64,000 bases of DNA, from contig CM060734.1 in the NCBI GenBank assembly GCA_030704615.1, forward strand, positions 17,484,001 through 17,548,000, given 5' to 3'. Source of the stretch: Takakia lepidozioides (Eukaryota; Plantae; Bryophyta). This document shows positions 1-64,000 of the stretch, one piece after another. The position numbers and the translations under genes are program-made. Position 1 is the stretch's first letter; every line of letters starts with the position of its first letter. The notes beneath the pieces were generated by a model that was given only the letters and a program-made list of their open reading frames with translations, searched no databases and was not told the origin of the DNA.

Positions 1-1566
1 ACCTTGCTATCGCAGATCTAGTGTAAATCGGTTAACTGCTGTCTCCAGAACACAGTTGAAGAATGAGCAGAGCATATGGCGGAGGAAGCTCAGATAACGA
101 CTGTGCATATTCTGTTATTCATTCCAGATATGCAGCCGTCCATTTTAATTACTTTTCTTGTGGGACCAGTGGTCAGAGAATCCATAGGGGCAGTGTCGGC
201 AACTGTTAAACCGTTAATCAGAACCTCATCAATAAACCCAATAACAAAGCCGACTTCCTGGAAGCATGCCACAGGATCCGAGAATGGGATTGCAGATTAA
301 GTAAATGTATCTATATACTACTACCAATGATCATGCGCACCTGGAAAGTTCCAAATGTGCAACGAATGTGGGGTTTGGATAACAAGGATGACCGTGTATG
401 ATATTCCAAAATTTGTCATCAAACTCTCGTTCATTTATATTTATTTGTTTAAGACTGCGCATCAATTTCTGGGATTCGCTGTTCTTTTTAAATATTGAAC
501 CAGTTATAATTTAGAACACGCCGTTTTGTTTTGGGCGGCACACGTCAGACATCCATAACTGAATACGAACAGCTGTACACCAATTGCTGGCATGTGCACT
601 AATATCGAAACGACTATGTGTAACGGTCACGCGGGAGGGAATCCGATGCTTCTAGAGACACGCAAGAACACAGGTTATCCCGCAAGAAATCGGGAGTCAC
701 TGCGTTTTTCTACTTTTCGCGCTTAGAGGGAGAGTGGTAGTCAAGCTGGAGAGGGTTCCTTCTAGAATACGAAAGAGAAGAAAGTCTCTTTATTTTACTT
801 CCCTTAGAGAGAGACGCAGAGCAAGAGAGCAAATGACGAGGCGTCGTTTGTTGGAGAACACAGGGCCAAGGCAGCAGGTGAACGCGGAGACTGATTCACA
901 AGAGCAGACGGAGACTGAGGCAGCGGCTGCGACACAGCCGGCGATAAGAGTGCGCCAGCCTGTGGAGGCAGAGATGAATCGCAGGGACACTGAAGAAGGT
1001 GGAAGCACGCGGAACGCCGAACCTGACGAAGGTCAAGAAACCCTTGCGCAGACAGAAACTCCAGCAGATGTGAGAGGGAAGAGGAAAGCTGCAGAAGGGG
1101 ATCAAAGTTCAAAACCTAATAAGGTGCCAGTAAGTTTTATCATATAGTCTATGTGATTGCCTTTCAAGGAGTCCTTCCTCTTCCATTCTTTAGCAGGAAC
1201 TACTGAATCGCGAGCGTCGTTAACGCCATTCGATTCTGCTCATGAGATTTATGTACCTATGTGTTTGAAGAGAGAGTCTGCACTTACTATTCTCCCTAAA
1301 CTATACTGAATGTCGTTGCCGCCAATCAGTTGCACATATATGTCATTTCACAACACCGATCCGGCAGGTTGTTATCTTTTGTGATTGTCGTTAACGCCGT
1401 TCGCTATCGCTCTCACTTTTGTTTTGAATACGGCAGTCTCGGCTTTGCATCTGTAGATTGTGCTGAATTCTTTCACACCATTCATGGTGAGTTTCCTTGA
1501 TACAGAGTGATTGTCGTTACCGCCATTCACTATTTGCAAATGACTTAGTCAGAACTGAATGGCATC

Positions 1567-2201
1567 GTGCAGAAAACTGTGAGGTCGAAGCCTACAGGAT
1601 CAGAGGGGAAAGGATCTGGAGATGGGGACGAGTCCGCAAAAAGCTCAGAGAATACAGATGAAGCAGATGAATCCGAAGTGCACTACCTTGACAAGGTGAA
1701 AGAACTCATGTCATTCCAGAAGGTAAACTCTCAGGAGGTTATAAGGGACATGCTCGTATTTGGAGGGCGTCTGGACATACCTCTGTGCCGGATGATATCA
1801 ATGCCTGTTGTGCGTCCACCTCTTTCCCATGACATAACAAAATTGGAGAGTGATTTTGTGCATGGATATAGACTTGGTGCACAAGTTTTTTATGTGTCCC
1901 TGACGGATATAAATGGGAAAAGCACATTAGTTTCTCCAGAGATCAGTGATAACTGGGATGAGTGCTGGAAAGATGCCAATGAGGAGTTCGAGCTGGGCCT
2001 CATGATGGGAAAGAACACCCAGCAATTTTGCAACCACATGTTCTACGTCTGGGACGGCAACCACCGATTGCTGGCATGGATGGGATACATTCAGAAACAC
2101 CATTCGAAAGACAAAGACAAGCATGTTGCTTTGGAGGCAATGGTTTTGGATCCAGGAAACGACATCGCTAGGCTTCTTACAGCTATGCACGACGTGAACA
2201 A
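1567..2201 (+). CDS. Exon encoding a ParB/sulfiredoxin-like domain, apparently spliced to the downstream MULE ORF
   Basis: FYVWDGNHRLLAW matches the ParB/Srx DGxHR signature. The frame ends at a donor (AA|gtaag, 2202) with an acceptor tttgcag| at 2295, in frame with ORF 2270-3832. The acidic ORF 734-1147 is a possible first exon. Confidence 0.6.
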
Positions 2202-2295
2202 GTAAGTCATCCAGGAGATTTGATTCCCTCTGTAGTGTCTTGTTGATCCTCAAAAAACAGTGTTAAGGAATGCAATGTTTTCAATGTTTTTGCAG

Positions 2296-5200
2296 ATCGA
2301 CAGAGAAATCGCATGTGACAACAAGCTTGGTTCACACACTATTCCGAATTCAGAGGATTGATCTGATGAAGCTGGATGATTTTCGGACAGTACTACCACC
2401 CAATATTATCAAGAAGTGCGAAACAGGAAGAGCTGCAGGCACTTGGTATTCTTTGCCGTTCTCCCAGGAAGTCCTTGACAATGGATTTGCAATTGTTCTG
2501 GAACATGTCTTGGCTACCCGTTTTCAGCTGCAGAATGGCTCCATCTTTTTGGAGAAAGAGGTTTACGATCTGAAAGGGAAGTTGGTGAAATATTCTTTCC
2601 AAAACCGTGATGAGACGGCTCATATCAGCCAGTGGAGAGTGCGTCCTGGTCGATACAGAGTACTTGGAGAGCCTCGGCGAAAGTCCCTTGGGTCATATGT
2701 GACGCCCGGGACTGCTGCTTCGGTCGTTGAAGACAAGAGGGAGGTGGTGGTGAAAAAAGAACAGACGTCCTCCACTCCAATCGTTGAGCTTTCGGATTCT
2801 TCCGATGATGACATAAGTGAAATTCCAAATCCAGTCCTTCCTACTGTGGTTGCAGAAGCTGATGAAGAAGAGATTTGTAGTGTCATTCCAAAATTGCGGG
2901 CGATGGGAGGAATGGCTGGATTCAAAAGCGAGTTGCGGGGAATTGATTGGGAATCTTTGAAGCAGGTGCCTGTGAAGTTCTTGCCGGAGACTTTTGATGG
3001 CGATATCCTATTCGAGCTGCCTCCTCCTCCGCGAGTTGGAGGTGTAACAATCATGATGCATGGAATGGACAAGAAACACGACGGGCACCCGTGGTGCAGA
3101 ACAAAAACATCCAATATTCAGAATGATGACAAGCTTGTTTTCAGGAGGACAGTTTGCAATGGACACCTTAGGTGTGATAATTTGAATTGCAGACACTTTC
3201 TTCAGTCTGGAGTTCATAATCAAAGCGAATGGGAGGGTCTGGCAGAGAATCCATTTCAGCCTGGGACTGCCCCTCCACCGGCAAACACTTTCGTCTGCAA
3301 ATTCTGCAAACTTGTGCCATCCTGCTTGGCGCTCTGCGGAGCAAGAATGTACTATGTTGTCCACCGTTTGAATACAATGACGAGAGCTTGTGTGCATTTT
3401 GGATTCCATAACCATCCTGTCTCGAAGGGGGATTACAGGGAGAGTGTTGAGACAGTATCGAGGTTGATCAAACAGGAGTTCGGGAGAAACCCATCCGCAA
3501 CAACATCTGCAATTGCTCTTGGCGCAAGCAAGTCCTTCTTGGAAAGCCATATTTTGAGTGAAGGAGATTCTGTGGGGACTAAACTTGACGGTGCAGCATT
3601 GGACCTGGTCATGGATCATTTCTCCACTTTAAGTTCACCTAACATTCGGCATCAGATCAATGCATTGAGAATGGGCTCTGGGATCAGAGGCTACATAGAC
3701 AATATTTTGGAATTGAAACGACTGAGCAAGTACGATTACATCCAGGACAATGTATTCCCAGGTCAAGGTGCCATCAAAGTTTTCTTTTCAAAATGTCGAC
3801 TGTTGGGGAGGGCAGTGGGGTTAGCCTCGTGAAGCGGATGCAGAAGACTGGGGACTTGCAGAACTGTTTTCTTATGTTTGATCATGTGAAACGAGTGAAG
3901 GATTGGACGACAATGGCTTGTCATGTCTACGATCCAGTGTACCAACGAGTTATGACAATTGCAGTTTGTGACATGCAATCCGAGGATACGGAATCCCAGA
4001 AGCTCATGTGGAATTCCCTGATACGTGTCATGGGCTGCCATGGGCTGCCATCTCCAAATTTTGCAGGTTTCATGGCGGATAGTGCTCAAGCAAATTTCAA
4101 TGCTATTCGTATTGTCTTCGGATCGGGCGACCCAAAAGTGCCTATGCCAGGAAGAGAGCGTACATGTCTATTCCATTGGACACAATCTCTGGAAAAACAT
4201 ACAAAGTCGGACATCAAACCAGAGATGCAGACTCAGCACCGTAAATTGTGCAAAGAGTACAAAGATGCTAGAACAATGAAGGAGGCGGACACTTTGTTCC
4301 AGACAATTCGTGCCTGGTGGTTCTCTTCTGGAGCTGCATCACTTGAGAGTATGAGAGCATTGGAAGATTGGCTGGCGTTTTGGCACTTCCGGTATAGACA
4401 GTGGGGAGCAGCCATGACAATGGTACGAGGCTTCTATTTCATGCTTTATTCATACATTTGCTTTCCATATTTTTGTTGCTTTCTTTATGTTGTTTCCTGT
4501 GCACTGTTCTGAAGTGTGGTTATCCTCTTTGCAGAACATGTCCATTGAGGAAATGGCAGACATGCCATCTTGCAATTTGGCAGAAACTGTGCACAATGCA
4601 TGGTTGCAGCAGTTTGGGAAAAGAGGTCGGGATTTGTATGTGGCAACAACAGATGATTTGATACGTGCCTTGCAACAACAAACCCGATACCGTGATTTCT
4701 TACGATGTGGGGTTGGTGGCAAGGGTCCGGACAAATCGGAGTTGATGTTGCGTGCTGCAAACAGATCTGGGGATCCAATCAAGATAGCACGGGCGGTGAG
4801 CATGTATGCCCAGGGAACGCCACTTGTTTCTAGAGTTCCACATCTTGAAGGGGAGGAGAGATTCGGCTCCTGTAAGAGGAAATTGAACACTCCACCTGGT
4901 TCGGATTCAGATTCCCACAGGGCAGACCGTGATAACTTCTCGAAGCCTCGTGTTCCCCTGCATGACAGCTCCGTGTCCGGAACCTCCATTGTGGAGGAAC
5001 CTCCAACACGACGGCAAGCTCCAGCATCAAACCGTGCCACTGAAATGGTGCAGGAGAGAAACAACCCCCTTGATGTGCTTGAGTCCGCATGCCCCGACCA
5101 CGTTTGGCACATAGAACGCACAAGTGTCGGGTCTCGTGTGAAATGTACAGCGATCAGGGCAACTAATTTCGAGAAGTGCACTTCATCTATATCCAGAGGT

Positions 5201-5919
5201 GGTGCCCGAACTCCTGCTCCGACTTTCACGGGCTTGATGCGTCCATACGGTCAACCAGAAGCCAAGAACCACAAGTTCTGGTTCTGCGCAGATGATTGTG
5301 CCAGATGTGTGCATGGAACTGTGCGTCCTTCCGTAGTGATGAAGCCATCTCCTCCAACCGTTTGGCCCGTGAAGGTGGGAACACATCTCAGCTTTCAGGA
5401 GATTGAAATGCTGGAGGAGGCAGGTTTTTCCCTTGCGAGACAACCCCAACTCCATGCATGTGCTACTACTCCTGCGTCCTCCCGGGTCCCCCGGCAAATC
5501 CTGACTTGTGGCCAACCAAACGAGATGGAAAGCTCGTTCGGCGTTTCCCTCCAACCGCTGAACACTTTGGCAAAGTGGAGTCCGCAAGAATGCTCCAAGC
5601 TCGTGTTGGAAGCACCACGGAAGTACCCGATCCAGGATATGGTCGGGTATTCACAATCATCACTTCCACATCTGCTGTTCATGACAGGACCTACGACATC
5701 ACGGTTTCCAATTTCCCCAATTGCACATGTCCTGATTTTGTGAATATGCTATCAACCAGTTTGGGCAAGAGAGGTAAATTCATACCCTGCAAACATTTGT
5801 ATTTCATATTTTTGAGGAGGATGGTTTGCGATCCCAAACGTGACAACTTCATTCACCAGGCCACTATGAGTTTCAACGAGGTCGATACTCTTTTGCAGCG
5901 GGATACAACACATGGGTAG
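2296..5919 (+). pseudogene. Mutator-like (MULE) transposase: GCM/WRKY-like Zn domain, DDE core, C-terminal SWIM finger; one intron, two frameshifts
   Basis: GCM-like W..TKTSN...RRTVCNGHLRC..C...CKFC....C...HFGFHNHP (about 3090-3420). Catalytic D in MFDH (~3880), D in FMADS (~4078), CLFH (CxxH) and E in NLAETVHN (~4585). SWIM CTCPDF...CKH (~5720-5800). Intron 4422-4535 (ATG|gtacg...tttgcag|AAC). Frameshifts near 3785 and 5450. Confidence 0.85.
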
Positions 5920-6304
5920 CATGAACTATGTAATGTGGTATGTGGATGACCATGATTTGAAATGTGTAATTCACATCAATTCGTCGGCTGTGCAATGATA
6001 TGGCCTCCAACTATACGGAGTGAGGTCTGAGTGACAACTTTTAGGTAGTGCACATTTGTCATTGCACCGTTCGAAGTCTACATGTCTTGCTGTCGCTATG
6101 CACTACAATCATCTTTTGAAGATGATCATAACTCTCATTGTTATTTGAGGAGGGAGGAAGTCTTCTCGTGGCAGCCTTTATGGCGCACACTTTGTGAGGA
6201 TATTTTGTCGTCTTCGTAATTGTAAAAGTGAAACAAACATTTGTAATTGCACAATGTTGGATGCTGCAATTGTAGGCCTCAACGCTCGTCTTGATTCTAT
6301 TTAG

Positions 6305-6560
6305 GCAAGATTCCCTGCATTAATTCCACGGTCATAGGACCATCCACGGTTATAGGCGGCGCATGTTAATGCTGACGTGGCAGTTGACGGGCAGTGCCAC
6401 GTCATCATTTACCGCCACATCAGCATGCTGACATGACGCTCACGCCACGTCAGCATGTGTGCAGGCTCACGCCACGTCAGCTGGCGTGAGCGTACGCTCA
6501 CGCCACGTCACTCCTGCGTGAGCGTACGCTCGCGCGCTCACGTGCAACGCTCACGCCATT
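6305..6560. repeat. Cluster of CCACGTCA/TGACGTGG motifs, resembling a DNA-transposon terminal or subterminal region
   Basis: Repeated ctcacgccacgtcagc and gcgtgagcgtacgctc units, several of them palindromic. No partner TIR was found. Confidence 0.45.
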
Positions 6561-6699
6561 GCGTCGTTGGAACCTCGAGCACCTCCCACGTGTGCCATGG
6601 ATGTCTACACCCGTGGTCCTCACCGGCTCGCCCCCACTCGGTGCCTGTACCGTCTCGGTAGGCAGAGAGACCATCAAGGGAAGTGCATTCCGCACTCTA

Positions 6700-7601
6700 T
6701 GTTGCTCAGCCATAGCCAAGCTGATAATCCAGGTCAAGCAATTGAGATCCATTGCTTGCCCCAACACCTGACGACGTGATGCCTCAGAAAGAGAAGGCAC
6801 TGCCGTGGTCCGAGTGGAAAATCCCATAGCCCGCTCTCGCTCGTCGGCATTAGGCTCCACTAACTGTTGCAACTGGCTATCCCACAAGAGACCAGGTCCA
6901 CCATCCCGAAAAGCATGGGATCCTGGGAAGCTGAGCAGTGTAGGTAATGCTGCTCGTGGTTGAGCCACCCTGTTGACCACTGCCAAAGGCGAATGGTCAT
7001 CTTGTCTCACACGTTGAGACTGCCTTCTTGTGTCCAAAATGCCATCCACGGTGAGGTGTGCTGGCCGCTGCACCCCATCAAATGCACGCTTGAGTAGTGC
7101 GGGTGGCATCAAGTTAGTCCACCAAAGCCGTGGACGATGAGCCCGTGATCCCACTGCAGCTGCATCCAGCAGCACTGCTGACCCAAGCCACGACCGGACT
7201 TGATGCACACTGGCCATCACCCTGGCCCGAGAATCGCCCATCAGTGGCACATTCTCTAAGATGTATGCTGGCGATACAGCTTGATGAAGCTGCAAGTGGC
7301 GCAAAATCCGCACCATCTCCCAAAACAGACCCGTCCTCGAGTCTCACAATCCATTGCCATGCCCGGCTGATGAATGCCCTTGGCAGGGCCAACCTACCAC
7401 TATCAGATCAATGGAGCCAACCTGCTCCAAATCCTGCGCCCCCAGCAACGAAATGTCTGCTGGCAAGGCTTGTTGGTATCCACGAACTGCAGACACTGGC
7501 AACAAAGTAGGGTACTGCTGTACCAACTGAGCAACATGGCGCAGTGAGACGCGTCGTGCAGTCTTATCCCTCTCCACATACAGATAACGCCTTACCCGCA
7601 C
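6700..7601 (-). pseudogene. DNMT3-like C5 cytosine methyltransferase domain (copy A), motif I deleted
   Basis: YLYVE (II), IDLIVVGWPCQGHS (IV), YILENV (VI), AHRPRLWWTNL (VIII; cf. DNMT3 AHRARYFWGNL), ERERAMGF (IX), RRQVLGQAM (X). One frameshift near 7340. Confidence 0.9.
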
Positions 7602-9111
7602 ACTTGAGCTGTAGCCATGGCAGCGAGCCTCTGCTCTAGCTGCTGAAGCCGGTTGGCCATGCCTTGGTCAACACCCTGACCTCCGCGTCCTTGGCCATGT
7701 TGAGCTTGCCCTTGACCTGCACCTCGTGCCCGACCACCTCGTCCTCTCTGGGCTGGTCCACCTCGCCCCCGGCCACCATTGTTCCCTTGGAACTGGCCTG
7801 GGCGCAACTCAGGATGCAAGTCATAACACTGGGCATCTCCATGCCCATACTTGCCACAATGCCCACACTACAACTGTGCAGGCTGTACTTGTGCCGGCCT
7901 TCTGCCACTCTCTGGGCAATCTCTTTTGACATGGGGTCCTCCACATGTCCAACATATCACCCCTGGTTGTTGTTGGCCTGCAAAAGATGCCACGGGCCTC
8001 TGCACCTGAGGTCCCCTGTAAGCTCCATGGAACTTGGGTTGGGAAACCTTGCCCCCCTGACCACGCTGTTGAGCAGTCCCTTGTGCCTGTGGGCTGGCAG
8101 CTGCGCCTCGTGCAAGCATGTCCTTGCCAAATCCAATGGTAACAACTCGCTCCTCCACCATGTTGAGCTCAATCTGCTCAGCCAGCAGAAATACACATCT
8201 GCTAATGTGGGTTGGGCTGCTTGTAACAGGGTTGCATCTCGCACCCTTCTCTTGAGCTCCTTGTCCATAATTCCATACCAAAACTGGATTGCCTGAGCTT
8301 CAGTAACCCCTTGGGTCACACTTATCAAGCGCCTCATACGAGTGTACGCCTCTCGCAGGCTCTCACTGGGTTTGCGCTGGAAGTCTTGCAAACTTCGCAG
8401 CTTCTCTGTCCGTACACCTTGGTAGTTCCTCCGCAACTCCTGGAAGAACTCCACCACCGGGTTGAATCTAGGCACATGTGTTGTAGTTGTGGCAGGAGGA
8501 GTAGTAGCACCTTTTGAACTGGTACCACCTGCAGAAGTACCGGCACTACTTGCTCCACTACTAGTGCTGGCAGTGGAAGATATTGGTACTGATGCAGCTA
8601 CTGGTCGCGTCGTGCCTCGAGTAATGGAGACGTAGTCAGGTGACCAATACATCCTCCACTCCTCAATCTCTGCTTCATGTCCTCGCCTGAACTCATGGTA
8701 ATCGTCCATAGGCGGTCCTTCCAAATGCTGGAACAGTCCTTTCCACGCCATGAATGGGGTGAATAGCTGTGGATTGCGCATCTGCTGCAAATCACACCAG
8801 CTGTCAAACTCCTGGATAAAGTCATCCAACTCGATTGTGCCCACAGCTCCAGAGTACCTACGAGGCCCCTTGGTAGCTCCATATATCTCCTCCATGTCGT
8901 CCCATAACAATGGCAAATGAAACTGCACACCTGTTGATGAAGCCTCCGAGTCTGTGTCTGACTCTGCACTAGTTGAGGGTGGAGGTGAAGGTGGTCTGAA
9001 ACGAACACCTCGTCTGGTGAACCTACTCTCACTGCTACTGCATGTAGCCGTACTCCCCTCAGAACCCCTGGGTAACTCCGTGATGACACTCACAATGTGT
9101 ACCTCCCCCAC
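7602..9111 (-). pseudogene. gag with two Zn knuckles (copy A)
   Basis: Capsid-like region (LQDFQRKPSESLREAYTRMRRL), CWTCGGPHVKRDC knuckle, second CCHC and RGG-rich tail. Frameshifted. Confidence 0.85.
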
Positions 9112-9777
9112 GTGACACTATAAGGCTCTATTACTAATTCTAATAGTGACACGGGTAGGCATCTGTTGCAGTTTAAGGGTCATATCCCAGTGGCTCAGGG
9201 CACCTGCACCTGCATCCACCGCAAGAACTCCTATGGTTGGCTGGTCATCAACCCAGTCTCACCATAGAAGAAACACTGGTGGTCTTGCTGGTCATCACTC
9301 CAGCCTCACCACCGACAACATACTCTAGGATTGACCGGTGATCAAATCCGGCCTAATCCCTATGAAAGCAAGCGCCCACACAAAACCAACATGGCGCACA
9401 GTCAAGCATGCAGGTGTTGGGGGGGATCCAAACACAAGAAATCAAAACATCAACACCCCCACACCAAAATCCATCTGCAGTGCTGACCTGCAGAATATCC
9501 CAGCCCAAAACCCCGGATTGACTGGCCTCCACCAAGAGAGGCTTTGGCAACTACGAGTACAAGGTAATGAAAATAGTACAGAGATGGAGGGGAAGAATAG
9601 AAGCCCGCCCAAGCAAGATCTAATCCTGATCTATGCTATCAACTGCCAGACTTCTCTCAAAGTGCCTTGCTCTGCATGATGGTAAGGTGTAGGAGGTATA
9701 TCTATGTCCAGAAACCTGCCACTAACCTTGTCCCAAGCTACAGTAGCTCGCTCTAACCAACCCTCCTCCTCTTTCTG

Positions 9778-10380
9778 CTAGGTAGAGACAAAGCAATACT
9801 CCCCTATCTCCCGCTCATTGAACACTAAAGAAAACAAAGGTAGGGTCTGATAGTCTCTCAACTCGAAAGCTTTGAGACGGTTGCGGGTGTCCTCATTGCG
9901 AATGACTGCATCTCCTTCAAGCAAAACAAACTTGTCATTGCTAATGAACCCCCGCTCGTGGTTGCCTTGTGCAGAGCGTATCCGGCTGCAACCATGTTTG
10001 ATTGCACAAACTTGTGCAGCTCCTGCTCCTCTGCTCCAGTACACCACGGCCTTGTGGCTGAACACCTTGATCCCTGGGGCTGTCTTTGGTTGTGTTCCAA
10101 GCCTAGCTTTCACCCACTTTGGTATTTCACCTACAGCTGCAGAACTGCTGGCTCCAACAGAGTTCGGACTATCCAAAGCAACATTGAGGCCCTCAACGCC
10201 AACTACAGCAGTTTGTTATCTACTGCTAATGCCTGACTCCCAGTATGCAATCAACTCATCCAGCTGTTCTCCACTCAAATCAGTCTGAGTTCCTTGGGAA
10301 ACATAAATCCTGTCCCCTTGTGTGCACAGGCTAAGAGACGAGACCTGCCCTTCAATTACGTCCTCATTTCCCCCAGCCAT
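9778..10380 (-). pseudogene. Extra ORF (~200 codons, one internal stop) upstream of gag in copy A; function unknown
   Basis: ATG at 10380 (MAGGNEDVIEGQ...) is in frame with ORF 9778-10176 across a single TAA, in the sense orientation of the element. Confidence 0.4.
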
Positions 10381-12868
10381 ACAAGGAGAACATCCACAGA
10401 CTTGTCTCTCATATAGACCAGAACAAGTTCTAGAAACAGAATTGTGGATCTTTCATGGCACACTCACACTCTAAAAATTCCATAGATTTTTAGCAGAGTC
10501 CCAAAAACAAAAACCAGGTCTAGATAGGTAGATATCCCCTTTCTGCAGCTATCCCCTCAAGAACTGAGTCAAACGAAGCTCATTTGACAAAGATATGACC
10601 AACCAGGCTCTTTAAACATAACACCTTTTTTTTCTTTTCTTTTTTTTCTTTTCTTTTCTTTTTTTTAAAATATAAGACAAAACAAATACAAGGAAAACTC
10701 TATTTTCAATACTTGTCTTGGTTCCCTGTTCCCTGGTTTCTTGTTCCCTGGTTCCCAGTGACTGGCTCTCCTCCAGTCGAGATCCGTAGCTATGCTGAGC
10801 CTTAATCCTTTGCACCAATATTCCCAACAAAAGCAGGAACACTTACAATGCAACCCCGGAAAGCACCAGATCGGAAATATCTGATCGGGCTCAGCACTAT
10901 AGTGCCAGGGGGACATAAACCAGATTTTAGGAGCAGCCAGAGGAAATGCAAGTTATGCCAGCATCATCCAGACCATCCCTGCATCTTGGATATGCATCCT
11001 CCAGCAAGGGCCGTTGCCTCCATTGCCCGACACTTGGTTACATGCTCAGCCAAACCTAATTAGGTCATTTCCGTGACAGATTTCAGCGGCATTCAAATCA
11101 CTGGCCTCGCTATGCACTGCTGCCCTCAATCAAACATCCTGCAAAGCTGGCTGTCTTTCTCTGGCAGATCGCAAATAGAATTCTAAAGGTAGGGCGTTGG
11201 CTTCAATTCACCCGTGCACTGCTCTGCACATGCTGCTCACTTGGGGTTTCAGAATCCCTGGAACACTGCCTACTGCAATGCAACATACCTTCAAAAATCT
11301 GACCCAAGATTCACTGGCTGCTCGGACACCGGCATGACCAAACCTCTTTAACTCCAATCAGCCTGCTACTGAATTACGATCTCAATGCCCAGTTGAGCTG
11401 CCAGTCTCGCATTCACTGTCCCCACCAAGGCAGCTGCATGAATACTATGAATACCATCACAGCTCCCATCTTCCACTCTAACCGGTTGGATGAGTACGGC
11501 CTTGAGGTCTGGTCAAGGCCACCAACTGCACCTGGGTTGTCCCAGTTCTCTGTTGCCCAGTTCGGGTCACCTTGCTAATCGTTGGTGTTTTCAAACGGGT
11601 TTATCCCATACACCAGACAAAGGGATAATCAGGAAAGTCTGGAGTTCAGAAGCTGATAGAGCTCATATTCCTGCACCAATTAAATGAATGTGGTATCTCG
11701 CACTAAGACTCCTAGGACCAGCATCTGTGCAGAAGTAAGTACCCTTGACGCCGAAATGACAGTAGAGGCAAGTGATCAGTTGGAAGTGTTCAATGATGAG
11801 ACAAGTAGAGCTGGAGCTCCCTTGACCTGTATCGCCACAATCCTGCACCAAGTCAGGAGGACTTGTGAGGACTTGGTCTTAAAGGAAGAACTTATCTTTC
11901 AACAATCAGAACCATTGGCGGGACGGAGGAGCAGTGTCAGATATATGGTGACAAACTTGGACTCGGGCAGTGTGCTGAGTTGAAAGCTGGGTTGTGAACC
12001 ACCATTCGACTTTCCACCAGTTTCCACCTCAAAATGGTGGAACCAAGGTGCAAGGTAGCAACAACTACTTGGCTTTGTACAAACCTGAAGCACTTAAAAA
12101 CGACTTTGCACCTTGCACTCCCCGAAATCAACAATGCCCCCAACAACCCTTTTTGTCAGGAAGCTGGTTGCTTATGCAGATAATCGACCAAGTGAAAGCA
12201 GCTTTCCCAGCCACCTTCAATGACAAAGGCGTTGGAGTTGTTGGGGTTAGTGGGGGGAGAGGGTGGTGGGATAGAGTAGTGAGAGTGTGGTGTGGTAGGA
12301 GTATATGGGGGGTGGGTGCATGTTTGTGATGGAGACCAGGTGGGGGAGGGCCCGGCGACTGTGGTTGGTTATCGGGTGGTGGCAGGACAGCGGTATCATT
12401 GGAAGACTGAGGGGAGAGTCTAGGTACATGGGGTCTTGGTGTGTTGTTGTGCGAGAGGTCCTGAGCTTATGGAGGATAGAGGGGGCCGGGTCTGACCTGA
12501 ACTCAGGGAGTAAGTCTTGTGGGCTGTGTGGGAAAAGCCGACATGGGAGATCACAATCTAGGGTGCATGAGGTAGAGGGGTAGCAGAATAAGGTACAGAG
12601 GTATAGGAGGAACTGGCAAATCTTAGTAGTGGCTCTTGAGTATTTCAGAGTGTATTCACGGGGGGTTATTAGCTTGGTACCGGTGGCAGTGGTGAGTTGG
12701 GTGAGGTTAGTGATATGTCGTGCCTTGAAGTAGTTGAGGATGGGTGTTTTCTGGCGGGGGTGAGATGTTTAAAATTGGGGGAGGAAAGGGGAAAAAAAAA
12801 AGAAAAAAAAAAGTGGATGCGTTGCCGAAGCAAGCGTAACTTATGGTGTCACTTGACCCAGAAGGGCT

Positions 12869-13120
12869 CACTATTGCAAAAAGGGGGGGTTTACGACGCC
12901 CACGGCCCGGCGCGCGCGGCACCGTGCGACCCCACTTATTAGCGACGCCAAGAGGGTTGCTATTCAGGGGTCGCTATACTGAAATCCCAGCAAAATGAGG
13001 ATCCCAAAATGACTAAGTCATTGGAACCGACCCCCCTGGCGTCGCTAATACCGCGGGGTTGATTTCCCGTCGGTTTCTTCCTGCGACGCCCCTGCCGTCG
13101 GTCCCCATCCGACCCCTCTG
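12869..13120 (+). mobile_element. CACTA (En/Spm) left terminus with subterminal repeats
   Basis: CACTATTGCAAAAAGGGG at 12869, followed by direct and inverted tagcgacgcc / ggcgtcgcta / ggggtcgcta repeats. Confidence 0.65.
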
Positions 13121-13202
13121 GGGTCGGATTTGGGTTTTTTGCCCCCAAACGACCTCCGGGCCAACAAAATATATTTTTAACACTGTCAAGAATCCAAGCT
13201 AG

Positions 13203-13690
13203 GTGAACGGTGTCCAACAGCCCTACGCCGCTGACCTTGTAATCCTTGACATCCCGGATGGGCAGCCTGTACTTGATATCATTCCCCCTGCTGTGACTCC
13301 ACACTGGAATGCTCAAAACCCTCTGTATTGGCATGTTCTTTTGTGGCAACTCATAGACCCCATGACGCATCCTTTTGGTGTTTCTTTTTGTTGCTGAAGT
13401 TTAGCTTCCAGAGTATTTACGAAGTTTACTCATTACTGTGTGGTTGCAGGAGTCCCATGACGCCACGGTTTCTGCCGTTCTTTGCCAACCCGGATTTTTT
13501 CCCAAGTCCTCCAGCACAATTTCATTTGCCATCTTATGCGGAGGCTGCAGCTACGGAGTATAGTCTGCTGGCATCTCCCCCTTCTTTGCTTCACAAAAGA
13601 CATGGTTTTCAGCAGAGCAGGGCTAGCGTCTTTGTGGACAATTTTGCCTTCGTTCTGAACAGTGCGTCCTGTAGCAGTGGATCTTCTTTG
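13203..13690 (+). pseudogene. Degenerate amino-methyltransferase (N4C/N6A-like) fragment
   Basis: ADLVILDIPDGQP...PHWN....YW parallels NMILLDIPGGEP...PTWN....YW at ~35200 (minus). SRASVFVDNF weakly parallels TRSPAFIQTL. Confidence 0.5.
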
Positions 13691-15084
13691 TCCGAATGAA
13701 TCGATTCTTTTGAAGGGTTTGTTTAAAAACCACGAGTTCACCTGTATGCCTTCTTTATGATTGGATGTGAGCCTCTCTATCAACCTTGTATAACTTGGAA
13801 AATGACATGTGGTCCTTCTCAATCAACAAAGCAATGTGGACTCAATGTTTGCAATATACACTGCACCCGACATAATTGATTTTCAAGCACGACAAGCATG
13901 GTTTCATGGATTTTGGAGCTAAGGGGTTTTGGGAGCTACCACTACAAACAGCTATCTATCCTTTCATTTATGTCATTCATCCACTTCTCATTCGTTATAC
14001 AAACATTCATCTGACATTCATCCCTCATTCATCCAAGCAGCATCCATATCCGAGCTTGTGATACTGGCCACTCTGCGCAGTAATAGGTCTTCTAAGTCGA
14101 CTAGACGTCCGCGGTTATAGGTAGGCAGGTCCTCAAGCGTGAGCAGATTTCTGCTCACGAAATTTTCTGCTTGCGGGATCCGCTCACACAATAGCATCCC
14201 CTTGTCATTATTATGTTGCTTGTCAAAGAAACCACATATGGTAATATCCCTCAAATGACTGACTATGCTACATCCCCCGCCCATTTATCAGTGATACTCC
14301 AGACAGTGGGTTGCATGGGGCCATTGCTCCCCTCTCCCACTAGCACTCTCCTCCCCTCCCAACACTCACACGCCAGTCTGCCCTAAAGGCAACTTGGCTC
14401 CTCCATGACAGTCACTAACCACACCCACGAACTTCCATCTGTCACTACATTTCCCCCAGGCACCATACCTTCCCACAGTCACCGTGCACCCCTCCCCCTA
14501 CTCTCTTACAATCATTCTCTTCCCCGCACTCAAATGGCACATCCATCACCTCATCCAACCCCCTACCCCAATTCACAATGCAATCCCCCACCACTGCCGC
14601 ATATATACAATCATGCAAGAACCCTTGCTCTTTGATCACCCATCTTTTACAAGAATTCCCCCCACAACCCTCACCGCATGTGCCCTCTTCCTATAGCAAA
14701 GGGCCTGTTTGGTATTCTTCTCGTCTCATAGCTTACAACATTACACGAACACAATTACTTCCCAAGGTCTCGTACATCCTTTATTCAGGCAAGTGCACGT
14801 CAACAACTCACAGCCAAGCACCAACTCCACACGATCCGATAAATTCTCATTATAGCCCTTTCAACACCCTCATAATTCCCTACATCTCTAGTGATTCCAA
14901 TGGCTACTGGCCTATCTCCACAACCTCCTCGATAAAAACACTCCATAGTATGTTGAAAGTAACAACACCCGCCTCCGAAGGTGTCACGTACACACTCCTC
15001 CCAAAAAGGCTGCTCTTGTCGCCACCCCCTGGCACCACGCACAACCACGATTATTCTAGCCTAATGTGTTTTACCTGATTCCCC

Positions 15085-17813
15085 TATCATGGTTCTAGTC
15101 ATGGTTAACTAGAATTACCTACTTCTAGTTAATTAGGACATTTTGGATATTTATATTTATATTTTGTGTATTGGGACTTCATTTGGTCTCATATGCCAAG
15201 TGAGGTGTCAAGCCTCACTTGGAACATGGGGATGGGTTTTTCCCTTGTGAGGGTTGAGGAGGGCTCATTCATGAGTGGAGTGTTTCCATTGTGTTCACTT
15301 TCATTATCACTACAAGAAGATGACCTTATGCTTGTGAGTGCAAAGTGTAAGGGTTAGTATTGCACTTGTATGTAAGGAGGTAGAGAGCTAGGAGAGCTCT
15401 TGTGCTTGCAAGGTATTTTCAAGGAAGGGTGCATGTGAGTTCTATCAAGGGGTTGGAGAGCTCAAGGAGAGAGCTCTTGTGCTTGCAAGGTGTGGCAAGG
15501 GAGAGTGTATTTGCATTGCATCAAGGAGGTGGAGAGCTCAAGGAGAGAGCTCTTGAGTTACAAGGCTTTGCAAGTATTGCAAGGAAGAAAGTCTTGTGTG
15601 CGTGGAAGCAAAAGGTTTGAAAGTTTGAGAAGAAGGAGCGTCATCTCTTGTATCTCAAGTGTTGTGACAACCATTTGCCAAGGAAGTGGCTTCTATGGTG
15701 AAAATAATGCATTGAGGGTTTGTAGAAGCATTATTGTGCACCAAGGGTTTGAGAGCTTGGAAAAGAGCTCTTGCATCATAAGAGAAGTGTCTTGTGTGTG
15801 GAGAAGATAGACACTAGGGTTTCAAGAGCAAGCTCTAGTTGTTCATGGTGTGAAAGAGAAGCCAAAGAGCAGCACATGCTTGGGTTGGAAACACCATAGA
15901 AGGAGTACAACAAGGGTAGTTTGAGGAGCATTAGCTCAAGAGAAGCTAAGAAGTGGTTGTTTTATCCATGGTGAATGAAGCCAAGTGGGGTTTCATTTGG
16001 TTGACAAACAAGCAAGCTAAGGCGCTAGAAGGGAGTGCTTTTGCTAGTTATATGAGTTCTTGGATTGCTCTTGGTGAAGCAAGTGGTTGACCAAGCAAGT
16101 GGCGCATGTGTGGAGTAAGCTTTCCAAATGTGGTTTCCCAACTTCAAGCTTGAGGAGAGCTATAAGGTGAAATGAGCAAGTTCATTCATTTGTGTATGAG
16201 GTGGTGCATGTGTGGAGCATGTTTTAATTGGCTTAAGCTTTGCCCTTTGAAGCTTGAGAGGAGTGGCTCTTGCGCTAGCAAGTGAAAAAAGCTTGAATGA
16301 CCAAGGTTTGAGAGGAGACAAGGCTTGGTGGCTTGCTAAAGGAGGGGGTGCATGTTGTGGAAGAGAAGCTAAGGAGCTACATAGGCTAGGGCTTGAAGAC
16401 AACAAAAGCAAACACTTGGAGAGCATCAAGAAGCTCAAGATGACCCCAAAGGCAAGCATGTGGGTGAAAATTCTATCCATGATGATGTGAAACCAAGCCT
16501 AGAGCATTGAAGAGCTTGGAGCACATGTGGGAGATCATTGGAGGTGGTCTTCATGAAGAAAGGAGATTGTGGCTCAAGGCATGCGTAGCAACTTCAACCA
16601 TACATTAGCATATGACAAGACAAGGAAGGGGAGGTGAAGCTCATGTATTCATTCCCTTCTTGCTTAAGTTTTGTGGTGGATGGTTGATCAAGCAAGCGAT
16701 GCTTATGTGGAGCATGCTCTTTAGGGCTTATGATTTCAAGTTTGAGAAGATGAGCTCTTGAATAGAGGTGTGGATACACATTATTGTGAATGAAGACAAC
16801 ACCTAGGCCAAGAGGTGGAAGTGTGTGTGACTAGCCCATGCAAGGGAAAGCACATGGAAGATGACATACAAAAGTCAAATTGAAGCAAGGCTTGGCGCCT
16901 GTCATTGGGCACATTAGCTTGCTATGAGTTCCAAGGAGATCATGAGAAACTTGTCAATTTGTGATGAATGCATTGCAAGATAAGACAATGCAATCTTGCA
17001 TGCATGTTAGGGGGGAAGATACCATGAAGAAGGTGTTTTTCACCATCACATAAACTCCTTAAGACTTGGGGTAGAAGCATGGATCAGGAGCAAAAATGTG
17101 TATGGTGTTTCTTACTATACTCTACAAACCCTAGTCTCCATCCACTTCAAAAACTGGGTATGGCTCATTCCGCCCACCATACATTTTTGTAATAAATGTA
17201 TGGCTCATACTGCCTAGCATACTTTTTTGTGAAAAGTGTATGGATACAAGTGGAGAGACTTTGCCTGCCAAACGTTTTCATTAAAAGTGTATGACATATA
17301 TGGTGTATCCGGAGGAGTATTGCATTTGGAGGATCTTTGGGGGGTCCTTGGAGGAGCTTTTGGAGGGCACATTGAAGAGCCTTTGGAGGGCTATTTGGAG
17401 GACTATTTGGGGTCCTTGAAGGCCAATATTTGGCAAGTTTGTGGAGTCTTGAGGGCTCTTAGAGAGTTCTTTTGAGAGATCCTTGAAAGGTAGTCTTGTT
17501 TATTACGCAAGTAAGAGAGTGTGGGGATAAAGGTAGTGGGATGAGATCATGCTTGGGATTAGGAATTGCTTTAGTCTCTCTTCCTTGTAGGCTTTCACCC
17601 TCTCTATAGGCCAAAACCTTTCCGTAGGTGGAGGCAAGAGTCAGTCCGGGTTTGGGCTAAGGTGTCTTGTAGGAGCGACACCGTGCATTGTTTTTGGTGT
17701 GGGGGAGTTACCGTTTTCATTTTCTTGTGTTTGGATCCCCTCCACACCTGTATGCCTGAATGTGCGCCATGTTAGCTTTGTGTGGGCGCTTGTTTTCATA
17801 AGAGGTTGGTCCG
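15085..17813 (+). mobile_element. DNMT-gypsy copy C, 5' part (repeat A plus long leader), interrupted by copy B
   Basis: Homologous to the reverse complement of 26145-29565. Ends ...ggttggTCCG and resumes TCCGgatttgatcacc at 29566. Confidence 0.9.
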
Positions 17814-17900
17814 TGTCGTGCACCTAAGCATCGTGCCACAACATACATCATTGTCCACCACACAATCTAAGCACACAATCCTAGAAAGCTATACCACAAT
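17814..17900 (-). repeat. Terminal repeat B2 (87 bp)
   Basis: Near-identical to 18254-18339. Confidence 0.9.
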
Positions 17901-18251
17901 GATAATAGAAGTGAACACACAATGGAAACACTCCACTCAATCACATAAACTAAGTCAAGCCAAGGGCACCTTTGCTAAGGGAATCCACCCTACAAAGCCC
18001 TCACCGCACTCCCTCTCAATACCTAGAGCTATGGAGGTGGGAGAGGCTCATGGAGGCTCAACTACAAGAAGATGAGCCTCCTCCATCCTCACAAGGGGAA
18101 AACCTATCCCCATGTCCCAAGTGAGGCTCGACACCTCACTTGGCATGTGAGACCCAATGACGTCCCAATACACAAAATATAAATATAAATATCTAAAATG
18201 TCCTAAACTAGAAGTAGGTAATTCTAGATAACCATGACTAAAACCATGACA
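17900..18251 (-). repeat. Repeat A2 (~350 bp, TG...CA)
   Basis: Direct repeat of 29244-29565. Also matches 15085-15309 in the opposite orientation. Confidence 0.9.
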
Positions 18252-18253
18252 GC

Positions 18254-18339
18254 TGCCGTGCACCTAAGCATCGTGCCACAACTACATCATTGTCCACCAC
18301 ACAATCTAAGCACACAATCCTAGAAAGCTATACCACAAT
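18254..18339 (-). repeat. Repeat B1 (86 bp), directly after the PPT
   Basis: Matches B2. Joined to A2 through CA-gc-TG. Confidence 0.9.
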
Positions 18340-18350
18340 CGCCCCCCTAG
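18339..18350 (-). promoter_or_regulatory. Polypurine tract
   Basis: ctAGGGGGGcGA immediately before TTGTGG (start of B1). Confidence 0.7.
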
Positions 18351-18600
18351 CCGGTGATTAGGTCCCTCTAACACCAGATAGCTGACAAGTATCCATCCCA
18401 ATAAGATCATCGCTTGGTCATCAATCACCCAAGTCCCACTATCTATAGTCAATAGATCAAGAGGTCGGGTGCAAAGGTAGCCCCATCATTACTCGCCTTC
18501 CTGCAATCCATGGCTTCAATTGGGTGTCCATGGCATCGAACTCCCGTTAGCTAGACCTTGGATCACTTGTCAACCTCGTCACTGTCATGCCCCACTACCT

Positions 18601-18840
18601 CTATCCAAGGCATCGTGGACACAACCATTCTCCACTAAGAACCTCCTTAAGTGGTGGTGTCAAGCATCCCATGTGCCACCCCCTTGAGCATTTGTCACAC
18701 ACCAACATGGTCGCAGCACCACCAGCATGCCCACATGCATGCAACGCAACCCTGCAGATACCACTGCAAGGTTGGGATCTATCCTCCCATCCACATGTGG
18801 AAGGTGACATGGCGCACAATTGCGCACATGGTCCTTCCAT
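18601..18840 (-). pseudogene. PHD finger at the integrase C-terminus
   Basis: MLVCDKCSRGWHMGCLTPPLKEVLSGEWLCPRC matches the PHD pattern. Confidence 0.85.
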
Positions 18841-18849
18841 ACCATGCCA

Positions 18850-19870
18850 TCTCGACCCTCCATAATCAACACTCCTGAAGGCAACATCTCCCGGACCCTT
18901 AGAATCACACGACCTGCTGTGACATCCAAGGGCGTAGGCATTGTCTGCTGCAGATACACATAGTCCCCAGGATGGAAACGCCGAACACCTGGCCGATATC
19001 TCCCTCCACGTATAGTGGCGTACCTCAATGTGTCTCGGTGTTGGGCAATAGCAAGGTTCTCAAAAGCCATAGGCATGACTCTCTTGAACAACTCTGCCCG
19101 TTGGGCACATGCTTGTGTCCACACATCCAGATCATCAAGGTTGAGGACTACTGCAGTCTCCCTACGAATAGATGCTGGCAAATCTGGCTCTCGGCCAAAG
19201 AGAAGGAAATAAGGCGAGAACGAGGCAAGTGATGCTTGCTTGCTAAACCTGTAACCCATGGCCAACCAAGGTAGCTGAAGGTCCCAATCTCCCAAGTGTC
19301 CCTTCTGCAAGCCATACTTGCGCAAGCCTCACTTGCGCAAGCCTCGTTTGACTGTTTGCACAACCCTCTCGGCCAAGCCATCGGCCTCGGGATGATCCCG
19401 AAAAGTAGTGCAGTGATCTATCAAGGCTTGCTCACACAAAGCCTGAAACTCCCCCAATAACTCTCTCCCCTGGTCCGTGAGTACCTCGGCTGGAGCACCA
19501 AATTGGCTAAGCACTCGATCTAAGAATGCATACGCAGCCCCCTCACTTGCCTTATCATGCAATGCCACCAGTTCAATCCATTTGGAGAAATGTTCCACCA
19601 TCACCAGCACATATTTGTTATGGCGAATCGTTAGTGGCAATGGGCCTGCAAAGTCAAGACTCCAACGATAGCCCAAACCCATAATGGGTAAAGAATGCAA
19701 TTGTGGAGTAGGTGCATTGAAAGAAGCCCGCACTCTATCACACACCATGCACCTTGCCACTAATTGTTGCACATCCGTGTGCATGCCCCGCCACCAATAC
19801 TGTCATTGCAGCAAACTATGAGTGCGCCGCACCCCAAAATGTCTCAACTCCTCATGGGCATGGCGTACCA
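18850..19870 (-). pseudogene. DDE integrase
   Basis: HHCC remnant (CMVC), WSLDFAGP (D), VLTDQG (D), DGLAER (E), SPYFLLFGR. Frameshifted. Confidence 0.9.
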
Positions 19871-20249
19871 ATCGCGCTCATTGTGTTGGATGAGGCACAA
19901 TCCTCACTTGTCCATCCTCCCATACTCGGAGTAGGTGAGTCCCCTCCCACTTGAACCTCTTGGCTCGTTGTAGGATCCGATCTCTCTCCTTAGCAGTCAC
20001 ACTGGCTTTTGTCTCTCTAGTACAAAGGTAGGCCAACACTGCTACATCTTCATATACATCCTTAGCACCACCAAGCTCCTCACTGATCTCTGGATTGTCA
20101 TGCACACTATCTATATGACCGATCGCATGGGATGGACTAGCTTGAGCTCCCATTGCTAGAATGCATAAAAAGGCAAATGCGTGCCATCCTGGCACCATCT
20201 CCTCATCTGTCTCACCATGCCAACGAGCTCTTGTATCATCAAGCTCACT

Positions 20250-20640
20250 TGTGCATGGATTGCGACTCAATCCATCCGCATCTCGGTTGACTATTCCAGC
20301 TCGATGCACCACCTGGAAGTCGTATTCTTGAAGCATAAGTGCCCACCGTGCAAGCTTCCCTGTAAAGCTTGTCTGACTCCATCAACCACTTCAATGGTTG
20401 GTGATCCGTGACAAGGGTGAAGAGATTGCCATAGAGGTAGCATCTAAAATGTGTCACTGCCCATACAACAGCTAGACACTCCCCTTCATAGGAACTATAC
20501 TTCGCCTCGGCATCATTGTTCGAGCGGCTAGCATATGCTACTATGAACTCTCTTCCCTCATCATCCACCTGTGTGAGCACTGCTCCAATCCCCAGCATAC
20601 TCCAATCTGTATGTAGCTGGAAAGACCCTGAATAGGCCGC
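20250..20640 (-). pseudogene. RNase H
   Basis: GIGAVL, YASRS, EGECLAVVWAV, TDHQPL, NRDADGLSR. Confidence 0.9.
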
Positions 20641-20705
20641 CTCAGAATAGGCGCAGAAGTCAATCGAGCCTTGAGTTCCTCAAAGGCTTCCTCCTGCTCC
20701 TCCTC

Positions 20706-21590
20706 CTACTGCCACTCCTGACCCACCTTGGTCAACTTGGTAAGAGCCTTTGCAATACTGCTAAATCCCTTGACAAACCGTCGATAGTAGTTTGCCAACC
20801 CCATGAAAGCACAAACTCTGCTAACATCGATGAGGCGTGGAATGCGTGGAATGGCCTCCACCTTTGTCTTTTGAATACCCAATCCTCCAGGGTATATCAT
20901 GTGGCCCAGATACTCAATCTGGTTGTGGAAGAACTTGCACTTCCCAGGGTGCAATTTCAACCCATGCGCTCTCAAGCGCTCAAACACCATATGAAGGTGT
21001 CTCTCGTGCTCCTCAATCGTAGCACTAAAGATGATGATGTCATCAATGTAGCACCGTGCGAAGTCTAGCCCCGCAAGAATCATATCCATGACCCTCTGAA
21101 ACTCTGCAGGAGCATTCTTCAACCCAAACGGTAGAAACCGCCATTGGTACAAGCAATCATTCCCATGTTGGTCAATCCCCCATAATGTCGTCTTTTGCTT
21201 GTCAGCCTCTTTGATTGGCAACTGGTGGTAACCGGATCGCAAGTCCAATGTGCTAAACACCTTTGCATGCCCAATGGCATCAAAGATCTCCTCTGGAGTT
21301 GGCACGACATATCTATCGGACTTAGTCTGACGGTTCACAGGACGATATTCCCCACACATCCTCCTTTCTGTCCAATTGCCATAGATATCCTTCTTAACTG
21401 GCATCACCGTTGTCGAGGCATACTCCCCGCCTGACAACTCCACCAATCCAGCTTTGAACAACTCCATAGTCCATGACTGGATCAAAGACCTCTCCATATC
21501 ACTATACTTGTAGGGCCTTCGAAAAATTGGCATGTCACTTGCCAAATCAATATGAATCTCTTGGCCCTTCAAACTCCCCAAATCCTTCAA
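20706..21590 (-). pseudogene. Ty3/gypsy reverse transcriptase
   Basis: FSTLDLRSGYHQ, LPFGLKNAP, YIDDI, KCKFF...YLGH, FMGLANYYRRF. Confidence 0.95.
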
Positions 21591-22119
21591 ACCGAAGGCA
21601 AAGCAATTTCTATAAGCCCTTAGACATCGCTGGATCCTCCGTCTCTCTCCTCCGGTGACTGTAGGTCCAACATCTGGTTCCCAGTTGTCCTCAGTGACTG
21701 CAACCTTGGGTATACCAGGCTTGGAAGTAGGAGACGCATCCTTTGGTTGCTAGATAGCAACCTCTTGGGCTTTATCTGCCCACCCTGACCGTGGCGTAGC
21801 CTCCACTTGCTCCGCCATAGCCACCTTGAGAACATCCTCTGGGGAAGAAACATTCTCAACCTCTTCAAAAACATTGGCCACTTTGGCCTCCAACTGATCC
21901 TCAGTATTTGGCTCTCCCCACTCCTCATACTGCTGCTTCAGAGATCCAATGACTCTCTCTTTGCGCATCTCATCCCACATCTGCCATGGGTGTTTGCACC
22001 CCATGATCCTGTGCTCACCCCCACTCACTGCCTCCACTGTCCCAGTTGGCAGAGATGGTGCAATATCCAATGGAAGTGCAGAAGTAGCCACCCATGCTTG
22101 TAATCTCCATTGCTCAGCC

Positions 22120-23070
22120 CTGCATAAGCCAATGATCCATGTCAAGCAATTGAGATCCATTGCCTGACCCAACACCTGGCGTCATGATGCCTCTGACAGA
22201 GCCGGCACAACTGTAGTGCCCGGGCAAATCCCATCGCCTGCTCTCGTTCATCCGCATTGGGCTCCACCAATTGCTGTAGCACACTGTCCCAAATCAACCC
22301 AAGACCATTTTCTCAAAAAGCATGAGACGAGGGAAAGCTCATGAGCGTAGGCAAGGCTGCACGTGGCTGCCCCACTCGATTTACCACTGCTAGAGGTGGA
22401 CGGTCATCATGTCGCACCCTCTGTGGTTCCTCCCTTGGTCCAAAATGCCCTCAACTGTGAGACTGGGTGGCCGTTGAATGGAATTGTATGCTCTCTTGAG
22501 CAGCTCTGGTGGTGCAAGATTGGTCCACCACAGTCGAGGTCGATGCACTCGTGATCCCACCACTGCTGCATCCAATAGCACCGCCGATCCAATCCAAGAC
22601 CGCACCTGATGCACACTGGCCATAACCCTAGCCCGAGAGTCCCCCGTAAGAGGAACATTCTCCAAGATATAGGCTAGAGGTTGCACTTGCCTCGTCTGCA
22701 AGTCACGCAACACTCTCAACATCTCCCAAAACAAATGCGATCGTGCATCATGCAAGCCATTCCCATGACCTGCGGGAGAGTGTCCTTGGCAAGGCCATCC
22801 AGCTATCACCAAGTCAATGGCACCATGCCGGTCCAAATCATCCACCCCCAGCAAGGTAATGTCTGCTGGCAAGGCCTTTTGATACTCTTGAATTGCTGAG
22901 AGAGGCAACAACTCAGGATACCGGTGTATGAGCAAGGCGACGTGACGGAAATACGCCGAGCTATCTCACCCTTCTCCACATAGAAGTACTTGCGTACTTT
23001 AATCCTTGCTTGCAACACTCCTGCAAGCCCATGCTCATGCCTCCAAACATGTCTAGCAAACAAATCCCTG
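22120..23070 (-). pseudogene. DNMT3-like C5 cytosine methyltransferase domain inside pol (copy B)
   Basis: CLLDMFGG (I), YFYVE (II), IDLVIAGWPCQGHS (IV), YILENV (VI), HRPRLWWTNL (VIII), LGQAMD (X). Several frameshifts. Confidence 0.92.
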
Positions 23071-23399
23071 AGTCAAGTGGTTGCCAGGTTATGGGCATTG
23101 TGTCCAAAGGAGCTAACTGAGGAGGTCCGGGTGATATCACTGAACTCCCCTCACTCACCAATGGATAGGCCTCCTGCCATGCTTGGTGCACACACTCGCC
23201 TGCTACTCGATGCAAATTCCCAACTGTACCCCACAGTGGAATATGAACAGACACATGAGGAAGCAAATCAGCCTTGTATGCCAATTGTTTGTCTTCATCA
23301 GGTGGTGGCCTATCATCTGCATGGCTATTGCCCTCCAAGAGCTCACCACCCCAAGCCACCACCCCTGAGAATGCAGCCAATGTGGGCATCATGTTCCTA

Positions 23400-23830
23400 T
23401 GATCTACCGCTACATTCCCAATAAACCGTATTGGGAGCAGTGCACGTCGACCATCCCCTGACTGCCATTCCGGCCTGTAGGATGTCGTTTCTTCCCAAAA
23501 GTCCAAAATAAAGCCCATCGGGTATAGCACAGCCCCACCAACAAGCACATCGTAAGATATCGTGGCCATAACAATGGCTTTAACTCTCATGATAGAGCCA
23601 TCTGTAGGATGATCAGGCTGCAATCGAATGAAGAGCTCATGGCGTGTAATCCCTCGTGCCTTCTCTGAACCGCCCAAAGATGTTTGAATTTGGAAAGGGC
23701 AAGGTTCTAAATCCGCCTCTATAAGGCCCAAGCCTGCAATTGCTGCTCTCCCCAACATCAATGGCTATGCTCCCGAGTCCAACAAGATCCGCAGTGGCCT
23801 ATACCTCCTCCCGGTTGGGCCACCCAATTG
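23400..23830 (-). pseudogene. Retropepsin (aspartic protease)
   Basis: RILLDSGA active-site motif and YDVLVG. Confidence 0.85.
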
Positions 23831-25870
23831 AAACACTCCATCCTGATTGTCCACCAGGACTACCCCAGGAGTCACCATGTTGCGCTCAATGGCTGGCCTA
23901 GCTGGCAGCTCCTGCAACCTTGCAGCTGCCGCTTGCCATGGCGCAGCTGTGGCTGACTTCACCCTCAAAGCGTCCATAAACTGCACCTTATCTGCTATCT
24001 CCGCAGATAGTGCCGATGCATCACCACTCTCACAGAGTCTAGCTGCTAGTCTGAACACAGCAGCTGGCCGAATCCCCAGCATTGCAATGGTCATTGCAGA
24101 AAATAATGGAGCTTGGCAAATCACCGTAGCCGCCCCCAACAATGTACTAGCTGCACCTTGCTTTGCAGCACCACCCAATGGCATTTCCCGAGCCACATCA
24201 ACTCTCCCCAATGACACTCGTGGCTCTACCTTTGACACACTTGGGTGAGCGGGTGCCATTGATGGCGTAGGTGGCACTGTCTCAACCAATGTAAAGGACT
24301 GTGGAAGCTTTGTCTGACGACTTGTTTCCCCCCTTTGTGGATCAAAATCCACATCCGCTCCTCTTGGCTCAGGAGCACGCATTGCTGCTCGAGTGACAGC
24401 AGCAGCAAAGTCCAATACATGCAATGGCCCTGCAAGTGCGGCTCCACACATGAAGCCCATACCAATCTGGTCTTCCCTAGGCATAGGAGGTTGTGCAAGT
24501 GGAGCTTGAACCTCAGGCCTTGGAGCTGGCGCAACATGAGTAGTGGCCATGGTAGCAAGACGTTGCTCTAGCTGGGCAAGTCTATCCACCATGCCATGGT
24601 CATGATCTTGACCTTGACCCTGTGCTCCTTGGTATTGGTTACGACCTCCACCACGACCTCTACCTCCTCTACCTCTTTGGGCTACATTGCCTCGTCCTTG
24701 GCCACCATTTTTCCCTTGGACCTGGCCTGGTCGTAGCTCAAGATGCAGGTCATAACAATGGGCCTCCTCATGCCCGTACTTGCCACAATGCCCACATTGT
24801 AATTGTGTAGGCTGTGCCTGTGCCGGCCCTTTGCCTCTCTCCGAGCAATCCTTCTTGACATGGGGTCCTCCACAATCCCAACATGACACACTCGTCTGTT
24901 GCTAGCATGAGAATAAAGGGAGAGACCTCTGAATCTGAGATCCTCTATGGCCTTCCCTAGGCTTCATCTGAGCCCCTTGTTGCCTTGAGCACGTTGGGGA
25001 GTTGGTTGTTGTTGGCTAGGAACTCCATTTTGTTGTGTCTCCTTGCCAAATTCCACCATAACCACCCGTTCCTCCACCATATTGAGTTCTATCCGCTCTG
25101 CCACTAAAAACACATTTGCTAAGGTGGGTTGGGCTACTTGTAGGAGAGTTGCATCCCCCACCCTTCTTCTCAGCTCCTTGTCCAGGATCCCATACTAGAA
25201 CTGGACTGCCTGAGCTTCTGTAACCTTTGGTAGTTTCTCCTCAACTCCTCAAAGAACTCCACAATTGGATTAAAGACAGGCACGGGTGCTGGTGCTGCAG
25301 CAGGAGCTTGAGTGGATTTCCCAGCTCCTGTACCACTTGTCCCACTACTAGTGCTTGCAGTTGGAGATGTTTGTGTAGCTGCTGGTGTCGCTGCTGCCCT
25401 TGTGCCTCTAGTGATAGAGACATAGTTAGGTGACCAATACTCTCACCACTCCTCAATCTCCACCGCATGTCCCCGCCTAAATTCATGGTAATCATCCATG
25501 GGCGGCCCCTCAAGGTGCTGGAATAGCCCTTTCCATGCCATAAAGGGCGTAAACAGTTGTGGATTGCGCATTTGCTGCAAATCACACCAACGTCAAACTC
25601 TTGTATGAAGTCATCAAGCTCGATGGTGCCCACAGCTCTAGAGTACCTACGTGGCCCCTTGGTAGCTCCATACATCTCCTCCATCGTGTCCCACAACAAT
25701 GGCACGGAAATGGCTTGCACCCTCGGTGAGAATCCTCCTGACTCCGAGTCTGAACCTTCCTCAGAAGACACTGAAGTTGAAGGTGGCCTAAACCGCACAC
25801 CTCGTCTTGTGTACCCACTAGTATCGCTGGTGCCCGTACCGGCACTCCCCTCAGCAATTGGTGGCACCTC
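23830..25870 (-). pseudogene. gag with two Zn knuckles and Ala/Pro-rich linker (copy B)
   Basis: Homologous to the copy A gag. CWDCGGPHVKKDC and CGHCGKYGHEEAHC. Internal deletion near 25225. Confidence 0.85.
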
Positions 25871-26904
25871 CGTGATGAAAACTCACAATCCAACCGGTTG
25901 TCAACCTGTCTCTAATCCCCACTTTCTACAAGATAACCGGGTAGAGAACCTGTTGCGGCCTATGGCTTAGACTAGTACCACGTTTGTAACATAAACCTAC
26001 ACCTGCACCTGCATCCACCGCAAGCACTCATATGGTCTGCTGGTCATCAACCCAGCCTCACCATAAGAGAAACAATGATGGTCTGACTGGTCATCACCCC
26101 AACCTCACCACCGACAACACGCTCTAGGATTGGCCGGTGATCAAATCCAGACCAACCTCCTATGAAAACAAGCGCCCATACAAAACTGACATGGCACACA
26201 ATCAAGCATGCAGGTGTGGAGGCGATCCAAACACAAGAAAATCAAGACAGTAACTCCCCCACACAAAAAAAAAACACTCCACAGTGTCGCTCCTTCAAAG
26301 ACACCCCAGCCCAAACCTGGACTGACTCTTGCGTCCACCTACGGAAAGGTTTTGGCCTACATAGAGGGTGGAAGACTACGGGGAAGAGAAACTAAAGCAA
26401 TTCCTAATCCCAAAATGCTCTCATCCCGCTAGTCTCCCCCCATCTCTAAACGCTCTTGCTCATGACCAACAGACATAACTACCTTCCAGGGTCTCTCAAA
26501 TAACTCTCCCAGAGCCCTCAAGATGTCTCTCAAACAATCTCACTAAGGCCCCCAAAGCCTGCCAAATCTTGGCCCTCAAGGACCCCAAAAATTCCTTCAG
26601 ACAAGTCGCCAAAGACTCCTTAAGCTCGCCAAATATTAGCCTCCAAGGACCCCAAAATAGTCCACCAAATAGCCCTCCAAAAGCTCCAAATATTTGCCAA
26701 ATATTGGTCTTCAAGGACCCCCAATAGTCCTCCAAACACCCCTTCAAGAGCTCTTCAATGTGTCTTACAAAAGCTCCTCAAAGTGTAATCCAAAGGCTCC
26801 TCAAATGGCCCCCCAAAGATCCTCCAAAGGCAATACTCCTCCAGATACACCCTATATGTCATACACTTTTAATGAAAACGTATGGCAGGCAAAGTCCCTC
26901 CACT

Positions 26905-27090
26905 TGTATCCATACACTGTTCACAAAAAAAGTATGGTGGGGCAGAGGGAGCCCATACACTGTTCACAAAAACGTATGTTGGGCAGAGGGGGCCCATACA
27001 CTGTTCACAAAAGTGTATGTTGGGCAGAAGGGTTCCATACATTGTTCAAAAAAGTGTATGGTGGGGCAGAGGGAGCCCATACACAGTTTC
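26905..27090. repeat. ~35-bp tandem repeat in the gypsy leader
   Basis: About five ccatacactgttcacaaaa..gtatg..gggcagaggg units. Confidence 0.8.
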
Positions 27091-27270
27091 TTGAAGAGTA
27101 TGGAGACTAGGGTTTGTAGAGTATAGTAAGAAACACCTTCTTCATGGTATCTTCCCCCCTAACATGCATGCAAGATTGCATTATCTTACTTTGCAATGCA
27201 TTCATCCCAAATTGACAAGTTCCTCTTGATCTCCTTGGAACTCATAGCAAGCTAATGTGCCCAATGACAA

Positions 27271-27928
27271 GAGCTCCTATTCTGTCAGTAAACAGCTCAA
27301 TTCCATCAGTGACAAAGGTCAACGAAGGTCAGCACGAACATTTGTCCTTGCCCAACGAACCTGCCCAAAAACTACACCTTCGACTAACGAAGGTGACAAC
27401 ATTCGCTCAGCCATGGTGCTTCCAAAAATTATCATTTTTCCCCACTTCACCCCGAACCTTCGTCCATCGAAGGTGGAGGATGATATAGCAATGTAAATTT
27501 TATTTTAATTAATTAAAATAATTATAATTATAATTATTATAATTTAAAAAATCATTTTCCCCAAATTCACCCTGATCATCTTCTTCATCCTCCACCTTTG
27601 GCCAACGAAGGTGTTCTCCGCGGCCATCTAGCCTACGACTGCTGTCCTTCAAGTCCACAACTCATACCTAGCCTTCTGTGATAATTAAAGGGTTTTGTAT
27701 TTTACCTTGTTAGGTCTCGACGTTAGTTATCTGATGATGACAAGCAATATAGTGTTGTTGTCATTCATTTCCTACTGGAAAACGACTATCATTCAGTTTT
27801 GGATTTACAGGCAGCCCAAGAAAAAAATATTTTGGACGACCCTTTGCCACGTGGCCATTTTTTGTGTGTCCACGTCATACTGATGGCTGATGGCTGATGG
27901 CTGATGGCTGACAAAATAGCAATCCCCC
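27271..27928. mobile_element. Non-autonomous MULE-like insertion in the copy B leader
   Basis: Absent from copy C. Flanked by duplicated ccaatgacaa (9-11-bp TSD). Imperfect TIRs (ctattctgtcag / ctgacaaaatag). Confidence 0.8.
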
Positions 27929-29231
27929 CCAATGACAAGCGCCAAGCTTGCTTGAATTTGAATTTTGTATGTCATCTTCCATGTGCTTTCCCTTACATGG
28001 GCTAGTCACACACACTTCCACCTCTTGACCTAGGTGTTGTCTTCATTCATCATAATGTGTATCCACACCTCTATTCAAGAGCTCATCTTCTCAAACTTGA
28101 AGTCACAAGCCCTAAAGAGCATGCTCTACATAAGCATCACTTGCTTGATCAACCATCCACCACAAAACTTAAGCAAAAAGAAAATGAATACATGAGCTTC
28201 ACCTTCCCCTTCCTTGTCTTGTCACATGCTAATGTATGGTTGAAGTTGCTATGCATGCCGTGAGCCACAATCTCTTTTCTTCACGAAGACCACCTCCAAT
28301 GATCTCCCACATGTGCTCCAAGCTCTTCAATACTCTAGGCTTGGTTTCACATCATCATGGATAGAATTCTCACCCACATGCTTCCCTTTGGAGTCATCTT
28401 GAGCTTCTTGATGCTCTCTAAGTGGTTGCTTTTGTTGTCTTCAAGCCCTAGCCTATGTAGCTCCTTGGCTTTTCTTCCACAACATGCACCACCTCATACA
28501 CAAGGAATGAACTTGCTCACTTCACCTTCTAGCTCTCCTCAAGCTTGAATTGGAAGCCACACTTGGAAAGCATGCTCCACACATGCGCCACTTGCTTGGT
28601 CAATCACTTGCTTCACCGAGAGCAATCCAAGAACTCATAGAACTAGCAAAAGCACTCCCTTCTAGCGCCGCCTTCGCTTGTTTGTTTGTCAACCAAATGA
28701 AACCCCACTTGGCTTCATTTCACCATGGATAGAACAACCACTTCTTAGCTTCTCTTGAGCTACTCAATGTTCCTCAAGCTACCCTTGTTGTACTCCTTCT
28801 ATGGTGTTTCCAACCCAAGCATGTGCCGATCTTTGGCTTCTCTTTCACACCATGAACAAGTACTAGAGCTTGCTCTTGAAACCCTAGTGTCTATCTTCTC
28901 CACACACAAGACGCTTCTCTTGTGATGCAAGAGCTCTTTTCCAAGCTCTCAAACCCTTAGTGCACATACAAGCACTTACCTTGCAAAACCATGCAAGCTT
29001 TTTGATACAAGAGCTCTCTCCTTAAGCTCTCCACCTTTGCAAAGTCTTGTAACTCAAGAGCCCTCTCCTTGAGCTCTCTACCTCTTTGATGCAATGCAAA
29101 AACACTCCTCCTTGCAACACCTTACAAGCCTTGTGAGATACTTGAGCACTCCTAGCTCTCTCACTCCTTGGTGTACACCAACACAAGTGCTAAAACTAAT
29201 CCTTACACTCCGCACTCACAAGCGTAAGGTG

Positions 29232-29243
29232 ATCTTCTTGTAG
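29232..29243 (-). promoter_or_regulatory. Self-priming (Tf1-type) primer-binding site
   Basis: CTACAAGAAGAT directly follows A1 and is the exact complement of ATCTTCTTGTAG inside A (29418-29429; 18062-18073). No TGG tRNA-type PBS is present. The same site occurs in copy C at 15310-15323. Confidence 0.7.
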
Positions 29244-29565
29244 TGATAATGGAAGTGAACACACAATGGAAACACTCCACTCATGAATCCACTCAATCAC
29301 ATAAACTAAGTCAAGCCAAAGGCACCTTTGCTAAAGGAATCCACCTTACAAAGCCCACACCACACTCCCTCTCAATACCTAGAGCTATGAAGGTGGGAGA
29401 GGCTCATGGAGGCTCAACTACAAGAAGATGAGCCTCCTCCAGGCTCGACACCTCACTTGACATGTGAGACCCAATGAAGTCCAACACACAAAATATAAAT
29501 ATAAATATCTAAAATAAATAACTAGAAGTAGGTAATTCTAGATAACCATGACTAAAACCATGACA
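29244..29565 (-). repeat. 5' terminal repeat A1 (~320 bp)
   Basis: Direct repeat of A2 with small indels. Confidence 0.9.
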
Positions 29566-32563
29566 TCCGGATTTGATCACCGGCCAATCCTAGAGCGTGT
29601 TGTCGGTGGTGAGGCTGGGATGATGACCAGTCAGACCATCATTATTTCTCTTATGGTGAGGCTGGGTTGATGACCAGCAGACCATAGGAGTGCTTGCGGT
29701 GGATGCAGGTGCAGGTCATGCAGGTTTACGTTAGAAACCTAGTATTCTAAACCGTAAGCCGCAACAGATTCTCTACCCGGTTACCTTGTAGAAAGGGGGA
29801 TTAGAGACAGGTTTACAACCGGCGTGGTTGTGAGTTTTCATCACGGAGGTGCCACCAGTTGCTGAGGGGAGTGCCGGTGCGAGCACTAGTGATACTAGTG
29901 GGTACACAAGACGAGGTGTACAGTTTAGGCCACCTTCACCTTCAGTGTCTTCTGAGGAAGGTTCAGACTCGGAGTCATGAGGATTTTCGCCAAGGGTGCA
30001 AGCCATTTCTGTACCATTGTTGTGGGATACGATGGAGGAGATGTATGGAGCTACCAAGGGGCCTCGTAGGTACTCTAGAGCTGTGGGCACCATCGAGCTT
30101 GATGATTTCATACAAGAGTTTGATAGTTGGTGCAATTTGCAGCAGATGCGCAATCCACAACTGTTTACGCCTTTTATGGCGTGGAAGGGGCTATTCCAGC
30201 ACCTTGAGGGGCCGCCCATGGACGACTACCATGAATTTAGGTGGGGAAATGAGATGGAGATTGAGGAATGACGACAATATTGGTCACTTGACTATGTCTC
30301 CATCACCAGCGGCACACTAGCAAGATCCACGGCAACTATGACCGCAGCTACACCAGCGGCTTCTGCAAGCAGCAGTGGAACAAGTGGGTCAGGATCAGCT
30401 GGGACATCCACTGCAGCTCCTGCCGTTGCACCAATACATGTGTCTGCCTTCAATCCGATTGTGGAGTTCTTCGAAGAGTTGAGAATAAACTACCAGGGGG
30501 TGATAACAGAGAAGTTGCGGAGCTTGCAAGAGTTCCAACGAAAGCCTACTGAGAGTATGAGGGAGGCTTACACTCGCATGAGGCGCTTGATAAGTGTAAC
30601 CCAAGGGGTTACGGAAGCTCAGGCAGTCCAATTCTGGTATGGGATATTGGATAAGGAGCTGAGGAGAAGGGTACGGGATGCAACTCTCCTACAAGTGGCC
30701 CAACCCACCCTATCAAATGTTTTTTTGCTAGCAGAACGGATAGAGTTCAACATGGTGGAGGAGCGGGTGGTTATGGTGGGGTTTGGCAAGAAGACACGAC
30801 AAAGTGGGGCTCCTAGCCAACAACAACAACCAACTCCCCAACGTGCTCAAGGCAACAAGGGGGCTCAGACAAAGCCCAGGGAAGGTCAGAGAGGATCTCA
30901 GTCGATGCAAAGGTATCTTCCTTCATTCTCAGGCCAGCAACAGACGAGTGTGTCATGTTGGGATTGTGGAGGACCCCATGTCAAGAAGGATTGCCCGGAG
31001 AGAGGCAAAGGGCCGACACAGGCACAGCCTACACAATTACAGTGTGGGCATTGCATGGCAAGTACGGGCATGAGGAGGCCCATTATTATGACCTGCATCC
31101 TGATCTACGACCAGGCCAGTTCCAAGGGAACAATGGTGGCCGAGGACGAGGCAATGTAGTCCAGAGAGGTAGAGGAGGCAGAGGTCGTGGTGGAGGTCGT
31201 AACCAACACCAAAGAGCACAGGGTCAGGGTCAAGGTCATGACCAATGCATGGTGGATAGACTTGCCCAACTAGAGCAACGTCTTGCTGCCATGGCCACTA
31301 CTCATGTTGCGCCAGCTCCAAGGCCTGAGGTTCAAGCTCCACCTACACAACCTCCTAAGCCTACGGAAGACCAAATTGATATGGGCTTCATATGTGGAGC
31401 CGCACTTGCAGGGCCATTGCATGTATTGGACTTTGCTGCTGCTGTCACTCGAGTAGCAACGCATGCTCCTGAGCCAAGAGGAGCGGATGGGATTTTGATC
31501 CACAAAAGGGGGAAGCAAGTCGTCAGACAAGGCTTCTACAGTCCTTTACATTGGCTGAGACATTGCCACCTACGTCATCAATGTTACCCGCTCGCCTAAG
31601 TGTGTCAGAGGTAGAGCCACGAGTGTCATTGGGGAGAGTTGGTGTGGCTCAGGAAATGCCAGTGGGTGGTGTTACAAAGCAAGGTGCAGCCAGTACATTG
31701 TTGGGGGCGGCTACGGCGGTTTGCCAAGCTCCATTGTTTCCTGCAATGACCATTACAATGCCGGGGATTCGGCCAGCTGCTGTGTTTAGACTAGCAGCTA
31801 GACTCTGTGAGAGTGGTGATGCATCGGCACTATCTGCGGGGATAGCAGATAAGGTGCAGTCTATGGATGCCTTAGATTTGAGGGTGAAGTCAGCCACAGC
31901 TGTGCCATGACAAGCGGCAGTGCACGGTTGTAGGAGTTGCCAACTAGGCCAGCCATTGAGCGCAGCATGGTGACTCCTAGGGTAGTCCTGGTGGACAATC
32001 CAGATGGAGTGTTTCAATTGGGTGGCCCAACCGGGAGGAGGTATAGGTCACTACGAGTCTTGTTGGACTCGGGAGCTCAACCAATGATGTTGGGGAGAGC
32101 GGCAATTGCAGGTTTGGGCCTTACAGAGGCGGATTTGGAGCCTTGCCCTTTCCAGATTCAGACGTCTTTAGGTGATTCAGAGATGGCGCAAGGGATCATA
32201 CGCCATGAACTTTTCATTCGACTACAGCCAGATCATCCTACGGATGGCTCAGTCATGAGAGCCAAAGCCATTGTTATGGACGCGATGTCATATGATGTGC
32301 TTGTTGGTGGGGCAGTGTTGTACCCCATGGGATTTACTTTGGATTTTTGGGAGGAAATGGCATCCTACAGGCCGGAGTGGCAGTCAGGGGATGGCCGACA
32401 TGCACTGCTTCCAGTGCGATTTATTGGGAATGTAGCGGTGGATCATAGGAACATGATGCCCACATTGGTTGCATTCTCAGAGGTGGTGGCTTGGGGTGGT
32501 GAGCTCTTGGAGGGCAATAGCCATGCAGATGATAGGCCACCACCTGATGAGGACAAGCAATTG
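29566..32563 (+). mobile_element. DNMT-gypsy copy C, 3' part (gag, protease), truncated before DNMT
   Basis: gag ~29850-31300, VLLDSGA ~32060. Homology to copy B stops at PPPDEDKQL. Confidence 0.9.
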
Positions 32564-32564
32564 A

Positions 32565-32832
32565 GTGGGGCAAGTTCCTCGGAGGGTGTAAGAGAGTAGT
32601 GCCCATTCCGGCTATGACAGTTAGGACACACTTGTATAGATGTGGCTTGCCACAAAAATTGCAATAAAATGTTGCATTTCATTGCTATGACGAGTCCACT
32701 GGTGCCACATTCCAACTTCACGTGACCCTATTTCCGTGCCTCCTAACCCTATTTCCGTGGACACACAATGGTCCGCTCATGCTTTTTTTTTTTCCGCTCA
32801 TGCTCATGCCACTCATGAAATAGCAGCCCCCC
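32565..32832. mobile_element. Right end (TIR) of a MULE-like element, fused to a piece homologous to 57308-57350
   Basis: ...ctcatgaaatagcagcccccc is the reverse complement of the ends at 37378 and 43533. Confidence 0.7.
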
Positions 32833-33749
32833 CTCCACTTTCATTCGTTCAAAATCCTTCTCTTCCATCTCTTTTGTGCAAATCCAACGGAACAAGTCCC
32901 CCAGTCGAGACGAACATCTTTTCTTATATAAAGAGTATTTGATCCTAAATTCAAATCAATTTCCCCCCTTGGTTCCTGGTCTTTTCAGTTTTTAATCTTT
33001 CAGGGGTGTATAGAATCCAGCCCACCTTTGGTTGTAAGGTTATGTCTTTTTTTGTCTCACTTTGTCTTTTTATGGGTTTTTCAGTTACGTGTTTTGGATT
33101 TTTAAACTATCTCTTGGCTGAGTTGACACAGAAACTGAGTCCACCTGTAGCAAAAAATTGCTCGTCGGATAAGTGCATGTCACTTACCTTGTCGTCCCCT
33201 ACAGCAAGATCAGTCACGGGGGTCGCTACCTGGTGGTGATTCATTTGAGTAGAGAAGTGTTGAGCGAGGAGAGAGATGGCAGAGGGTTTGATGCTACAGG
33301 GTGACTTGTCTGTCTGGCGTGGGTGCTTGCGAATACAACCAGGTTGCTTTTGAATGCTATAGGACTTAGAACTAGACATACATAGTGATGCCCTGAATTG
33401 GGAGAAAGATAGAGAAACTGTTGGGAGGAGAGTGTGTTCAACGTGAGGGGAGCCAGGAGTAGATGAGTTCTTGTGGCTAGTGTTGTGGGGATAAATAGGA
33501 AGGGCGCATTAATCATGGCGGCTGGTATGAGGGGGCAGTTTATAACGCAGGGGTGGTAGCTGTTATTGTAGTGCCGGCTTGGGCATCGGAGGGGTTTAAG
33601 TGTGGCCATTAGCAGAGTACGCAACGACAACATTTGTCTCTTATTAACATGATGGAGGGGATGGGGGAGTTTAATCCTTGTGCAGGGTGATGTGGTGGCG
33701 CCATCAGTGGGAAGCAGACGGGGAGTGGTTTGTGTGCAGAAGGCCTCCT

Positions 33750-35436
33750 CATCCCCCTCATCCCCCTCATCCTCCGAGCTCTGTGATGCATCAGTTCCAC
33801 TATGCCTCTCAAGAATTCCGTCCTCTCCTTGGGGGATTGTCCACCTCACCTCCTGGGAATCTTCTGCCTCTTCTCCCCCACTTTCCTCAACAGAATCCAA
33901 GACAAATCTACGAGCCTGACGGGCTCTAATAGCTGCTGCCTCCTCCTTCATCTTCATTTTCTTGAGGCTTGCCTCGTCTAAAATCTGCAGTACACGACTA
34001 GGTTCGGAAGACCTCCTAATGGACACCGAAGCAAGCCGGGCAACATAAGTAGGAAGGAAGTAGTCCCTTTCTAGACTCGACATGAAATCCCCCCTGGAAA
34101 AAAAAAGCATGTTCCTCCTACCCATGAACTGCGGTGTAGACGTCCCTCCTGCAGTACTTGGCATCCTGTAGTAAGAACAAATCCACTTTAAGAATGTCAA
34201 TACCAACAGAAGCCAAAAATGGTCTTTCAATGAAATAAGAGAGCAAAGGGAGGTGCCTCACAGAATCAAGAAGCAACTTACAATGCAACCACTCACTCGT
34301 AAACCAGGGGCTCATCGGCCTCGATCCCAACTTGTACGTCCCCCACCTCCTTCTCAGATTCTTCCTCATCCTCCGAGGATGCCTCTTCCTCTTTCGGCAG
34401 ACGTTCAGCCGCTGCAAGTTCAGAGTTGTGGAGGGCAGTATCTGGCTCGAAGGCGAAGACATGCCTGTCGGACAACGTCCCTGCCCACATTGAAGCACCT
34501 GAGGGACAAAGCGGGTGGTTAGTAGCATGCGGCATGCAATTGCAATCGGGGCAGGGGACAAAATGTGCACATGAAGGCTTACCCGTGCCGCATGTGAGGT
34601 CAAGAATCTGCCCTTGGACATCCGAGCACGTCTCTATGAGGGTTTGGATGAAAGCAGGGCTCCGGGTCCGGTTGTACCGCCACGGTTTGCCTGTCTTTGT
34701 GTCCGTCGGCATACTAGATTGGGGCACATAGTTGTAGAGGACATCGTAGGTAACAGGGTCCACAGCGGCATCAACAAGACGACCGTCATTGCGGAATTTG
34801 AACGTAGACCCTCTCTTCACAAAACAATATACCTCAAACACCAATGTCTGCACATCCAGCAAAAGAGGGATCCACTCCAAGGTCTAGTTTAGATACACCA
34901 CAATATGAAGTGAATGCAATAGATTGATAACTTACACTCTGGCCCTCTGTTTGCAACCCCTGCGTATTGATGCAGAACCATTTTTTCAAGAGGACCGGGG
35001 TGACACTTTTAGGTGTCCACCTTGCCACAACATTCTCTGTGGTCTTCCCTCTTGTGGCAAGGACCACCATACATCCACCGTCATCCAGGAGCATCCCCGC
35101 CAGCCCAAACCCGGCTCTCCAGTAGTCCTCCGTAAATCTGTTCCAGGTGGGCACACCATCCAGGCCCTCCAGCGGCTCCCCCTGGAATATCGAGGAGAAT
35201 CATATTGCAGGCTCTCTCCACCTCAACCTCCCCCCCCCCCCCCCCCCGAGTGCTCTTGCAATCCGTGCTCACAGCCATGAAGAATTCCATCATGGCTTCC
35301 AAACCAGGGGTGTCTTTAGGCTCTGTAGCAGCAGCCCTATTCTAGGCTTTCCCCTTCAGCTCCTCCAGAGACTTGTTGTGTGCCACCTTCTTCGCCCTGG
35401 CAGCCAGAGTGTCAAGAAAGCTCTCATTGATGCATT
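33750..35436 (-). pseudogene. Spliced beta-class amino-methyltransferase (N4-cytosine/N6-adenine)-like gene with acidic C-terminal exon
   Basis: Motif order IV then X-I: ILLDIPGG, LLDDGG, then RSPAFIQTLIETCSDVQGQILDLTCGTG|ASMWAGTLSDRHVFAFE. GT-AG introns at about 34935-34849, 34583-34500 and 34296-34166. Frameshift in a G run near 35180 and a stop near 35342. Confidence 0.72.
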
Positions 35437-36251
35437 GACCCCTTCATAAGGTTTCCCCCTCTTCAAAGTAGATTCCAACCCCCGGATAGTTTTGCCATAG
35501 GGGCTGGAAATGCCTACTTCCTCGCCTTTCCATGTTTAAGGATCAATAAATGGGTGTCATGGATCAGCAAACAGGGATAAGAGAACACTGTACAAACCCA
35601 CTCCAGACAAGTGTAACGCAGGATGGTAGCAACCTTCTATACACCGTCCTGGTTTTAAGGCCAGTTTTTCCAAAGGTATGATAAGCACTAGCATATTACA
35701 TATGCATATTTGCTTAGTGGTGCTACATAGAGCAAAGCCACTTGTAGAGAGGTATGAAAGCATATGAGCCTAAGAGTGTCTAAAACTGAAACAAGGCATC
35801 AGCTACAGGATACCATCTAACACAAGTAGTGTGCATTGACTGGATCATGTAGAAGGTATACACACACTCCTGCAGGTGGTTTTACCTGGGCCTAGCTCAA
35901 TATATCAATATGAAGACAACATCCAAAAGCATTATGCTTACCTTAAAGACCTCCGTGCTTAGAATCACCAACAAGTTTTTGCTGGAGGACATACCTTATG
36001 AAGGTCATTGCTCCGTATCTTTGTCGTGGAGGGACCTTCTGCCAGGCCAAAAAAAAACCATGTTAGTATATCAACATGATGAAGAAATAACCAGAAAGGA
36101 AAGTGGTAGATGGTGTGTACAAGAACCACCGAGTAGAAGATACTCATGTCATGTCAAGACATGGACAAGACCCACTAGGGTCATCGTCAATTGACATAAA
36201 CAACCCATAAACAGGGTTGAGGGTTCATGGGCACGAAGCAGCAGACAAGGT
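35437..36251 (-). repeat. Left arm of an ~810-bp inverted repeat (Penelope-associated sequence)
   Basis: Near-identical reverse complement of 36527-37340; mirrored ORFs in the ORF track. Confidence 0.9.
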
Positions 36252-36526
36252 GAAAAATGCAGCTTATGATGGCCCTGGAGATTTGTTTAATTACCCTTAA
36301 TTATGGCTAATTAAGGAGTGAAACCCTAACCCCTACCCTATAACCCATTGTTTAAACCTAGCTAACGGATGACATCCGTCGGGTTTCGAGATAAGGGGTT
36401 TTGATTATTCATCCTGCACGGATGAAAAATCGGGCTTTGCCCTAGGGTGTCTCTCCCGCCGTCAGCAGCACTCCTCGTGCTTCTGAGCTCGCGGGTTGAG
36501 AGTTATGGCGTCCGAGCTCTGCTGCT

Positions 36527-37374
36527 ACCCTGTCTGCTGCTTCGTGCCCATGACCCTAAACCCTGTTTATGGGCTGTTTATGTCAATTGACAATGACCCT
36601 AGTGGGTCTTGTCCATGTCTTGACATGACATGAGTATCTTCTACTCGGTGGTTCTTGTACACACCATCTACCACTTTCCTTTCTGGTTATTTCTTCATCA
36701 TGTTGATATACTAGCATGGTTTTTTTTTGGCCTGGCAGAAGGTCCCTCCACGACAAAGATACGGAGCAATGACCTTCATAAGGTATGTCCTCCAGCAAAA
36801 ACTTGTTGGTGATTTTAAGCACGGAGGTCTTTAAGGTAAGCATAATGCTTTTGGATGTTGTCTTCATATTGATATATTGAGCTAGGCCCAGGTAAAACCA
36901 CCTGCAGGAGTGTGTGTATACCTTCTACATGATCCGGTCAATGCACACTACTCGTGTTAGATGGTATCCTGTAGCTGATGCCTTGTATCAGTTTTAGACA
37001 CTCTTAGGCTCATATGCTTTCATACCTCTCTACAAGTGGCTTTGCTCTATGTAGCACCACTAAGCAAATATGCATATGTAATGTGCTAGTGCTTATCATA
37101 CCTTTGGAAAAACTGGCCTTAAAACCAGGACGGTGTATAGCAGGTTGCTACCATCTTGCGTTACACTTGTCTGGAGTGGGTTTGTACAGTGTTCTCTTAT
37201 CCCTGTTTGCTGATCCATGACACCCATTTATTGATCCTTAAACATGGAAAGGCGAGGAAGTAGGCATTTCCAGCCCCTATGGCAAAACTATCCGGGGGTT
37301 GGAATCTACTTTGAAGAGGGAGAAACCTTATGAAGGGGTCTGGTATGCACTCCCTTACGGGGTGAGTGCATAAC
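36527..37374 (+). mobile_element. Right arm: non-autonomous element sharing its 3' end with the Penelope-like RT element
   Basis: The last ~130 bp, including the hairpin at 37341-37374, match the reverse complement of ~41578-41710. Confidence 0.7.
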
Positions 37375-37377
37375 ACA

Positions 37378-37520
37378 GGGGGCTGCTATTTCATGAGCCA
37401 TGAGCCATGAGCCATGAGCCATGAGCAGAGTCGTAAGTGTCGAAAAAAACATGAGCAGGACTATTTTCCGGAAATGAGTGTCCGCGGGAATAGGGTTTAG
37501 GGTGTCACGGTCATAGGGGG
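37378..37520. mobile_element. Left TIR of a MULE-like element
   Basis: GGGGGCTGCTATTTCATGAG followed by (ccatgag)n. Same family as the ends at 32832 and 43533. Confidence 0.7.
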
Positions 37521-37838
37521 AGAAGGACCTCCCGATGAAGGAGGTTCGGCAATGTTTTTTAGAATTACATATTGAAAGGCAATGTTTTGCGAATGGTAGG
37601 GTGGTACTGATCTGTACAATGGGGGCCCATTTCAGCCTACCAGCCACTTGCAAAATCCACCCACACTCCCAATCCCAAACGAAATGAGGAATGACGCATT
37701 TTGGGAACGATGGATACAGAATAGAACAAAAAGAGGGCACAATGGGATTTTTATTGATCCACATGAATTGCATTTGAAGCATGTCTACTGTGCTGATTGT
37801 GCAAACAAATCTTTAGCCCTGTGCCTTCTGAATACAAG

Positions 37839-38402
37839 TCACGTTGTCAATGGGACTTCGACTGCTCTCAAAACTAGCTCATGAGTCTTCGGGCTCCTCC
37901 AGGTAAACTGGATTGCAGCCGCTGTACCGCACCTGTTGATGTTCACCACAATGTCCTGCCCTTCAATCATACCACCATCGAATATGGAAAGCTTCACGTT
38001 TTCGCCGTCCACACCAATGCGAATGTCCCCATACAATGGAGAAGATGAGCGCACTCCTTCAGGAGTATAAGTCTCTCCGATGGAGTCCACCCACGTCCAC
38101 TGGCAGCAGTTCCACCGCAACAGCATAGCAGTGCGCATTCTTCTGCATGGGTGCCCGTCGTAGCTGGGAAAATCGGAATCAAGGATGCGCAGGAGCCACG
38201 GACTCCTCAGACCCAGATCGTCACCCCGCTCGAAGGCGTACTGGCCTGGGAGATACTCAAAAGCGGACAATGTTTCCACATTCGAACCAGTATCTTCTGT
38301 GTAATCTGTGTACCAGATAACGATGTCTCCCGATGTGGCCGAATACATTGCATAATCGATGCCTCCATAAGGGCAGTCGTCCCGGTTCCGGAAGCACGGC
38401 AT
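37839..38402 (-). CDS. Unknown ~187-aa protein
   Basis: Open frame MPCFRNRDDCPY...ELVLRAVEVP. A protein-level paralog at 38958-39536 supports coding status. Confidence 0.6.
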   Translation of the reverse strand: MPCFRNRDDCPYGGIDYAMYSATSGDIVIWYTDYTEDTGSNVETLSAFEYLPGQYAFERGDDLGLRSPWLLRILDSDFPSYDGHPCRRMRTAMLLRWNCCQWTWVDSIGETYTPEGVRSSSPLYGDIRIGVDGENVKLSIFDGGMIEGQDIVVNINRCGTAAAIQFTWRSPKTHELVLRAVEVPLTT

Positions 38403-38957
38403 CCTTGCAAAGGAGGACCTGAGGACGTGTTTGATGCCGATGAAAATCACCTTGCGGATAGCAACGAAGCCCTTAGATTTTCGAAATGATGAGAAGCGGA
38501 AGAGCAGTGCGGGCTCCAATAATGGACCATCTGGGTCACAAGTACCCACCAATCATCGTGTAACGTGTTCAACAAGCCAGCGGTGGATGAACCGATACCT
38601 CTTTCTCATCCACGGGGTATAGTTTGAAATCTGCCACCGAAGTCCATCCCCCGGATGGAAATTCGGCGCCGCATTTACATCGAAGGGGGATGGACTTCGT
38701 CGTCTCGAGTGGCTATAGGCCCACCTGGCACTTACTGCCCATAGTTTGCATGGCAGGGAAGGAAACTGAATCGGCTACATCCATGGATGAGCAATCTTCA
38801 CCCCTGCAGGTTCCTGTAGGGGGAAATTTAAATGTGCCCTGGAGTATTTGTGACGAATTGCAGCGTTTGCTTGAATTTCTTCCAGCCACCGCGCTGCTAC
38901 CTCCTCTCCATCCGGGAGCTGCTGTCATTGAGCGTACTGCGCTACTCTTTTTCAGGG

Positions 38958-39536
38958 ATGTCGTGCCGCCGAAATCCTGCTGACTGCCCTTATCATGGCC
39001 ACGATTATGCTATGTTCAAACCACAATCAGGAGACATCATTGTCTGGCTTTCACTTTTCACAGACGCATCTGGAATCAAGCGGGAGTCTTTGCCGCAATG
39101 GAGTATCTGGAGGGCTATTACCGCTTTGAGCGAGGTGAGGGCGAGGGTCAATGCGGTCCGTGGGTCCGGAAAATTGTTGACCTCGATATACCAAGGTGGA
39201 ATGGGATGCCGGACAGATCACGCACGGCCTCACTTTGGCGCTGGAACTGCTGCTGCTAGTGGACCAGGGAGGACGGCACTGGGAAAACTATATTCGTGGA
39301 GTTCACTCCGCTTTTCCAGTGTATGGAGACATTCGGCTGAGTTGCGAAGACAAATCGCACGGGCACAGGAGGGCCACAGTGACCTTGTCGATGTATGATG
39401 GTGGTGTGATTGATGGTATGACATTGTCGTCAGCTCCACCAAGGGCACCAGATCGACCGCATTGCAGTTTACCTCGAGATGCCGCATCAGTAATGAGCTA
39501 GTTTTGAGGGCTATCGAAGTTCCGTCGACTTGGTGA
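38958..39536 (+). pseudogene. Frameshifted paralog of the 37839-38402 protein
   Basis: Shared blocks C.RN..DCPY.G.DYAM...SGDI..W, FERG, RWNCC, YGDIR, LS..DGG.I.G, ELVLRA.EVP. Confidence 0.65.
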
Positions 39537-39809
39537 CACCCATGTAGAAGGAGGAAGGGCTTAGATTTGTCTGGAGCTGCTAAATGTGAGACACCGTGTT
39601 CGATCAATAAAACAACCCATCGTACCTCACTTCTGTGTGCTTGTGTTTCATCGTGTTCAAGAACTGCCGTAATTGGCCCACTCTTTACAATTTGAGGTCT
39701 CATTTCTACAATGTGTCTGTCCATATGAATATACCAGAGTCAGCGATATCACAGTCCTGAGGTGAAGAAAATCCATGTACGAGTTGTAGGAAACATGTAC
39801 ACGCCGAAG

Positions 39810-40860
39810 CTCGAAAATTCGGCACCGCATTCCATTTTCTCCATGAAGCTTTTTCTGGCAGCTCCCTTTCCTCCGCTGTCGTCGTAACGAAAATGCTGTA
39901 AAACATTTCATTTCCTGACATGGCATTACCATACTTCGAATTTGAAATGCGGCGCCGCAACACCATATTCGACCTTGCACTATCCAAGCATGTTTAGTCG
40001 GTAATGCTTGTCCATGTCCATACTTGAAATGCGGCACCGCATTTCCATGTCCGTCATCGAAATTTCGTACCGGACAATGAAATGCGGCACAGCATTTCCG
40101 GAGAGCACAATGGAATGCGGTGCCGCATTTCCGTCGAAGGTCTGGAATTGGACAAACAACGATGGAAGTTCTGGAAATGCGGCACCGCATTTCCATGTCT
40201 GTCATCAAAATATCGAATCGGACAATGGAATGCGGTGCCGCATTTCCGTCCATCAAGACGGAATGCCCACACGGGTCTGGAATTGGACAAACAACGATGT
40301 CTGTTTTGGAAATGCGGCGCCGCATTTCCCATGTTGGGCAATTGAAAGTTTTTATAGGACAATGTAAGTTTTTATAGGACGATGGAATGCGGTGCCGCAT
40401 TTCGGTCAAAGGGTCTGGAATTGGGCAAACATCGATGTCCCTTTTGGAAATGCGGCGCCGCATTTCCATGTACGTCATTGAAATTTCTTATTGGACAATG
40501 GAATGCGGTGCCGCATTCCCATCTAGCATCATGGAATTGGGAGCCCAAGAACGTCGATGGGTCTGCAGTGGGAAAAATGACCATCTCCAAAAGGTAAATG
40601 CGGCACCGCATTTCCATGTTCGACCTCCGCATTTCGATTTACATCCATGGAAGGAGCTGCCAATCGGCAAAACTGCCGTGTCGGAAACGGAAATGCGGCA
40701 CCGCATTTCCGTTTGTCCGAACAGTTTCTGATGTCCAAACCATGAATCGGAAATTTGTTTTTTCCCCAGTTTTGGAAATGCGGTGCCGCATTTCCAAACG
40801 AGGTTTTTGCAGTTGCCACATTTCTGTTCAGACATTGAAATGCGGTGCCGCATTTCTGAT
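39810..40860. repeat. Array of palindromic GAAATGCGG(C/T)(G/A)CCGCATTTC motifs
   Basis: About 20 copies at irregular 35-85-bp spacing. Confidence 0.85.
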
Positions 40861-41577
40861 TTTGGGAGGGACCATGTCGCGCACCTCACTTCGATAAGCT
40901 CCCCTTCAAGTCATAGTTACTCGCTTTGATGCGCGCGCCTGACTCCCAACCTGGCCGCCCGGGCCAACTTGGAGCTTCGGCTGCTCACCGGGACATAACG
41001 GTCCCCCTTTGCTTCCCACTAAACCCTCCACCTATTTGGGACTAGGAGAATTCCCTTTGGTAGATGGCAGTCCGGAACAGCTCCCCACTCTTTGGTCGCT
41101 TTCCGGCTCGCTCGCTTACTCACTAGTTTTTGGTCACCAACGGGCTTGCACCGTTCTCGGGGTCACTACTCCCCTTATATATACTTCTATAGCTGTCCGC
41201 GCGGGTTTCACAACCAGCAATGAGAAATGTATCTTTTAGGGTTATGGTATAGGTTTAGGTTTAATAACTGCCATCATTTATGATGGTAGTTTTATTATTC
41301 TCTTGGATTTTATAATAGGTAACCATTATTTATGTAGATCATCCAGTTTAGATGAAAAAAATAGATGGTAACTCTAGCTTTCTGTATATTAAGTTTCATC
41401 ATCCAATAAAATAAAATCATCCAGATTTGGATGAAAAAGGCAGGGATGAAAAACTAAATAACCTCAAAAGGTTAAGGCCAGATGAAATCCAAAGATTTAC
41501 AGAGGGAGAGGGAGAGAGGGAGAGAGAGGGACCCACTTGCCAATCCCCTGGCATGGCAGAACCTTACAGAGTAAGTG

Positions 41578-43530
41578 TGGTATGCACTCACCCCGTAAGG
41601 GAGTGCATACCAGACCTCTTCTCATAAGGTTTTCCCTCTTCCATGTAGTTCTATCCTCAGATAATATTTATCCAAAGGAGTAGAATCCTACATCCTCACT
41701 TCCTCGGATCAAGAATGAAATGATGGCATAAAATGTATCATAGCAACACTAGTATAGTATCACTTAGAAAAGAACGTAGAGTTCAATGATATAACATAGC
41801 TCTGTATAGGTTCTTAGAAAGTACTTTTCAGTTTCTCAATAAGCTCTTATACAGGGAAGAGCAGGCCAGGGAATGAACCACGTTCAAGGAATTTTGTCAA
41901 GATACGAGCAAGTTTTCTGGTCTTGAAACCATTCCTCCCAAGAGTGTTAATCAGAATGCTACACTCCTTCCCAGCCAGAACAGCATTGCTGGAAATGTAT
42001 AGAATAGGCACAGCTTGTGAAATCACAATGTTGTAAGATTGATTCACAGGCCTATTGGATAAGAGCTGGATATATTGAGTGTAAGAGAAAGGAAGTAGTC
42101 TTCTCTTGTCATATTTCTGGAAATGGAACTCACTTGTGTCACAGTTTGAGACTGTAATCTGGATATTCATGAAACAAGCTTCCAACCCCACGTATTGGGA
42201 ATCGTTTTTAGTGCGTAGTAGCTCAGGTTTGATCTCCACTACATTGAGTGGGTAGATCCACCAAGGATTATTGCTGCTTCTGTCTGCCCGTGGGTGCAGG
42301 AATAGCATTGCATCACCCACATTTAGCCAGCATATATCATCAATGTATCTGAAGGCAGATTTAAACATAGACATAAGCTGGAATTGTCCTAAAGCTGCAA
42401 GCCTTTAGATGAATTTGATTTCATAAGAAAGGAAGTACATGTTGCACCATAATGGTGAGCATGAAAAACCCATAGGTATTCCAGAAATCTGCTGCCATAC
42501 ACGGTCCCCTAAGGCGACAAAACAGTGTGACATAAGCCATTTGTGGAGCATAAGTAGTTTGACTTCAGAAAGTTCAATCCAGGTACCTGATTTTGGGGAA
42601 GACGTGCCCCATCTACTTTTTCCAAAAGTACCGTTTTTGGCTGGAATCCATAGAGTATGACGTGCTCGGGGGGTGAGACCGATGGTGTTGCTGGAATGCA
42701 ATCTTCACCACGTATTCAATGGCGTCCCCTAAGTTATCCTGTCTTGTCAAAGGTATGTTCTCATAGCATTGTGTAATGTCAGCAACAAAGATGTTATGGA
42801 TTTTTTCAGGCAGGTTTAGTGTAAAGTCAGTGATGGAATCGATAATCCAATACATAGCAGTAGATACTTTGAAAAATTGCTCATAAGTATCCAGCCTTGT
42901 CTTGGCCCATTCTTTTACCAATGGTAGAAGATCCATGGTAGCCCTTGTAAGAAGGCTAGCAAGTTCACTGAAAACACATTTATGGGCATTGGTAATCCAT
43001 CTGTATTTTTTCTTATGTAGCTTGTAGATTCCCATAATGTCAGGTAATCTACAGGATGGAGCAGGTATCTCCGGAATCAGACTCTGTATTCCCACGGAAA
43101 TGTTTCCTAGAACAAGGTCAGGTGGCAGCTATACCTCAGCTTGCTTGCATGGTGTAAAGTCTTTACCCATCAGTCTGTGGAAGGCTTGAGTTCTTATGTG
43201 CTTCACACACATAAAACATACGTTGTTGTTAGCCTTGTCAAGACCAAAAAAATACAGGTGATTGAGAAGCCATGAAAGTTCATCTTTTGCCTCTTTTACA
43301 GTAAGAGGATTGTGCTCATGGTGAGTGAAGTCGTACCTTCCTCTGCCGGCTTTTTGTTTCAATCTATCCCAGCATGTGTTTTTTACCCATTGGCTGCAGG
43401 ATGCTGCCCAAGATTCACATGGGTCTATATGTAAAATTTCACAAGTTCTATGGAAAGCCAGAGACACTTGTTCAACAACGTCTTTCAGCAAAGTACGTTT
43501 GAGAGGGATGTGATTCATACCTAGGCTGAA
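41578..43530 (-). mobile_element. Penelope-like retroelement (Naiad/Chlamys-like RT), 5' truncated, decayed
   Basis: GLDKANNN, YKLHKKKYRWI, ADITQCYENIP, GIPMGFSCSP, FRYIDDI and YDKRR...SNRP....Y.IVISQ thumb. No C-terminal GIY-YIG. The 3' UTR ends in a 12-bp hairpin. Confidence 0.85.
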
Positions 43531-43532
43531 TA

Positions 43533-43700
43533 GGGGGGCTGTTATTTCATGAGCGGCATGAGCATGAGCGGAAAAAAAAAAAAAGCATGAGCAGACCATT
43601 GTAAGTCCACGGAAATAGGGTTAGGAGGCACGGAAATAGGGTCATGTGAAGTTGGAATGTGACACCAGTGGACTTGAAATGCAACATTTTATTGCATTTA
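43533..43700. mobile_element. Left TIR of a MULE-like element, truncating the PLE
   Basis: Reverse complement of ~32655-32832. Confidence 0.7.
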
Positions 43701-43704
43701 CTTG

Positions 43705-44865
43705 CCGAAAATGGCTAAGTCCCAGATCTGACTGGGCCGGGAACTGGAAAAATGGCGCCGAATTTCCGATTTTGGTGCCAGTCAGATCTGGGACTTAGCC
43801 ATTTTAGGCCCCGAACTAGAAAAATGGCGTTTTTTTTTTTTTTTTTTTTTTTTTTGTTTTTTTTTTTTCGGTGCCATTTTACTAGTTCGGGGCCGAAAAT
43901 GGCTAAGTCCTAGATCTGACTGGGCCCGGAACTGGAAAAATGGCACCGAATTTCCGATTTTGGTGCCAGCCACCCTAGGGACTTAGCCATTTTCGGCCCC
44001 GAACTGGAAAAATGATGCCATTTTTCCAGTTCGGGGCCGAAAATGGCTAAGTCCCAGATCTGAAAGGGCGCGGAACTGGAAAAATGGTGCCGAATTTCCA
44101 GTTGCGGTTCCAGCCATCGTAGGGACTTAGCCATTTTCAAGGCCCGGAACTGGGAAAATGGCGCCATTTTTCCATTTCGGGCCGAAAATGGCTAAGTCCC
44201 AGATCTGACTGAGCCCCGAACTGGAAAAATGGCGCCGAATTTCCGATTTTGGGTGCCAGCCAGATCTGGGACTTTGCCGTTTTCGGCCCCGAACTGGAAG
44301 AATGGCCGTTTTTAATTTTTATTTTATTTTATTTTATTTCAGCACCATTTTTCTTGTTCGGGGCCGAAATGGCTAAGTCCCAGATCTGACTGGGCCCAGA
44401 ACTGGAAAAATGGCGCCGAATTTCCGATTTTGGGTGCCAGTCAGATCTGGGACTTAGCCGTTTTCGGCCCCGAACTAGAAAAATGGCGTTTTTTTTTTTT
44501 TTTTTTTTTCGGCGCCATTTTTCCATTTCGGGGCCGAAAATGGCTAAGTCCCGGATCTGACTGGGCCCAGAACTGGAAAAATGGGGCCGAATTTCCGATT
44601 TTGGGTGCCAGTCAGATCTGGGACTTAGCCGTTTTCGGCCCCGAACTGAAAAAATGGCGTTTTTTTTTTTTTTTTTTTTTTTTTTTTTGTTTTTTGTTTT
44701 TTTTGTTCTGGTTTTTTTCGGCGCCATTTTTCCATTTCGGGCCGAAAATGGCTAAGTCCCAGATCTGACTGGCCCAGAACTGGAAAAATGGCGCCGAATT
44801 TCCGATTTTGGGTGCTAGTCACATCTCGGACTTAGCCGTTTTCGGCCCCGAACTGGTAAAAAGGC

Positions 44866-44919
<54 letters not shown>

Positions 44920-45072
44920 CCGGCGCCATTTTTTCATTTCGGGCCCGAAAATGGCTAAGTCCCAGATCTGACTGGGCCCAGAACTGGAAAAATGGCGCCG
45001 AATTTCCGGTTTTGGGTGCCAGTCAGATCTGGGCCTTAGCCGTTTTCGGCCCCGAACAAGACAAATGGCGTT

Positions 45073-45107
<35 letters not shown>

Positions 45108-46095
45108 CTTTTTTTTTTTCGGCGCAATTTTTCCATTTCGGGCCCGAAAATGGCTAAGTCCCAGATCTGACTGGGCCCAGAACTGGAAAAATGGAGCCGA
45201 ATTTCCGATTTTGTGTGCCAGTCAGATCTGGGACTTAGCCGTTTTCGGCCCCGAACAAGACAAATGACATTTTTTATTTTATTTTATTTTATTTTTTCCG
45301 GCGCCATTTTTTCATTTCGGGCCTGAAAATGGCTAAGTCCCAGATCTGACTGGGCCCAGAACTGGAAAAATGGCGCCGAATTTCCGGTTTTGGGTGCCAG
45401 TCAGATCTGGGCCTTAGCCGTTTTCGGCCCCGAACAAGACAAATGGCGTTTTTTTTTTTTTTTTCTTTTTTTTTTTTCGGCGCAATTTTTCCATTTCGGG
45501 CCCGAAAATGGCTAAGTCCCAGATCTGACTGGGCCCAGAACTGGAAAAATGGAGCCGAATTTCCGATTTTGTGTGCCAGTCAGATCTGGGACTTAGCCGT
45601 TTTCGGCCCCGAACAAGACAAATGACATTTTTTATTTTATTTTATTTTATTTTTTCCGGCGCCATTTTTCTATTTCGGGCCCGAAAATGGCTAAGTCCCA
45701 GATCTGACTGGGCCCAGAACTGGAAAAATGGAGCCGAATTTCCGATTTTGTGTGCCAGTCAGATCTGGGACTTAGCCGTTTTCGGCCCCGAACAAGACAA
45801 ATGACATTTTTTATTTTATTTTATTTTATTTTTTCCGGCGCCATTTTTCCATTTCGGGCCCGAAAATGGCTAAGTCCCAGATCTGACTGGCCCCAGAACT
45901 GGAAAAATGGAGCCGAATTTCCGATTTTGGGTGCCAGTCAGATCTGGGACTTAGCCGTTTTCGGCCCCGAAGTGGAAAAATGGCGTTTTTTTTTTTTTGT
46001 TTCTTTTTCCGCGCCATTTTTCCATTTCCGGGCCGAAAATGGCTAAGTCCCAGATCTGACTGGCACCAAAATCGGAAATTCGGCGCCATTTTTCC
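43705..46095. repeat. ~180-bp satellite with internally palindromic monomer and poly-T spacer
   Basis: gaaaatggctaagtcccagatctgactgg...ccagtcagatctgggacttagccgttttc, about 13 monomers. Confidence 0.9.
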
Positions 46096-47435
46096 AGTCA
46101 TGCAGGTAATTCGAAGAGCAGATGGATGGAAATCCGGCGCCGGATTTCCATCCGCCAGGTAAGTCGGCGCGCAAATTTCCGTCATGCAGGTAATTCGAAG
46201 AGCGGATGGATGAAAATCCGGCGCCGGATTTCCATCCGCCAGTAGGTCGGCACGCAAAATTCCATCATGCAGGTAATTCGAAGAGCGGATGGATGGAAAT
46301 CCGGCGCCGGATCTCCATCCGCCAGCTAGGTCGGCGCGCAAAATTTCCGTCATGCAGGTAATTCGAAGAGCGGATGGATGGAAATCCGGCGCCGGATTTC
46401 CATCCGCGCAGGTAGGGCGGCGCGCGAAATTTCCCTCACGCAGGTAATTCCGAAGCGGATGGATGGAAATCGGGCGCCAGATTTCCATCCGCGCAGGTAG
46501 GGCGGCGCGCGAAATTTCCCTCAAGAAGGTAATTCGGAGGCGGATGGATGGAAATCCGGCGCCGGATTTCCATCCGCAAGGTTGGTCGAGAGCGGATGGA
46601 TGGAGATCCGGCGCCGAATTTCCATCCTGCAGGTAACTCGAATCCCGGATGGATGGAAATCCGGCGCCGAATTTCCATCCAGCAGGTAAGTCGGATCGCT
46701 GGCGTATGGATATTCGGCGCCGAATTTCCATTCGCCAGGAATTTCAAAGTGCTGAATTACCTTCCTGCAGGTAATTCTGAGCGTGTCCGATTGATTTTTC
46801 GGATTTTTCTTGGAATCCTTCACTGCTAGAGGCAAATCGGAACAGCCTCGGACGGAAATTCGGCGCCGTTTTTCCATTCTGGGAGGTTTCGGCGACTTCC
46901 TTTGAGGGGGCCCGATGGAAATTCGGCGCCGAATTTCCATCCGGGGGATGGTCTCTGTCGGAGAGGTGCCGGCCTCTCCGCCGCTCTGTTGGATATTCGG
47001 TGCCGAGTTTCCGTCCGGGGTTGAAATATGACGGCCAGGTGCTGGCCTCTCCCCCCTCCCCGACTGCATTGGAACGGCCGGATGGAAATTCGGCGCCGTT
47101 TTTCCATCTGGGGAGGTTTTTACGACTTCCTTTGAGGGGGCCCCGATGGAAATTCGGCGCCGAATTTCCATCCGGGGGATGGTCTCTGTCGGAGAGGTGC
47201 CGGCCTCTCCGCCGCTTTGTTGGATATTCGGTGCCGAATTTTCGTCCGGGGGTTGAAATATGACGGCCAGGTGCCGGCCTCTCCCCCCTCCCCGACTGCA
47301 TTGGAACGGCCCCGGATTGAAATTCGGCGCCGTTTTTTCCATCTGGGGTGGTTTTTATGTCGACCAGTTTTTCGGTCTGACCCCCCGACACGACTTCCTT
47401 TGGGGGGGCCCCGATGGAAATTCGGCACCGAATCT
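46096..47435. repeat. Tandem repeats (~60-85 bp, then ~230 bp) built on GGATGGAAATCCGGCGCCGGATTTCCATCC palindromes
   Basis: Seen directly in the sequence. Confidence 0.85.
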
Positions 47436-47440
47436 CAATC

Positions 47441-50400
47441 AGTGGTAATCGAGTCTCTAATTTTCCCCACCCAGAGACTTCGTTGACTTTGAAGTCTGGG
47501 ATATGTCATAAAGCTGACTTGTGAATGAAGAATGGTCGATAATGAGGCCGATTTGTCGTTCGTTTTACAATGACCTTGTCAGGTCTTTGTCCATGTCTCA
47601 ACGAGACATAAGTATCTTCCATCTCTGATTTAGACCAGTGTACTTGGTGGTTCTTGTACACATTATCAACCAATCTCCCTTCTGTTTTTTCAGTTTTATG
47701 TTTGATTTACTAACACCTTGGTCTGAGCATGACAAAAGGTTATCAAATACGTTCCTGATTGAAGTGATGAACCCAAGGCAATGGGAAGGCCGAAGCCATG
47801 AGATATCAGCCTCTCTCTCCCGCCATGACCACGGTGTGGAGCAAGCAAGTCCTTCATAAGGTAAGATCTCTCCAGCAAAAATATGTTGGCTAATTGGGCA
47901 TGGAGAGTAAGGCATCCTCGAGGTACCTGAGATAAGCATAGAACATCTATAGGGCTTATGAATGCTGAAATTTTGAGCTAGGCCTCGGTAAGACAGCTTG
48001 CTGGAGTAGACGTGTACGCCTAATACATGATCCGGTCAATGCACATTACTCTTGTTTGCCGGTCCCCTGTAGCCGATGCCTTATGTCAGATTTAGATACC
48101 TTACGATAAGAATGAGTTCCATTTCTTTGGCTCAAATGTTTCTATGTTTTCTCCTGGTTATGGCTTTGCTCTTTATAGCACCATAAAAAAATACCCAATT
48201 ATGATATGCTGCTGGTAGATGTTTTGTCTGAATATAACCAGGTGGTAAACCCCTGCCAGACTTCATCACCTAAGTCCCAATACCTACCTGCCCCCTTTGG
48301 TTTTGTACACATGTTTTACCCAAAACAAGGGGTGGGTAAACACTAAAAGTTTGATATAAGATTTCCCGATTGTTTACTTTATGACAATCACTAGGGCGAC
48401 TATCTCTTGTTCCCTATGGCATACTGATGTGACAATGGAGCAATGATATGACAAGCTGATGGCTTTAAAGAATTTATCCGGTAACATGCTACAATGTAGG
48501 GCAGACCTGTTTTCATGACCAGACAGTGTTCTTGAATGTACAAGCATTGGAAACTTAGCCTCTTTTAGAAGCCGTTACTCTAGGACACTTGATACCATGC
48601 CAAACTGATATGGATGGATCTTTTGTGGCCGCCAAATCTGGTCCTTGGTTTATTGCCCTTGAATGTTTACCTATTTTCCAAAACGGTAAGACATTGGTAG
48701 ATGCGAAGAGAATGATTCAGGCATTGTATTCAAGTCGCTTTAGGATAAAATAATACCAAAGTAACCTGGCAGGCCTGATGGGATGAGCAATTCAGATTTT
48801 TGTGTTTCCTATGGATGATTGCATGGAACGTAAATCTGATTACAGCCTGTTATGGTAATGATTTCCCTACCCAGACATAGAACTTGGTCTTGGGGCATGG
48901 AATAAGAGGTGGGAATATTACTCTACTACCCTGTCATTGAAATTACACCCCAGCCCCAGATCTAAAACAGATCAGGGGGCAAAAAACATGGTGTCATAAG
49001 TGACTTGATGTGCAAAATAGGGCAGCTGATTACCCCTGTTGTATAAGCTGCCAATATCAGTCCGTAACCCTGCTTTGGTGATGTTCTTTATGTAAAGAAA
49101 TGCTCTTATTTTGTTCTTAAGCCTCTATGATCATAATGGCTTCTTTAAGACAAACAGACATTTTCCAGCCATGAACAGTGATCAATGGATCTTTATTTGG
49201 ACATGGATACTTACTGCTCAGTCACTTTGGTATGTCCCATGATAACAAAGAAACCCAAAACTATACTAGTTTTTGGGCCAACGATAAATTAGGATGGTTT
49301 GGTTATGCCTTGGTATGTTAACTGACCAAAAAAAATACAGACTGAATGACATGGCATGTCATGAATGGCACTTTTTAGCATTCCTTAACAACGGTTTCCT
49401 GCATGAACCCAGTGGTAATCGAGTCTCTATTTTCCCCACCCAGAGACTTCGTTGACTTTGAAGTCTGTGATTTGTCATAAAGCTGACTTTTGAAATGAAG
49501 AATGGTCGATAATGAGGCCGATTTGTCGTTCGTTTTACAATTGACTTGTCAGGTCTTGTCCATGTCCGACGAGACATAAGTATCTTCCCTCTCTGATTTA
49601 GACCAGTGTACTTGGTGGTTCTTGTACACATTATCAACCAATCTCCCTTCTGTTTTTTCAGTTTTATGTTTGATTTACTAACACCTTGGTCTGAGCATGA
49701 CAAAAGGTTATCAAATATGTTCCTGATTGAAGTGATGAACCCAAGGCAATGGGAAGGCCGAAGCCATGAGATATCAGCCTCCTCTCCCGCCATGACCACG
49801 GTGTGGAGCAAGCAAGTCCTTCATAAGGTAAGATCTTCTCCAGCAAAAATATGTTGGCTAATTGGGCATGGAGAGTAAGGCATCCTCGAAGGTACCTGAG
49901 ATAAGCATAGAACATCTATAGGGCTTATGAATGCTGAAATTTTGAGCTAGGCCTCGGTAAGACAGCTTGCTGGAGTAGACGTGTACACCTAATACATGAT
50001 CCGGTCAATGCACATTACTCTTGTTTGCCGGTCCCCTGTAGCCGATGCCTTATGTCAGATTTAGATACCTTACGATAAGAATGAGTTCCATTTCTTTGGC
50101 TCAAATGTTTCTATGTTTTCTCCTGGTTATGGCTTTGCTCTTTATAGCACCATAAAAAAATACCCAATTATGATATGCTGCTGGTAGATGTTTTGTCTGA
50201 ATATAACCAGGTGGTAAACCCCTGCCAGACTTCATTACCTAAGTCCCAATACCTGCCCCCTTTGGTTTTGTACACATGTTTTACCCAAAACAAGGGGTGG
50301 GTAAACACTAAAAGTTTGATATAAGATTTCCCGATTGTTACTTTATGACAATCATTAGGGCGACTATCTCTTGTTCCCTATGGCATACTGATGTGACAAT

Positions 50401-53400
50401 GGAGCAATGATATGACAAGCTGATGGCTTTAAAGAATTTATCTGGTAACATGCTACAATGTAGGGCAGACCTGTTTTCATGACCAGACAGTGTTCTTGAA
50501 TGTACAAGCATTGGAAACTTAGCCTCTTTTAGAAGCCGGTTACTCTAGGACACTTGATACCATGCCAAACTGATATGGATGGATCTTTTGTGGCCGCCAA
50601 ATCTGGTCCTTGGTTATATGCCCTTGAATGTTTACCTATTTTCCAAAACGGTAAGACATTGGTAGATGCGAAGAGAATGATTCAGGCATTGTATTCAAGT
50701 CGCTTTAGGATAAATAATACCAAAGTAACCTGCAGGCCTGATGGGATGAGCAATTCAGATTCTTTGTGTTTCCTATGGATGATTGCATGGCACGTAAATC
50801 TGATTACAGCCTGTTATGGTAATGATTTCCCTACCCCAGACATAGAACTTGGTCTTGGGGCATGGAATAAGAGGTGGGAATATTACTCTACCCTGTCATT
50901 GAAATTACACACCAGCCCCAGATCTAAAACAGATCAGGGGGCAAAAAACATGGTGTCAATAAGTGACTTGATGTGCAAAATAGGGCAGCTGATTACCCCC
51001 TGTTGTATAAGCTGCCAAATATCAGTCCGTAACCCTGCTTTGGTGATGTTCTTTATGTAAAGAAATGCTCTTATTTTGTTCTTAAGCCTTCTATGATCAT
51101 AAATGGCTTCTTTAAGACAAACAGACATTTCCAGCCATGAACAGTGATCAATGGATCTTTATTTGGACATGGATACTTACTGCTCAGTCACTTTGGTATG
51201 TCCCATGATACAAAGAACCCAAAACTATACTAGTTTTTGGGCCAACGATAAATTAGGATGGTTGGTTATGCCTTGGTATGTAAGCTGACCAAAAAATACA
51301 GACTGAATGACATGGCATGTCATGAATGGCACTTTTTAGCATGCTGAACAACGGTTTCCTGCTATGAACAGTGGTAATCGAGTCTCTAATTTTTCCCCAC
51401 CCAGAGACTTCGTTGACTTTGAAGTCTGGGATTTGTCATAAAGCTGACTTGTGAATGAAGAATGGTCGATAATGAGGCCGATTTGTCGTTCGTTTTACAA
51501 TGACCTTGTCAGGTCTTTGTCCATGTCTCGACGAGACATAAGTATCTTCCCTCTCTGATTTAGACCAGTGTACTTGTGGTTCTTGTACACATTATCAACC
51601 AATCTCCCTTCTGTTTTTTCAGTTTTATGTTTGATTTACTAACACCTTGGTCTGAGCATGACAAAAGGTTATCAAATATGTTCCTGATTGAAGTGATGAA
51701 CCCAAGGCAATGGGAAGGCCGAAGCCATGAGATATCAGCCTCCTCTCCCGCCATGACCACGGTGTGGAGCAAGCAAGTCCTTCATAAGGTAAGATCTTCT
51801 CCAGCAAAAATATGTTGGCTAATTGGGCATGGAGAGTAAGGCATCCTCGAAGGTACCTGAGATAAGCATAGAACATCTATAGGGCTTATGAATGCTGAAA
51901 TTTTGAGCTAGGCCTCGGTAAGACAGCTTGCTGGAGTAGACGTGTACACCTAATACATGATCCGGTCAATGCACATTACTCTTGTTTGCCGGTCCCCTGT
52001 AGCCGATGCCTTATGTCAGATTTAGATACCTTACGATAAGAATGAGTTCCATTTCTTTGGCTCAAATGTTTCTATGTTTTCTCCTGGTTATGGCTTTGCT
52101 CTTTATAGCACCATAAAAAAATACCCAATTATGATATGCTGCTGGTAGATGTTTTGTCTGAATATAACCAGGTGGTAAACCCCTGCCAGACTTCATTACC
52201 TAAGTCCCAATACCTGCCCCCTTTGGTTTTGTACACATGTTTTACCCAAAACAAGGGGTGGGTAAACACTAAAAGTTTGATATAAGATTTCCCGATTGTT
52301 ACTTTATGACAATCATTAGGGCGACTATCTCTTGTTCCCTATGGCATACTGATGTGACAATGGAGCAATGATATGACAAGCTGATGGCTTTAAAGAATTT
52401 ATCTGGTAACATGCTACAATGTAGGGCAGACCTGTTTTCATGACCAGACAGTGTTCTTGAATGTACAAGCATTGGAAACTTAGCCTCTTTTAGAAGCCGG
52501 TTACTCTAGGACACTTGATACCATGCCAAACTGATATGGATGGATCTTTTGTGGCCGCCAAATCTGGTCCTTGGTTATATGCCCTTGAATGTTTACCTAT
52601 TTTCCAAAACGGTAAGACATTGGTAGATGCGAAGAGAATGATTCAGGCATTGTATTCAAGTCGCTTTAGGATAAATAATACCAAAGTAACCTGCAGGCCT
52701 GATGGGATGAGCAATTCAGATTCTTTGTGTTTCCTATGGATGATTGCATGGCACGTAAATCTGATTACAGCCTGTTATGGTAATGATTTCCCTACCCCAG
52801 ACATAGAACTTGGTCTTGGGGCATGGAATAAGAGGTGGGAATATTACTCTACCCTGTCATTGAAATTACACACCAGCCCCAGATCTAAAACAGATCAGGG
52901 GGCAAAAAACATGGTGTCAATAAGTGACTTGATGTGCAAAATAGGGCAGCTGATTACCCCCTGTTGTATAAGCTGCCAAATATCAGTCCGTAACCCTGCT
53001 TTGGTGATGTTCTTTATGTAAAGAAATGCTCTTATTTTGTTCTTAAGCCTTCTATGATCATAAATGGCTTCTTTAAGACAAACAGACATTTCCAGCCATG
53101 AACAGTGATCAATGGATCTTTATTTGGACATGGATACTTACTGCTCAGTCACTTTGGTATGTCCCATGATACAAAGAACCCAAAACTATACTAGTTTTTG
53201 GGCCAACGATAAATTAGGATGGTTGGTTATGCCTTGGTATGTAAGCTGACCAAAAAATACAGACTGAATGACATGGCATGTCATGAATGGCACTTTTTAG
53301 CATGCTGAACAACGGTTTCCTGCTATGAACAGTGGTAATCGAGTCTCTAATTTTCCCCACCCAGAGACTTCGTTGACTTTGAAGTCTGGGATTTGTCATA

Positions 53401-56400
53401 AAGCTGACTTGTGAATGAAGAATGGTCGATAATGAGGCCGATTTGTCGTTCGTTTTACAATGACCTTGTCAGGTCTTTGTCCATGTCTCGACGAGACATA
53501 AGTATCTTCCCTCTCTGATTTAGACCAGTGTACTTGGTGGTTCTTGTACACATTATCAACCAATCTCCCTTCTGTTTTTTCAGTTTTATGTTTGATTTAC
53601 TAACACCTTGGTCTGAGCATGACAAAAGGTTATCAAATATGTTCCTGATTGAAGTGATGAACCCAAGGCAATGGGAAGGCCGAAGCCATGAGATATCAGC
53701 CTCCTCTCCCGCCATGACCACGGTGTGGAGCAAGCAAGTCCTTCATAAGGTAAGATCTTCTCCAGCAAAAATATGTTGGCTAATTGGGCATGGAGAGTAA
53801 GGCATCCTCGAAGGTACCTGAGATAAGCATAGAACATCTATAGGGCTTATGAATGCTGAAATTTTGAGCTAGGCCTCGGTAAGACAGCTTGCTGGAGTAG
53901 ACGTGTACACCTAATACATGATCCGGTCAATGCACATTACTCTTGTTTGCCGGTCCCCTGTAGCCGATGCCTTATGTCAGATTTAGATACCTTACGATAA
54001 GAATGAGTTCCATTTCTTTGGCTCAAATGTTTCTATGTTTTCTCCTGGTTATGGCTTTGCTCTTTATAGCACCATAAAAAAATACCCAATTATGATATGC
54101 TGCTGGTAGATGTTTTGTCTGAATATAACCAGGTGGTAAACCCCTGCCAGACTTCATTACCTAAGTCCCAATACCTGCCCCCTTTGGTTTTGTACACATG
54201 TTTTACCCAAAACAAGGGGTGGGTAAACACTAAAAGTTTGATATAAGATTTCCCGATTGTTACTTTATGACAATCATTAGGGCGACTATCTCTTGTTCCC
54301 TATGGCATACTGATGTGACAATGGAGCAATGATATGACAAGCTGATGGCTTTAAAGAATTTATCTGGTAACATGCTACAATGTAGGGCAGACCTGTTTTC
54401 ATGACCAGACAGTGTTCTTGAATGTACAAGCATTGGAAACTTAGCCTCTTTTAGAAGCCGGTTACTCTAGGACACTTGATACCATGCCAAACTGATATGG
54501 ATGGATCTTTTGTGGCCGCCAAATCTGGTCCTTGGTTATATGCCCTTGAATGTTTACCTATTTTCCAAAACGGTAAGACATTGGTAGATGCGAAGAGAAT
54601 GATTCAGGCATTGTATTCAAGTCGCTTTAGGATAAATAATACCAAAGTAACCTGCAGGCCTGATGGGATGAGCAATTCAGATTCTTTGTGTTTCCTATGG
54701 ATGATTGCATGGCACGTAAATCTGATTACAGCCTGTTATGGTAATGATTTCCCTACCCCAGACATAGAACTTGGTCTTGGGGCATGGAATAAGAGGTGGG
54801 AATATTACTCTACCCTGTCATTGAAATTACACACCAGCCCCAGATCTAAAACAGATCAGGGGGCAAAAAACATGGTGTCAATAAGTGACTTGATGTGCAA
54901 AATAGGGCAGCTGATTACCCCCTGTTGTATAAGCTGCCAAATATCAGTCCGTAACCCTGCTTTGGTGATGTTCTTTATGTAAAGAAATGCTCTTATTTTG
55001 TTCTTAAGCCTTCTATGATCATAAATGGCTTCTTTAAGACAAACAGACATTTCCAGCCATGAACAGTGATCAATGGATCTTTATTTGGACATGGATACTT
55101 ACTGCTCAGTCACTTTGGTATGTCCCATGATACAAAGAACCCAAAACTATACTAGTTTTTGGGCCAACGATAAATTAGGATGGTTGGTTATGCCTTGGTA
55201 TGTAAGCTGACCAAAAAATACAGACTGAATGACATGGCATGTCATGAATGGCACTTTTTAGCATGCTGAACAACGGTTTCCTGCTATGAACAGTGGTAAT
55301 CGAGTCTCTAATTTTCCCCACCCAGAGACTTCGTTGACTTTGAAGTCTGGGATTTGTCATAAAGCTGACTTGTGAATGAAGAATGGTCGATAATGAGGCC
55401 GATTTGTCGTTCGTTTTACAATGACCTTGTCAGGTCTTTGTCCATGTCTCGACGAGACATAAGTATCTTCCCTCTCTGATTTAGACCAGTGTACTTGGTG
55501 GTTCTTGTACACATTATCAACCAATCTCCCTTCTGTTTTTTCAGTTTTATGTTTGATTTACTAACACCTTGGTCTGAGCATGACAAAAGGTTATCAAATA
55601 TGTTCCTGATTGAAGTGATGAACCCAAGGCAATGGGAAGGCCGAAGCCATGAGATATCAGCCTCCTCTCCCGCCATGACCACGGTGTGGAGCAAGCAAGT
55701 CCTTCATAAGGTAAGATCTTCTCCAGCAAAAATATGTTGGCTAATTGGGCATGGAGAGTAAGGCATCCTCGAAGGTACCTGAGATAAGCATAGAACATCT
55801 ATAGGGCTTATGAATGCTGAAATTTTGAGCTAGGCCTCGGTAAGACAGCTTGCTGGAGTAGACGTGTACACCTAATACATGATCCGGTCAATGCACATTA
55901 CTCTTGTTTGCCGGTCCCCTGTAGCCGATGCCTTATGTCAGATTTAGATACCTTACGATAAGAATGAGTTCCATTTCTTTGGCTCAAATGTTTCTATGTT
56001 TTCTCCTGGTTATGGCTTTGCTCTTTATAGAACCATAAAAAAATACCCAATTATGATATGCTGCTGGTACATGTTTTGTCTGAATATAACCAGGTGGTAA
56101 ACCCCTGCCAGACTTCATTACCTAAGTCCCAATACCTGCCCCCTTTGGTTTTGTACACATGTTTTACCCAAAACAAGGGTGGGTAAACACTAAAAGTTTG
56201 ATATAAGATTTCCCGATTGTTACTTTATGACAATCATTAGGGCGACTATCTCTTGTTTCCCTATGGCATACTGATGTGACGATGGAGCAATGATATGACA
56301 AGCTGAAGCTGATGGCTTTAAAAGAATTTATCTGGTAACATGCTACAATGTAGGGCAGACCTGTTTTCATGACCAGACAGTGTTCTTGAATGTACAAGCA

Positions 56401-56588
56401 TTGGAAACTTAGCCTCTTTTAGAAGCCGGTTACTCTAGGACACTTGATACCATGCCAACCTTATATGGATGGATCTTTTTGTGGCCGCCAAATCTGGTCC
56501 TTGGTTATATGCCCTTGAATGTTTACCTATTTTCCAAAATGGTAATTGGTAGATGCGAAGAGAATGATTCAGGCATTGTATCAAGTCG
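47441..56588 (+). repeat. Tandem array of a ~1961-bp unit, about 4.7 copies
   Basis: Unit starts (agtggtaatcgagtctc) at 47441, 49411, 51370, 53331 and 55292. An identical 168-aa ORF occurs in copies 2-4. Confidence 0.95.
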
Positions 56589-56689
56589 TGTTCCTACTTG
56601 TTCCTACTGCTGTGTTTGCATGCAATCTTTCGTTCATGAAGCAGCGCCGCTCTTAAGGAGAAAAACGGAGGCAAGGAAGTTAATCCGAG

Positions 56690-57350
56690 AAGGAGCAGGG
56701 GGAGGGGGAGGAAACAAGTTGGGATCGATCGGGGTCGAGGAGCCCCGATGTACGAGTGAGTGGTCCGCATTGTAAGTTGCCTCCAGATTTCGTGAGCGGC
56801 ACCTCCCTTCGCCTCTCTTATTACCCTTTCTGCTTCTGCTGGTATTGACATTCTTGAAGTGGATTTGTTCTTACTGTAGGGATGCCAAGTACGGCAGAGG
56901 GGGACGTCTACACCGGAGTTCATGGGCAGGAGGAACGTGCCTTTTTTTGCCAAGGGGGATTTCGTGCCTAGTCCAGAAAGGGACTACATCCTTCCTACTT
57001 ATGCTGCCCGGCTGCTTCGGTGTCCATTAGGAGGTGTTCCGAACCTAGTCGTGTACAACAGATTTTAGACGAGGCAAGCCTCAAGAAAATGAAGATGAGG
57101 GAGGGAGGCAACAGCTATTAGAGCCCGTCGGGCTCGTAGATTTGTGTTGGATTCTGCTGAGGAAAGTGGGGGAGAAGAGGCAGAAGATTCCCAGGAGGTG
57201 AGGTGGAACAGTCCCCCAAGGAGAGGACGACATTTTTGAGAGGCATACTCCAACCGATGCATCACAGAGCTCGGAGGATGGGGGGGATGAGGGGGATGAG
57301 GAAGAAGGAGGGCCAAGTTCCTTGGAAGGTGTAGGAGAGTAGTTCCCATT
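56690..57350 (+). pseudogene. Second copy of the 3' exons of the amino-MTase-like gene
   Basis: Homologous to the reverse complement of ~33750-34340, including the tacga|gtgag...tag|G intron. Confidence 0.75.
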
Positions 57351-57498
57351 CTTTTAACCCACCTAGGACTCCTGCTGCACGGGAGTACAGTCGGGCTATG
57401 ATTATGCCCTTCAACCAAATTCCCATTGTGCTGGATTTGGCTTGGAAGGAATTTAGTCCTCCGCAGTCGTTGGCACAATACTACCAGATCATGCGCAT

Positions 57499-58379
57499 TT
57501 GGTTGCCAGTGGCAATCGGACGACCATTGAGGATCATCACTTTGCAAGGTACTGGTCTGAGGCAGGTACCATGCTGAAGGAATTAATTGCCTTCCAGGTT
57601 GTACATGGGTACATCTATACCAAGACCAAGGAGGTATCTAGTATTGTCATGGGCTGTGGATTATACTATGTTGCTTGTTTTATGGCACGTTATCACATTG
57701 AGCAGCAAAAGATGCAATCACGATTTCTGAGTTATTCCAGTGGGGATCATTGGGTCTTACCTTCAATGCCACCTCATATGTACCTATATGATGCGAAAGT
57801 TATGATGCAGAAGGATTCCCAACTTCGTTCATGGTTTAATTCGGCTTGGAACAATTTGGCAACACATAAATTCGGCCTTGAGGATATTTCTTTAAGGGAC
57901 ATGAAGCCTGGAAATACTTACACTGTTCCAAAGTCATTGGCACACCTCTCACCTATACGGCTAAGGAGTTCAGGGCATTCACTAATTTTGCTTGCAAGTG
58001 CTTACAGCAAGTCGTACAGTTTAAACTTCTAGACATGGTGGCCCTACATTGTATGCCACGCAGGATTCCGAGAAGCCACTTAAAGTCGGCCGTTAAAACA
58101 CTAAGGGGGGACAAGGATTCCGATACTACTGTTTCTTCAGAGGACTCTTTTGACATGGCAGAGGAATATGCACTTCAGATGGCAGAGAAGAAACAACAGG
58201 GATCTCCTATGCCCGAGAGGTTACCTTGTTATCAGCCAAAGGAGGGTCAGACATTTCCAGGGAGTGCTCAATCATCTCCATCAGCCAGTGACAGGACTCG
58301 GGCTCGCACACGGAGTCCTTCACGAGACTCTCACCGACAGAAGGGTAAAGGTTTGCTGATCCCAAACAGTAAACTGTGA
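57499..58379 (+). pseudogene. Unknown TE-associated ORF (two segments split by one stop)
   Basis: 177-aa and 114-aa ORFs directly downstream of the MTase 3' exon copy. No motif recognised. Confidence 0.35.
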
Positions 58380-58539
58380 GGACACGGCTTTTTGAGAGGA
58401 GGGGGGAGGTATGTTAGAGGGCTGCCTTGGGACTTAGACGTTTTTACGGGTTCTGTGGGGTACCCTTAATTTTTGCGTAGACTGAGACAACAGGAGCCTT
58501 TAGGGGTGGTAGGAGCAGGCTTTAGGGAGGTTAGACAGC

Positions 58540-58780
58540 TCGTCACAGTCTATCACAGCTAGACACAACTTTACACAGCCCGACACAGCTTCGCACAGCC
58601 AGTCACAGCCCGACACAGTTTTACACAGCCCGACACAGCTTCACACAGCCAGTCACAGCCCGACACAGCTTACAACAACCCGTCACAGTCTATTACAGCC
58701 AGACACAGCCCGACACAGCCAGACACAGCTTTACACAGCCAGTCACAGCTCGGCACGGCTTGACACAGCCTGTCACAATA
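58540..58780. repeat. 10-bp (nnnCACAGCn) minisatellite
   Basis: More than 20 units of the acacagc / tcacagc core. Confidence 0.85.
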
Positions 58781-59458
58781 CATGGGGAACATTATCAGAC
58801 AAGAGAACGAAACGTGTGTGGGACAACATCTGCAGAGGGAACGTGTTATTTCAGGGTGACGGTTAGTTAGTTAGGTGGTTAGAACAGCTTGCGGGTAGAT
58901 TAGGCAAGCGGCAACAGGAAGGGGATCACTTCTTGAGGAGGGCGACTTGTTCAGGAGAGGAGGAGACGTAACGGAGAGCAGAAACAGTGAAGAGGAGATG
59001 ATGACTTGATTGAGGCTTAATTCATGCAAGCTGTAAAATTATATAGTAGGGTAGATTAGGGAAACCATGGCATAGGCATGATACATTAATCTTAATCCAA
59101 TACTGAATCGATACAAACATACTGTGTAGATAGACATGAGAGAAGTTGTGGAATGAATGCATGATTAATTGGAACTTAGTAGATACTGAAGCAATCTGAT
59201 GCTTTAGTATACACGGTAAGGTAAATTGATAACATGTAGGCAAGAAGGAATACAAATAGGAAGCACAACCATGATTCACTAGCTGCAGGTCATGACTGAT
59301 TGTTCTGAGCCGGCCGAGTGCTTAGAGATATCCAACTCTTCTATCTTGGAGTTTCCACCTCGGATAGCGAAGGGATGGGTGAGTAGAAGCCGCTCGACAG
59401 TGTGCATTGACCGGATCATGTATAAGGTGTACACATACTCCTGTAAGATCAAGGATCA

Positions 59459-61128
59459 AGGAACCTCATTCAAGGAACCTTGTCAAGATACAGCAACAGC
59501 TCAGGTTTGTAGTACCATGCCTGTGATATAGACAAAACATCTTCTAGCAACAGATTAGAGTTGGGTATTTTCTTATGGTGCCACAAGGAGCAAAGCCATA
59601 TCTAAGAGAAGTATAGAAGCACTTGATCAAAGGACATGGCAGTCATTCAATCATAAGGTATCTGATTCTGATATAAGGCATCGGCTACATGAGACTAGCT
59701 AACAAAAGTAGTGTGCATTGACCGGATCATGTATAAGGTGTACACATACTCCCGTAAGCTGTCTTACCAGGGTTTAGCTCATAATATCGGCAATCAAAAG
59801 TCCTTTAGATGCTCTGTGCTTATTTCAGGTATCATCAAGGATGCCTTACTTTTCATACCCAATCAATCAACCATACTATTGCTGGAGAAGAACATACCTG
59901 GCCAAGGGAGATTCATACCCCAGGGCTTTCAGTTCATCATTCCAGTTTGGAATGTGTTTGTTGCCTATCTGCCAAGGCCCTTCCAAAAATATTGTTAGTA
60001 CATCAAAATGAGAAGGTGAAACAGGAAAGGAGAAGGGTAAATGGTGTGTACAAAAACCACTAGTACACTGATCAGATAAAGAGAGGGAAGATATACATGT
60101 CATGTCAGGACATGGACAAGACCACTGAGGTCATTGTCATTGAAAGACAATGCAGCCCTTTACAGGGCACCATCTAACAACCCCCTTTTTTTTAACCATC
60201 TCATTTGAATACCTCGTTACATTTCAGGGTATCTGAAAAAACAAGGCTGGGAGGGCGGGATTCCTGGTCATTCATATCATGAAAGCACCATGGGTTTGAT
60301 ATTCATCACCATACTTGTAGATTGTAATCTCATCTCAAAAATCCGGATTGCAGATAAATCCCAGAGCCAAGCATATAGTACTTAAAATTGAAATTGAAAC
60401 ATTAAGACATACACGTCTTAAGCATATTCCAGCCAACCCATACTGGTACATCTGGATCCGGTATTTCTATTGCAGGCCAGCGGAGACGCAAAGCAAGCAC
60501 AATATAGGGAGTATATTAAAGACCATATAGAGCTTACCAATTTTTTGTCCCAAGAGATCACTTGGGGTACTTTAGAAAACAGTTTGTAGTCTAAAAAGAG
60601 CCCAACAATGTGATGCTTGGTAGTCTATAAATAACCACAACGTCTGTTTTACAAGACATAAGACACAAGCAGGATTCATAAAATAAAAACAGGGCCGAGT
60701 CTTTTTAAGCAGATACAAGTCTGGAGTGGTATTCCAGGGTCTTAAGAACAGCTCTGCCAGGGTAGAAAGGTAATTCAAAAACCCCTGTTTGCAGTCCATC
60801 ATATGAAATCAAAGTGAAATGAAGGTCTTGCAAAATGTGTGTTGTCTAGTAAGGCACAACAGTCCGTCTTAATAACCAGCCAAGAGGTTTCATTGTAGAG
60901 CCGAATTTCAGTGCAGCCAAGGTACCGACCGCTACATTATACCCGCATTGAAACATGAAAAAAAACAGTAGATAAATCGGTAGATTTGTATTCCATGAGT
61001 TCTCGTGTCTGCCCTACCTCCTGCCATGTAGATATGGTTGCAAGAAACCACAAACAAGGTAAGGAGCAGAAGTAGATCCTCATTGGAGCCAAGTTGAAGC
61101 AGGTCTGCATCCGTATGCTGGCAGTTTT
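59459..61128 (-). repeat. Left copy of a ~1.67-kb inverted duplication, related to the 1961-bp unit and to 36527-37070
   Basis: Reverse complement of 62294-63979 with scattered substitutions. Shares tacatgatccggtcaatgcaca. Confidence 0.85.
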
Positions 61129-61793
61129 GAAGCGGCAAGAGGCTCAGCAGCACCCACATTTGCAAGAATAGGAACTGCAAGCTTCAGGAAATCAACACAA
61201 GTGAAGACCCTCAATGTGCCCGTCCAAAAACCACCACATAAAGATGTGTGTTAGTGAGGATGCATCAGGTGAGTGGCAGGGAGTGTTTTGTGGTATGCCC
61301 TGCGCCATGGCGTCCAACAGATCGTCTCCAACAGAACGCAATCAAAGTAGAAGTGTTCACAGATAGAGAATAGCTCATACAAAAAGAGAGCCGCACGTAA
61401 TATGTAGATAAATAGGGATAGAGTACTTCCCAACGAGGAGTAAAAGCGCCGCTGCAAATTAAAAAGAACCATGAGGGTCTGAGCAAAGCGATCATCGCTT
61501 TGTCACCTGCCAGAGAGGAATCTGCCTAACCGCAAATGCGCATCCCAAGAGCCAGCCATCACGAGCACCATGTAGCAGTAGGGGAGCAGATTTACACGGC
61601 GCATCATCAAGGATCCCTGAAGCACGAGTTCTGTGCTGTGAAATGTGTCAGCCCGCTTAGGGCACAGCTCCTCGATTTCTCATGCAAGGTGGACGAAAAG
61701 TCGCATTTTAGCACGAGATGCACTTTGTCAATGGATGACATCCAATAAAAAGGTATCTTTTAGGGTTAGGGTATAGGCTCAAGTTTAATAACT

Positions 61794-62293
61794 NNNNNNN
61801 NNNNNNNNNNNNNNNNNNNNNNNNNNNNNNNNNNNNNNNNNNNNNNNNNNNNNNNNNNNNNNNNNNNNNNNNNNNNNNNNNNNNNNNNNNNNNNNNNNNN
61901 NNNNNNNNNNNNNNNNNNNNNNNNNNNNNNNNNNNNNNNNNNNNNNNNNNNNNNNNNNNNNNNNNNNNNNNNNNNNNNNNNNNNNNNNNNNNNNNNNNNN
62001 NNNNNNNNNNNNNNNNNNNNNNNNNNNNNNNNNNNNNNNNNNNNNNNNNNNNNNNNNNNNNNNNNNNNNNNNNNNNNNNNNNNNNNNNNNNNNNNNNNNN
62101 NNNNNNNNNNNNNNNNNNNNNNNNNNNNNNNNNNNNNNNNNNNNNNNNNNNNNNNNNNNNNNNNNNNNNNNNNNNNNNNNNNNNNNNNNNNNNNNNNNNN
62201 NNNNNNNNNNNNNNNNNNNNNNNNNNNNNNNNNNNNNNNNNNNNNNNNNNNNNNNNNNNNNNNNNNNNNNNNNNNNNNNNNNNNNNNNNNNNN
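61794..62293. other. Assembly gap (500 N)
   Basis: Run of N. Confidence 1.
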
Positions 62294-63979
62294 AAAACTG
62301 CCAGCATACGGATGCAGACCTGCTTCAACTTGGCTCCCAATGAGGGATCTACTTCTGCTCCTTACTTGTTTGTGGTTTCTTGCAACCATATCTACATGGC
62401 AGGAGGTAGGGCAGACACCGAGAACTCATGGAATACAAATCTACCGATTTATCTACTGTTTTTTTCATGTTTCAATGCGGGTATAATGTAGCGGTCGGTA
62501 CCTTTGGGCTGCACTGAAATTCGGCTCTACAATGAAACCTCTTGGCTGGTTATTAAGACGGACTGTTGTGCCTTACTAGACAACACACATTCTGCAAGAC
62601 CTTCATTTCACTTTGATTTCATATGATGGACTGCAAACAGGGGTTTTTGAATTACCTTTCTACCCTGGCGGAGCTGTTCTTAAGACCCTGGAATACCACT
62701 CCAGACTTGTATCTGCTTAAAAAGACTCGGCCCTGTTTTTATTTTATGAATCCTGCTTGTGTCTTATGTCTTGTAAAACAGACATTGTGGTTATTTATAG
62801 ACTACCGAGCATCACATTGTTGGGCTCTTTTTAGACTACAAACTGTTTTCTAAAGTATCCCAAGTGATCTCTTGGGACAAAAAATTGGTAAGCTCTATAT
62901 GGTCTCTTAATATACTCCCTATATTGTGCTTGCTTTGCGTCTCCGCTGGCCTGCAATAGAAATACCGGATCCAGATGTACCAGTATGGGTTGGCTGGAAT
63001 ATGCTTAAGACATGTATGTCTTAATGTTTCAATTTCAATTTTAAGTGCTATATGCTTGGTTCTGGAGATTTATGTCCAGACCTGCAATCTGGGTTTTTGA
63101 AATGAGATTACAATCTACAAGTATGGTGATGAATATCAAACCCATGGTGCTTTCATGATATGAATGACCATGAATCCCGCCCTCCCAGCCTGTTTTTTTC
63201 AGATACCCTGAAATGTAACGAGGTATTCAAATGAGATGGTTAAAAAAAAAGGGGTTGTTAGATGGTGCCCTGTAAAGGGCTGCATTGTCTTTCAATGACA
63301 ATGACCTCAGTGGTCTTGTCCATGTCCTGACATGACATGTATATCTTCCCTCTCTTTATCTGATCAGTGTACTTAGTGGTTTTTGTACACACCATCTACC
63401 CTTCTCCTTTCCCGTTTCACCTTCTCATTTTGATGTACTAACAATATTTTTTGAAGGGCCTTGGCAGATAGGCAACAAACACATTCCAAACTGGAATGAT
63501 GAACTGAAAAGCCCTGGGGTATGAATCTCCCTTGGCCAGGTATGTTCTTCTCCAGCAATAGTATGGTTGATTGATTGGGTATGAAAAGTAAGGCATCCTT
63601 GATGATACCTGAAATAAGCACAGAGCATCTAAAAGGACTTCTGAATGCCGATATTATGAGCTAAGCCATGGTAAGACAGCTTACGGGAGTATGTGTACAC
63701 CTTATACATGATCCGGTCAATGCACACTACTTTTGTTAGCTAGTCTCATGTAGCCGATGCCTTATATCAGAATCAGATACCTTATGATTGAGTGACTACC
63801 ATGTCCTTTGATCAAGTGCTTCTATACTTCTCTTAGATATGGCTTTGCTCCTTGTGGCACCATGAGAAAATACCCAACTCTAATCTGTTGCTAGAGATAT
63901 TTTGTCTATATCACAGGCATGGTACTACAGACCTGAGCTGCTGCTGTATCTTGACAAGGTTCCTTGAACGAGGTTCCTC
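62294..63979 (+). repeat. Right copy of the inverted duplication
   Basis: See 59459-61128. Confidence 0.85.
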
Positions 63980-64000
63980 CCCTAGCCTGTTCTTCCCTGT

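What the first reader, a model, noticed from the sequence alone, without database searches (positions are those of the whole stretch)
22120..23070. DNMT3-like cytosine methyltransferase embedded in gypsy pol between protease and RT
Seen: C5-MTase motifs I, II, IV (PCQ), VI (ENV), VIII and X inside pol in copy B, and motifs II-X in divergent copy A. Motif VIII and the C-terminus resemble DNMT3. Known: DNMT-bearing retrotransposons have been reported in dinoflagellates and in the charophyte Klebsormidium. Inference: a multi-subfamily lineage in what looks like a land plant, possibly methylating its own cDNA in the particle. The catalytic Cys is retained in both subfamilies.
Basis: partly seen in the sequence, partly recalled or inferred. 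Interest (0 to 1): 0.85.

Follow-up and report, generated by a model that had tools for sequence, protein, structure and literature searches.

The report
Split-LTR plant retrotransposon carrying DNMT3
This is a broken copy of an old, abundant green-plant jumping gene that carries its own DNMT3-type DNA-methylating enzyme just before a conserved stop codon, so the enzyme is likely made in bulk with the particle coat, and its rearranged end repeats suggest it likely inserts by cutting inside its repeat rather than at the DNA ends.

Summary
Observation confirmed. A DNMT3-like C5-methyltransferase (PF00145 E 6e-13; family profile and fold nearest DNMT3A/B) lies between protease and RT in copy B; B's gene is frameshifted. 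Copy A carries motifs II-X but has lost protease and RT. dN/dS is about 0.11-0.14, so the domain is not a passenger.

Corrections: (1) The domain ends the Gag-protease ORF, before an in-frame stop found in 20 of 21 land-plant-type loci, so it is not in pol. (2) The element shares one RT clade with Klebsormidium, Closterium, Marchantia, Calypogeia, Sphagnum and chlorophyte elements: an old lineage that includes the published KnitGypsy-Dnmt3.

New anatomy: B is complete (17814-29565, 4-bp target duplication) with split repeats A1...B1-GC-A2-B2. The polypurine tract precedes B1, and a self-priming site follows A1. Inserted copies therefore start and end mid-LTR, at a palindrome conserved down to algae. 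The DDE integrase likely cuts there.

Methylation of its own cDNA is untested, and the Klebsormidium enzyme was inactive in yeast. The scan noted this family and reading before on other DNA.

The parts
17814..29565 (-). Copy B: full-length split-repeat Ty3/gypsy element (11.75 kb), dead copy
29566..29569 (-). Left target-site duplication (4 bp)
   Evidence: same 4-mer at 17810-17813
17810..17813 (-). Right target-site duplication (4 bp)
29244..29565 (-). Repeat A1, the left end of the insertion
29417..29429 (-). Predicted self-primer inside A1, complementary to the primer-binding site
   Evidence: 13-nt match, shuffle maximum 9
29232..29244 (-). Primer-binding site directly after A1 (no tRNA-type motif found by a simple pattern)
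24700..25900 (-). gag with two zinc-knuckle-like motifs (24770-24883), broken
23440..23899 (-). Aspartic protease, DSG motif at 23768-23788
   Evidence: Pfam support in copy D and L028
22149..23059 (-). DNMT3-like C5-methyltransferase, motifs I-X, frameshifted
21750..21752 (-). Conserved in-frame stop (TAG, followed by CAA CCA) between ORF1 and ORF2
20706..21600 (-). Reverse transcriptase
   Evidence: RVT_1 E 3.7e-32
20342..20620 (-). RNase H
18800..19900 (-). DDE integrase, catalytic triad present
18610..18738 (-). C-terminal PHD finger
   Evidence: PF00628 E 7.4e-10
18339..18348 (-). Polypurine tract, directly before B1
18254..18338 (-). Repeat B1
18245..18260 (.). Internal near-palindromic junction B1-GC-A2, the predicted integrase site
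17900..18251 (-). Repeat A2
17814..17899 (-). Repeat B2, the right end of the insertion
   Evidence: 97.7% identical to B1
6584..9548 (-). Copy A: divergent subfamily (about 70% DNA identity); gag, deletion of the protease region, DNMT motifs II-X at 6741-7583, no RT
15084..17813 (+). Copy C: 5' part of a same-family element that B inserted into; also starts at repeat A
29566..32563 (+). Copy D: continuation of C (gag-protease), truncated before the DNMT

Best explanation
Copy B is a dead full-length member of the green-lineage Gypsy-Dnmt3 retrotransposons: its DNMT3-like domain ends the Gag-protease frame before a conserved stop, is likely made and packaged at Gag level, and would methylate CpG on the new cDNA, while the DDE integrase likely opens that cDNA at an internal palindrome rather than at its ends. 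Steps: (1) Shown: domain order, stop, split repeats, 4-bp target duplication, purifying selection. (2) Inferred: occasional readthrough of the stop makes RT-RH-IN-PHD. (3) Inferred: the RNA primes itself from its 5' end, and reverse transcription gives B-GC-A...B-GC-A, because the polypurine tract abuts B and the primer site abuts A. (4) Inferred: the two cDNA ends are joined (A2 to B, before or just after strand transfer), and integrase cuts CA^GC^TG in the upstream repeat, which gives A1...B1-GC-A2-B2. (5) Inferred and untested: the DNMT methylates the cDNA; the PHD finger would guide site choice.
For: DNMT3 identity: profile vs PDB DNMT3A E 4e-21, a DRM-type entry 1e-10, bacterial enzymes 2e-7; model pLDDT 93.9, best Foldseek hit DNMT3A, TM 0.73. 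Selection: dN/dS 0.11 for B vs A (dS 1.5) and 0.136 for L028 vs L027 (dS 0.25; RT 0.10, protease 0.10). Stop in 20 of 21 land-plant-type loci, 14 TAG and 6 TAA; the miss is a 1.3-kb contig. It is followed by CAR except in one decayed copy. Intact L028 has ORFs of 1369 and 1047 aa in one frame. Split repeats with a 4-bp duplication in window B and L013. All 7 moss-type loci with a full 5' A (6 distinct insertions) and both window starts begin at A with no B before it. In run X3, 20 contigs leave at A's first base into unlike flanks (agreement 0.4). The palindrome lies about 75-115 nt behind a polypurine tract in L008, L013, L028, L030 and L039, and is also present in L049. Self-complementarity exceeds the shuffle maximum in 8 of 10 regions (2 only by one base), in five unrelated sequences. 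The DDE triad is kept in 20 of 23 loci and in B. CpG across codon boundaries is depleted (0.25-0.57) in 8 of 12 intact ORFs, with GpC near 1.
Against: KnitGypsy-Dnmt3 gave no methylation in yeast; the authors call this inconclusive (PMC5890265 section 10). CpG loss has no host-gene control and is absent or weak in L044, L049, L042 and L030. A symmetric circle should also open at the downstream junction (A-B-A...B), and no such 5' end was seen in 7 loci. Two loci (L023, L025) end at B1 without A2, which either a one-repeat circle or later B1/B2 recombination explains. Only two complete target duplications were seen. Moss-type copies have an ATG two codons after the stop, so reinitiation is possible there. 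Several algal contigs are collapsed assemblies and show no insertion ends. No RNA or protein evidence was obtained.
Confidence: 0.55

Rival explanations
1. Same element and integration route, but the DNMT acts on integrated copies or host chromatin (self-silencing, damping transposition), or on RNA, rather than on particle cDNA.
For: No activity for the Klebsormidium domain in yeast. The authors list host-benefit and RNA roles. Abundant Gag-linked enzyme need not stay in the particle. Motif IV reads EC instead of PC in 74 of 150 representatives (crude pattern).
Against: In algal and Klebsormidium elements the domain is inside pol, which acts in the particle. The related SymbioDIRS-Dnmt3 methylates CG de novo.
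Confidence: 0.25
2. The split repeats are a DIRS/Ngaro-like system: a circle is integrated by a tyrosine recombinase supplied in trans, or B2 is copied from the RNA, and the DDE integrase acts on ordinary ends.
For: The layout is the one known from DIRS-group elements (legend of Fig. 4c).
Against: There are 4-bp duplications and CA-3' ends on both strands of the palindrome. The DDE triad is intact. No recombinase family was hit in the ORFs scanned. Sequence 3' of A2 in the RNA cannot be copied after strand transfer to A2 (inference from the standard LTR model).
Confidence: 0.1
3. The DNMT is a passively captured host gene fragment, and the repeats are a local rearrangement of copy B.
For: B and A are both broken. 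Among dead moss-type copies DNMT dN/dS is 0.54-0.66.
Against: dN/dS is 0.07-0.18 between subfamilies (several of these pairs have near-saturated dS). DNMT and RT trees are broadly alike. The same layout occurs in L013, and the junction occurs in algal elements.
Confidence: 0.03

Closest known systems
KnitGypsy-Dnmt3 of Klebsormidium nitens (de Mendoza et al. 2018, PMC5890265; later called streptophyte Gypsy-DNMT3)
   Same: Unrearranged DNMT3-like domain between protease and RT, purifying selection, DIRS-like repeat layout with gypsy domains. The Klebsormidium protein P0135 (KFL_009030040; DNMT-RT-RH-IN) falls in the same RT clade (38 of 46 rows, SH-like 100, FastTree), and its DNMT is 45% identical to L028's.
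   Different: There the DNMT is in the Pol ORF; here it ends ORF1 before a conserved stop. The paper read it as an acquisition in the K. nitens lineage; relatives here span chlorophytes (DNMT between RNase H and integrase), Closterium, liverworts and peat moss. In the parts I read it gives no PHD finger, no self-priming and no mechanism for the repeats.
Mammalian DNMT3A/3B/3C catalytic domain
   Same: Best sequence and fold match; motif order I-X unrearranged.
   Different: About 21-23% identity; no PWWP or ADD domain; part of a retroelement polyprotein.
DIRS-group split-direct-repeat elements (PAT/Ngaro; SymbioDIRS-Dnmt3)
   Same: A1...B1-A2-B2 layout; a circle-like intermediate is likely.
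   Different: DDE integrase and 4-bp target duplication instead of a tyrosine recombinase; gypsy-type RT, polypurine tract and primer site.
Tcn1/Tf1 self-priming chromoviruses and Phygy (Neumann et al. 2019, PMC6317226)
   Same: Self-priming (Tcn1); 4-bp duplication and bryophyte host (Phygy).
   Different: No chromodomain hit, a PHD finger instead. Phygy has tRNA-Trp priming, NCGN duplications and no extra domain; none of these is met here.

Membership tests
C5 cytosine methyltransferase (PF00145) | Motifs I-X with catalytic Cys, ENV and motif VIII arginines | tested here: met
C5 cytosine methyltransferase (PF00145) | Catalytic activity on DNA | not testable with these tools
   window copies are broken; the published assay on the Klebsormidium relative was inconclusive
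DNMT3 (not DRM, DNMT1, DNMT2) | Closest by profile and fold; unrearranged motif order | tested here: met
DNMT3 (not DRM, DNMT1, DNMT2) | Placement in a tree with host plant DNMT3/DRM sequences | not tested
   no host DNMT3 sequences were held; trees held only element and bacterial sequences
Gypsy-Dnmt3 lineage (KnitGypsy-Dnmt3) | One RT clade with the Klebsormidium DNMT-bearing polyprotein | tested here: met
   (FastTree only; P0135 taken as a KnitGypsy-Dnmt3 copy from its host and domains)
Gypsy-Dnmt3 lineage (KnitGypsy-Dnmt3) | Split, DIRS-like repeats | tested here: met
   the figure itself was not seen
Gypsy-Dnmt3 lineage (KnitGypsy-Dnmt3) | DNMT in the same ORF as RT | tested here: not met
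   conserved stop between them; this marks a variant
Gypsy-Dnmt3 lineage (KnitGypsy-Dnmt3) | Purifying selection on the DNMT | tested here: met
Canonical Ty3/gypsy LTR element | Gag-PR-RT-RH-IN order, DDE triad, 4-6 bp duplication | tested here: met
Canonical Ty3/gypsy LTR element | Identical full LTRs at both ends, polypurine tract abutting the 3' LTR that ends the element | tested here: not met
   insertions start at A and end at B
DIRS group | Tyrosine recombinase; no target duplication | tested here: not met
Phygy (REXdb) | tRNA-Trp primer site, NCGN duplication, no extra domain | tested here: not met
   no Phygy sequences were compared
Tcn1/chromovirus | C-terminal chromodomain | tested here: not met
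   chromodomain-bearing RTs fall outside the clade

The most novel reading that the evidence does not exclude
An LTR-retrotransposon lineage as old as green plants whose DDE integrase uses an internal palindromic junction of an end-joined cDNA as its normal substrate (the circle-junction route that retroviruses are held not to use; recalled). It loads its particles with Gag-level DNMT3 to pre-methylate its own DNA, and the enzyme's dose was retuned in land plants by moving a leaky stop behind it.
Probability: 0.4. Interest if true: 0.88.

Novelty: new variant of a known kind. Interest (0 to 1): 0.7.

Why it matters
It extends DNMT-bearing retrotransposons from one alga to chlorophytes, Closterium and bryophytes, including the model Marchantia, where the open question of what the enzyme does can be tested genetically. 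If integration is through the internal palindrome, it is a second way for a retroviral-type integrase to work. It also means standard LTR finders miss or mis-cut an abundant family, and that DNMT3 gene counts in bryophyte genomes include transposon copies.

Tried and rejected
- No whole genome is held for this window.
- Viral-contig scan: 6 loci, all weak hits (35-46% identity over about half of the query), not examined further.
- No RNA holder listed; this is no evidence on expression.
- Troyka was recalled as a possible split-repeat group; reading parts 1-3 of 5 of PMC12440569 showed it is unrelated.
- Phygy, Tcn1 and DIRS membership rejected (see membership test).
- The careful IQ-TREE run did not finish; the quick tree was used for DNMT and FastTree for the rest.
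- Read depth along the element was not used to rank domains.
- Loose ends at B's start could not be counted: only 24 of 285 rows were shown.
- No TATA-like box was evident before the primer in copy B, unlike L013 and L028.
- No self-primer match was found in copy C (deleted there) or in L022.
- CpG depletion is kept only as a weak hint, for lack of host controls.
- The host species was not determined.
- Literature searches found no paper describing this family in land plants or explaining the repeats. Subscription papers, Repbase reports, the figures of PMC5890265 and bioRxiv supplements were not visible and may bear on this.

Full report
Observation. On the minus strand, 22149-23059 holds C5-methyltransferase motifs I, II, IV, VI, VIII, IX and X in normal order, spread over four frame changes. 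The longest open piece hits PF00145 at E 6.4e-13. Protease lies upstream; RT, RNase H, integrase and a PHD finger lie downstream. Copy A (about 70% DNA identity) has motifs II-X but has lost the protease region and motif I, and ends before RT. Both window genes are dead.

Identity of the domain. A profile of 16 stop-free relatives scores DNMT3A at E 4e-21, DNMT3B at 2e-18, a DRM-type entry at 1e-10 and bacterial enzymes at 2e-7. An AlphaFold model of the intact L028 domain (pLDDT 93.9) matches DNMT3A/B best (TM 0.73). Among 55 mapped loci (a few of them bacterial), the catalytic Cys is kept in 51 and the motif VI Asn in 53. dN/dS (Nei-Gojobori) is 0.11 for B vs A (261 codons, dS 1.5). It is 0.136 for the unsaturated pair L028/L027, against 0.10 for RT and protease. 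Between dead moss-type copies it is 0.54-0.66, as expected after insertion. Passive capture is rejected.

Distribution. Named relatives come from Marchantia, Calypogeia, Sphagnum and Haematococcus, and from Klebsormidium, Closterium and Riccia. 523 clusters at 50% identity match the DNMT profile at E up to 1e-30 (not all need be element-borne). In an RT tree, 38 of 46 rows, including every DNMT-bearing element, form one clade (SH-like 100, FastTree, midpoint root; rows chosen by me from the hits). B is sister to the liverwort and peat-moss elements. DNMT trees are broadly alike. Of 150 representatives, 51 show RT-DNMT-IN, 26 DNMT-IN, 13 RT-DNMT, 6 PR-DNMT, 3 DNMT before RT and 51 DNMT alone. 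The domain thus sits between RNase H and integrase in chlorophyte-type elements and before RT in streptophyte-type ones. The family is abundant in the host: 45,199 contigs of one run lie on B. The host is likely a seed-free land plant (inference); earlier notes say moss, which I did not verify.

The stop. Intact L028 has a 1369-aa Gag-protease-DNMT frame, a TAG, and a 1047-aa RT-RH-IN-PHD frame in register. The stop is present in B (21750-21752) and in 20 of 21 land-plant-type loci examined (14 TAG, 6 TAA; the miss is a 1.3-kb contig; L010 and L013 are one insertion). It is followed by CAR in all but one decayed copy. B, L027, L028 and L030 fit UAG-CAR-YYA, or UAG-CAR-YCA in L030, which I recall as the tobacco-mosaic-virus readthrough signal (label not from a call). 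Moss-type copies read CAA CCC ATG, so reinitiation is possible there. Many database proteins of 1330-1450 aa carry the DNMT but no RT family. Against generality: in Klebsormidium, Closterium, L049 and P0099 the DNMT is in frame with RT, and P0099 falls inside the land-plant RT clade. In B the enzyme would be made at Gag level (inference).

The ends. B runs 29565-17814, has a 4-bp duplication, and splits another family member (C/D). Its repeats are A1 ... polypurine tract, B1, GC, A2, B2. L013, with unrelated repeat sequence, has the same layout and a 4-bp duplication. The sequence after A1 is complementary to a stretch inside A: 13 nt in B, 17 in L013 and L014, 16 in L028, 17 in L049 and 12 in L039, against shuffle maxima of 9-11. 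L008 and L012 exceed the maximum by one base; C and L022 show none. In L013 and L028 the primer begins about 27 nt after a TATA-like box. Self-priming is described for Tf1/Tcn1 elements (PMC6317226 passages).

What the ends imply. Because the polypurine tract abuts B and the primer site abuts A, reverse transcription should give B-GC-A at both ends (standard LTR model). Yet all 7 moss-type loci with a full 5' A (6 insertions; L013's repeats queried on 47 loci) and both window starts begin at A. In run X3, 20 contigs leave at A's first base into unlike flanks (24 of 285 loose-end rows shown). The B/A junction is a near-palindrome, GACA-GC-TGTC (GGCA in B, GT spacer in L028), kept from bryophytes to GC-rich algal-type loci. 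It has CA-3' on both strands, and both insertion ends lie exactly there. A-to-B junctions vary: direct in B, one extra base in L013, longer inserts in reads. That is what end-joining would leave. No recombinase was found in the ORFs scanned, and the DDE triad is kept in 20 of 23 loci.

Loose threads. The mirror product A-B-A...B was not seen. L023 and L025 end at B1. Only two full duplications were available. L028, L039 and L049 are probably collapsed assemblies.

What the DNMT does. CpG across codon boundaries is depleted in 8 of 12 intact ORFs (0.25-0.57; GpC 0.9-1.2), including GC-rich algal-type ones, but not or weakly in L044, L049, L042 and L030, and there is no host control. Differences between B and D are enriched at CG and CHG (0.10 and 0.12, against 0.05 at CHH), which reflects host methylation. 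De Mendoza et al. showed CG activity for SymbioDIRS-Dnmt3 but none for KnitGypsy-Dnmt3 in yeast, where DNMT3B also failed. cDNA methylation is therefore my preferred step, but untested.

Literature. PMC5890265: passages, sections 9, 10 and 11, and a supplement term search; figures not seen. It reports the Klebsormidium element, and notes in a legend that the repeats are DIRS-like; 'Marchantia' and 'PHD' do not occur in its main text. PMC12344493 and PMC11982613: passages. bioRxiv 10.64898/2026.05.21.726589: parts 1-2 of 5 and passages. The first and the last refer to DNMT3 elements of 'streptophytes', so land-plant copies may sit in their trees or supplements, which I could not see. PMC6317226: passages and supplement rows. 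PMC8557442: passages. PMC12440569: parts 1-3 of 5, irrelevant. Nine searches found no account of the stop, the self-priming or the internal site.

Earlier notes. Eight unchecked notes of this scan reach the same reading on other DNA. My reading was noted before that call, and they are not independent support.

Verdict. A real feature and a new variant of a known kind. The DNMT3-in-gypsy idea is published. Its breadth, the Gag-linked position and the mid-LTR insertion ends are, as far as I could search, not. Interest 0.7.

Noticed in passing
L044:1-6803: An intact DNMT-bearing pol whose contig has only 2 CAG/CTG against 219 expected, both in the last 55 bases, while CG is not depleted (0.93). 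Its sister L052 is normal. It looks like a complete purge of CWG sites, perhaps to escape host CHG methylation.
   Followed up: partly
L049:7901-8752: Behind the PHD finger is a tail like an N6/N4 amino-methyltransferase (PF01555 E 0.006, below cut-off). This element may carry two methyltransferases, recalling the published EpiLTRs.
   Followed up: partly
L019:5538-5819: Part of repeat A, a stub of the primer site and a full B joined directly: a mini-element or deletion product.
   Followed up: no
window 19329-19802 and relatives: Integrase D-to-E spacing is 34 residues in L028 and, by eye, in B and the Klebsormidium protein; 35 is usual (recalled).
   Followed up: no
representatives P0207-P0347: Motif IV reads EC rather than PC in 74 of 150 proteins (crude pattern).
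   Followed up: no
window 1549-5743 (+): Long ORFs that look by eye like a Mutator-type transposase; no convincing Pfam hit.
   Followed up: partly
window 47440-56588: Tandem array of a 1961-bp unit, 4.7 copies, 98% alike; a 136-bp piece of it recurs at 35771, 36870, 59654 and 63650.
   Followed up: no
window 43700-46100: Tandem array of 144-199-bp self-complementary units separated by T runs.
   Followed up: no
window 35437-37340: An 815-bp inverted repeat, 98% alike, around a 275-bp spacer.
   Followed up: no
L038:11043-13766, L036:5577-8697, L042:55-10881: Algal-type elements have extra long ORFs or very long polyproteins (up to 3609 aa) without a clear Pfam family for the extra parts.
   Followed up: partly
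window 61794-62293: A 500-base assembly gap (N run).
   Followed up: no
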